In this document: one piece after another, positions 1 through 37,589 of the stretch
How the letters are laid out: each line of letters starts with the position of its first letter
Position numbering within the stretch: the stretch's first letter is position 1
Assembly (NCBI RefSeq): GCF_025370785.1
Contig: NZ_JAMXFA010000001.1
Coordinates: 299,902-337,490, forward strand
Source: Laspinema olomoucense D3b
GTDB taxonomy: Bacteria > Cyanobacteriota > Cyanobacteriia > Cyanobacteriales > Laspinemataceae
Length of the DNA stretch: 37,589 nucleotides
Reading direction: 5' to 3'
The notes under the pieces: model-generated
Databases searched by the model: none
The model's input: the letters and a program-made list of their open reading frames with translations, nothing else
Told to the model about the DNA's origin: nothing
Program-made: the position numbers and the translations under genes

Positions 1-1053
1 TTACCCGCCAAAGTGGTCAAGCGCATCCTTGAACAACTCAGTCCCCAGGAACGTCAAACCACCTCCTTGCTGTTAGGCTATCCCCCAGACAGCGCCGGGA
101 GAATGATGACCCCGCAGTATATCGCGGTCAAAGAAAATATGACCGTGACACAAGCCTTAGACCGAATTAGAAAGTTAGCCCATGTCAGTGAAATCATTTA
201 TTATCTTTACGTTACCGATGCCTCTCGGCACTTAAGGGGCACGATTTCCCTGCGGGATTTAGTCGTCTCGGACCCGGAACAACTTCTATCAGAAATTACC
301 CGGCGAGAACCCGTCTTTGTTTCCACGGAAACCGATCGCAAGGAAGCAGCGCGATTAATTCAACGCTATGATTTTCTAGCCTTGCCCGTTGTCGATAGCG
401 AACAACGTCTCGTGGGCATTATCACCGTGGATGATGTCATGGATGTGGTGGAAGCCGAAACCACAAAAGATATTTATGCCCTCGGTGGGGTGGCAAGCGG
501 CAAAGAAAACTATTTTCAAACCAATATATTCACCGTGGCGCGAAAGCGTGTGGTTTGGTTGTTGATTTTATTAATTACAAATACAGCAACCTCAGCCGTG
601 ATTCGCGCCCGAGAAGATATCCTCGAACAAGTGGTCGCACTGGCGGCTTTTATTCCCTTATTAATTGATACCGGGGGGAATGTGGGTGCACAGTCCTCCA
701 CCGTGGTGATTCGCGGATTAAATATCAATGCAATTGGGGAAGGAAAAGTCTGGAGAACGATTGGACGGGAGACAGCAGCCGGGTCACTGTTAGGAATCAT
801 GCTGTCGCTTATTGTCACCATTTGGGCCTATTTCCTAGCGGGAAATCTCCTGGTTGCTATTTCCGTGGGAGTGAGTTTGCTGGCGATTACCTTCCTCGCC
901 TCCTTCGCCGGGTCAGCCCTCCCGTTTTTATTTGATCGCCTAGGATTTGAGCCAACCTTAATGTCAGCGCCCTTTATTACCACAGCAGTGGATGTCCTGG
1001 GGGTGTTAATTTATTTAACGGTGGCACAGCAGCTTTTGGGAGGTGCGGAGTGA
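1..1053 (+). CDS. mgtE: Mg2+ transporter MgtE, 5'-truncated by the window edge; frame is open from nt 1.
   Basis: Translation aligns residue-for-residue with the full-length MgtE downstream (CBS pair, GGNVGAQSSTVVIRG, C-terminal TM helices). It lacks the N-terminal domain because the window starts inside the gene. Confidence 0.85.
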   Translation, partial: LPAKVVKRILEQLSPQERQTTSLLLGYPPDSAGRMMTPQYIAVKENMTVTQALDRIRKLAHVSEIIYYLYVTDASRHLRGTISLRDLVVSDPEQLLSEITRREPVFVSTETDRKEAARLIQRYDFLALPVVDSEQRLVGIITVDDVMDVVEAETTKDIYALGGVASGKENYFQTNIFTVARKRVVWLLILLITNTATSAVIRAREDILEQVVALAAFIPLLIDTGGNVGAQSSTVVIRGLNINAIGEGKVWRTIGRETAAGSLLGIMLSLIVTIWAYFLAGNLLVAISVGVSLLAITFLASFAGSALPFLFDRLGFEPTLMSAPFITTAVDVLGVLIYLTVAQQLLGGAE

Positions 1054-1168
1054 CTGGGAACCCACTGGAGAGGTCCCGTTCGACTCGCCCTGTTTCGCCT
1101 GGGGTGACGAGTTCGCGTCCCCTTAAATTGTATAGAATAGGGATCGGACTGGATCCAGGGAGTTTAAC

Positions 1169-2569
1169 GTGACTGAACCTCAACCGATATCCTCTCCCCT
1201 CGGGACCCTGTCGCGGAGAGAAATACCTGACTTAGTGCGATCGCAACTGGAAGCCCTGCTCAGACAGGGGGACCTCCAGGGGGCTAAAGCGATTTTAGTC
1301 CCGGTTCAACCTGTGGATATCGCCGAAGCGATCGAAGGAATGCCTGAAGCGATGCAGGCGATCGCCTTTCGCTTGCTATCCAAACAGGAAGCAACGGAAG
1401 TTTATGAACATCTCGATACCAGCGTCCAACAGGTGCTTTTAGAAGACTTCAAGCGCCAGGACGTCCTAGATATCATTGGCAATATGTCCCCGGACGATCG
1501 CGCCCGACTGCTGGATGAATTGCCCTCGAAAGTCGTGCGCCGATTGCGGGCACAACTGTCTCCCACGGAATGGCAGTCCACCGCCCTGCTAATGGGCTAT
1601 GAATCGGGAACTGCCGGGAGAATCATGACCCCGGAATATATTTCCGTCCGGGAAAATATGAGCGTCAGCCAAACCCTGGAACGGATTCGCACCCTGTCGC
1701 CAGTGGCGGAAATTATTTATTACCTCTATGTCATGGATAGCGAACGCCGGTTAACCGGAATCGTTTCCCTGCGGGACTTGGTGATTAGTTCCCCCGAGGA
1801 AAAAATTAGTGAAATCATGACTCGGGATGTGGTATTCGTCCATACAGATACCGACGGTGAGGAAGTCTCGCGCCTGATTCAGCGCTATGATTTCCTAGCG
1901 ATCCCCGTGGTCGATCGCGAGCAACGCTTAGTCGGGGTCATCACCATCGATGATGCGATCGACATCATGGAACAGGAAACCACCGAGGATATTTATGCCT
2001 TGGGTGGGGTCCAAACCGATGGGGATAATTATTTTGAAATGAATTTATGGACAGTGGCGCGACGCCGTGTCGTCTGGCTGTTCGTCTTATTGCTCACCAA
2101 TACCGTTACCGGATCAATTATTAATTCCCAAAAAGAGCTATTGCAGCAAGTCGTCGTCCTCACCGCCTTTATCCCCCTGCTTACGGGTACGGGAGGGAAT
2201 GTCGGTGCCCAGTCTTCTACTGTGGTGATTCGCGGGATGAATACCGATGAAATTCGCTTACTCGGACCGCTCAAAGTCATCTGGCGAGAAGGAATTGCCG
2301 GTGCATTACTAGGGACAATTTTGGGAACCCTGGCCACCATCTGGGCTTTTTTCCTCTTGCGAGTCAATCTCCAGGTGGCTTTCTGTGTCGGCATCTCTCT
2401 GATTGCGATTTCCATTTTGGCATCGGTATCCGGTTCGGCCCTGCCGTTTTTATTCCGCGCCATTAAGTTAGATCCCGCCCTGATGTCAGCACCATTTATT
2501 ACCACGGCTGTAGATGTTTTGGGTGTTCTGATTTACTTTAATATTGCCAAGCTATTTCTAGGATTGTAA
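1169..2569 (+). CDS. mgtE: Mg2+ transporter MgtE, full length (466 aa): N-domain, tandem CBS, 5-TM channel.
   Basis: GTG start, with AGGGAG 7 nt upstream. CBS motifs and the GGNVGAQSSTVVIRG channel signature are present. It is a paralogue of the upstream copy. Confidence 0.9.
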   Translation: MTEPQPISSPLGTLSRREIPDLVRSQLEALLRQGDLQGAKAILVPVQPVDIAEAIEGMPEAMQAIAFRLLSKQEATEVYEHLDTSVQQVLLEDFKRQDVLDIIGNMSPDDRARLLDELPSKVVRRLRAQLSPTEWQSTALLMGYESGTAGRIMTPEYISVRENMSVSQTLERIRTLSPVAEIIYYLYVMDSERRLTGIVSLRDLVISSPEEKISEIMTRDVVFVHTDTDGEEVSRLIQRYDFLAIPVVDREQRLVGVITIDDAIDIMEQETTEDIYALGGVQTDGDNYFEMNLWTVARRRVVWLFVLLLTNTVTGSIINSQKELLQQVVVLTAFIPLLTGTGGNVGAQSSTVVIRGMNTDEIRLLGPLKVIWREGIAGALLGTILGTLATIWAFFLLRVNLQVAFCVGISLIAISILASVSGSALPFLFRAIKLDPALMSAPFITTAVDVLGVLIYFNIAKLFLGL

Positions 2570-2575
2570 TCTTCC

Positions 2576-2612
2576 TCACCCACGGCTTTCCGGGTGGGGA
2601 TTTTTCTGGATA
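2576..2612 (+). terminator. Putative intrinsic terminator after mgtE.
   Basis: Hairpin cccacgg-cttt-ccgggtggg followed by gatttttctgg, immediately after the stop codon. Confidence 0.4.
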
Positions 2613-2899
2613 ACAGCCGCTTGAGTCAATAACGAGGGGCAAAACAACAAAATGATTGATTAAACTCTTTGTTCATTGTTTACCCTATTTTTAAGGCTCG
2701 AACGCTCCGGGTTGAAACTAGAGGAATCATTATTAGTCTCAGAACAAAATTTTGGGCAATTTAGGCTCAATTGTGTCCGGTTTGACTGAAAAATTTGTAT
2801 CCCCCTTATATCAACATTTCTCCATAAAATGGAAAGATTAGGGGGATTTTTGATAAAATGGCACTTGTAATATAGGCTCCGGTGGGTGGGAAGGACTCT

Positions 2900-4468
2900 A
2901 TGTCAAATCACCGTCATTGGCTAGAAACCGCAGAATATGCTTCCTTGTTCGCGTCAGTGGTGGCGTCGATAGTGGCGGTTTTTTTTAATGGGGCTATCTA
3001 TGTAGCCGCCCCTTTGATTTGCAGTGCCCTGATTCTGAATGCGATCGCCCGGTATCGCCTGGAACACCAAACTCGCCGAGTCAGTGGAACAACGAATCGA
3101 CAGCATCGCCAATTGGCGGAAGAACTCGAAATGCTCACCCAACGGGTGGAACCCCAGAAGCAACTTCCCCTCCCTCAAGTGGAAGTAGAGGAAGGCAGCC
3201 GCCCCCCTGTGGCTACGGGGTCCCCGGATGAATTGGCTCTGCTTAAAACCCGATTGGGGAAATTAGAATCGGTGGATCTGTCCCAGATTCAGGGGGAAAT
3301 CGCGGGGTTGAAAGAGCAATATGCCTTGTTGGATGAAAGTCTGGGCAATGCGATCGCCTATCTGAATCGTTCATCCTTTGCCTACCGCTTAGAACGAGTG
3401 GAGGAGGCAATTTCCCAATTAACCTCGCAAATCGTGGTCCCGTCGCCCTCTCCTCGCCCTCAACCGGAACTGGCAACGCCGGAACCCCCCACATCCGCAA
3501 CCCCTTCTCAACCCGCCAAATCCAAACCGCCCGCGTCGAAAGTCGTGCTGCCGTCATTTGCGGCCCCCTCAGAACCCACGGCCCAGAATTGGATCTGTCG
3601 CCACAGTTTGCCCGCCCATGCGGACTGGGTGCGATCGCTGGGGATTACCCCTGATGGACAAATTCTAGCAACGGGCAGTTTTGATACCAGTATTAAACTG
3701 TGGAACCTGACTACGGGCGAACTGTTGCAAGTCCTTGCCGAACACAAACGGGGGGTATTTGCCATTGCGATCGCCCCTGATGGTAAAACCCTCGCCTCTG
3801 CCAGTTGGGATAAAACCATTAAACTCTGGGAACTCCCCACAGGAATTCCCAAAGAAACCCTCACGGGACATGGGGGTTCCGTCCGCGCCTTGGCGATCGC
3901 CCCTGATGGCAAAACCCTCGTTAGTGGCAGTTTTGACGAAACGATTAAATTGTGGGATTTGTCCAAAGCTGAATTAATTGATACCCTCACGGACTATACC
4001 GGACCCATCTTTTCCCTCGCCATTTCCCCCGATGGTCAAATTCTCGCCCGAGGCGGTGGGGACGGTACGATTACCCTGTGGCAGTTCCAAACCAAACAGC
4101 CGATTTCGGTCCTCAATGGCAGTTTAGAGGCAGTAGAAGCGATCGTCATCTCTCCCCAACAACTCCTCATCGGCGGCAGTGGCGACGGCAGTATTCAACT
4201 CTGGAATTTGGAAACGGGTGAACTGCTGTGGAGTCTGAGTGCCCATTTAGGACCCGTAACCGCAGTCGCCCTCGCCCCAGATGGGAACAGCTTTGCCACA
4301 GGCAGCGCCGATGGGACGGTCAAAATCTGGCATTTACCCACAGGTAAATTACTCTGCACGTTAACGGAAGAAAGTGGGGCCGTGATGTCCTTAGTTTACA
4401 GTCCAAATGGACAACTTCTCATCAGTGGCAGTGCCAAAGGAATGGTCAGAATTTTGGAACGGGAGTAG
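2900..4468 (+). CDS. Membrane-anchored WD40-repeat protein: two N-terminal TM helices, a coiled coil, a Pro-rich linker and at least seven WD40 blades.
   Basis: ATG at 2900 with GGAAGGA 5 nt upstream; the ORF tracker's GTG at 2882 is an alternative. Repeated 'IAPDGKTLASGSxDxTIKLW' WD motifs. Confidence 0.85.
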   Translation: MSNHRHWLETAEYASLFASVVASIVAVFFNGAIYVAAPLICSALILNAIARYRLEHQTRRVSGTTNRQHRQLAEELEMLTQRVEPQKQLPLPQVEVEEGSRPPVATGSPDELALLKTRLGKLESVDLSQIQGEIAGLKEQYALLDESLGNAIAYLNRSSFAYRLERVEEAISQLTSQIVVPSPSPRPQPELATPEPPTSATPSQPAKSKPPASKVVLPSFAAPSEPTAQNWICRHSLPAHADWVRSLGITPDGQILATGSFDTSIKLWNLTTGELLQVLAEHKRGVFAIAIAPDGKTLASASWDKTIKLWELPTGIPKETLTGHGGSVRALAIAPDGKTLVSGSFDETIKLWDLSKAELIDTLTDYTGPIFSLAISPDGQILARGGGDGTITLWQFQTKQPISVLNGSLEAVEAIVISPQQLLIGGSGDGSIQLWNLETGELLWSLSAHLGPVTAVALAPDGNSFATGSADGTVKIWHLPTGKLLCTLTEESGAVMSLVYSPNGQLLISGSAKGMVRILERE

Positions 4469-4469
4469 C

Positions 4470-4560
4470 AAACCAGGCGGGGGATAAATCGATTGGCGGT
4501 TGTTGCCTTAAGCTATTAGCTGGAGGTTTTAATCCCCAGCGGTTGTTACCACTAAAGTCG
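4470..4560. repeat. Degenerate copy of the GGCGGGGG/GGTTGTTGC palindromic repeat family in the convergent WD40/HDAC intergenic region; possible bidirectional terminator.
   Basis: It shares 'ggcgggggataaatc', 'ggcggttgttgcc' and 'ctaaagtcg' with the element at 11415-11617, and contains an imperfect long inverted repeat (gggggataaa ... tttaatcccc). Confidence 0.4.
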
Positions 4561-5469
4561 ATACTGACGATACACTTGAGCTGCAGCACGATGTAAGAGC
4601 GAATGGCGATACACCAAACCGCGCATATCCTCGCAATATCCGCCCCCAATGACACAGGCAACGGGATATCTAGCGGCGAGACAGGTGCTTAACACCTGCA
4701 TATCCCGCCGAAAAATCCCGGTATCACTCAGGGCTAATTTACCCAGGCGATCGCCTGCATGAACATCAACTCCTGCGTCATACAAGACTAAATCGGGTTG
4801 GAATTGTCCGAGTAAATCCGGTAAATAACCGGCGACGGTTTGCAAGTATTCATCATCCTCCATTCCTACGGGTAAAGGAACATCTAAATCACTGGTTTGT
4901 TTTCGCCCGGGAAAATTGGCCTCACAGTGTAGAGAAAAGGTAAAAACATCCGGGTCATTTTTAAAAATAAAGGCTGTCCCATCCCCTTGATGGACGTCCA
5001 AATCGACAATTAAGACTTTGCGAATCCCGGCCAATTTTTGGATCATCCTGGAGGCGATCGCCAAATCATTGAAAATGCAAAACCCTGATCCAAAATCGGG
5101 AAAGGCATGATGCGTTCCCCCGGCGGTGTTGCAAGCTAATCCGTGTTTTAATGCCAGTTTAGCGGTCAAAACTGCCCCACCAATGGAGATACAAGTGCGA
5201 TGGGCGATCGCCTCAGTCCAGGGTAAACCAATCCTGCGCTGTGCTTTGGGGTCGAGAGTGCCTTGGCAATATGCCTGGACATATTGGGGGTCATGGACGG
5301 ATTCAATCCAGTCCTGGGGTGGCAATTCTGGCGTGTGACACTGTTCGGGAGTGACAACGCGATCGCCTAAAAGCATTTCATAGAGTAACCGAAACTTTTC
5401 CATCGGGAAACGATGGGACGGAGGCAGAGGGGCCACATAGTCAGGATGATAAACGATGGGTAAGTCCAT
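4552..5469 (-). CDS. Histone deacetylase / acetoin-utilisation (AcuC-like) family protein.
   Basis: HDAC-fold motifs (HHAFPDFGSGFCIFND, DLDVHQGDGT), 305 aa. Confidence 0.85.
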   Translation of the reverse strand: MDLPIVYHPDYVAPLPPSHRFPMEKFRLLYEMLLGDRVVTPEQCHTPELPPQDWIESVHDPQYVQAYCQGTLDPKAQRRIGLPWTEAIAHRTCISIGGAVLTAKLALKHGLACNTAGGTHHAFPDFGSGFCIFNDLAIASRMIQKLAGIRKVLIVDLDVHQGDGTAFIFKNDPDVFTFSLHCEANFPGRKQTSDLDVPLPVGMEDDEYLQTVAGYLPDLLGQFQPDLVLYDAGVDVHAGDRLGKLALSDTGIFRRDMQVLSTCLAARYPVACVIGGGYCEDMRGLVYRHSLLHRAAAQVYRQYRL

Positions 5470-5565
5470 GTCAGGGAAGGTTTAGCGTTGCCGAGGTACA
5501 GTCACCTTTAAAATCTAATTTAAACTCTAAAATGGGAATTATTGATAGTAATCAGGAGGGCGATC

Positions 5566-6072
5566 GTGCAATTCATCACCTGGCACTCTGGGAATAGCAA
5601 TCCCGAGATGGTTGAAAATTTCGAGACAATCCGGCAATGGTGGCGCAACCTCAACGGCAAAGAGATCATCTTGCGCCAGCGTATCCTTCCGGGAAACGGC
5701 GATGTTCGAGAATTGGATTGGGAACCCCAACGCTTTGACGAAACCTTTGCGATCGCCAACCCCGATATACGCGGCATTACCCTCTATTGGACAAAACCCG
5801 GAATGCCAGACGAACGCAATACCACCGTCAGACAACTGCAACTCGACCCCAAACGGCAGCAACTCTACATTTATCCCCAATCCCAACCCACCCTCGTCAT
5901 GCAGATCGGACTCGCTGCCTTGAAATATCAAACCTTGACTTTGCAAGAACCAGAAATTTTTGTAGAAGACAATCAAATTTTAATTTTCCGGGATACCACC
6001 CGCTTAATCGAGGTCAAACTCAAACTAGATGCTCAGATTATTTCTTCTTTGAAAGAACAATTACCCGACTAA
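5566..6072 (+). CDS. Hypothetical protein, about 169 aa.
   Basis: ORF 5542-6072. Best start is the GTG at 5566, with AGGAGGG 5 nt upstream. The amino-acid composition is protein-like, whereas the overlapping minus-strand ORF is not. No recognisable domain. Confidence 0.45.
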   Translation: MQFITWHSGNSNPEMVENFETIRQWWRNLNGKEIILRQRILPGNGDVRELDWEPQRFDETFAIANPDIRGITLYWTKPGMPDERNTTVRQLQLDPKRQQLYIYPQSQPTLVMQIGLAALKYQTLTLQEPEIFVEDNQILIFRDTTRLIEVKLKLDAQIISSLKEQLPD

Positions 6073-6237
6073 AATAACCAGGCCCTCGCCTGTGCATTAC
6101 TCAACTTGTAAGACGAGAAATATTTTTTATGAGTTTATCCCCTTCACCCCATTGATTATGTCTTTAGAAACTCCTTCCAACCAAACCAATACTCCCCCGA
6201 AAAAAGGGAAAAAACTGCCCTCAAAAGTTATTATTAA

Positions 6238-7210
6238 AATGGGCAAATTTGTCTGGACGAGCCTATGGCAACTGATGATGTCCAAACTCGCCCCGCGTAA
6301 TCAAACTGGAGAATACATTCGTCCCATCAGCGAGTTTAGAAATTCCGTCGGAACCCAACCCGAAAACCCCTATCCCCCAGCTAAGGAACGGTATCGCCTG
6401 TATGTGGGATTGGGTTGCCCTTGGGCGCATCGGACCCTGGTGGTGCGATCGCTCAAAGGATTAGAATCGGCCATTTCCGTTGCCATTGTCTCCCCCTCTC
6501 CCGATGCCGGAATCTGGGTCCTGGATGAACCCGAATACGGCTGTCAAACCCTCCCGGAACTGTATGCGATCGCCCGTCCCGGATATCAAGGACGCTGCAC
6601 CGTTCCGGTCCTGTTTGATACCCAAACCCAGACCATTGTCAACAATGAAAGTGCTGAAATTATTATGATGCTCAATTCAGAATTTAATGAATTTAGCACT
6701 CATCCAGAACTCAATTTATATCCCGAAAAATTCCAAGACAAAATAGAATACTGGAACAATAAAATTTACCCTGCCATTAACAATGGCGTCTATCGCTGTG
6801 GATTTGCTCAAAGTCAAACCGCATACAACACCGCCTGCACGGAACTGTTTAATACCTTAGATGAAATAGATGCAGTTTTGGCGACTAATCGATACTTATG
6901 CGGCGACCAATTAACTCTAGCTGATGTGCGGCTATTTACCACATTATTTCGTTTTGATATTGTTTATCACGGACTCTTTAAATGCAATAAACGCCGCATC
7001 CAGGACTATCAAAACCTCGGACCCTATCTCAGGGATATCTATCAACTCCCGGGAGTAGCAGACACTTGTAATCTTGATAGTATTAAACGAGACTATTACG
7101 GTAATCTTTTCCCCTTAAATCCCGGTGGAATTATTCCATTAGGACCAACTATCACCAACTTACAGGAGCCCCACCATCGCGAGGTTTTAAGCCATTCTCT
7201 TAGTTCATAG
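6238..7210 (+). CDS. Xi-class glutathione transferase / glutathionyl-hydroquinone reductase (YqjG/ECM4 family).
   Basis: CPWAHR active-site motif. It is colinear with E. coli YqjG from the MGKF.W... N-terminus to the C-terminus. The ORF tracker extends it to 6092 via a GTG, but the family alignment supports the ATG at 6238. Confidence 0.85.
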
Positions 7211-7261
7211 TAACGACTGAAGTTGTGACTATGAACATTGCATAATAGGGTTTGTGGAGTT

Positions 7262-8872
7262 TTAAAAACCGATCGCCTTAAGTAGGGCGAGATGCTTGTG
7301 CAAGGGGGCGATCGTATTAGCGGCGATCGCCCCACTGGCGGCAACGGCAGGTAAACCGATTCCGGGAAAAGTGGAATCCCCACAGCAGAATAACCCCGAT
7401 AAGGGAGTGGTTGGACCCGGAAAAAAGCCGCTTCCTGCCGCAATGGCAGGACCATAAGAACCGCGATCGCGGCGTAAAAATCGCTCATGAGTCAGAGGTG
7501 TTCCCACCAAAGTCACCTCACATCGCTGCCGAATATCCGGAATAATCCGTTCTAACCCTTGCCACATCACCTCCGCCCGTTCTTGCTTCAAGTCTTGATA
7601 TGCCGCACTATTGCGCTCAAGTCCCGCCCATAAATGATAGGGTTCGTTCCCAGGTGTATAAACGTGAATGGCGTGCTTTCCCGGTGGGGCGAGGGACGGG
7701 TCTAACACCGAGGGAATGGAGACTAAAACGACATTTTGCGGGGCTGTAATCCCTTGACTCCAGTCGTTAACAATGATATAGTGACAGGCTAAATCAGCCG
7801 GTAATCCAGCAGCATCGATGCCGAGGTGCAGGTGCATGAAACTCTCACAAGCGGGAGTGCCTTGACGGCGATCGCGAAACGATTTCGGAACTGCATCCTG
7901 GGGTAGTAATTTCAAAGTATCCCACACCGACGCATTGGATACCACCGCTTGACGGGCGTGAATCACCTTCCCTCCCCGCAGACGTACGCCTACCGCGCGT
8001 GAAGCGAAGCTATCCCGAAGGGAATCGCCTGCCACCAGCACTTGTTCTACATGAGCATTCAGGCGCAACCGTCCCCCCTGTTTTTCCAGTCCCCGGACCA
8101 AGGCATCTGCGATCGCGCCACTGCCGCCAATGGGGTACTCTAGCACGACCCCGGGTCGATACCATTCCGCAAACATAAAGGCCATTTCTGCGGCGCTAGT
8201 CCCCGAGGCAGGCAGTCCAGAGAGCAGAAAACAGAGCAAATCCAACCAGTTGCGGATAAACGGGTCCTGAATCACCTCATCCATGACTCGACTAAAGGGC
8301 CCGGTAAGTTTAACGATGTTTCCCAAGTGAGGCAAAACCGCTGGTGCAAACCGTGCTGTGGCGATCGCAGCCCCCCAATCCCAGCGCAACGCAGTGGGAG
8401 GAATCGCCTTCGCTGCTGCCGCTAACGGTTCCATAACTTGTTGCAGCTTCCGCCATTCCTGCACCGCACCCCTGCCTCGCAACTGTTGCAGTACCTCACA
8501 AAACGGGTCTGCACCCACGGCAATATTCAATTCCCCTTCCGGAAGATAACAACCCCAAGTATCATAAGTCACACAAGGGACTGTTTCACCAATGGCATCC
8601 AACACCTGTTTAAGTGGGTGAGCCGAGTGAGGGTCAGACAACCCAGAATGCAACGACGGACCCGAATCAAACGTATATCCATTCCGAGAAAACCCATGCG
8701 CTGCACCCCCTGCAATGCTATGACTCTCACAAACCGTCACCGCAAACCCATACTGTGCCAATAATGCAGCACAGCACAATCCACCAATTCCACTCCCGAT
8801 CACCACGATATCGGTGAGTTCTTCTTCAGACGGAGGAGTAACAGAATCAAAGGGTTTAGAAAGAGGCGTCAC
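7262..8872 (-). CDS. NAD(P)/FAD-dependent oxidoreductase, phytoene-desaturase/carotenoid-isomerase-like family (COG1233).
   Basis: N-terminal dinucleotide-binding motif VVIGSGIGGL, 536 aa, amine-oxidase-like fold signatures. GTG start; the exact start is uncertain. Confidence 0.8.
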   Translation of the reverse strand: MTPLSKPFDSVTPPSEEELTDIVVIGSGIGGLCCAALLAQYGFAVTVCESHSIAGGAAHGFSRNGYTFDSGPSLHSGLSDPHSAHPLKQVLDAIGETVPCVTYDTWGCYLPEGELNIAVGADPFCEVLQQLRGRGAVQEWRKLQQVMEPLAAAAKAIPPTALRWDWGAAIATARFAPAVLPHLGNIVKLTGPFSRVMDEVIQDPFIRNWLDLLCFLLSGLPASGTSAAEMAFMFAEWYRPGVVLEYPIGGSGAIADALVRGLEKQGGRLRLNAHVEQVLVAGDSLRDSFASRAVGVRLRGGKVIHARQAVVSNASVWDTLKLLPQDAVPKSFRDRRQGTPACESFMHLHLGIDAAGLPADLACHYIIVNDWSQGITAPQNVVLVSIPSVLDPSLAPPGKHAIHVYTPGNEPYHLWAGLERNSAAYQDLKQERAEVMWQGLERIIPDIRQRCEVTLVGTPLTHERFLRRDRGSYGPAIAAGSGFFPGPTTPLSGLFCCGDSTFPGIGLPAVAASGAIAANTIAPLHKHLALLKAIGF

Positions 8873-8940
8873 AGTTGCTTAATCAGAGATTCAGGACATG
8901 ATGTGCCCATGATATCAGCCCAGAGAATGAAAAATATACT

Positions 8941-9171
8941 TCATGACTCAATCAACCGTCTGACTTGCGCTAAAGCCTCTTCACCGGAAATGGGCTCAAC
9001 CGAGCCATTTCGGACCTCATCTCTCCGGCGCTGGGCTTCAGTCACCCAAGCTGCCTGAATTGCTGAGTCAGCATTGAATTCCAAACTTTCCACTAACTTA
9101 TCAGCGAGAAGTGCTCTCACTTCACTAGGCAGGGATAATATTTCCTCAGTCAGTTGCTCAATTGACCGCAT
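8941..9171 (-). CDS. Putative addiction-module antitoxin component (TIGR02574-like), solitary.
   Basis: 76 aa; the pattern 'LSLPSEVRALLADKLVESL...' is typical of this antitoxin family. There is no room for a cognate RelE/ParE toxin downstream, because the oxidoreductase gene follows directly. Confidence 0.55.
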   Translation of the reverse strand: MRSIEQLTEEILSLPSEVRALLADKLVESLEFNADSAIQAAWVTEAQRRRDEVRNGSVEPISGEEALAQVRRLIES

Positions 9172-9314
9172 AATTTTTGCCCCAACATGGAACTGTCAAA
9201 TCCAAATTGTAGCAGATTTTGGTCGAGTTCAGTGGGGTGGAGTATTTCTCCAGCATCGCCCATCTGTTTCTGCCAGAAGAAAAATATCCAGGAGAGCCAG
9301 AAATTTGCCCGATG

Positions 9315-9827
9315 TCAACGATTTTGAAAAAGCTCTTCAACCGACTTCATCGGCAAATATAGCTTCATCGGCTCCTCATTAAATTGCTTAAAGCCGTATT
9401 TGATATAAAAGCTCAACGCTTTATCATTCAAGGCTTTGACAATGACAGCGATCGATGCAACTTGCATGGCAGCATCTAAATACTTTTGAAGGGCATTTAT
9501 CAGTAACAGTTCACCCAAACCCTTGCCTTTTTGCTCATTATCAACCGCGAGACGACCTAATAGAGTGGCCGGTAATGCTGGATACCGGGGTAATCGTTTA
9601 GCAAAGTTTTCTTCCAAGGCTGCCACATTAACCGTGTAAGAAGAGAGTGTATAGTAACCTAAAACATCCATCTTCGGCTCATCAATTAAAACAAATACAG
9701 TGGAGACCCGGTTTTTCAGGTCTTGAGAGGCTTGTTGTCGGATGTAGGTATCTAAACTTTCTTCTCCACAGCAAAAGTTGGAGCGGATATGGGTTCGACT
9801 CTCAAGCAGGTTGATTTTAAGAACCAT
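9315..9827 (-). CDS. GNAT-family acetyltransferase toxin of a type II TA pair (TacT/KacT/AtaT-like).
   Basis: 170 aa with the 'FCCGEESLDTYI', 'LGRLAVDNEQKGKGLG' and 'SFYIKYGF' motifs. Its ATG overlaps the antitoxin stop (TAATG). Confidence 0.85.
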   Translation of the reverse strand: MVLKINLLESRTHIRSNFCCGEESLDTYIRQQASQDLKNRVSTVFVLIDEPKMDVLGYYTLSSYTVNVAALEENFAKRLPRYPALPATLLGRLAVDNEQKGKGLGELLLINALQKYLDAAMQVASIAVIVKALNDKALSFYIKYGFKQFNEEPMKLYLPMKSVEELFQNR

Positions 9828-10114
9828 TAGCCCGACATCACCTGTTTGTACCGTAAAGCTGCTGATTTTAAAGCATCATTAGGTTTCGGAGGAGTGAGAA
9901 TCGCATCCACAAACGCTTCACTGTCTTCCCGACTTAGCTTGAGAGTTTGGTGATGCTCAATCACCCTGTAGGCTTCTGCTTGAATAGCTGCCACCACAAA
10001 ATCTGTCAGGGTTCGTCCTTGTAAATCAGCAGCCTTCTGCACAAGAGCCTTAGTTTCCTGGCTGATACGAGCTTCCAGCCGCGCTGAGGATTTGGAATCC
10101 GTTGGAGGAGTCAT
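9827..10114 (-). CDS. DUF1778 (ribbon-helix-helix) antitoxin, TacA/KacA-like partner of the GNAT toxin.
   Basis: 95 aa; 'RLEARISQETKALVQKAADLQGRTLTDFVVAAI' is the DUF1778 signature. GGAG lies 9 nt upstream of the ATG, and the gene is translationally coupled to the toxin. Confidence 0.85.
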   Translation of the reverse strand: MTPPTDSKSSARLEARISQETKALVQKAADLQGRTLTDFVVAAIQAEAYRVIEHHQTLKLSREDSEAFVDAILTPPKPNDALKSAALRYKQVMSG

Positions 10115-10154
10115 GGGGGTTGCTCCGTAATATGAGATAAAAGCTATGAATTAA

Positions 10155-10185
10155 GGATATACGGCAATTTGCCGGATGTCAACCC
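10155..10185 (-). promoter_or_regulatory. Candidate TA-operon promoter with an embedded palindromic operator.
   Basis: On the minus strand, TTGACA, then a 15-17 nt spacer containing the perfect palindrome CGGCAAATTGCCG, then TATATC. It sits about 30 nt upstream of the antitoxin start. Confidence 0.35.
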
Positions 10186-10389
10186 GGGGCCGGGTTCTCC
10201 CCAAGTTGATGAACCTTCAGTAAAATAGGTGCAGTGGCGGAGGGACGGGGTATGGATGCGAAGCAGTGGCTCAAGGTGAATCGAATTTTTGGCGGGGATG
10301 GTTTCCATTCCGTACAGAAGCCGACCCCTCTGAACTCAAAGAGGAGTCTGGGGAATTGCCACAGCGGGGTTTGGGGGGAGCGAATTGAT

Positions 10390-11199
10390 TTATCCTTGAC
10401 CGTCAGCAAAGCCCGGATATAAGGTCATCCCGCCATCGACGAAGATGGTTTCTCCATGTACATAGTCTGACTCATCCGAGGCTAACCAGACGGCAACTTT
10501 GGCGATATCTTCGGGAACGCCAATCCGTTTGTAGGGAATCAATTTGAGCAGTGCGGCTTCGTCTTCGGGGGTATCCCAGGCATCTTCATTAATGGGAGTT
10601 TTAATGGCACCGGGGGCAATGCCATTGACGCGGATTTTGTGGCGGGCAACTTCTTGGGCGATACTTTGCATAAACAGTTTGATTCCGCCTTTAGAGGCGG
10701 CATAGTTGGAGTGACCGGCCCAAGGTATCACTTCATGGACGGAACTGATAAAGATAATTTTACCGGCAGCGCGCGATCGCCCTTCAACGATACCCCGGCG
10801 CATAAATTCTTTCACCGCTTCTCGGGTACAGAGAAATGGGCCTGTGAGGTTGACGTCTATGACTTTTTGCCATTGCGCTAGGGTCATATCTACAAGATTT
10901 GCATCTTGCTGAATTCCTGCATTATTGATTAAAATATCAATTGTACCAAACTGTTCACAGAGTTGAGAGAAGATTTTTTGCACATCCTCTTCTTGGCTGA
11001 CATCCCCTTGAATGGCGATCGCCTCCCCGCCCTGGGATGTGATTTCGTCAACCACTTTCTTTGCCCCTTCCGGACTGCTACGATAGTTCACAACTACTTT
11101 CGCCCCAGCCTTTCCCATTCCCAAGGCAATTCCGGCACCAATTCCCGAACTTGAACCCGTCACCAAAACCACTTGATTTTCTAAAATTTTTCCATTCAT
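10390..11199 (-). CDS. SDR-family oxidoreductase, glucose 1-dehydrogenase-like.
   Basis: TGSSSGIG cofactor motif, NNAG, and the S...YxxxK catalytic triad (SSVHE...YAASK); 269 aa. Confidence 0.85.
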   Translation of the reverse strand: MNGKILENQVVLVTGSSSGIGAGIALGMGKAGAKVVVNYRSSPEGAKKVVDEITSQGGEAIAIQGDVSQEEDVQKIFSQLCEQFGTIDILINNAGIQQDANLVDMTLAQWQKVIDVNLTGPFLCTREAVKEFMRRGIVEGRSRAAGKIIFISSVHEVIPWAGHSNYAASKGGIKLFMQSIAQEVARHKIRVNGIAPGAIKTPINEDAWDTPEDEAALLKLIPYKRIGVPEDIAKVAVWLASDESDYVHGETIFVDGGMTLYPGFADGQG

Positions 11200-11414
11200 C
11201 GGCTATTCTCCCAACGCGCAAGGATATTTGAGGATATTAAATTCTGCTTTAGTTTAGGAGGCGGTTCTGTGATTCTGGAACCGCCTACAGATAGAGATGG
11301 ATGCGACAATTCCCGGGAAATTGGGCAAATTCCTCCCTCGTGATTCGGAAATCCGGAGTCAATGCATTAAGATTTCATGTAAAGTTGTGTAACACTGACA
11401 TTTTGCACCTGTGG

Positions 11415-11617
11415 CAACAACCGGCGGGGCAACAACCGGCGGGGCAACAACCGGCGGGGCAACAACCGGCGGGGCAACAACCGGCGGGGGATAAATCCCC
11501 CGCCTCATAGCTAAAGTCGGTTAAAACCGACTAAAAAGCCCACGGTATCAGACTTGCAGTCGGTTTTAACCGACTTAAGTTGTTAGGCGGGGGTTTGAAC
11601 CCCCGCCGGTTGTTGCT
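11415..11617. repeat. Nested palindromic element. Five tandem copies of the 15-mer CAACAACCGGCGGGG, then four hairpins in mirror order, ending with the inverted 15-mer.
   Basis: Tandem copies at 11415-11489. Hairpins ggcggggg/cccccgcc (11483-11504), agtcggtt-aa-aaccgact, agtcggtt-tt-aaccgact and ggcggggg/cccccgcc (11587-11608), followed by ggttgttgc (the reverse complement of gcaacaacc). Confidence 0.7.
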
Positions 11618-11668
11618 ACTCGGGGGTCATTCCCTAAAATTACAGAAAAAAGGTGTATTAAACTAACT

Positions 11669-12931
11669 ATGCTCCCAATTTGGATTGCAACAGTAGCGTG
11701 GGGACTCGGTTCTATTCTATGGGCGGAACTGGTACGAGATTTGTATCATGCTTTTGCCCATGTTTGGCAACCTCTCTATCGCTTGCACGTTTGGCATCAT
11801 CGCGTTTTTCGTCCGAATCTCACCCCAGCGAGTGAAGAGATTTATCAACAAGCGCATTGGCGCAATGACGTACCCGAGGCCCTGGTGATGCTGGGGTTTG
11901 GGCTGTTGTGGTGGTTAGGGGCCTATCTGGTTCTTCCGAGTTACCATTGGGTTGCTGGGATTGGTTGTCTTTATACCCTCAGCTTTTTAGGCAGTGCGAT
12001 CGCCCGGGGTTCGGGAGTTCCAGGGGCCGATCGCCTCACGGATTTGACTCACCAACCGGGTCCTTTTGCCACTCCACCCTCGCGATGGTTTGTGAATCGT
12101 CCCTACCATTGGCGACACCACTTTGATAACCAAAATGCTTACTTTTGCGGGACGTTTACTTTTATAGACAAACTTATGGGAACTGCACTTTCCCTCAAAG
12201 GCAAAACCGTAGCGGTGACTGGGGCCTCTGGAACCCTGGGGCGATCGCTGTTGTTGCATCTCCATGAAGCAGGGGCCAAAGTTATCGCCCTCACCTCTGG
12301 CAACGAGGCAGTCGCCTTAACCCTAGAGTCAGAAACCCTGGAGGTGAATACCGTTACCTGGCAAATCGGTCAAGAAAATGACTTAGCGGCGTTATTTGAA
12401 AAGGTCGATATTCTCATCCTCAATCATGGCATGAATGTCAATGGCGATCGCACCCCAGAGGCGATCGCCACTTCCTATCAAGTCAACGCCTTTTCTGCAT
12501 GGCGTTTGATGGAACTATTTTTCACCACCGTTCGTACTAATCAAGACATCGCCCGCAAAGAAGTCTGGGTTAACACATCCGAAGCAGAATCCAATCCTGC
12601 CTTTAGTCCCCTGTACGAACTCACCAAACGCACCCTTGGGGATTTAGTCACCTTGCGCCGATTAGATGCACCTTGCATCGTTAGAAAATTGATTCTTGGC
12701 CCCTTTAAAAGCAACCTCAATCCTATTGGGGTCATGTCTGCCGATTGGGTTGCTAAACAAATCGTCAAACAAGCTAAAGCGGATAATCGGAACATCATCG
12801 TCACCATTAATCCCCTGACTTTTATTACCTTTCCCATCAAAGAACTGTTGAACTCAGTTTACTTTAAACTGTTTAGCCGTCCAGGGATTAAGGTAAGCCA
12901 ACCCCCAGAAACAAACCACTCCTTGCCCTAA
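11669..12931 (+). CDS. Bifunctional fatty-acid hydroxylase/sterol-desaturase-like membrane domain fused to an SDR dehydrogenase.
   Basis: N-terminal half has three histidine boxes (HAFAH, HVWHH, HWRHH) in hydrophobic segments. C-terminal half has TGASGTLG and SDR-like catalytic residues. 420 aa. Confidence 0.8.
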   Translation: MLPIWIATVAWGLGSILWAELVRDLYHAFAHVWQPLYRLHVWHHRVFRPNLTPASEEIYQQAHWRNDVPEALVMLGFGLLWWLGAYLVLPSYHWVAGIGCLYTLSFLGSAIARGSGVPGADRLTDLTHQPGPFATPPSRWFVNRPYHWRHHFDNQNAYFCGTFTFIDKLMGTALSLKGKTVAVTGASGTLGRSLLLHLHEAGAKVIALTSGNEAVALTLESETLEVNTVTWQIGQENDLAALFEKVDILILNHGMNVNGDRTPEAIATSYQVNAFSAWRLMELFFTTVRTNQDIARKEVWVNTSEAESNPAFSPLYELTKRTLGDLVTLRRLDAPCIVRKLILGPFKSNLNPIGVMSADWVAKQIVKQAKADNRNIIVTINPLTFITFPIKELLNSVYFKLFSRPGIKVSQPPETNHSLP

Positions 12932-12989
12932 CCAGGTGGGGGACCTCAAACGAAGCAACCCCCTACAGCATAGGACAAGCCACCGTTCC

Positions 12990-15110
12990 TAATCCCCGAC
13001 TCAAAACCAACAATCCCGCCGGTATTTCTACCAGCGGGATTGCCTGTTATTTTGCTTTATTAAAAAGACCTAACGGCCTGTCTTATCAGCACCTAGCTCG
13101 GTGCGCTTTCTTATGTTTTTAATATAACTGAATTGTCCAGGAAAGTTTATACCTCTAAGGATAGAACCTGTTGCTACCTCTGGGGAGCATCTCTAAGCTA
13201 CTTCTCCCTATAAACACTCAGCCTTGAGGATGTGAGCTTTTACTCCTACTCAGGGATAAAATCTCCCTCAAAATCAACAATCCCGCCAGAAGATTTCTAG
13301 CGGGATTGCCTATTATTTTGCTTTATTAAAAAGACCTGACGGCCTGTCTTATAAGCACCTATCTTGGTGCGCTTTCTTATGTTCTTAATATAACTGAATT
13401 GTCCGAGAAAGTTTATCCCCCTAAAGATAGAACCTGTTGCTACCTCTAGGGATAAGCGCCCACCCTTTTAGGAACTCCTTCATCAGGCATTCACGGTTTT
13501 AAAGTCCCTGTGCTCTTCAGCCCGGGTTGGGGGCTTTGTTCCTGTAATTGCACCCTTAAATTTGTCGGCTTTTACTGGGATTAACCAGAAAATTCCTGGG
13601 TGAAAATCAACAATCCCGCCAGAGGATTTCTAGCGGGATTGTCTGTTATTTTAATTTATTAAAAAGACCTGACGGCCTGTCTTATCAGCACCTATCTCGG
13701 TGCGCTTTCTTATGTTCTTAATGTACCCGAACTCTAGGGCAAAGTTTATCCCCCTACAGATAGAACCTGCTTCTACCTCTTCCGGTAGCCTCTTGGTAGC
13801 AACGACACCTCCCCGAGATTGCGGTTGGGAACATAAAACTATCAACTCCTAGAAACCAACAATCCCGCTAGAAGATTTCTACCGGGATTGTCTCTTATCT
13901 TGATTTATAATCTGGGCTTACTAAAAAGGCCGAGGGCCTGTGTTATGAGCACCTATCTCGGTGCGGTTTCTTATGCTCTTACTTTATCTGAAGCTTGAGG
14001 GAAAGTTTATCTATCTACAGGTAGAACCTGCTTCTCCCCTTCCAGACGCCTCTTAGTAGTAATAAACACACTGCTAAATTGCTGTCTGAGAACAGAAATC
14101 ATCAACTCCTCAAAATCAACAATCCCGCCAGAGGTTTTCTAGCGGGATTGTCTCTTATCTTGATTTATAATCTGGGCTTGTTAAAAAGGCCGAGGGCCTG
14201 TGTTATGAACACCTATCTTGGTGCGGTTTCTTATGCTCTTAATATAGCCGAACCTGGAGAGGCGGTTTATCTATCTACAGATAGAACCTGCGGCTACCTC
14301 TTCTAGCGGGCAAGGACCCTCTCCACTGGCGATCGCCTGGGGCAATGCCAGTCAACCCCTCAAAATCAACAATCCCGCCAGAGGTTTTCTAGCGGGATTG
14401 TCTCTTATCTTGATTGATTAAATCGGGTTACTAAAAAGACCTGGAGGTCTGTGTTATGAGCACCTATCTCGGTGCGGTTTCTTATGTTCTTACTTTATCT
14501 GAAGCTGGAGGGAAAGTTCATCTATCTACAGGTAGAACCTGCTTCTCCCCCTTCCAGACGCCTCTTAGTAGTAATAAACACACTGCTAAATTGCTGCCTG
14601 AGAACAGAAATCATCAACTCCTCAAAATCAACAATCCCGCCAGAGGTTTTCTAGCGGGATTGTCTCTTATCTTGATTTATAATCGGGGCTTACTAAAAAG
14701 GCCGAGGGCCTGTGTTATGAGCACCTATCTCGGTGCGGTTTCTTATGCTCTTACTTTATCGGAAGCTTGAGGGAAAGTTTATCTATCCACAGGTAGAACC
14801 TGCGGCTACCTCTTCTGGTAGAGAATTATTGTCCCCTTATCGAGGCATTTCACTAAACCTCCCTTTCACTCGATTTAAACTGTATAGCATACCCTACAAG
14901 GAAACCCTAAAGACTAACAATCCCACCAATGTTGCCACAGGTGGGATTGTCTCTTAATCTATATTTTTTAAAAAGACCAGGGGTCTATGTTATGAGCACC
15001 AGAATCTCGGTGCGGTTTCTTATGTTTTTAATGTATCTGAATTTTTTAGAAGATTTATCCCTCTACCGATAGAACCTGCCTCTGTTCCCGGGGATAACCT
15101 GTGGTGGTTC
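12990..15110. repeat. Tandem array of eight units (about 240-330 bp). Each has a conserved core of roughly 160 bp with three hairpins, plus a variable tail of 70-160 bp. Candidate structured-RNA gene array, or ssDNA hairpin/origin array next to the primase gene.
   Basis: Hairpin A starts near 13010, 13277, 13611, 13860, 14120, 14362, 14633 and 14920: ACAATCCCGCC, a 12-nt loop, then GGCGGGATTGT. The last copy carries the compensatory variant CCCACC...GGTGGG. Hairpin B varies as GGCC-gag-GGCC, GACC-tgga-GGTC, GACC-agg-GGTC and aagac...gtctt, so pairing is kept while the sequence changes. Hairpin C is GCACC-tatctc-GGTGC followed by GGTTTCTTATG. No ORF is conserved across the units. Confidence 0.8.
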
Positions 15111-15341
15111 AAATTTGGGTCTGGTCCTGGTCCCACTCGGACCCTATTTGTCATCCATTGCCGCGATCGCCACAATAATCCATGCAACAATTCCTGCCAA
15201 CTCGGGCTTAATCTCGGATACCATCGACCTCTAGGGACCTTTAATATTAGAAACCGCTATAAATAGACCTGAAAATCGGGTCTCTCCCTCCAGTTGTGAT
15301 TGAGTCAGAAACCCGACTTTAATGCAAAATTCTCCCTAAAA

Positions 15342-17807
15342 TTAAGGATTATGCCACTTTAAACCCGTCAAAAATGTGCCTTGTTCATCCCCGCCTTTTT
15401 TCGCTTTTGGAAACATAGACAGGAGACGAACCGGGACCTGATTTAGGGTTTTGCAATGCCGATCGCTGGCAGAGGGTAAGTCATACCACAGCAGTTTCTC
15501 CCGAGCGCGATCGCTGACTTCTACCTGTAAAATCCCCGTATCCTGATACCATTGCCGCAACTTTTGCCAAATCTCTTGGACATAAACCCGAGAATCTGGG
15601 TCCTCCACTAACCCCGAATCCTTGACAAATTGCCACAAATGTTCCGAAGCGCATTGGATTTGGGTCATCGCTTCTTGGGTAGGACTATAGTCAATCCCAT
15701 CACGCATCAACCGTTGTAACGCCTCCAAGAGGCGGTTCAAATAAGCAGGCAGCACTTTGGATTTTAAAAACTCCGGGTCATATTTGAATCGGGGATCCGC
15801 TGGCAATTCCCCGCGTCGGGGGTTGGGGTTGACGGCAAAAGTTTTAGTAAACGGCAACACCGCATAGCGACTGCGAATTGCTTCCATGACTCCCGCTAGT
15901 TCCGGGATATCGTTCCAATTAAAGATAAACACCGCATTAATCGCCGTTTCATAATCATCTTTGCCTTTGCGTTCAATCACAAAGGACCGATCGCCGGTAA
16001 TGGCAATTTTCAAGCATTGCAGGCGGTCCAGGGCCTCAGCATTGCGATTTTCTGAGGGCCAATTCACCCGGGACCCTTCCAATCGGGCAACGGGAAACAA
16101 CCGTCCGCGATCGGCTTGTTCAAAGGCTTCCACGGAAACCGAGGTCAATCCCTGATAGCCATACAGCATTGCTGTGACTTCCCGCAAACTATCCTTCCCA
16201 TTGTTGCCATCCCCTTTGGCAAGTAATGCTTTAACCATTCGTCCTTTTAACCGGCGGACCGATTCTAAATCCAGGGATGCCGCAATGGTTTTTAGGAAAA
16301 TATCCCGATATTGGGGTTCCAGACATTCCAGGAGACGATCGCAATCCGTCGGATCCGCCTCCGGGTCATACGTCACCAAAGGTTGATACAGATAAAAATG
16401 CTGGCGGGGGTCATGGGGGACCAGTTTCCAGGAGGGCTGGCCCTTGCGAGTAAACGAGAGTTGGAGAACCCCATTGGTGCAATTGAGTCCTGGGGGATTC
16501 ACCCGTCCCGGGGCGATCGCAAACATCAATTTCACCCATTCCAGGGCTTTCTTCACACTGCTGGAACTGGCGTAAGGATAGCGAATCTGCCCTTTAACAT
16601 CAATGGGAAAGGAATTGCAAAATTGCGTAATCCGATAAAGTTCTACGGCATTCGGGGAGGCTTCGTAGTAGGTCCCCTGCCATGCATAGAGGGTATTGTT
16701 GACGCAAATCCACGGGCGATCGCCATAAAGGAACTTGACAATCGCCTGGTTAAACTCCACCACCGGAAAAAAGCTATCGTAACTCTCCGTTTCCAGAGTC
16801 TGGGAGTTCCGCTGAGTCCCTTGGCGAATCACTCCCTCTAACCGTTGAATCAAATCTGAGGGAATTGCCGAATTTTCCAGCATTTCCCGAATATCGCCCT
16901 TTTCCGGCAACTCGGGATCAATCTGCGTCGGGTCCAATTCCAAACAGGGAACGCCCACTTTCGCTGCTGCTGCCGCCACCTTCGCCGCCTTTTTCCGCCC
17001 AGTTTCATCGCGATCGGGGAGGACGGCGATCGTTGCCTTCTCATTGGCATGACGCAAGCGAATCAAAAAACTCTCGATTTCCACATCCGTCCAGGCGCTA
17101 CCTTGAAACGTCACCGCAGCTAACCCCAAAGTTCGGGCAATTTCCACACAGCCTTCCCCTTCCAGCAATAACAACACGGGAAACCCTTCCACAACACGGG
17201 CGCTGGCTGCTAATGCCTCCGTTTCCCGATAGGCTTTCCAGGGGTCATTGCCTTTACTCCAAATCGGCAATCCATCCTCATTCAGGTGACATTGGCGAAA
17301 GGTTTTTTTATGACCTTTGCGCTGTTTGGGGTCCAGCCATTCAAACCGATACACCACCTGAGTCTCGCTGTAGTGGTAACGGATTTCCACCGCATGATTC
17401 GGGACCCCTTTCGGCTGAAAGGAGAGTTTTTGGGATTTAGGCGGGATACCGGGTTGGCGCAACCTTGCTAAAACCGGCTGTCCCTCGGGGAAGAGGGCGG
17501 GTTTAAAGGATTTTTGGGCGGTTTTTTGCCGGGTTGATCCCGGGGAAATACTTGTGGGGCGATCGCCCAAGGTGGCGCGAATGTCTTTACATTCGCACCC
17601 ATTCCAGCATTGATAAGCCCCGCTTTGGGGATCAACCGTTAGATTATTTCCCTGACAGACTGGGCAAATATAGCGATTTTTCTTTCCAGCCACGGGTTCT
17701 AAGGTTTCTACCCAGTTGAGCATATTAAATGGACTCCCACTGGCAACTTTGACAGATGCAGACAGGAATTCAGCGCTGATGCTGGCATCACGGGTAGAAT
17801 TGAACAC
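15342..17807 (-). CDS. Primase/replication protein of the P4-family or CyRepA type: N-terminal zinc finger, Toprim-like domain, C-terminal P-loop NTPase (D5_N/primase-C).
   Basis: CPVCQG...CWNGCEC zinc ribbon. Toprim acidic motifs (LLLLEGEGCVE, VLPDRDETGRKKA). Walker-A-like GDGNNGKD inside a phage/plasmid primase C-terminal domain. GTG start with AAGGAG 6 nt upstream. 821 aa. Confidence 0.7.
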   Translation of the reverse strand: MFNSTRDASISAEFLSASVKVASGSPFNMLNWVETLEPVAGKKNRYICPVCQGNNLTVDPQSGAYQCWNGCECKDIRATLGDRPTSISPGSTRQKTAQKSFKPALFPEGQPVLARLRQPGIPPKSQKLSFQPKGVPNHAVEIRYHYSETQVVYRFEWLDPKQRKGHKKTFRQCHLNEDGLPIWSKGNDPWKAYRETEALAASARVVEGFPVLLLLEGEGCVEIARTLGLAAVTFQGSAWTDVEIESFLIRLRHANEKATIAVLPDRDETGRKKAAKVAAAAAKVGVPCLELDPTQIDPELPEKGDIREMLENSAIPSDLIQRLEGVIRQGTQRNSQTLETESYDSFFPVVEFNQAIVKFLYGDRPWICVNNTLYAWQGTYYEASPNAVELYRITQFCNSFPIDVKGQIRYPYASSSSVKKALEWVKLMFAIAPGRVNPPGLNCTNGVLQLSFTRKGQPSWKLVPHDPRQHFYLYQPLVTYDPEADPTDCDRLLECLEPQYRDIFLKTIAASLDLESVRRLKGRMVKALLAKGDGNNGKDSLREVTAMLYGYQGLTSVSVEAFEQADRGRLFPVARLEGSRVNWPSENRNAEALDRLQCLKIAITGDRSFVIERKGKDDYETAINAVFIFNWNDIPELAGVMEAIRSRYAVLPFTKTFAVNPNPRRGELPADPRFKYDPEFLKSKVLPAYLNRLLEALQRLMRDGIDYSPTQEAMTQIQCASEHLWQFVKDSGLVEDPDSRVYVQEIWQKLRQWYQDTGILQVEVSDRAREKLLWYDLPSASDRHCKTLNQVPVRLLSMFPKAKKGGDEQGTFLTGLKWHNP

Positions 17808-18591
17808 GATGGGCTCCTTAACTGAGGGTTTACAAGATACCAGGGCGTTCCACGCCTAAACTGGGATTTTCAGGGAATGGTCAAATTGAATCAATAGGGC
17901 GATCGCCCGTCTTACCCAGACTGGCAATAGCGAACTGTCTTACGGGTAAATACGGGGGGATTCCCTCCCAACGCGCCCTTATCGTTTAGGGTCTGGCATG
18001 GGGACTCATGGATCATCGGGGACCGTTTCCAGCCCCTTTGTCTTACAGGTTCTGCGTCGAATGCTCTAGAATTGCATAATCGCAATCGAACATAAGATAA
18101 TTGCAAAGATTACAAAGGGGTCTCTCCTGATCGGTTCTCCAGTACCACGGGAAAAAATAATACCACTTTTGTCCGAGTCTCCACCATAAAAATAAGATAA
18201 AGTCTCGGTCCTTTTTCCTAGCCAAATTAAGGCCCTCTCGGGACCCTCTTCCTTCACGGTCCGCACTCTGCAATCCCCATCCCTGGGACTCCCCAGGCAT
18301 CGATCAGTAATCCGGAATCTGCAATGCGATCGCCTTCTCCCGGGGGTCCTTCTCTGCGGTATCTCCACCCCAGCGATCGGGCTTTCATCTCACTTTCATC
18401 CGCAGCAAGTTTGCTGATAGTGATTTGCCTTCCCATTCAGTTCCCCTCCGGTCCCCTCCCCTTGCCAAGGTAGGTCTGTTTCATTCTCAAGGCCAAATTG
18501 ATTTTTGTGTTGTCGCTAACCTTTGTCTGGCGGGGGATACAGACTGCTTTTCCTAGTTGCGAGCCTCAAAAGTAGGAAATAAGGTCGAAAA

Positions 18592-18893
18592 CCCTTGGTC
18601 TGTAACGCTTACGGTATCGGGGAAATTTTAGAATGAAACAGCCCTACCCCTCAGAAGGAGGGTATTTACCACCCCGCCCCTTCGGGGCACCCCTCCAGAG
18701 GAGGGGAATTTACCACCCCGCCCCTTCGGGGCACCCCTCCAGAGGAGGGGAATTTTGGGGCATATTCCCCTCCCTTGGAGGGGTGCCCCAAAGGGGCGGG
18801 GTGGTTAGTTTAAACTTAAGAAATCAGGCCGAAAACTCTTGTTCCGTAAAGCTTACGGGGTAAGGAAAATTTTAGAATGAAACAGCCCTACCC
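18592..18893. repeat. Composite repeat. Two roughly 65-bp direct repeats flank two direct copies and one inverted copy of a 44-bp hairpin-rich unit.
   Basis: Flanks at 18592-18650 and 18826-18893 share '...ttacgg...ggaaaattttagaatgaaacagccctaccc'. The inner unit 'accaccccgccccttcggggcacccctccagaggaggggaattt' occurs directly twice (18668-18755) and as a reverse complement (18764-18805). Confidence 0.65.
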
Positions 18894-19004
18894 TTGGCCA
18901 GGGGAGGGTTAGGGTGGGGTCCCTCTGTGAACAGGAAAGCGCGATCGCCCTATTTTGCCAAAGGGATGGGACCGCTGAAGTCGTTACGACAAACAGTTAA
19001 ATGC

Positions 19005-19781
19005 TTACCAGTCTTCACTGCGACGGCGGTTGGTGGTCCAATCATCATTGGAACTGGGACGGATGGGGGGTTCGGGTGTTGGCAATTCTTCCCGAGTCGG
19101 TTCTGCGATCGCCTCTGCTGGTTTTTCCTCCGGTGATTTTTCCCCTGGAGGGGGTGGGGTAACAATTCGGTAGTCTGCATCGTAGGGGGAATTACTTTTG
19201 TCACCACCGGACTCTCGATTCTGATCATAACTATAGGAATAGCTGGATCCCACCCAAGACTCGGTAACGGGTTCCCGGACCACTTCATAATTGTAGCCCT
19301 CCCCGGATTGAGTAAAGGATTGGGGGTTGGGTTCATCCATGAAGTCCTCATCCTCATCAATCCAGTTTTCTTCTTCCAATTCTCTGGAGTTGCCAACGGG
19401 GATGCGACTGCCCGGTTCTCCGCTTCGGTTAAACTGATTCGGGACATCATCCTGGATCACCGTGGCGTTATTGCGCGATAAGGGGGGTTCCGTGCGATTT
19501 CCCCGAGGCGGTGGGGGTGGGACGGGTTCCAGAGGACGCTGGGATCTGCGGGGTCTGCGATCGCGGCTCTCCCAATAATGATAGAGTCCGAATAGAATGG
19601 CGATCGCCCAAGCTGTCACAACACCCGAGGCGATCGCTGCTAAAATCCAGGCAGACAGGGGCAGCGCAATCGACCTCATGCCTAAAAACACCAAGGACAG
19701 GGATGGCGACGTATTTTGCAGAGCAAAAATTGTCAATCCCCCCAAGACAACCAACAGCAGTACATTCCGAAATTCACGCAT
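19005..19781 (-). CDS. Membrane protein: LapA/DUF1049-like two-TM N-terminus, then a long acidic, Pro-rich disordered tail.
   Basis: Two hydrophobic helices in the first 70 aa, then a low-complexity region rich in P, E, D and S. 258 aa. Confidence 0.55.
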   Translation of the reverse strand: MREFRNVLLLVVLGGLTIFALQNTSPSLSLVFLGMRSIALPLSAWILAAIASGVVTAWAIAILFGLYHYWESRDRRPRRSQRPLEPVPPPPPRGNRTEPPLSRNNATVIQDDVPNQFNRSGEPGSRIPVGNSRELEEENWIDEDEDFMDEPNPQSFTQSGEGYNYEVVREPVTESWVGSSYSYSYDQNRESGGDKSNSPYDADYRIVTPPPPGEKSPEEKPAEAIAEPTREELPTPEPPIRPSSNDDWTTNRRRSEDW

Positions 19782-19888
19782 ATTTTATTTTCTAATTCAT
19801 TCATCCCTGCCAGGGATTTCCACAGTTTCCCCGCTTCCTACGGACTTATTTTAGCATCGGAGATTCGTCTTTGGGCCTCTTTCCTGCT

Positions 19889-20512
19889 TCAATCATGTCC
19901 TTCCCAACGCCGAATCGGTACGCAGTCAATGTCAAATTGATCCAATGCCCGGGCGATGGTAAAATCAACTAAATCCTCAATAGTTTGGGGTTTGTGATAC
20001 CAAGCGGGAATCGCTGGGACAATTCTTGCACCGGCTTCGGCCAAGGTCGTTAAATTCCGCAAATGAATCAAACTAAATGGCGTTTCCCGAGGGACAATCA
20101 CCAGTTTTCGGCCTTCTTTGAGTTGCACATCTGCCGCCCGTTCTAATAAGCTTGAACTCAATCCCGTGGCTATTTTGGCAACCGTACTCATACTGCAAGG
20201 AATAACCAACATTCCCAAGGTCCGGAAGGAACCGCTGGCGATGTTTGCACCGACATCTTGCCAGGGATGACAAGTTAGTTTACCTTCGGTGACACTTCCG
20301 GCGCGATCACGCCAAAATATCTCTTGTTGTGCCGGTTCGGCAGGCATTCTAACATTCTCTTCGGCTTGCCAAACCATATAAGTTGATTTGGAAGCCACCA
20401 GTTCAATGCGATAGTCTGCCTCTAACAAAAATTTAACCGTTCGCACGGCATAAATTAACCCGGATGCGCCCGATATGCCGAGGATTAAAGGCCGGTTTTT
20501 ATCGTTGATAAT
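19889..20512 (-). CDS. ubiX: Flavin prenyltransferase UbiX. The true N-terminus extends upstream of the first canonical start codon.
   Basis: C-terminal region matches UbiX. The conserved N-terminal P-loop RPLILGISGASGLIYA is in frame upstream of the tracker's GTG. There is no ATG, GTG, TTG or CTG between the upstream stop codon and this motif. An ATT or ATC codon lies directly after AAGGAG. Confidence 0.75.
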   Translation of the reverse strand: MINDKNRPLILGISGASGLIYAVRTVKFLLEADYRIELVASKSTYMVWQAEENVRMPAEPAQQEIFWRDRAGSVTEGKLTCHPWQDVGANIASGSFRTLGMLVIPCSMSTVAKIATGLSSSLLERAADVQLKEGRKLVIVPRETPFSLIHLRNLTTLAEAGARIVPAIPAWYHKPQTIEDLVDFTIARALDQFDIDCVPIRRWEGHD

Positions 20513-20762
20513 ATTCTCCTTCTTGGATTAATTAAGTAAAGGTTTAATGATTAAATCAGTTAAGGCCGAATTTTAGAATAAAATTGACTAGATATTATCC
20601 TATCATCCCCAGCAAAGTTTGTAAATAGACCGGGAGGTGGGTTCGCAAATCCTTTCAGTAAAATACCTGAAAAGCTCATTTTGCATCCAATTATCGATTT
20701 TTCAGTCAGCCTCCCGAGGCCCACTGCGTCCACATATTTTATCCGTTAGGGTATTAAAAACT

Positions 20763-20797
20763 TAAAAAATTAAGCCCGCGCTCACGCGGGCTTTATC
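20763..20797 (-). terminator. Intrinsic terminator of rnr.
   Basis: On the minus strand: GCCCGCG-tgag-CGCGGGC followed by TTAATTTTTT, 65 nt past the rnr stop. Confidence 0.75.
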
Positions 20798-20859
20798 CAG
20801 TGTCTGGCCGAGTTTTTTGTGTCGGACCCAGTGGTAATCATTAGAAGATTCAAGGGAGA

Positions 20860-23265
20860 TTAAATATCTTCCTCGTAATCATAGTAATTCCGCTCGCGCT
20901 CCCGATATTCGGTATATTCTTCGCCACTAGCTTCACTGCCGCCACCGACTGCTACAAGGTCGATTTGTTGACGATAGTAATCCACACTTTTAACTTGAAC
21001 TTCGACGATATCGCCTAAGCTGTATTGCTTACGATTTTTCCGTCCGACGAGAGTTTGCAGGCGAGAACGATACTCGTACCAGTCATCTTTGAGGGATGAA
21101 ACATGGACGAGTCCTTCGAGACGCAGGGGAATTCCTTCGGGTCCTTCGACTTCGATTTCCACAAAGAATCCGTAGGATTGAACGCCGGTGATTAATCCGC
21201 TGAAGGTTTCGCCAGTGCGTGCCTTCATCAGTCCGGCTTTTTTAAGTCCTTGGAGGTCCGCTTCTGCTTCTTGGGTGAGCTTTTCGCGATCGCTCAAGTG
21301 ACCGACGATGGTGGCAAAATGACTCTCAAATTCGCTGTGAGTCGTCGGAGGCAGAACGTTCCAAGAAATTTCGCCGTGACTATGACTGCTGTGCAGATCG
21401 ACGTATTCTTTAGATCGAGCCGATTTGCGATCGCGTCCTTCTTCAAACACAGTTTTTAACAAGCGTTGTACCAACAGGTCGGCATACCGCTGCACCGGGG
21501 AACAAAAGTGAGTATAACCTGTATTTAAGGCTAGACCAAAGTGAGAGCCAGGAGTTGTGCTATAGCTCGCGGGTTTTAAGGTATCTTCCAGCAAATAAGT
21601 GAGAACGCGCTCGCACTGAGAGGCCGCAAAGACCTCGGTAAAGTCCTGGAAGTCAATAGGAGTAACTTCCTCCGGGTCATCGAGCAGGACTTCTACTCCC
21701 ATATTACTGGCGAGTTTGATCAGCTCATCGACTTGCTCCAGGTCGGGAGCAGCTTGCACGCGGTAAATTCCAGGAACTCCCAATTGCTGTAAGTGAGTGG
21801 CCACCAGTTGGTTAGCCAGAATCGTAAATTCACACAACATCCCTTGGGCGGTAATGTGAGAGGAAAGGGAAATCGCGCCCTCTGCACCTTCATCGTTGTA
21901 AACCGAGGGACAAATCCCATATTGATTCGGCGGCAGATTGAGGTCAAATCCCCCACGAGAGCGCCGCCAGTTTTGCATCGTATAGCTCAATTGGAACATT
22001 TTTTCCAAGGCTTGAGCGATCGCAGGCGGTAAGGGTTCAGGCTCTTCCAGGGATTTTTGACGTTCGCGAAACTCTAACCACCAGGCAGGGATGATTTCCG
22101 GATCAAGATGTTTTTCTTGCAATTTATCCAGAATCGGTTGTGCTTGGCGATCGCTCACTTGATAATCAACCTTGATGACACTAGGCTTAATTTCAAAATC
22201 CACCACCCCATCATCATCTAAAATGACCAACACCGAGACCGCGAGGCGGTCTTCCCCGGTGAGTAAAGAGCAGGAATCCAAAGCCAACTGTTCGGGAATA
22301 ATCGGCAATACCATATCCCCCAGATGTGCCGAGACCGATCGCCTGCGGGCTTCGCGATCCAAAGCCGTATCTGGCTTGACATAGTGGGCCACATCTGATA
22401 CGTGAATGGACAGACGCCACTCGCCACTTTTGAGGGTTTCCAGAGTAAACGCTTGTTCCACCGTGGGAATGGAACTGCGAAGTCTGGATGCAGGCATCAA
22501 AGCAATGGTTTGGAGACCTCTGAGGTCTAAGCGCCCTTTAATCTCAGCCTTTCGCAGGGGTTTGGGTAAATCGGCGATCGCATCGAGAACGACTTGGGGG
22601 AAAGCGCGAGGCAAGTCATGCTTACAGCAAACAATATCCAGATCATTTGCATCTTCTGCATCGGATCCGAGGATTTGTGCGACACGCCCGAGGGGGGGAT
22701 TGCTGCCGAGAGCATAACGCAACACTTCGACATGAACCAGATGTTCGACCGCATCGGCGAGGGAAACCCCATTTTGTTTGAGGTCGAGTTCAAATAACAA
22801 GCGATCGTCTAAAGGAACTGCTAAATAGCGATTCCCTGTTTGCTTGACTCTCGCGAGTACGGACGGGTTTGCGCGTTCTAGGATTAACTTCACCTCGCCT
22901 TCAGGAGAACGGCGACGAGAGCCTTCTTTAATGATATTCACCAACACGCGATCGCCATTCCAGGCATTACTCAAGTGGCATTCGCGGATGTAAATATCCT
23001 CCGTCCCCTCCGTATCCTGAATCGCAAAGCAAAACCCCTTGCTAGAGCAGCGCAGTTTCGCTTCTACGAGACTTTCTTCCCAAACCCGCCGATATCGACC
23101 TTTTTCCTTGACAAGCACGCCGATTTTTTCCAACGCATCGAGCGCGATTTGTAAGTAGCGCGTGCTTTTTTCATCCTGACACCCCAGTTTCTTCTCCAAG
23201 ATCTTGGGAGCGACCGATTTATCATCGGTAAAATTTGCCAGTAGTGTAGCGATTGAAAAGTCCAT
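20860..23265 (-). CDS. rnr: Ribonuclease R / RNase II-family 3'-5' exoribonuclease (cold-shock-domain, RNB, S1).
   Basis: RNB catalytic region (HFGLALNTGYTHFCSPVQRYADLLVQR), C-terminal S1 domain, acidic tail. 801 aa. Confidence 0.9.
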   Translation of the reverse strand: MDFSIATLLANFTDDKSVAPKILEKKLGCQDEKSTRYLQIALDALEKIGVLVKEKGRYRRVWEESLVEAKLRCSSKGFCFAIQDTEGTEDIYIRECHLSNAWNGDRVLVNIIKEGSRRRSPEGEVKLILERANPSVLARVKQTGNRYLAVPLDDRLLFELDLKQNGVSLADAVEHLVHVEVLRYALGSNPPLGRVAQILGSDAEDANDLDIVCCKHDLPRAFPQVVLDAIADLPKPLRKAEIKGRLDLRGLQTIALMPASRLRSSIPTVEQAFTLETLKSGEWRLSIHVSDVAHYVKPDTALDREARRRSVSAHLGDMVLPIIPEQLALDSCSLLTGEDRLAVSVLVILDDDGVVDFEIKPSVIKVDYQVSDRQAQPILDKLQEKHLDPEIIPAWWLEFRERQKSLEEPEPLPPAIAQALEKMFQLSYTMQNWRRSRGGFDLNLPPNQYGICPSVYNDEGAEGAISLSSHITAQGMLCEFTILANQLVATHLQQLGVPGIYRVQAAPDLEQVDELIKLASNMGVEVLLDDPEEVTPIDFQDFTEVFAASQCERVLTYLLEDTLKPASYSTTPGSHFGLALNTGYTHFCSPVQRYADLLVQRLLKTVFEEGRDRKSARSKEYVDLHSSHSHGEISWNVLPPTTHSEFESHFATIVGHLSDREKLTQEAEADLQGLKKAGLMKARTGETFSGLITGVQSYGFFVEIEVEGPEGIPLRLEGLVHVSSLKDDWYEYRSRLQTLVGRKNRKQYSLGDIVEVQVKSVDYYRQQIDLVAVGGGSEASGEEYTEYRERERNYYDYEEDI

Positions 23266-23369
23266 TCAGAGATCGATCCTTCTTTTATCCATTCGGTTCT
23301 CTTTCCAGGCATCAAATGTCTGGTGTTGCTGCTTGTTCTCAATCCAGCCGAGCCTCAAAGGTGACGCAA

Positions 23370-23630
23370 ATGACGAATATCCCCTTATTGGACTCGTTTG
23401 ACTTCAGACAAGCTATAGTGATGCCAACTTTCAAGCCAAAACAGTTGCATCGCGTCAATCCCCTGTCAGTTTTCAACGGAGGTCGTTATCGTATCATACT
23501 CCCCGATCGACCCATCCGAATCAGAAACTTACAGACTCGGAAAGCGACGCCCATCGTGCGACTTTTTCAGCATCTGAGTCAAGTTCCCCAGCAATTCAAG
23601 CCAACATTTGGCGAATGTTGGGGTCACTGA
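23370..23630 (+). CDS. Hypothetical small basic protein (86 aa).
   Basis: ATG with AGGTGA 5 nt upstream. No recognisable domain. It lies in a 0.9-kb gap between rnr and the next gene. Confidence 0.25.
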   Translation: MTNIPLLDSFDFRQAIVMPTFKPKQLHRVNPLSVFNGGRYRIILPDRPIRIRNLQTRKATPIVRLFQHLSQVPQQFKPTFGECWGH

Positions 23631-24222
23631 CGGACTCCTTCCACAGGAAAACAGGAGGGTTGACCCACGCGAAATGCATTTGAAGGCGATCGCGCTTACA
23701 TCCCTAAAGACAATGAAGACCACAGACCAGATGTGCTGCCAGACTCGCCGGTGATTCATTAACCCAATCTATCCCAGGGATACTAGCCAAAGCGAAGGGG
23801 CGGTTGTTCGGTGTTGAACCCCCTCAAACTGGCTTGCCATGCTTGGGGATTGAATAGAGTTAGGATCTAAAGACACTGGAAAACTCTAAGGAGTTGCTGC
23901 CGTATCTGTTAGATATCCCACTCATAAAAACGAGCTGTTGCTTGTTCTAGCGGCATGGTTTCTGGCTTTTCTCCCTAGGGAATTGATATTTGCCGCTCTT
24001 CGCAGCTCTCAGGCGATCAATCGCGAGGGCTTTACTCAAAGGCGGCGGTTTTTATCCTAGGGTCTTTCACAACTGACCTGTTTTCTGGCATTGTAGCATT
24101 GAATGGCATTAAATTTCCCCGAAGCCAATTTCCCTCATTAAAATGTCAAGTATCCCCTTAAAATTCCCCGGACTGAATCTGCTCCCTTAAAATGTTAAGT
24201 ATTGATACTACCCTCACCCATC

Positions 24223-25068
24223 ATGTTGATTGAATTTCGCTCTCGCTATCCAACCGCCAGCTTAATTTCTGAATTACTCACCCTTCATCAAGGACTCTAT
24301 GTGGTGCGGACCTTGGTACAAATGGATGGGGTGACTCTCGCGACGGGGATGGCGGCTGAACCGACGATCGAACAAGCGGAAGATCGCGCCCGAGTTCGGG
24401 CGATCGCCGTTTTAGGTACATCGGTCTCTCTGGCTGAGGCTACCCCGTCGCGCAACGTATCAGAGTCGCCGTTAACTGCACCGGCCTCGGCTCCTGCTTT
24501 TAATACGCTACATTTGGGACAAGGCAAAACCCGTGCTAGGCCCACTTCAACCCCCATGAGTTCCCCCGGGTTCCCTGAATCTAAACTCTCGACCCCCCCG
24601 GAAACAGCCCCAGCATTCCCAGAGATTGAAAAGTCGGGGCCGACTCCGGATCAATGGCTATCGGGCGGGGGATATTCGGAGAGTCATTCGACCCCGAGCG
24701 AATTCGCACCCCAGAGTTTACCGGAAACCTCCGGCTTTCCAGACAGTCCCACCCGGGCCGATGTTGATCCGTTTTCTGAGTATAAATCCCCGGATGAACA
24801 CAAATCCGGTCTGCCGAGTGATTATGGTGTGCCGAACTCCAGTTCCCCAGCTTCCCCAGAGACCCACCCTAACGTCACTCAATCCGGTTCAGTCGATTTA
24901 TCTGATGCGATCGCCCAAACCACCATCGAGATCAAACGCCTAGGTTGGACCAACGACCAAGGGCGCAACCATCTTAAACAAACCTATGGAGTACCCTCCC
25001 GTTCTCTGCTCTCGGAAGACCAATTACTGGACTTCTTAACGTATCTCAAACACCAGCCTAGCCCTTGA
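24223..25068 (+). CDS. Hypothetical protein with a long Ser/Pro-rich disordered centre and a conserved-looking N-terminus.
   Basis: ORF 24202 (TTG) to 25068, with the first ATG at 24223. The low-complexity linker is flanked by structured ends (MLIEFRSRYPTASL..., ...DQLLDFLTYLKHQ). Confidence 0.5.
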   Translation: MLIEFRSRYPTASLISELLTLHQGLYVVRTLVQMDGVTLATGMAAEPTIEQAEDRARVRAIAVLGTSVSLAEATPSRNVSESPLTAPASAPAFNTLHLGQGKTRARPTSTPMSSPGFPESKLSTPPETAPAFPEIEKSGPTPDQWLSGGGYSESHSTPSEFAPQSLPETSGFPDSPTRADVDPFSEYKSPDEHKSGLPSDYGVPNSSSPASPETHPNVTQSGSVDLSDAIAQTTIEIKRLGWTNDQGRNHLKQTYGVPSRSLLSEDQLLDFLTYLKHQPSP

Positions 25069-25308
25069 GAGGGATTTTCACCCCCAGATTTGAGGAGTTA
25101 GAGGGGAAAACGGGGACTTTTTCCCACTTTAACTCTAAAATTTTTGTCGAATTACATCGGTTCACCCACTAGATAGACCGATACCCCAACTCTCCAAAGC
25201 CGCCCTTTTGCTCCCGCCCTGATTTGGGTGGGAGCAAAAAAATCAATGTTAGGTTCAAGGAGTAGTCAGAGGTATAAAAGTCTGTTCACCCGGGAACCCA
25301 AGCGAGAT

Positions 25309-25914
25309 TTAACTCACTGCTACCGGACGGTTAGCAGAAGGACGGCGATCAATAACCAGATCGATGAGCCCGTAGTCTACAGACTCTTGGGCAGACATGA
25401 AAAAGTCCCGTTCCGTATCTTGTTCAATCCGCTCAAGGGGTTGACCTGTATGCTCCGAGAGCAAAGTATTCAGGCGTTTTTTGTGGTACAGAATTTCTTT
25501 GGCTTGGATTTCAATATCCGTCGCCTGCCCTTGAGCGCCCCCGAGGGGTTGGTGAATCATGATTCGAGAATGGGGTAAGCTCATCCGCTTGCCTTTGGCA
25601 CCGGCACTTAATAAGAAAGCACCCATGCTGGCGGCTAACCCCAGGCAAATGGTAGAAACATCGGGGCGGATGTGGTTCATGGTATCGAAAATTCCCATGC
25701 CTGCAGTCACCGATCCGCCGGGGGAGTTGATATAGAGGTAGATATCTTTTTCGGCGTCTTCAGCTTCTAGGAACAGCAACTGGGCAACAATCAGGTTCGC
25801 TAGGTCTGCGTCCACCTGTTGTCCCAAAAAGACGATGCGATCGCGCAGGAGGCGGGAGTAGATATCAAAGGCGCGTTCACCACGCCCAGATTGTTCGATT
25901 ACGGTAGGGATCAT
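25309..25914 (-). CDS. clpP: ATP-dependent Clp protease proteolytic subunit.
   Basis: Ser-His-Asp ClpP motifs ([16 protein letters not shown]); 201 aa. Confidence 0.92.
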
Positions 25915-26509
25915 CTAGCTTGCCTGTTTACGTTACGTTTCTTAAATTTTACCTAAATCAGCAAGCATCCTCCCAGGTTATCGGGATGTTTCTCCTCTCG
26001 ACCCTGGTTTCAAGCCCTCGGGTCAAGGGTTCTAAGGACTTAAGTTGATGTATTGAGCACCGGCGGTAGTCCTTACAGAGCCTTGACCTAAATATGGAAA
26101 ATTGGGCAAACCGTTCGGTTAGCCCTCCTGTCTCTATTTGAGCAGTTCACGCTCATTCTACGGATTAATTATCTGGTTCCAACGAGCACCACACTCCGAC
26201 CGGATAGTACCTTTATCAGGTACGGTTTTCTCTCTGTGGCCGATCGCCTTCCATCAGGTTTAATGGCGATCGCTCCATGAACAGGATCAGCTTTCAAGCG
26301 CTGTCCTGAGTTCTGTCATGAGGAATGGGAATGACTGGAAAAATTGTAGGATGCACCCTGGAATGAATTGCTCAGTTGCGCTGACGGATGAGCGCGAACC
26401 CCTTAGACTATAGGGACTTTTGGCTTGGAACTTACGTCGGTTCAAGTCTGTGTCGATCTTAACCTGGGAATGATCAGCGCGCTCGTTAATGGGGCGATCG
26501 GTTGGGTTC

Positions 26510-26686
26510 TTATCGTCCACTTCCCCGATGATCCGGTTCGGTTCCACGAGGGACATCAGCGCTGGCAATTTGGGCATTTGCATCGGATTTATTTTCTTTT
26601 GAAGTAAGATATTCGCTGCCTGAAAAATTCGCATTCATCCCTAATAAAAGCAGGCCAGATAACACTAAGCATTTGTAGATGCTCAT
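26510..26686 (-). CDS. Possible small secreted protein (58 aa) with a signal peptide.
   Basis: ATG preceded by AAAGGAA with a 7-nt spacer. N-terminal pattern MSIYKCLVLSGLLLLGMNA is signal-peptide-like. The overlapping second ORF in another frame (26287-26634) makes a frameshifted gene possible. Confidence 0.25.
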   Translation of the reverse strand: MSIYKCLVLSGLLLLGMNANFSGSEYLTSKENKSDANAQIASADVPRGTEPDHRGSGR

Positions 26687-27252
26687 AGATAAATTCCTTT
26701 TTTGACGGTTATTTATCTCTACGGAATCTCTACAAAACATCCGGCTATTTTTTTAAACTATTTAGGGTGAAACTCTCTCGTAGCTAAAGCTCTAAGATCC
26801 GGAACATTTCTAAATTAAATTCGTCTGATTTCGGTATTATTCAATTCTTCTAGCTCTGATTTAGTCCCAATCCGCTGGGCTTCTAATCGCGCCACCCAAA
26901 GTCTGGAAAGAGCCAGACGGAAGTACCTCAGTTCCCCATCGGGGTATAGAAATATTCCTCGGGGGATTAAAAAATAAAGTGACCGCCACCCCATCCAATG
27001 GCAGTCACTTCTAAGGTAAGTTCTCTCCCTACACCCAACCCCCATAGCTGATTTTCAGTCCCCGAGTTTCTTAATAGTAATAAAAATTTTTAACTTTCCA
27101 ATATTATTAAAGCCACAATTTCCCCCGAGTGGGTTTAATAATATTGAATAGAGTTCTTGCTTTCATTCCGGATTGAGCCGCCTTTCCCCCGGGGAGATCG
27201 CCGTACAGTCGATGGCGTTTTTAAGGGGGAGGCCAGAGGAATAAATGTTTAA

Positions 27253-27334
27253 TAGACCTCTTGCAAAATTCTTTGAAGCCCCTCTTATTAAGGGAGAGAA
27301 AGGGGGATCAATCCTTTTTTTTGCAAGAGGTCTA
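27253..27334. repeat. Perfect 16-bp inverted repeat (TAGACCTCTTGCAAAA / TTTTGCAAGAGGTCTA) separated by about 50 nt.
   Basis: Read directly from the sequence. It lies in an AT-rich 1.1-kb non-coding stretch upstream of the M16 peptidase operon. Confidence 0.6.
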
Positions 27335-27824
27335 ATGACTGGGGCGCTGAAGAGATTTATGCAAGAAGTCTCATATCTAAATCAAATCTGGGTTCTGCAC
27401 AATGTGAGATACTTCAATAATAAATTAATGAACTAACCTAAGCCAAGGCGATCGCTCTAGGAACAGTGTAGGATTAAAAATAAGGGTTTGGTCCTCGGAT
27501 CCTTCGAGTTCCAGTCTGTAGAAATTCGGGAAATTCCGCACCCCAACCGATGTAACGCTGCTACTAAACAACACAGACTGAAAATTTTTCCATCCGGATA
27601 AAAATTAGGCAAGGGATGAGAATCCAACCCATAATAATCAAGCTGTGGGCAACTAAGCCGGGACCCCTAGGCTTTTCGGTGAGGCCCCTCTACGGAGAAA
27701 ATGGTCGAGAATGTTGCCGGTTCTCTATTGCTTTTCCCCCGTTGCGGAGAAAGTCTGTATCAATTCATGCAGCATAGTGTCAAATGAAGCGTTAGCATGA
27801 GATAATTTATCACCAAATTCAGGT

Positions 27825-29108
27825 TTGAGATTAGAAAGTTTGTCTGCACTGCTCAAGAAATCGGAGTTTCCCGGGAATATCGTAAGGCTGGCGAATGGAT
27901 TAACCGTGATTCACCAACATATCAGCGCTACACCCGTCGTTGTAGTTGATGTGTGGGTTAAAGCAGGTGCAATCCGCGAACCTGACACCTGGTCAGGAAT
28001 GGCTCATTTCCTGGAACACATGATTTTCAAAGGAACCCTAAACCAGCCGCCGGGTGCTTTTGACTGTCTGATTGAAAATCGGGGTGGGATGACCAATGCC
28101 GCCACGAGTCATGACTATGCTCACTTTTTTATTACCGTTGCCGCACCCTATTTAAAAGAAAGTCTGCCTGCCTTGGCGGATCTGTTGCTGCACCCGGCGA
28201 TCCCCGATGATGAGTTTCTGCGGGAACGGGACGTGGTACTGGAAGAAATTCGCCAATCGGTGGATAATCCTGATTGGCTGGGGTTCCAAGCGATGATGGA
28301 GACGATTTATCACCAGCATCCTTATCGACGCCCAGTATTTGGCGAGGCAGAGATTTTGATGGAGCGATCGCCCGAAGAAATGCGAATGTTCCATCGCTGC
28401 TACTACCAACCGGAAAATATGACGGTGGCGATCGTCGGCAACGTCACCTTAGCCGAAACCCTCGACTTAGTACAGGACTCCTTCAACAGCTTTCCCACCC
28501 CCCTGGAGTGGGAGGACTTCAAACAAGAAGCAGAACCCCCCATGACGGAAATTCGGCGTCGGGAACTGTTCTTACCGCGTCTGGAAGTGGCGAGGTTGAC
28601 CCTTGCCTGGACCGGACCCGGGGTCGAACAGTTGCAGGATGCGTACGGTTTAGACTTACTGGCGGTGGTCCTGGCAGAGGGGCGAAATTCCCGTTTAGTC
28701 CGAGAATTGCGGGAGATCCGGGGACTGGTTCACGGCATTGGTAGCGATTTTTCCCTCCAACGGGATTCCAGCTTGTTTACAATAGGGGCATGGCTCGATC
28801 CAAAACACTTGGAACTGGTAGAAAATGTGATTCTTGATCGCATTGAGGAGTTACAGGCTCAACCCATTAATGGGGCGGAACTGGCCCGCGCTCAACGCCT
28901 GCTCTGTAATGATTATGCCTTTTCGACGGAAACCCCGTCTCAACTGGCTGGGTTGTATGGTTACTATCAAACCATTGCCGAAGCCCCGGCAGCCGTGGCC
29001 TATCCGGATTGCATTCAATCCTATAATGCGGCAGACTTGCAGCGGGTAGCTAATAACTATTTATGCCCCAAATATTACGCAGTCACAGAACTCAAACCTC
29101 TAGACTGA
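27825..29108 (+). CDS. M16-family (pitrilysin/insulinase) zinc peptidase, catalytically competent subunit.
   Basis: HxxEH zinc motif (HFLEH); the downstream E is in frame. TTG start. 427 aa. Confidence 0.85.
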   Translation: MRLESLSALLKKSEFPGNIVRLANGLTVIHQHISATPVVVVDVWVKAGAIREPDTWSGMAHFLEHMIFKGTLNQPPGAFDCLIENRGGMTNAATSHDYAHFFITVAAPYLKESLPALADLLLHPAIPDDEFLRERDVVLEEIRQSVDNPDWLGFQAMMETIYHQHPYRRPVFGEAEILMERSPEEMRMFHRCYYQPENMTVAIVGNVTLAETLDLVQDSFNSFPTPLEWEDFKQEAEPPMTEIRRRELFLPRLEVARLTLAWTGPGVEQLQDAYGLDLLAVVLAEGRNSRLVRELREIRGLVHGIGSDFSLQRDSSLFTIGAWLDPKHLELVENVILDRIEELQAQPINGAELARAQRLLCNDYAFSTETPSQLAGLYGYYQTIAEAPAAVAYPDCIQSYNAADLQRVANNYLCPKYYAVTELKPLD

Positions 29109-29159
29109 GTTAAACCCCAGACGAATCGACCTCAGACGAATACAAGGAACCTAATTTTC

Positions 29160-30476
29160 GTGACACAGAACGTGACGCAATCGCTACAGAAGACAATCCA
29201 TCGCACGGTTTTGAAGAATGGCATGGTGGTGATTGCCGTGGAAAATCCCGCCGCTGATATCATTGCTGCCCGGATTTTTATCAATGCCGGGAGTTCTTGG
29301 GAGTCCCCAACTCAGGCGGGATTGTCACATCTGCTGTCGGCGGTGTTGACGAAGGGGACCGAACGGCGATCGTCCCTAGAAATTGCGGAACTGGTGGAGT
29401 CCGTGGGGGCCACCCTGAGCACCGATACGACGCCGGATTATTTTTTGCTGAGTTTGAAGACAGTTTCGGGGGATTTTCCGGAGTTGTTGCGTCTGTCTTC
29501 TGAACTGTTGCGATCGCCCACTTTTCCCGAGTCTGAGGTGGAACTAGAACGCCGTCTGACCCTGCAAGGAATTCGCTCTCAGCAGGAACAACCGTTTACC
29601 ATTGGCTATGACCAAATGCGGCGAGCGATGTACCCCGATCACCCCTACGCTAGTTCGGTTCTGGGAACGGAAGCCACTGTATCTCAGTTGACTCGGGAAG
29701 ATTTACAAACCTATCATCAGACCTATTTTCGCCCCGATCGCATCGTGATTAGTCTGACGGGTCGAATTGCTCCAGATGAAGCAACGGCGTTGGTTGAATC
29801 CGTATTTGGAGATTGGCAGGCCCCTTCGGTTTCGGTCCCACCGTTGGAATTACCCCGGTTAAAACCCAATCCCCGCTTTCTCAGTTCCATCCAGGATACT
29901 CAACAGTCGATCGTGATGGCGGGGTATCTGGGTGCTTCGGTCCTTGGAAATGACCCCTTGAATCCCAACCCCAGGGATTATGCCATCCTCAAGTTACTCA
30001 ATACCTATTTAGGAAATGGGTTATCCAGTCGGTTATTTGTGGAACTCCGGGAAAAACGGGGTTTAGCCTATGATGTTTCGGCATTCTACCCGACTCGTCT
30101 ACGGGAAGCTGCGTTTGTGGTTTATATGGGGACTGCTCATGAAAATACAGCGATCGCCCTTAAATGCCTACAAACTGAAGTGGAGCGTCTGAGCACGACC
30201 ACCCTACTGGATGAAGAGTTACAATCGGCCAAAAATAAGCTCCTCGGTCAATATGCTCTAGGCAAGCAAACCAACGCTCAAATCGCTCAAGTCTTTGGCT
30301 GGTATGAAATTTTGGGTCTAGGCATCGATTTTGATACGCGCTTCACCGAAGAGGTGGCCGGAATTTCCCCAGCGGAGGCCCAGGAAGCAGCCAGTCGCTA
30401 TCTGACTCAAGCTTACGTCTCTCTGGTTGGACCCTCCGAGGCGATCGCCCCTTTATGTGAATCCGTTGCCTATTAA
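29160..30476 (+). CDS. M16-family peptidase paralogue lacking the HxxEH motif (non-catalytic partner subunit).
   Basis: Same fold signatures as the upstream gene, but it has HLLSAV in place of HxxEH. GTG start. 438 aa. Confidence 0.85.
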   Translation: MTQNVTQSLQKTIHRTVLKNGMVVIAVENPAADIIAARIFINAGSSWESPTQAGLSHLLSAVLTKGTERRSSLEIAELVESVGATLSTDTTPDYFLLSLKTVSGDFPELLRLSSELLRSPTFPESEVELERRLTLQGIRSQQEQPFTIGYDQMRRAMYPDHPYASSVLGTEATVSQLTREDLQTYHQTYFRPDRIVISLTGRIAPDEATALVESVFGDWQAPSVSVPPLELPRLKPNPRFLSSIQDTQQSIVMAGYLGASVLGNDPLNPNPRDYAILKLLNTYLGNGLSSRLFVELREKRGLAYDVSAFYPTRLREAAFVVYMGTAHENTAIALKCLQTEVERLSTTTLLDEELQSAKNKLLGQYALGKQTNAQIAQVFGWYEILGLGIDFDTRFTEEVAGISPAEAQEAASRYLTQAYVSLVGPSEAIAPLCESVAY

Positions 30477-30587
30477 TGCCACAGAACGGAGGCAAAATTT
30501 TAGGAAAGGCACTAAAACCCGTCATCATTTTCCCCGGATCACCGGCTAAAATCAGCACTAAATTAGTCGAGTAGGAGGTTAGAGACA

Positions 30588-31187
30588 TTGACAAAGGTCG
30601 TATTTAATCCAATGGGCTGGATCCGGTCCAAAGCTAACCTGATGGTATGCAGTTTATCTCTGGTTTTGATGTCGTTGCCGATCGCGGCGATCGCCCAGCA
30701 GACCCCTTTTGTGCAGCGATCGACATTGCAACTTGGAACCCAAGGTCAACAAGTCACTGAACTGCAAGCGGTCCTTAAACTGATGGGATATTACAATGGA
30801 CCTGTGGATGGCATTTATAGCGAAGGCACAGTAAGAGGCGTTTCCGCCTTTCAGCAGGCAGCCGGATTAACCCCCGATGGAATAGTCGGAGACGGAACCT
30901 GGAATCGCCTATTTCCGCCCTCCCCTGGCGCACTTTCCTCCGGTGTTGTTAATCCCGCGTCCGTGCCCTTTATTCAATCCTCCCGTCCCATCCTGCGACA
31001 AGGCATGGAAAGTGATTGGGTAGCGCAACTCCAACAGCGCCTCAATCAAATGGGCTTTTTTGAAGGCTCCCCCACGGGAGTCTTCGGCCCGCGAACCGAG
31101 GCATCTGTCCGAGCATTGCAAAGCCGCTACAATTTAGAACCCGATGGCATTGTCGGCCCTTCCACTTGGGCCATTCTGTTTCCTTAA
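30588..31187 (+). CDS. Secreted protein with two peptidoglycan-binding (PG_binding_1) domains.
   Basis: Signal-peptide-like N-terminus. Two repeats of the 'LQ..L...GYY.G..DG.....T..A...FQ...GL..DGIVG..TW..L' pattern. TTG start with TAGGAGG 8 nt upstream. Confidence 0.75.
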   Translation: MTKVVFNPMGWIRSKANLMVCSLSLVLMSLPIAAIAQQTPFVQRSTLQLGTQGQQVTELQAVLKLMGYYNGPVDGIYSEGTVRGVSAFQQAAGLTPDGIVGDGTWNRLFPPSPGALSSGVVNPASVPFIQSSRPILRQGMESDWVAQLQQRLNQMGFFEGSPTGVFGPRTEASVRALQSRYNLEPDGIVGPSTWAILFP

Positions 31188-31814
31188 GGGTATTCCAACA
31201 AATAAATCATCCATATCCGATGCGATCGCACCTAACAAGACACTCTTAGCCCGCGCAGGCGGGCTTCGTCCGTGTAGCCTCCGGGCTTGACGCTGTGGGG
31301 CTTTTTGGCGGTTTTATTTGTTGGAGTTCCCTAATTCCCCATCTGTTGCCCTCGCCGGGGTCCGGCGAGGACTTTCAGAAGGCTGCTTATTCAAGTAATA
31401 ATGCTTATAAAAAACCGGATTTTTGGCGAATTGCTAACAAATGTAACAGAAAAGATTGCAGGAAGTAAATCTCTGTAAAGTTTATTAAACAAAGGGTTGC
31501 ATCTCAAAAATTTGTGTTAGTTTATAAATATGACGCGAGCAGGAAATAAAACTTCAACGCCAAACCAGTTTTTGAGATTAGAGCTCTGCGTCATCCCGCT
31601 CTAATCTGCCCGTAGTGAAGCAGCGGCGAGCATCCCAGCAAAAAGGTGGTGCTTCTGTCTAAGAAAAGTTAGAACTAGAAGCCAAAACTTTGAGTCTGGT
31701 ATAGACTAAGTGGATGCCAACACCAAAAATTTACTGCGTGTTGTTTGTAAACCTTAGTAATTGTTAACCCCACCGTACATCAAGCTGAAAATTAATCTCG
31801 TCAATTTACAGATT

Positions 31815-31856
31815 AAAAGGGTCTAGTCGCCGCCGACTGGACCCTTTTAGTTTTGG
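31815..31856. terminator. Bidirectional-looking intrinsic terminator hairpin.
   Basis: GGGTCTAGTCG-ccg-CCGACTGGACCC with AAAA on the 5' side and TTTTAGTTTTGG on the 3' side. It lies about 105 nt downstream of the aminotransferase stop on the minus strand. Confidence 0.45.
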
Positions 31857-31872
31857 CATTTGTCATTTATCC

Positions 31873-31954
31873 TTGGTCATTGGTTGTTGGTCATTTGTCG
31901 TTGGTCATTTGTCGTTGGTCGTTGGTGATGACCCATGACCAATAACAAATGACC
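31873..31954. repeat. Tandem copies of a 14-mer (TTGGTCATTTGTCG) adjoining an inverted copy, forming a long imperfect palindrome.
   Basis: Read directly: ttggtcattggttg, ttggtcatttgtcg, ttggtcatttgtcg, ttggtcg, ttggtgatgacc, then catgaccaataacaaatgacc. Confidence 0.6.
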
Positions 31955-31960
31955 CCGAGA

Positions 31961-33169
31961 TTAACTACCTGTAACTAAAGCTGGCATTTCTCCACAAATC
32001 CCTGCTTGTTTGAGGCGATCGAGGGCAACACCGAGGCGATCGCACTCCTGAATTAAACTAATCCGCACATACCCTTCACCACCGGATCCAAAGGCATTCC
32101 CTGGCGTTAACACCACCCCAGTTTTATTCAATACCGACTCGATAAACTCTTCGGAACTATCACCAAAGGGACATTTCGCCCAAACATAGAACGTCGCTTC
32201 CGGATTCTTCACACTCCATCCCAGTTCGCGCAACCCTTGCACCAAGAAATCGCGCCGCGCCCGATACCGCGCCTGCACTTCATGGATATAAACATCAGGC
32301 AAATGTAGCGCCGCTGCTGCTGCTGCTTGGACTACAGCAAACATCCCATAATCCATATTTGTTTTTAACCGGCGTAAATTCTTAATGACGCTAGAATTGC
32401 CTACGGCAAAACCTACCCGCCATCCTGCCATATTGTAGGTTTTAGAAAGGGTATGGAACTCGACTCCAATCTCTTTCGCACCGGGAATTTCTAGCAAGCT
32501 CGTCGGATGATAGCCATCGTAGGCTAATTCTGCGTAGCACATATCATGCACCAGCAAAATTTCATGACGACGAGCAAAAGCAACTACTTCCTCAAAAAAT
32601 TCCCGAGGTGCGGTGGCAGTGGTGGGGTTGTTGGGATAGTTGAAGTAGAGAATTTTAGCCCGTTTTGCCACCTCGTCGGGAATTGTCGCCAGATCAATCA
32701 ACCAGTCGTTTTTCTCGGAAAGAACGATTTCATGAATTTCCCCTCCAGCAATTAAGGGACCCCGGAAATGAGCGGGGTAACCGGGACTCGGGACTAAAAT
32801 CAAGTCCCCGGGATTGACATAAGCGAGGGCAAAGTGAGTTAAACCTTCTTTGGAACCGAGAACCGGCAACGCTTCAGTTTCGGGATCTAGGGAGACATCG
32901 TAGCGACGGTTGTACCATTCACAGATGGCTTGACGAAAGCTATCGGTGCCGCCAACAGGAGGATAGCCGTGGGTTTTGGTATCTTGCAAGGCGGCGATCG
33001 CGGTTTCCACCACAGCAACGGGGGTGGGCCCATCCGGGTTGCCCATGCCTAAGTCGATTAAGTCAATTCCTTGCGATCGCGCCCCGGCTTTCAGTTCGTC
33101 AAGGCGCGCAAAGACATAAGCCGGAAGTTGCTGCAAACGTTGAGCCGGTTGGATCCAATCTAAAGTCAT
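31961..33169 (-). CDS. Class I/II pyridoxal-phosphate aminotransferase, LL-diaminopimelate-aminotransferase-like (methanogen-type DapL/AspC family).
   Basis: 'LPAYVFARLDELKA...DLIDLGMGNPD' N-terminus and the PLP-lysine context 'FHTLSKTYNMAGWRVGF'. The ATG at 33169 (MTLDW...) is preferred over the tracker's TTG at 33211. Confidence 0.8.
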   Translation of the reverse strand: MTLDWIQPAQRLQQLPAYVFARLDELKAGARSQGIDLIDLGMGNPDGPTPVAVVETAIAALQDTKTHGYPPVGGTDSFRQAICEWYNRRYDVSLDPETEALPVLGSKEGLTHFALAYVNPGDLILVPSPGYPAHFRGPLIAGGEIHEIVLSEKNDWLIDLATIPDEVAKRAKILYFNYPNNPTTATAPREFFEEVVAFARRHEILLVHDMCYAELAYDGYHPTSLLEIPGAKEIGVEFHTLSKTYNMAGWRVGFAVGNSSVIKNLRRLKTNMDYGMFAVVQAAAAAALHLPDVYIHEVQARYRARRDFLVQGLRELGWSVKNPEATFYVWAKCPFGDSSEEFIESVLNKTGVVLTPGNAFGSGGEGYVRISLIQECDRLGVALDRLKQAGICGEMPALVTGS

Positions 33170-33332
33170 GGGCGTTGTGCGCGGAAAAACCGCGATCTCC
33201 TTTTGTTGCAAAAAAAACTACAAGTAGACATTTAATCGCCAAAAGGTCACGAGGGATACAGAATTTAAAAAATAAACCGTCTATCCCGATGGACCTAGGT
33301 TGAGGCTGAGCACTTCTCCCCACTCAATCCAG

Positions 33333-34544
33333 TTAGGCAGTGGCTGCGTCAAGGACCTCTGAGGTTTCTTTTACGACTCCCCCCTGATCTACCCCGGAAC
33401 GCCGAGACTCAACGGGTGCGGTTGTGGAAACCATTGCTGCCATCAGTTGTTCGGGTACGACGGTAAAGGGTAGCCGATGAATATCAGAATTCGGTGCACA
33501 AGCAATTTCAGCGGCATGGTACAGTTCCCCCAAAGTGACCGTTTCTAAGCCTAAATCCATTAAGTTTTGGGGTAGCCCAATCTCGGAATAGAACTTTAAG
33601 AGTTGCTGCCTTGCACTGGCGGCTAATTGGTTCCCTTGGAGCATTTCTTCCAGGCGCAGTTGCACCAAAATACCATAGGCGACTTTCTCCCCATGCAGGG
33701 TATCATGAGCGGCTAACAGGTGGGTTAAGCCATTATGCACCGCATGAGCGGCAACGGTGCGGCATTGAGCGCCCCCGAGTCCCCCAATGACTCCGGCGAG
33801 TAACACCGTAGCATCCACAACTTCCTGCCAAACTTCTCCTCCGGGACTGGCGAGTGCCTGGGCGGATTTTTGGAACAATAGGTCCCGCAACACCCGGGCT
33901 TGTTGGACGGCGGCGATAATTAGGGTTTGTTCGGAATGTCCGCTACTGACTGAGGCTTCATACCATTTGGCGATCGCATCCCCAATTCCAGCAACTAACG
34001 TGCGTTGTGGCGCAGTTTGAATCAAGTCATAATCGAGAATCAGGACATCAGGACATTTGGGAAGGGGGACATCGTAGAGAAAGGCACCCTGATCGGAATA
34101 GATATTCGATAAGGCAGTCCAAGCGGCACAGGTAGCAGCAGAGGTGGGAATGGTGATAATGGGCAATCCACAGCGATAGGCTAGTAGTTTGGCTGCATCG
34201 AGGGATTTACCGCCCCCAGTTCCGATAATCAGATCCGCTTGATGGGTGGCAACGGCTTCTTGCAGTCGGGTGAGACTGGCTTCGCTACAGTCGGGACTAT
34301 AGGAAGCAGAGGCGATCGCTAGTTGATATTGGGCAATGGCGGGTTGTAACCGTTCCGTCAGCAGTTGATTAGAGTTCTCGCCCCCCACAATTAAGGGACG
34401 ATGCCCGTATCGGGCGATCACAGCGCCGGATTGTTCCAAACAGCCCTTTGAGCGAATCACTTGGGCGGGTGCAATACTGAGCATTGGCAGCACAGCAACA
34501 GGATTCGAGTTCGGCGTTGAGGAAGCAAAATTCTGATGGGGCAT
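33333..34544 (-). CDS. Glycerol dehydrogenase-like enzyme (iron-containing alcohol dehydrogenase superfamily).
   Basis: GGGKSLDAAK NAD-binding loop, 'IPTSAATCAAWT' and metal-binding His motifs. 403 aa; start uncertain, with an internal ATG at MLSIAPAQ. Confidence 0.8.
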   Translation of the reverse strand: MPHQNFASSTPNSNPVAVLPMLSIAPAQVIRSKGCLEQSGAVIARYGHRPLIVGGENSNQLLTERLQPAIAQYQLAIASASYSPDCSEASLTRLQEAVATHQADLIIGTGGGKSLDAAKLLAYRCGLPIITIPTSAATCAAWTALSNIYSDQGAFLYDVPLPKCPDVLILDYDLIQTAPQRTLVAGIGDAIAKWYEASVSSGHSEQTLIIAAVQQARVLRDLLFQKSAQALASPGGEVWQEVVDATVLLAGVIGGLGGAQCRTVAAHAVHNGLTHLLAAHDTLHGEKVAYGILVQLRLEEMLQGNQLAASARQQLLKFYSEIGLPQNLMDLGLETVTLGELYHAAEIACAPNSDIHRLPFTVVPEQLMAAMVSTTAPVESRRSGVDQGGVVKETSEVLDAATA

Positions 34545-34855
34545 ACAGATCTAGAGAAGTTTTGCTGAGGTTTAGCTGGGGTGAGTGGGATGAGTATTTA
34601 TAACTCTACTGTATTCGGGGATTCCCGATTGTGGCGGGGATTTTATCTAAATTTCGGGATTGCGCCCTGACTCTCCCACTGGCGCTCGACCCTGGATATT
34701 TTGATTTTAAGTGGTTTCCCCATCAACCTGCACTCCCGGTTGAGTCATTGTCAGGGAAACTTGTGCTTTAACCAATAACTTTGCCAAAAAAGGGAGGGCT
34801 AAGGTAGTCCACTTGTTGTTTACCACAATTAGATAAGACATTTACATTTTTTTTC

Positions 34856-35038
34856 TTGATTCGCGAAGACCAAAAACAAGCGGCGCGATCGCAGGTGGAG
34901 GCGAAGTTAATCGAGGGTTTGGAGAGTGGCCAACCCATTGAAGTAACTGATGAGTGGTGGGAACGAAAGGGCAGTGCCATTCGGTATGATGTTGTAATGG
35001 GGTTGGTTAGTAGCTCCTTCCTTACTTTTCTGACTTAA
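34856..35038 (+). pseudogene. Remnant of a ParD-family (COG3609) type II antitoxin: C-terminal half only, fused to unrelated sequence.
   Basis: 'IREDQKQAARSQVEAKLIEGLESGQPIEVTDEWWERK' matches the ParD C-terminal region. The N-terminal RHH DNA-binding half is missing, and no ParE toxin follows. Confidence 0.5.
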
Positions 35039-35242
35039 AAGGTAAGCGTAGAAACCCACATTTTCATAAGTATTTTTACTTAAAACAAGATATCACAGGT
35101 TGTTAATAGGACACCTTTTGGCGCTGCTACACACTCCGGCGAAAGTTATGTTGATTTATGTGCATCTACCTATGAGTGTGCTAAACAGATTTATGATATA
35201 GTAAACTGGATCCCAAACATGGAGGGAAAAGGAGAGGTCAAA

Positions 35243-35503
35243 ATGGCAACTCGTCGTCAATTCTCTCCAATGCAAAAGTTAATCATACTGCAACGTGCTG
35301 GATATCGTTGTGAAATATGTGGGGTTCCTCTAACCCCTGATAATTTCCATGCCGATCATAAAATTCCATTCTCGCGCGGAGGCAAGACAGCTATTTATAA
35401 TGGTCAAGCTCTCTGCTGTGGGTGCAACCTCTCTGCTGTGGGTGCAACCTCAAAAAAGGAGCTCGCCAATAATGACCGGATCCTCATACTTCTCCCAACA
35501 TAG
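35243..35503 (+). CDS. Small HNH endonuclease (86 aa as it stands; about 76 aa without the tandem duplication).
   Basis: ATG at 35243 with AAGGAGAG 7 nt upstream. Zinc and catalytic pattern CxxC...HADHKIPxxxGG...N...CxxCN. The 3' end is altered by a 20-bp duplication. Confidence 0.7.
   Translation: MATRRQFSPMQKLIILQRAGYRCEICGVPLTPDNFHADHKIPFSRGGKTAIYNGQALCCGCNLSAVGATSKKELANNDRILILLPT
35409..35450 (+). repeat. Perfect tandem duplication of a 20-bp segment (CTCTGCTGTGGGTGCAACCT x2) inside the HNH gene.
   Basis: Read directly; the two copies are identical and adjacent. The length is not a multiple of 3, so the HNH C-terminal tail is frameshifted and extended across the helicase start. Confidence 0.9.
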
Positions 35504-37559
35504 CTCTATAGTTATTAAGAGCCTGGTTGAGGATAAGACCAAACTGTACCCTCATCAAAAGGAAGGCTTGTTAAAAATCCTTGACATGGGAGTTAAGGGT
35601 GAGTTGTTACCAGAGCGTCGTCGGGGTGATGGTGGAGCAGCTTTTCTGCTAGTAGGGGTAGGATGCGGAAAAACAGTGATTCTGCAAGCCACTCCATACT
35701 TGCTTGGATCCCACGTTCGTGGCCGACAAGTCATCTTCTTATCCGATAACTGTACGCTTCGGCAACGGGTGATGGACGACTTTCCCACAAAGAAAGCGGG
35801 AAAACAATATTTCCCAGATCAAGGTAAATGGCCGTTGTATAAGTATGGCTTATTAAATCCAGGCACTCCGCCTCCACAAATTGCGGAATTGAAACCCGAA
35901 ATTAATACTTACAAGTTCTCTATAGATAAAGCAGACATTTTAGTGGTAAATCGACAATTTTTGATTAACCTAGTCAAGAATGTAGCTATAGATCCACAAA
36001 AAGTGGGGTTAATAGTGGTTGATGAAGCTCATCATAGTGCAGCTGCCACGTATAGAGCAATTTTCAATTATTTTAATCAGGCCAGTCTTGTATTTTTAAC
36101 AGGAACTCGACATAGAGGTGATGGTGAACCCCTACCATTCGTTAAATATGAAATAGTAGAAGAGGAAGAAGAGAATGGCCGTATAGTTACAAAACGTGCC
36201 CCAAGACCCAACTTTGAGTTTACGATTCAAGATGCCTGGAAGCTCGACCCACCCATTATCAAAAAAATTGCTTTTTCTCCTGCTAGATCGGAAGGGTTTA
36301 AAGTCGAAGAGGATGGCGAAGAACGGGAATATACTGCCCAAGATTTTTTTATCAAGGCAGAAACTGATCGGCAATGGTTTAGGCAATGTATTCTCGCCAA
36401 TTCATTCTGTGAGCCAGTTTTAGATAGGGCTGTTGAAGTTTTAGAGCTTAAGCGTCAGGAAAAGCGACCTCATCGAATGATTATTAGGGCGCTGAATATT
36501 CCTCATGCAGAACGCCTGCATAAGCTATGTCAAAATTATGACTTGTTAAAAGGGAGAGTGGGATTAATTCATTCTCAAATGGATGAGTATGACTCAGAGG
36601 GTAGACCCAGTGATGTGTTAGAGAAATTCTACAAGGATGAATACATTGCTTTAATTCACGTTTCAATGGTAGGGGAAGGCTTTAATGAACCTTATGCTTC
36701 TGTATCGGTTCCTCTGTGCGTTATGCGCTCAATCCAGAAAGCGGAACAGGAATTTGGTCGCATTATCCGGAAAGTAGAGGGTGGGATACCAGAAAACGAT
36801 GCTGATTTTAAGGCAGAGAATCTAGCAGTTGTTGTCACCCATGAAGCTTTGGGCATCGCTGAACTGTTTGAAAAATTTAAAGCGGGTGAAGAAGCGACTG
36901 CGATTGAAGATGACCTAGAGGAAGAACAAGCGGAGTTTGGTCGAAGCCGATTCTTGACAGACGATTATCACGCAGGCCATAACTTACTACACATTAATAG
37001 CACAGATCGTCTAGAAAAAGGCGACCAACTGACAGTCAAGAAGTATGATAGTGAAGGCAAAGAGAAGAGATATTACTTTTCTGTAGAAGAGATTATCGGT
37101 GAAGGAACTCTTCAAGTTGCTCCTGTAGAAGAGAACATACCCAAAGACAGTCTGGCTCGAAAATCAAGCAATATTGAAAATAGTTCTACCCAATTTAAAG
37201 GTCATGTTGGTCTGGAATGGTATTTATTTATAGATGGTGAGTATGTAACCCTTACTGATTACTGTAAAAAAGAAGCAGTCCGGCGAAAAGGTTTTAAAAT
37301 TGATGAAAATGGAGAGATTGCTCGTCTTGATGGCAAGAAAATCAAGGATTTTGGGCCAGAACTTTATCAGCTTGCTTTAGAAGGAATAGCACGAGAAGCA
37401 GAAAAGATAGAGATCCCCTACACTAAGCTAGTGTCTTGCAGGCCCGACCGAGAAAAAGAAGATCTGCAAAAATCTTATCTAAAAAAAATAAATAAAGCTA
37501 TTAATGGCTTTTTAAGCAGTCATGCAAAATTAATTGCATATTTACCAAGTTTAATGTAA
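35472..37559 (+). CDS. SF2 DEAH-box helicase (ResIII-like core) with a C-terminal extension of roughly 260 aa of unknown function.
   Basis: Motif I LVGVGCGKT, motif II VVDEAHH, motif III FLTGT, motif V MVGEGFNEP, motif VI QEFGRIIRK. The ATG at 35472 overlaps the ancestral HNH stop as TAATG. The ORF tracker's start at 35349 is read-through of the HNH gene in another frame. 695 aa. Confidence 0.8.
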   Translation: MTGSSYFSQHSSIVIKSLVEDKTKLYPHQKEGLLKILDMGVKGELLPERRRGDGGAAFLLVGVGCGKTVILQATPYLLGSHVRGRQVIFLSDNCTLRQRVMDDFPTKKAGKQYFPDQGKWPLYKYGLLNPGTPPPQIAELKPEINTYKFSIDKADILVVNRQFLINLVKNVAIDPQKVGLIVVDEAHHSAAATYRAIFNYFNQASLVFLTGTRHRGDGEPLPFVKYEIVEEEEENGRIVTKRAPRPNFEFTIQDAWKLDPPIIKKIAFSPARSEGFKVEEDGEEREYTAQDFFIKAETDRQWFRQCILANSFCEPVLDRAVEVLELKRQEKRPHRMIIRALNIPHAERLHKLCQNYDLLKGRVGLIHSQMDEYDSEGRPSDVLEKFYKDEYIALIHVSMVGEGFNEPYASVSVPLCVMRSIQKAEQEFGRIIRKVEGGIPENDADFKAENLAVVVTHEALGIAELFEKFKAGEEATAIEDDLEEEQAEFGRSRFLTDDYHAGHNLLHINSTDRLEKGDQLTVKKYDSEGKEKRYYFSVEEIIGEGTLQVAPVEENIPKDSLARKSSNIENSSTQFKGHVGLEWYLFIDGEYVTLTDYCKKEAVRRKGFKIDENGEIARLDGKKIKDFGPELYQLALEGIAREAEKIEIPYTKLVSCRPDREKEDLQKSYLKKINKAINGFLSSHAKLIAYLPSLM

Positions 37560-37589
37560 AATATGCAATATTAGGCATTAAAACGCAGA

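Follow-up and report, generated by a model that had tools for sequence, protein, structure and literature searches.

The locus and its genes

The window, by which we mean the whole 37,589-nucleotide stretch of Laspinema olomoucense D3b analysed here, contains eight tandem, transcription-unit-like repeats between a fusion gene for a fatty-acid hydroxylase and a short-chain dehydrogenase and a gene for a primase-helicase of the cyanobacterial plasmid Rep type. The features are listed below, with the score of each unit against R1 (a covariance model made from 59 copies of other genomes and containing no window sequence) and the z-score of its fold.

11669..12931, plus strand: fatty-acid-hydroxylase/short-chain-dehydrogenase fusion gene, left flank, convergent with the array
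12996..15119, minus strand: whole array of eight transcription-unit-like repeats, from R1 matches and register
13003..13114, minus strand: predicted RNA of unit 1, type a; -10 box TATATT at 13121-13126; R1 match 12996-13140, 149.4 bits; z = -6.9
13270..13380, minus strand: predicted RNA of unit 2, type a; -10 box TATATT at 13387-13392; R1 match 13263-13406, 150.8 bits; z = -6.2
13603..13713, minus strand: predicted RNA of unit 3, type a; -10 box TACATT at 13720-13725; R1 match 13596-13739, 150.3 bits; z = -7.0
13852..13974, minus strand: predicted RNA of unit 4, type b; -10 box TAAAGT at 13981-13986; R1 match 13845-14000, 127.7 bits; z = -5.6
14112..14234, minus strand: predicted RNA of unit 5, type b; -10 box TATATT at 14241-14246; R1 match 14105-14260, 135.5 bits; z = -5.6
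14362..14485, minus strand: predicted RNA of unit 6, type b; -10 box TAAAGT at 14492-14497; R1 match 14355-14511, 137 bits; z = -6.1
14624..14746, minus strand: predicted RNA of unit 7, type b; -10 box TAAAGT at 14753-14758; R1 match 14617-14772, 136.3 bits; z = -5.7
14910..15023, minus strand: predicted RNA of unit 8, type c; -10 box TACATT at 15030-15035; R1 match 14903-15049, 123.4 bits; z = -4.9
15342..17807, minus strand: primase-helicase gene, 821 aa, cyanobacterial plasmid Rep type (Pfam D5_N and DUF5906; PHROG 'DNA primase')

Searched with R1, the window has eight full-length matches and no more; they score 123-151 bits (E ~1e-26 to 1e-32), lie on the minus strand without exception and are confined to the array. 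The eight tandem units described in an initial annotation of this DNA are thus all recovered, in register, by a model from other genomes. That annotation divided each unit into a core of about 160 bp and a tail of 70-160 bp. The division stands, with other sizes: the conserved part measures ~215-228 nt and the truly variable spacer 24-120 nt in the window (0-146 nt in other genomes), within a repeat period of 250-333 bp. Read in minus sense, each unit consists of spacer, ~70 nt of conserved upstream DNA, a -10-like box, the predicted RNA segment and a terminator-like hairpin. Units 4 and 6, and 5 and 7, are recent duplicates. For unit 1 the start site is placed from the conserved CA 6-7 nt past the -10 box, and the predicted 3' end is approximate.

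The primase-helicase has a zinc ribbon, TOPRIM-like motifs, a D5_N domain and a DUF5906/SF3 helicase (motifs read from the sequence), and is 40-46% identical over its full length to the Rep genes of ~50 cyanobacterial plasmids. Between genomes it retains 97-98% amino-acid identity versus 76-81% identity at four-fold sites, and is thus under purifying selection. The array had been placed immediately downstream of this gene. On the plus strand, however, the upstream neighbour is the hydroxylase/dehydrogenase fusion gene. Because the primase-helicase gene is on the minus strand, the array follows its 3' end in minus sense and is co-directional with it.

A syntenic array of 3-8 units occurs in at least eight other Laspinema/Phormidium genomes, between the hydroxylase-reductase and primase-helicase genes, and the fusion gene is its constant left border in all genomes. 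The first and last units are orthologous between genomes, with orthologues of unit 8 closing the array elsewhere, and unit types a, b and c keep the same order across genomes with 72-89% identity at four-fold sites.

Conserved pairing on the minus strand

Three conserved hairpins (C', B' and A' in minus sense) fold on the minus strand. Among 46 array units, standard pairs fill 98.2% of pair cells on the minus strand versus 88.3% on the plus strand, and G·U pairs number 118 versus 5. None of 500 shuffles reaches 98.2%, and slid controls give 36-52%. Seven pairs are changed on both sides among 76 family copies, and single pairs form RNA-type series on the minus strand (GC 10, GU 21, AU 14; GC 24, GU 22; UA 18, UG 14, CG 10). 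In 60 of 67 copies the minus strand folds more stably than the plus strand, and fold z-scores of the eight window units range from -4.9 to -7.0. The three hairpins with compensatory changes claimed earlier are therefore confirmed, and unit 8 does carry the G>A / C>T double change in hairpin A (a compensated CCCACC/GGTGGG in A'). Treating the hairpins as alike on both strands is not supported, given the asymmetry above.

Hairpin A' is GC-rich and 14-16 bp long, and stem B has 5 bp. The minimum-energy fold of unit 1 shows all three hairpins, and A' of unit 4 contains one G·G mismatch. Variability among copies is concentrated in the loops. The 3' arm of hairpin A had been given as GGCGGGATTGT; the actual arm is AGCGGGATTGT, so that plus-strand folding has a C·A mismatch where minus-strand folding has a U·G wobble.

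The same asymmetry bears on a plus-strand small RNA, which had been proposed from a TATAAT motif, hairpins B and C and a terminal GGTTTCTTATG. On the plus strand, stem B has an A·C mismatch in mid-stem in 21/46 units and stem C loses its closing pair in 22/46; on the minus strand both are G·U. The TATAAT, attributed to copies 4-7, is present in units 4, 5 and 7 and absent from unit 6. It sits in a 12-nt insertion in the B'-A' linker that is restricted to type b units, and is missing from the other two unit types, a and c, as well as from the plasmid and orphan classes of relatives described below. We rejected this RNA because of the strand asymmetry and because TATAAT is not conserved.

Promoter-like and terminator-like features

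Every unit has a -10-like box, TAnA(T/G)T, directly upstream of hairpin C'. By position, the 59 non-window copies (three classes) have T in 59/59, A in 59/59, any base, A in 58/59, T or G, and T in 59/59, distributed over 8 different hexamers. A putative CA start site lies 6-7 nt past the box (C in 53/59, A in 55/59 of these copies). The box alone does not fix the strand, because the motif is quasi-palindromic (TTAnnnTAA). No -35 element is recognisable, and a sigma-70 scan called no promoters at these boxes. An NtcA-type site (GTA-N8-AAC) was considered and rejected: it is 18 nt from the -10 box, compared with 20-23 nt for known NtcA sites, and is missing in units 1 and 2.

On the minus strand, a UUGAUUUU-type tail follows hairpin A' at the end of each array unit, a combination that qualifies as an intrinsic terminator, whereas the tail of plasmid copies after A' (UUGCGUUGGGG) is a poor U-tract. 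Hairpin B' is followed by UUUUUA. A minus-strand small RNA with TTTTTA after hairpin B had also been suggested, with the variable tail as its 5' seed. The minus-strand RNA and the UUUUUA stand as predicted features; the seed does not, as the spacers are short (down to 0 nt), poorly conserved and upstream of the conserved box. Since that box directly precedes C', the spacer between units is most likely not transcribed.

Relatives and conservation

We identified three classes of copies: the chromosomal array, single copies on plasmids, and a single orphan at another chromosomal site, downstream of an NAD kinase gene and with no rep nearby. All three can be aligned over the stretch that begins with the -10 box and ends with the terminator. 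Further upstream, orphan copies resemble neither of the others, and array and plasmid copies are similar over ~60 nt only. Plasmid-class copies occur on three sequences with a DUF5906 Rep gene, namely both plasmids of Oscillatoria acuminata PCC 6304 and a contig of 27 kb; such copies are often 1-2 kb from ParA. No copy is present on three Nostoc plasmids whose rep genes are homologous. The pattern that first identified every family member fixes the lower stem of hairpin A; with a wider-family pattern that leaves this hairpin free, no true members turned up in IMG/VR or JGI metagenome contigs.

Orthologous RNA regions are 83-93% identical where four-fold sites of the flanking gene are 79% identical, and 79-86% identical where these are at 72%. 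For the closest genome the two are about equal (0.86-0.90 for RNA regions, 0.865 at four-fold sites). Spacers are 31-81% identical, compared with 74-93% for RNA regions.

Searches for known families and targets

At the gathering score, no Rfam family (NsiR1 included) matches the window with its array or 14 related loci. All matches in the array at a permissive E-value are sub-threshold, the best being ctRNA_pGA1 on the plus strand (32.8 bits, gathering score 45). No tRNA or tmRNA was found, and PADLOC identified no defence system. Target scans of the window with RNAduplex gave nothing consistent and nothing above background, and in a k-mer comparison, complementarity to the 5' regions (leaders) of three rep genes did not exceed that of shuffled sequence. 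There is no conserved opposite-strand promoter, as conservation stops at the terminator. The literature yielded nothing on the hairpin sequence or on transcriptomes, transcription start sites or RNA 3' ends of the Laspinema lineage.

Several other identities were rejected. No ORF is conserved across units, as the initial annotation had also noted; any one is shared by at most 16/46, and a protein-coding repeat was rejected. A type I toxin-antitoxin is not supported, since the plus-strand ATG ORF (4 aa in units 1, 2 and 5; 4-101 aa in plasmid copies) is not conserved. For a transposon end or a TnpB/IscB-type guide-RNA scaffold, we would expect features that are lacking: there is no adjacent transposase or nuclease gene, there are no terminal inverted repeats, and the upstream block is non-coding. 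By reasoning, the varying loop length, palindromic spacer and strand-asymmetric pairing do not fit an oriT or recombination site.

The units share some features with iteron and centromere arrays (e.g., sopC of F, 12 x 43 bp), namely tandem direct repeats by a replication or partition gene with an inverted repeat in each. They differ in having a period of 250-333 bp rather than 8-54 bp, and arms that co-vary by compensatory and G·U-asymmetric changes. Such covariation and strand asymmetry are unexpected of a double-stranded protein-binding site, and we rejected iterons or a centromere as the identity of the units.

Proposed small-RNA genes and alternatives

We predict, at a probability of about 0.62, that the minus strand of the array encodes eight sibling small RNAs, regulatory RNAs of plasmid lineage, each from its own transcription unit. 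Each unit would have a promoter without a -35 element, composed of the conserved upstream block and the TAnA(T/G)T box, with transcription starting at the A of CATAAGAAA. In the predicted RNA of 113-126 nt, hairpin C' would come first, then hairpin B' with its UUUUUA, then an AU-rich linker and the GC-rich hairpin A', with termination in the U-rich run after A'. Single-stranded stretches common to the siblings are the 5' AUAAGAAA, an AUAA(G/C)ACA-like motif before each hairpin, and the B'-A' linker; the siblings differ mainly in the B' loop and the top of A'. Other family members would be single genes on plasmids with the same kind of primase-helicase Rep, plus the one orphan chromosomal gene. 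These predicted RNAs look like an undescribed family, absent from Rfam and specific to the Laspinema lineage.

Alternatively, the units may act as DNA, with hairpin A of the minus strand (perhaps also B and C) extruded on unwinding and used by the neighbouring primase-helicase for priming or loading. We consider this unlikely. The model for it is ssiA/ssiB of RSF1010/R1162, strand-specific hairpins with a conserved lower stem that lie near iterons and are recognised by the plasmid primase RepB'; the array would then be an origin-type element in repeated form. Like these, the Laspinema hairpin is strand-specific and linked to a plasmid-type primase, and its lower stem is near-invariant (entropy 0.1-0.2 bit), an invariance due in part to the search pattern that fixed this stem; the top and loop vary with compensation, as if the base were read by sequence and the top by shape. 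Its location is also suggestive: in related replicons (L058, L043, L045, L059, L061) iteron-like repeats with periods of 8-54 bp lie directly downstream of rep, where the chromosome has the array, and plasmid copies adjoin short tandem repeats in 3/12 loci (L001, L002, L004).

The ssi signals are, however, single 40-nt elements, one per strand, inside oriV, whereas the Laspinema units are 250-330 bp long and repeated eightfold, have features resembling a promoter and a terminator, and include two more short stems that tolerate RNA-type G·U pairs. A DNA role leaves unexplained the -10-like box and CA at fixed spacing, the UUUUUA after B' and the U-rich run after A'. The 5-bp stems with an internal G·T would be marginal as DNA (-1.5 kcal/mol, ~49% of the ensemble), yet their pairing is conserved through GC, GU and AU states; as RNA, B' variants with G·U reach -6.2 kcal/mol, within the range of the other variants. 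Proximity to a primase is also not constant: the orphan class has no rep nearby, the plasmid copy is at least 9 kb (about 9-10 kb) from rep on two replicons, and in one lineage two genes (~2.3 kb) intervene between array and primase gene. The locus also shows no switch in GC skew.

The length proposed for the small RNAs could also be too short, because conservation extends ~70 nt upstream of the box in array units and ~170 nt in plasmid copies. It is rather improbable that the RNA is in fact longer or processed, reaching ~210 nt (array) to ~330 nt (plasmid), or that the array is read from the primase gene, with which it is co-directional, and cut, the TAnA(T/G)T box being an internal RNA motif. 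An upstream hairpin E' (CTACC..GGTAG) has a few compensated variants (e.g., CTACT/AGTAG), but neither D' nor E' is kept in every unit type and RNAalifold finds no consensus structure upstream of C'. The spacers lack a conserved box and some measure just 0-5 nt. Furthermore, the orphan class has no similarity to the others upstream of the box, and the strong 14-16-bp hairpin with U-run in each unit should block read-through.

Least probable is that the units have no function of their own, as an amplified remnant of a plasmid module or as bidirectional terminators or insulators kept by duplication and gene conversion. Copy number does vary from 3 to 8 among close relatives, with recent duplicates in the window, the comparison with the closest genome shows RNA regions no better conserved than four-fold sites, hairpin A is flanked by an A-tract and, on the opposite side, a T-tract in the manner of bidirectional terminators, and that of unit 1 faces the convergent fusion gene; against this, unit types stay in constant order across diverged genomes, three separate stems keep pairing via G·U intermediates, box and start site are conserved in 67 copies (59 non-window and 8 window) of three classes, and spacers decay while RNA regions hold.

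Comparison with known systems

The eight predicted small-RNA genes invite comparison with NsiR1, which had been offered as the analogy for the array. In Nostoc sp. PCC 7120, 12 tandem copies of NsiR1 lie upstream of hetF, each with its own promoter, the edge copies being divergent 'siblings' and the central ones near-identical (PMC9045159). Both are direct repeats in cyanobacterial chromosomes with a conserved motif upstream of each repeat, transcription being a prediction for Laspinema. The analogy is supported for the minus strand, with its conserved, non-coding structured repeats, but not for the plus strand. The Laspinema repeats have no sequence or structure homology to NsiR1, which is ~60 nt long versus 113-126 nt and three hairpins in the predicted RNA. 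Also unlike NsiR1, they have plasmid-borne relatives and lie beside a plasmid-type rep gene. Laspinema is not known to form heterocysts.

Comparable in form are the copy-control RNAs of plasmids (ColE1 RNA I, ctRNAs, asRNA1), with ~100-150 nt, two or three stem-loops and a terminator, including plasmids with a primase-helicase Rep (PMC9978351). On pSYSA of Synechocystis, asRNA1 has 153 nt and three stem-loops and is encoded next to the CyRepA1 primase-helicase gene (PMC9978351). The concentration of variability in the loops of the Laspinema family is as expected for specificity determinants. However, this family has no conserved opposite-strand target transcript, promoter or ORF, and its predicted RNAs have no complementarity to rep leaders. 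Whereas asRNA1 is upstream of and antisense to ssr7036, the Laspinema RNA would be downstream of rep and co-directional, or far off. The ctRNA_pGA1 match is below threshold and on the wrong strand, and an array of eight chromosomal copies has no counterpart among copy-control systems.

Function and significance

We infer that the function is most likely that of a regulatory RNA of plasmid lineage, comparable in form to RNA I, ctRNA and pSYSA asRNA1. The RNA gene would have been retained and amplified beside a domesticated Rep gene, and the RNA may act via base-pairing or protein binding, given its conserved single-stranded parts and variable loops.

A more specific proposal, which we regard as doubtful, is that array and primase-helicase gene together form a domesticated plasmid replicon module that still acts on replication, either as a battery of control RNAs or as priming signals. 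In the first version, diversified plasmid-control RNAs encoded in the chromosome would tune plasmids of the same Rep type, whether resident or incoming, or exclude them, which amounts to an RNA-based incompatibility or immunity array. In the second, the units would be repeated priming or loading signals used by the chromosomal Rep homologue to initiate chromosomal DNA synthesis.

If transcribed, the eight predicted small-RNA genes would be the second clear cyanobacterial array of tandem sibling small RNAs after NsiR1, and a new family. Its history would be unusual, with an RNA gene that is single on plasmids and at one other chromosomal site and forms arrays of 3-8 copies next to a plasmid-type Rep gene of the chromosome. 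O. acuminata PCC 6304, being a culture-collection strain, offers a tractable entry point. Study of the family could show how plasmids with primase-helicase Reps are controlled in filamentous cyanobacteria, where vector tools are scarce and only pSYSA has so far been studied among such plasmids, and could show what a domesticated Rep gene does in the chromosome.

Organisation of the array locus

Repeat finding and alignment place eight tandem units in register, confirming the number given in the initial annotation; TRF reports a 261-nt period covering only part of the array. A covariance model (R1) built from 59 copies, all from other genomes and with zero window sequence, was scanned across the whole window with filters off. 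Full-length matches numbered exactly eight, none of them outside the array; every one lay on the minus strand and scored 123-151 bits (E about 1e-26 to 1e-32). The remaining matches are only the palindromic hairpin A on the opposite strand. Each unit has three hairpins, here named C', B' and A' in 5'->3' order on the minus strand; the 3' arm of hairpin A is corrected to AGCGGGATTGT. The previously described core of about 160 bp with a 70-160-bp tail becomes a conserved part of about 215-228 nt and a truly variable spacer of 24-120 nt in the window. The array had been placed directly after a primase gene, which is right in the minus sense only; the ORF immediately to the left of the array encodes no primase but a hydroxylase/dehydrogenase fusion.

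Features of the array locus and its surroundings
9315-10114, minus strand: TacA-like antitoxin gene, then a GNAT acetyltransferase gene, ordered as in a TacAT-type toxin-antitoxin pair
10390-11199, minus strand: SDR gene
11413-11489: perfect 15-nt tandem repeat GGCAACAACCGGCGG (5.1 copies, 100% matches), in the intergenic region from which the SDR and hydroxylase-reductase genes diverge
11669-12931, plus strand: hydroxylase-reductase gene, a fatty-acid-hydroxylase/short-chain-dehydrogenase fusion
12996 to about 15120, minus strand: array of eight units, types a (1-3), b (4-7) and c (8)
15268-15290, minus strand: hairpin AGACC..GGTCT then ATTTAT, with the stem as in B', in the gap separating unit 8 from the primase stop codon; a possible primase gene terminator or ninth-unit remnant (R1 detects no ninth unit in the window)
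15342-17807, minus strand: primase-helicase gene
17920-18050, minus strand: three copies of GTAAGAC 5' of the primase start, similar to TGTAAGTC, the iteron of plasmid pOSCIL6304.01 (L001, 6394-6481); this number is not significant when judged over the window
18568-18893: a pair of 82-nt direct repeats around nested GC-rich 44-nt hairpin repeats (CCCCTCCAGAGGAGGGG, CCCCGCCCCTTCGGGGC), upstream of the primase region; the structure resembles a small palindromic element of the MITE/REP type
31247-31270: single CRISPR-DR28 match (36.4 bits, gathering 35), probably a false positive because there is no repeat array; CRISPR-DR28 also matches a related locus, L013, at 6443-6466
31852-31954, near the CRISPR-DR28 match: about 15 heptamer repeats (TTTGTCA / TTGGTCG)

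Strand and structure

The compensatory substitutions reported earlier are real, and the strand they indicate is the minus strand. From 46 array units, drawn from nine genomes and aligned in the minus sense, RNAalifold predicts only the three hairpins C', B' and A'. Standard pairs fill 98.2% of pair cells on this strand, a value matched by 0 of 500 shuffles and falling to 36-52% when partners are slid by 1-3 columns; the plus strand gives 88.3%, and G·U pairs number 118 on the minus strand versus 5 on the plus. The middle pair of B' is GC in 10 units, GU in 21 and AU in 14, the closing pair of C' is GC in 24 and GU in 22, and three pairs of A' read UA 18/UG 14/CG 10, GC 32/AU 7/GU 5 and AU 22/UA 21, series typical of RNA. 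The plus-strand RNA proposed earlier is ruled out, because 21 of the 46 units would carry a central A·C mismatch in a 5-bp stem.

Among 76 family copies, 96.7% of cells are paired and two-sided changes occur at 7 pairs, values biased towards the structure since this alignment was fitted to the model. Stability is greater on the minus strand in 60 of 67 copies. The minimum-energy fold has the three hairpins in all eight predicted window RNAs (z-scores -4.9 to -7.0). As RNA, the G·U-bearing B' stems reach -6.2 kcal/mol, equal to other variants; as DNA they are marginal (-1.5).

Unit anatomy and a promoter-like box

Parts of a unit, minus sense
1: spacer
2: about 70 nt of conserved DNA with CTACCnnAAGAGGTAG, AGCAGGTTCTATC and GATAAAC
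3: hexamer TAnA(T/G)T
4: 6-7 nt, then CA
5, start: AUAAGAAA(G/C)C, C', UnAUAA(G/C)ACA, B', UUUUUA
5, end: AU-rich linker (12 nt longer in units 4-7), AUAA(C/G)AG, A' (14-16 bp, GC-rich), UUGAUUUU

Among the 59 non-window copies, eight distinct hexamers occur, with T at the first position in 59/59, A at the second in 59/59, any base at the third, A at the fourth in 58/59, T or G at the fifth and T at the last in 59/59; the following CA has C in 53/59 and A in 55/59. Conservation of the positions critical to a -10 element, with the third left free, suggests a promoter signature rather than RNA structure. The motif is quasi-palindromic (TTAnnnTAA), no -35 element matched near it, and a simple sigma-70 scan called none of the hexamer sites. 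The TATAAT described for copies 4-7 is absent from unit 6.

Across the 76 copies, variation is greatest in the B' loop (1.7 bits) and at the A' top (1.15 bits); the A' lower stem (0.1-0.2), the 5' single strand (0.4), the B'-A' linker (0.5) and the B' stem are conserved. As stated before, no ORF is conserved across the units, any one being common to at most 16 of 46. A plus-strand ATG is conserved, yet its ORFs range from 4 to 101 aa.

Related loci and selection

Scanning one genome from each species with a sequence pattern returned 40 loci. The true members all come from Laspinema, Oscillatoria acuminata or Phormidium-type cyanobacteria; matches beyond cyanobacteria were rejected as chance hairpins. 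Searching viral and JGI metagenome contigs with a second pattern that placed no constraint on hairpin A yielded no true members. This is a rare family, restricted to its lineage.

Classes of related loci
Class I: array units, 4-7 per array in other genomes and 8 in the window
Class II: single copies carried by the two O. acuminata PCC 6304 plasmids and by plasmid-like contigs; C' is missing, and the surrounding non-coding sequence is conserved over about 330 nt, with a sharp end at the terminator
Class III: one copy on the chromosome, 3' of an NAD kinase gene (five genomes)

The segment from the -10 box through the terminator is alignable in all three classes. Upstream of the box, class III is unlike classes I and II, which resemble each other over only about 60 nt. 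Of all the evidence, these bounds of homology argue most strongly for a functional unit made up of a promoter box plus transcribed segment.

At the array locus the order SDR, hydroxylase-reductase, array, primase-helicase, flavoprotein is syntenic in all genomes, and orthology of the first and last units holds in all array genomes. In one Laspinema lineage (L013, 5441-8000; L023, 960-3240), genes for a DoxX-like membrane protein (142 aa) and a 396-aa protein occupy about 2.3 kb between array and primase gene, and in one further lineage the gap is 1.6 kb. The two are thus separable, and contiguity is not obligatory. One metagenome bin (L006, L007, L025), probably a strain mixture, holds three locus versions on three contigs with 5, 6 and 6 units; unit number therefore changes rapidly.

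In comparison with the window, 4-fold-site identity in a flanking gene is 0.79 for L013 and RNA-region identity of orthologous units is 0.83-0.93; the respective values are 0.72 and 0.79-0.86 for L010, and 0.865 and 0.86-0.90 for L006, the closest genome. Spacer identity drops to 0.3-0.8. These identities point to visible but moderate constraint on the RNA region.

The primase-helicase and plasmids

The 821-aa protein has a zinc ribbon (CPVCQG...CWNGCEC), TOPRIM-like motifs (LLEGEG and DRDETG), a P-loop (GDGNNGKDS), Pfam D5_N and DUF5906 domains, and PHROG 'DNA primase' matches. About 50 cyanobacterial plasmids encode presumed Rep proteins (950-1100 aa) that share 40-46% full-length identity with it; compared with these, the chromosomal form is missing the C-terminal 130-280 residues, which have no Pfam match. 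Amino-acid identity of 97-98% against 76-81% at 4-fold sites identifies a working gene, not a relic, under strong purifying selection without these residues. Other assemblies also encode short forms (807-814 aa), and ATTAGCCA repeats closely follow their genes. A 27-kb Laspinema contig encodes the closest paralogue (952 aa, 56% identity) and also bears a class II copy, which lies 9 kb or more from the paralogue gene.

Related replicons carry iteron-like repeats directly 3' of rep: four 26-nt repeats at 54-nt spacing (L058), ATGACTGTCAAA repeats (L043), an 11-nt periodic repeat (pCC7120 epsilon) and ATTAGCCA repeats (L059, L061). The chromosomal counterpart of this position is filled by the array. 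Class II copies adjoin short tandem repeats at 3 of 12 loci and are often 1-2 kb from ParA.

A predicted small-RNA family

The array comprises eight paralogous, strand-specifically structured, non-coding units with a conserved -10-like box and a terminator-like end, showing synteny, moderate constraint and single-copy relatives on plasmids. We predict a separate minus-strand transcript of 113-126 nt for each unit. More tentatively, this RNA may be a plasmid-lineage regulator, captured along with a rep gene and then amplified into diversified siblings, and it might act via its conserved single-stranded stretches and variable loops. Complementarity to rep leaders was not above chance, and a consistent target site was not found within the window.

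That the units are ssi-like single-stranded DNA hairpins for the primase seems unlikely: the strand-specific pairing, the position 3' of rep and the invariant A stem base, itself partly an ascertainment effect, would fit, but the box and start site, the U-tracts, the short G·U-tolerant stems and a class III copy without nearby rep would go unexplained. We also doubt that the RNA is longer than predicted or processed; the upstream blocks are conserved, but some spacers span only 0-5 nt, upstream structure is not conserved and strong terminators separate the units. An amplified remnant without function, or a terminator stack, is very improbable given unit types ordered alike across species and the substitution pattern.

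Known systems offer partial parallels to the predicted minus-strand RNAs. In Synechocystis, replication of pSYSA requires the primase-helicase CyRepA1 and the adjacent asRNA1 locus, whose abundant 153-nt RNA has three stem-loops and is likened by the authors to ColE1 RNA I (PMC9978351). The predicted RNA resembles RNA I, ctRNA and asRNA1 in form and plasmid association, but the antisense relationship that defines them was tested, and no conserved antisense partner was found. The NsiR1 array has tandem copies with their own promoters and divergent siblings (PMC9045159). The earlier comparison with it holds for this organisation, with promoters predicted here, and for small RNAs on the minus strand only; it fails for family membership, as neither the array units nor 14 related loci belong to any Rfam family, NsiR1 included. 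We class the units as a predicted new family of small RNAs in a sibling array, unusual in being associated with plasmids and with a chromosomal Rep gene.

Follow-up and report, generated by a model that had tools for sequence, protein, structure and literature searches.

Operons that pair a nuclease with an NTPase constitute a common class of defence systems (bioRxiv 10.1101/2025.07.10.664194; PMC12278908). The described systems closest to the gene pair reported here are HsdR, the SauUSI-type type IV enzymes and Hachiman. HsdR (EcoR124I, PDB 2w00; 3h1t) carries its nuclease as an N-terminal PD-(D/E)xK domain and has HsdM and HsdS as partners. In SauUSI (PDB 7clg; PADLOC mREase_IV), a PLD nuclease, the motor and a DUF3427 reader are joined in one polypeptide chain, and Hachiman (HamA + HamB) is a two-gene operon in which a DUF1837 PD-(D/E)xK nuclease precedes an SF2 helicase and a methyltransferase is lacking. 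Phage defence is also encoded by integron cassettes (bioRxiv 10.1101/2024.07.02.601719; PMC12614218), and integrons occur in cyanobacteria (PMC4889954).

The window, i.e. the whole stretch of DNA that was analysed, comprises 37,589 nucleotides from Laspinema olomoucense D3b, and a small HNH endonuclease gene followed by an SF2 helicase gene lies at its right end. On balance, we consider this pair to be probably a horizontally acquired two-gene nuclease-translocase cassette for restriction-like defence without a methyltransferase, which is decaying in Laspinema. The features of the region are, in window coordinates:

34856-35038, + strand: remnant that retains just the C-terminal half of a ParD-family antitoxin gene (tblastn and HIP1 list)
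35050-37589, no strand: AT-rich, HIP1-free island (GC 0.409 versus 0.493 for 1-35049)
35243-35503, + strand: HNH endonuclease gene, 86 aa as found (Pfam HNH; alternative ATGs at 35219 and 35270)
35409-35448, + strand: perfect 20-bp tandem duplication, twice CTCTCTGCTGTGGGTGCAAC (copies 35409-35428 and 35429-35448; periodicity to 35451)
35470-35474, + strand: TAATG, former overlap of HNH stop and helicase start, now out of the HNH frame
35472-37559, + strand: SF2 DEAH helicase/translocase gene, 695 aa (ResIII 1.5e-15, Helicase_C 1.4e-5)
35655-35675, + strand: Walker A GVGCGKT of the helicase motor
36021-36032, + strand: DEAH of the helicase motor
36747-36770, + strand: motif VI QEFGRIIR of the helicase motor
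37481-37488, + strand: A8 homopolymer in the 3' region of the helicase gene (sister-strain protein comparison and simulation)
37521-37559, + strand: non-homologous 12-codon tail HAKLIAYLPSLM plus stop (family alignments)

A reading of the window made from its sequence alone (the sequence-only reading) had proposed a small HNH gene followed by a gene for a 695-aa ResIII-type helicase, and both were confirmed by Pfam. The HNH protein as found matches PF01844 (HNH) with an E value of 2.2e-9 and 37.8 bits; it contains CEIC...ADH...NGQALCCGCN as expected for PF01844 / HNH_5 and retains the catalytic D-H...N...N residues as well as the two CxxC pairs. Its length amounts to 94 aa when counted from the ATG at 35219 and to 77 aa in the NCBI annotation, and DNA homology to relatives begins at about 35240. 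In the helicase, residues 1 to about 440 make up the motor, which starts at about residue 25, and residues from about 441 to 683 make up a C-terminal region. This region had been described as unrecognisable and indeed is specific to this family, where it measures about 330 aa at full length. The SF2 motifs GVGCGKT, NCTLR, DEAHH, TGTRHRGD and QEFGRIIR are invariant across the family, and structure modelling predicts two lobes with an HsdR-like fold. Contrary to what had been supposed, the helicase gene is not cut off by the window, since its ORF ends with a stop codon at 37557-37559, 30 bp short of the window end.

When the window proteins were compared with PADLOC and NCBIfam, no family match beyond a generic motor or HNH was obtained. 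The similarity to HsdR comes with a sequence identity of 16-17% only. Also, in contrast to HsdR, the nuclease is here a separate HNH protein of 69 aa (in its repaired form, see below), there are no HsdM/HsdS partners, and the C-terminal region of about 330 aa is unrelated. A PD-(D/E)xK domain was not detected, neither HsdM nor HsdS is conserved near the helicase in about 50 related loci, and NCBIfam EcoAI R scored 18.7 bits against the helicase at a cut-off of 550. Identity as a type I HsdR was rejected because of the lack of an N-terminal PD-(D/E)xK domain and of conserved HsdM/HsdS. Similarly, type III restriction-modification was rejected, as no Mod gene was found in the window (34.5 kb to its end) or conserved in relatives, and a PD-(D/E)xK domain was not detected either. 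Among PDB and PADLOC sequences, the helicase matches SauUSI-type type IV enzymes best, the likeness being confined to motifs II-III. However, the mREase_IV match spans only profile positions 331-376 of 953 and neither a PLD nor a DUF3427 domain was found by Pfam in the Laspinema pair, and a SauUSI-type identity was therefore rejected. With Hachiman, the pair shares the two-gene operon with nuclease first and SF2 helicase second and the lack of a methyltransferase, but it has an HNH instead of a DUF1837 PD-(D/E)xK nuclease, and no Ham profile matched the window helicase and the repaired 69-aa HNH (PADLOC, E <= 0.1) or two full-length relatives (PADLOC, E <= 0.001). No sign of DNA-damage sensing emerged for the HNH-helicase pair.

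The family to which the pair belongs is patchily distributed and almost exclusively cyanobacterial, plasmids included. A metagenome protein scan yielded one relative, which is short and internally deleted, and a literature search found no paper describing the HNH-helicase family. The top structural matches of the helicase include RadD, Mfd and XPB, which might be explained by a RadD/XPB-like helicase of housekeeping DNA repair that is assisted by an accessory nuclease. This explanation is extremely unlikely, however, given the patchy distribution, the foreign composition, the locations on plasmids and in cassettes, the frequent pseudogenes and the small size of the family, which forms only about 5 full-length clusters (50% identity) in a set of 1.84 billion representatives.

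In about 34 of 47 loci, the gene for the HNH protein is located directly upstream of the helicase gene and has the same orientation. Within the near clade, the two genes share an overlap of 1 or 4 nt, the identities of both proteins drop in parallel across loci, and the sister-tier protein P0116 is an HNH-helicase fusion. These comparisons support the view that HNH and helicase form one functional unit, in agreement with the initial description of a small nuclease coupled to an SF2 helicase. The HNH gene is the only conserved neighbour of the helicase gene across about 50 related loci, and methyltransferases account for 2 of the 133 neighbouring ORFs of related loci, so that the absence of a methyltransferase partner, too, was borne out. 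The suggestion that the system may continue past position 37589 was not supported, as in relatives the HNH-helicase pair is the whole conserved unit; according to the family alignments, the missing piece is only the last ~90 aa of the helicase itself.

An intact, working defence system with more components (methyltransferase, specificity subunit or sensor) just beyond 37589, including type III or type I-like restriction-modification, would be consistent with the Pfam ResIII match, the HsdR-like motor fold, a window that stops 30 bp past the helicase stop codon, and weak HsdR_N / HsdM_N fragments upstream in locus L001. Nevertheless, the conservation of the HNH alone beside the helicase, the low number of methyltransferases, the undetected PD-(D/E)xK domain, and a Laspinema copy that is truncated and frameshifted with respect to the family make such a system very unlikely, and a self-contained pair that is decaying in Laspinema remains the preferred reading.

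Relatives of the pair are found in a mobile or accessory context (Gloeothece PCC 7822 plasmid, ParAB and IS1, integrases, Uma2), and their neighbourhoods are heterogeneous with defence genes scattered among them. Several genomes possess two copies of the pair, and about ten family copies are pseudogenised. Intact pairs are represented, for example, in Vacuolonema LEGE 07170 and on the Gloeothece PCC 7822 plasmid NC_014534 at 311.6-314.4 kb. Copies on plasmids or near ParAB, IS1 and integrases, duplicated copies and pseudogenes would also be compatible with a selfish module that serves the maintenance of a mobile element, being either an HNH of the homing type that is helped by a helicase or a pair for replication-recombination of a plasmid or phage; in PHROG, DNA-helicase and HNH families were matched (E 1e-24 and 5e-13), and sister-family helicases occur on plasmids of many phyla. 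However, no relative of the helicase was found in 2.9 million viral contigs, the HNH is devoid of any domain by which homing enzymes typically bind or target DNA, genes for terminase, replication or primase are not conserved in the vicinity, and mobility, where it can be read, involves attC and hence an integron integrase acting in trans rather than the pair. We therefore judge a selfish module to be unlikely and retain the reading as a defence cassette. A phage origin was rejected because of the lack of relatives among viral contigs. As there is also no terminase gene among the neighbours of related loci, a phage terminase-associated HNH was rejected as well. Sister-family helicases encoded on Leptospira, Rhodococcus and Peribacillus plasmids have heterogeneous neighbours and provided no functional lead.

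The sequence-only reading had implied that the pair is intact. In contrast, we find that the HNH tail is frameshifted by the 20-bp duplication and that the helicase is truncated relative to the family. For the duplication, TRF reported a period of 20, 2.3 copies and a score of 87, and an exact check agrees. The duplication leads to a +2 frameshift in the HNH tail, and the conserved tail CNxxK[G/S]x, whose K[G/S]x is kept in all intact HNH copies in the family alignment of this region, has given way to a frameshifted sequence whose end lies 32 nt into the helicase ORF. By this shift of the HNH frame, the TAATG stop/start overlap is lost. Deletion of one duplication copy in silico restored a 69-aa HNH ending in ...CNLKKGARQ* with its TAA overlapping the helicase ATG, and the PF01844 match improved to an E value of 1.2e-11 and 45 bits. 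Together with the TAATG or ATGA gene junctions in relatives, this repair bears out the earlier proposal that the TAATG overlap is ancestral, and the duplication would uncouple translation of HNH and helicase. The ORFs in the window have identical counterparts among the proteins of Laspinema sp. C3/D3b / L. olomoucense, whose accessions are WP_261234223.1 / WP_353961698.1 and, for the HNH, WP_353961699.1, and strains D3a/D6 share the 20-bp duplication and have an even earlier helicase stop. As the same duplication is common to both Laspinema strain groups, a sequencing error is unlikely.

Compared with relatives of about 773 aa, the helicase is short by about 90 aa, and homology ends after residue 683. 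The lost tail corresponds to the last ~90 conserved residues, including the DGxxGxSL and NNxxLxH...K..TG..W.EH helices, and some of its helices rank among the best conserved and the most confidently modelled in the C-terminal region. No other part of the window encodes the missing C-terminus; a 26-mer of the non-homologous tail is absent from metagenome contigs, and plasmid matches of this tail are at chance level only. Comparison of proteins P0001/P0076/P0077 with the window revealed that the sister-strain helicase allele ends in '...KSYLKKK*', and the addition of two A's to the A8 homopolymer reproduces that end. This further frameshift of a sister strain in the same region suggests relaxed selection. 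Judged from the disabling-looking lesions in both genes, the Laspinema copy is probably decaying.

Function may survive the lesions, as they leave the catalytic residues of the HNH and every helicase motif unaffected. If they were tolerated, the Laspinema pair would still be working, and the duplication and the short C-terminus would be lineage-specific variants. In favour of this possibility are the intact invariant motor and HNH catalytic residues, the persistence of the same alleles in at least two strain groups, and the Shine-Dalgarno-like GGAG that precedes the helicase ATG. The loss of some of the best-conserved and most confidently modelled C-terminal helices, the presence of the K[G/S]x tail in every intact HNH copy and the additional frameshift of the sister strain argue against it, and we assign it a low probability compared with decay of the pair.

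The last 2.5 kb of the window had been described as AT-richer than the rest, and indeed GC amounts to 40.9% for ~35050-37589 and to 49.3% elsewhere. This is the window minimum, as no other 2.54-kb sliding window falls below 0.442. The GC3 values of helicase (0.33) and HNH (0.38) are below those of the 16 other long ORFs of the window (0.44-0.57). HIP1 sites (GCGATCGC) occur 62 times in the window, compared to 0.5 expected by chance, and the last one is at 34885. While it is correct that the tail is free of HIP1 after this position, its absence does not suffice as the sole sign of foreignness. The 2704-bp tail is the longest HIP1-free gap in the window and another one measures 2412 bp, but the longest of 63 exponentially distributed gaps that average near 0.6 kb is calculated to reach about 2.7 kb, and HIP1 absence alone is thus within chance. 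It becomes meaningful in combination with the GC and GC3 shift and with the HIP1-free modules of relatives. In the four nearest relatives with flanks, no HIP1 was found in the modules, whereas their flanks contain 0.4-1.8 per kb, and ~13 sites would be expected in these four modules and that of the window taken together. The modules of the closest relatives have a GC content of about 40-41.5% and lack HIP1, whatever the host. The proposed horizontal acquisition is in agreement with these data, which support the interpretation of the island as foreign DNA.

The toxin-antitoxin remnant that had been noted beside the island was confirmed as the C-terminal half of a ParD gene: residues 1-38 of the ORF at 34856-35038 match annotated ParD antitoxins with E values of 6e-6 and 5e-4 (tblastn against plasmids). 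As it carries the last HIP1 site at 34885, the ParD remnant is native DNA, and it marks the left edge of the island. No known RNA element was detected by Rfam in 34000-37589 or in loci L003, L004 and L041, and promoter and terminator scans gave matches no more numerous than in shuffled sequence.

The defining features of attC sites are their R and L boxes, a spacer that stays unpaired, extrahelical bases and the conserved triplet AAC/GTT, and arrays without IntI count as CALIN (PMC4889954). Using a covariance model, six same-strand attC-like sites that bracket the HNH-helicase pair were found in locus L041, and further sites in loci L003, L007, L022 and L037. The pair lies between attC-like hairpins in L041, L003 and L007; these hairpins show an R box containing AAC/GTT and an L box that has two extrahelical bases, together with an unpaired spacer and a variable loop. 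For the attC-like sites, 90.5% of cells pair, compared to 28-42% in slid controls, compensatory changes are present in 14 of 23 pairs, and the AAC/GTT triplet is invariant. The covariance model replaced a first search for simple ungapped inverted repeats, which had found no attC because of the extrahelical bases. Neighbouring cassettes in L041 encode a SinI-like endonuclease with a C5 methylase and a ParA-like protein with a HEPN protein. Beside the arrays no integrase was noticed; upstream of the L007 cassette, the single ORF that was looked at resembles a TPR-like protein rather than a recombinase, and there are three Phage_integrase matches among the relatives' neighbours. Going by these predicted boundaries, the HNH-helicase pair is an integron gene cassette in some relatives, within a sub-branch of the family.

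The attC-bounded pair of the relatives and the L041 array beside restriction-modification and HEPN cassettes resemble described integron defence cassettes and CALIN. However, the pair is unusually long for an integron cassette (about 2.9 kb, two genes), and the window itself shows no attC-like site: there was no match at E <= 1 in the whole window with a covariance model that is tuned to one attC type, and nothing credible in 34000-37589 with filters off, the 3' flank lying outside the window. The integron link is for this reason limited to the relatives. An L'-R'-like motif upstream of HNH (35123-35150, '...GAAAGTTATGT') was rejected as an attC remnant because it forms no hairpin (z -1.0); it was likewise missed by the attC covariance model.

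The intact pair consists of a minimal 69-aa HNH nuclease without a DNA-binding domain of its own and a helicase whose motor is of the double-strand-DNA-translocase type (HsdR / SauUSI / XPB-like), and we propose that the two proteins form a single complex. After loading, the motor would move along DNA and deliver the HNH or license it to cut, and the C-terminal region would provide target sensing and/or a docking site for the HNH. As there is no methyltransferase, foreign DNA would presumably be told apart by something other than host methylation, and the module would act in a restriction-like manner against phages or plasmids. A defence role of the pair is plausible. The best circumstantial support for the defence reading comes from the relatives and not from this window. 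Only tentatively, we suggest that the family might represent an undescribed, cyanobacteria-specific, integron-borne and methyltransferase-less defence system, in which a minimal HNH is carried and licensed by an HsdR-like translocase via a C-terminal sensor or docking domain without a known fold relative.

For the Laspinema genome, the pair would be a foreign remnant with two lesions that should probably be annotated as a likely pseudogene pair. If intact relatives are active, a cyanobacteria-restricted nuclease-translocase system would join the methyltransferase-less restriction-like defences, a catalogue so far built mostly from proteobacteria and firmicutes, and would bring with it a region of about 330 aa that is not recognised. 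In filamentous cyanobacteria, the attC-like arrays point to integron-type exchange that moves defence genes between cyanobacteria, and such cassette exchange would explain the AT-rich, HIP1-free composition that is kept across hosts.

Across the window, 62 HIP1 octamers were counted against 0.5 expected by chance, the last of them at position 34885, and the GC content from about 35050 to the window end (the island, 35050-37589) is 0.409, compared with 0.493 elsewhere in the window. The lowest 2.54-kb stretch outside the island, obtained by sliding along the window, has a GC content of at least 0.442, and GC3 values are 0.33 for the helicase gene and 0.38 for the HNH gene, compared with 0.44-0.57 for the 16 other long ORFs. 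The AT-rich, HIP1-free window end described by a sequence-only reading is thus confirmed. The terminal HIP1-free gap of 2704 bp is the longest in the window and another measures 2412 bp; by our own calculation, the longest of 63 random gaps of the same mean is expected to be about 2.7 kb. Therefore, the absence of HIP1 serves as supporting evidence only, and it is the composition shift that constitutes the strong signal. Lower-GC patches (0.415-0.46) also occur at 6000-7000, 8400-10700, 12500-15500 and 26500-28000, some of them overlapped by the HIP1-free gaps 8361-10773 and 12461-14329, and may represent other foreign or intergenic DNA. Both the proposed HNH and helicase genes and the toxin-antitoxin remnant suspected beside them were recovered.

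Features at the window end
34856-35038: ORF for the C-terminal half of a ParD antitoxin, bordering the island on its left and holding the last HIP1 site
35243-35503: HNH ORF, 86 aa, matching Pfam HNH
35409-35428 and 35429-35448: perfect 20-bp tandem duplication inside the HNH gene
35472-37559: helicase ORF, 695 aa, matching ResIII and Helicase_C

Both ORFs are identical to annotated proteins of Laspinema sp. C3/D3b / L. olomoucense on a 337-kb contig. As the helicase ORF ends in a stop codon of its own, 30 bp short of the window end, the earlier claim that the window cuts it off does not hold. In-silico loss of one 20-bp copy generates a 69-aa HNH protein ending in ...CCGCNLKKGARQ, the TAA of which overlaps the helicase ATG as TAATG; the ancestral overlap postulated from the sequence is thereby restored, and relatives have TAATG or ATGA overlaps at this junction. 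All intact HNH proteins of the family share the terminal sequence ...CNxxK[G/S][D/N]; in the window copy, a frameshifted tail that runs 32 nt into the helicase ORF before it stops has taken its place. Helicase relatives of about 773 aa (about 850 aa with an insert) align from residue 1, and alignment of the window helicase is lost after residue 683, 12 codons before its stop. It thus lacks the last 90 or so residues, including the near-invariant DGxxGxSL, NNxxLxH and K..TG..W.EH motifs, and this C-terminus was not found in the rest of the window. Strains D3a/D6 also carry the 20-bp duplication, and their helicase stops even earlier, at '...KSYLKKK', an end reproduced by adding two A's to the A8 run at 37481-37488, which varies between Laspinema strains. 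The lesions are thus real and shared between strains, and the locus looks as if it were decaying. Judged by its sequence, the window copy is a remnant with two lesions; it might nevertheless keep residual function, as every motor motif and the catalytic residues of the HNH are preserved.

Related loci (L001-L055, from genomes, metagenomes and plasmids) were found by searches with the helicase. Of 5.8 billion proteins, 75 were matched in a word-indexed search, and 45 loci came from scanning 185,579 species genomes, some of which have two copies. Nearly all members are cyanobacterial, the exceptions being one Actinomycetota and one Acetobacteraceae MAG, for both of which mis-binning is possible. 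Among 1.84 billion cluster representatives, a profile search revealed only about five full-length family clusters, the next tier (E about 1e-37) sharing only the motor (residues 1 to about 440), and no relatives were present among 2.9 million viral contigs. About ten family copies are visibly damaged, among them split helicases (L007, L040, L041, L043, L045), frameshifted HNH genes (L023, L030) and an internal helicase deletion in L052 (about 2480-2520). The metagenomic L052, at about 74% protein identity, is among the close relatives (L006, at 80%, is closer but partial), and its deletion takes out most of the C-terminal region's middle and spares the last 90 residues, the opposite of the window lesion. 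Plasmids from distant phyla (Peribacillus, Rhodococcus and Leptospira; L053-L055) carry sister-family helicases of about 25% identity, in the motor only; those of Peribacillus and Leptospira, two of the three, have a small hypothetical ORF overlapping or abutting the helicase 3' end.

When the ORFs of all loci were clustered, the sole conserved neighbour of the helicase was the HNH gene, directly upstream on the same strand in 34 loci, and no methyltransferase or other partner recurred. Therefore, the system, as read from these loci, does not extend past the pair, contrary to the suggestion that it may continue beyond 37589. In P0116, a 729-aa database protein of the sister tier, an HNH domain (residues 40-96) is fused N-terminally to the same type of motor, which is independent support for a functional HNH-motor link. 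HNH is absent upstream of the helicase in L009, L011, L019, L031 and L051. A Uma2-family (PD-(D/E)xK-like) gene lies 3' of the helicase on the same strand in L011 (6099-7004), L051 (12859-13428), L019 (230 bp downstream) and L038, where the available sequence does not reach upstream of the helicase; L018 and L029 have both HNH and Uma2. Uma2 may replace HNH as nuclease partner in some loci, or the association may be due to chance, as Uma2 is common in cyanobacteria. Metagenomic L002 has a T5orf172/MUG113 (GIY-YIG-like) + SH3 protein (12329-13483) 4 nt 3' of the helicase as well as an uncalled upstream HNH (9780-10004). Inserted DNA parts HNH from helicase in L017 (0.8 kb; 3082-3923) and L018 (3.2 kb; 6750-9985), in the latter case including an opposite-strand 542-aa ORF.

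Searches of PDB and PADLOC sequences with the helicase gave only SauUSI-type matches, confined to motor motifs II-III, and NCBIfam gave no match near its cut-offs. A separate structure model of the C-terminal 334 residues had a mean pLDDT of 73.7, with 83-94 over the last 190 or so residues. The earlier description of the C-terminal domain as unknown is thus upheld, and the part lost from the window copy is the best-modelled part of it. Membership tests placed the family outside type I and type III restriction enzymes, SauUSI-type enzymes and Hachiman.

Modules of the closest clade (window, L001, L002, L007, L041) stay at about 40-41.5% GC and contain no HIP1, their hosts having 45-52% GC and 0.4-1.8 HIP1 per kb; in the more distant clade, with proteins of about 850 aa, HIP1 is present and composition is host-like. 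DNA homology begins at G|TTATACGGCTCC, about 270 bp 5' of HNH, in L003, L004, L007 and L041, and in L003, L007 and L041 it stops immediately past a conserved hairpin, about 95 nt long, that lies 3' of the helicase stop. In this hairpin, an outer stem of 8 bp that carries AAC/GTT is followed by an unpaired 3-nt spacer and an inner stem of 15 bp from which two bases bulge, and the loop is variable, the same anatomy as that described for integron attC sites (PMC4889954); the loop motif TTGGTGG.GATGCAAAGG is kept among the hairpins. A covariance model built from four copies detected the following sites, including six on the same strand of the 12.6-kb L041 contig.

attC-like sites
L041, + strand: 1-94, 2490-2584, 3866-3960, 6034-6128, 8946-9041, 11591-11685
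L003: 2816-2911, 4695-4787
L007: 12355-12450
L022, - strand: 16205-16287
L037: 15004-15099

In 12 aligned sites, 90.5% of cells pair, compared with 28-42% in slid controls, and 14 of 23 pairs have changes on both sides, the alignment having itself been fitted to the model. The AAC/GTT triplet does not vary. The L041 pair sits exactly between sites four (6034) and five (8946), and the remaining cassettes of L041 carry genes for a SinI-like endonuclease plus a C5 methylase, for an unknown protein, for a ParA-like ATPase plus a HEPN protein, and for a LysR fragment plus a lactonase-like protein. In the L003/L007/L041 branch, the pair is thus a gene cassette that lies next to defence-type ones in an integron-type array or CALIN. 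The DNA of the array loci showed no evident integrase, and the arrays in filamentous cyanobacterial contigs look like a sedentary integron or CALIN. The model detected no attC-like site across the whole window, nor any near the island when its filters were switched off.

Elsewhere, the pair lies close to a telomere resolvase gene on a 474-kb plasmid of Gloeothece PCC 7822, in a ParAB and IS1 neighbourhood in Chroococcidiopsis, or near Uma2 genes or a TIR/STAND pair. A scan of 133 neighbouring ORFs, a raw tally, yielded accessory and mobile functions with a few defence matches and no dominant partner.

In summary, the observations of the sequence-only reading stood and its interpretation did so only in part. 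The mechanism, as suggested by the logic of the domains and by structural resemblance, would be one in which the motor tracks DNA, the small HNH cuts it and the C-terminal region senses the target or docks the nuclease. The family is best read as a putative nuclease-translocase module that lacks a methyltransferase and belongs to the broad class of nuclease-NTPase defence systems (bioRxiv 10.1101/2025.07.10.664194), of which Hachiman is an example (PMC12278908). Integron cassettes are known to carry phage defence (bioRxiv 10.1101/2024.07.02.601719; PMC12614218), and the best reading is that this module moves by horizontal transfer, in part at least in the form of an integron cassette.
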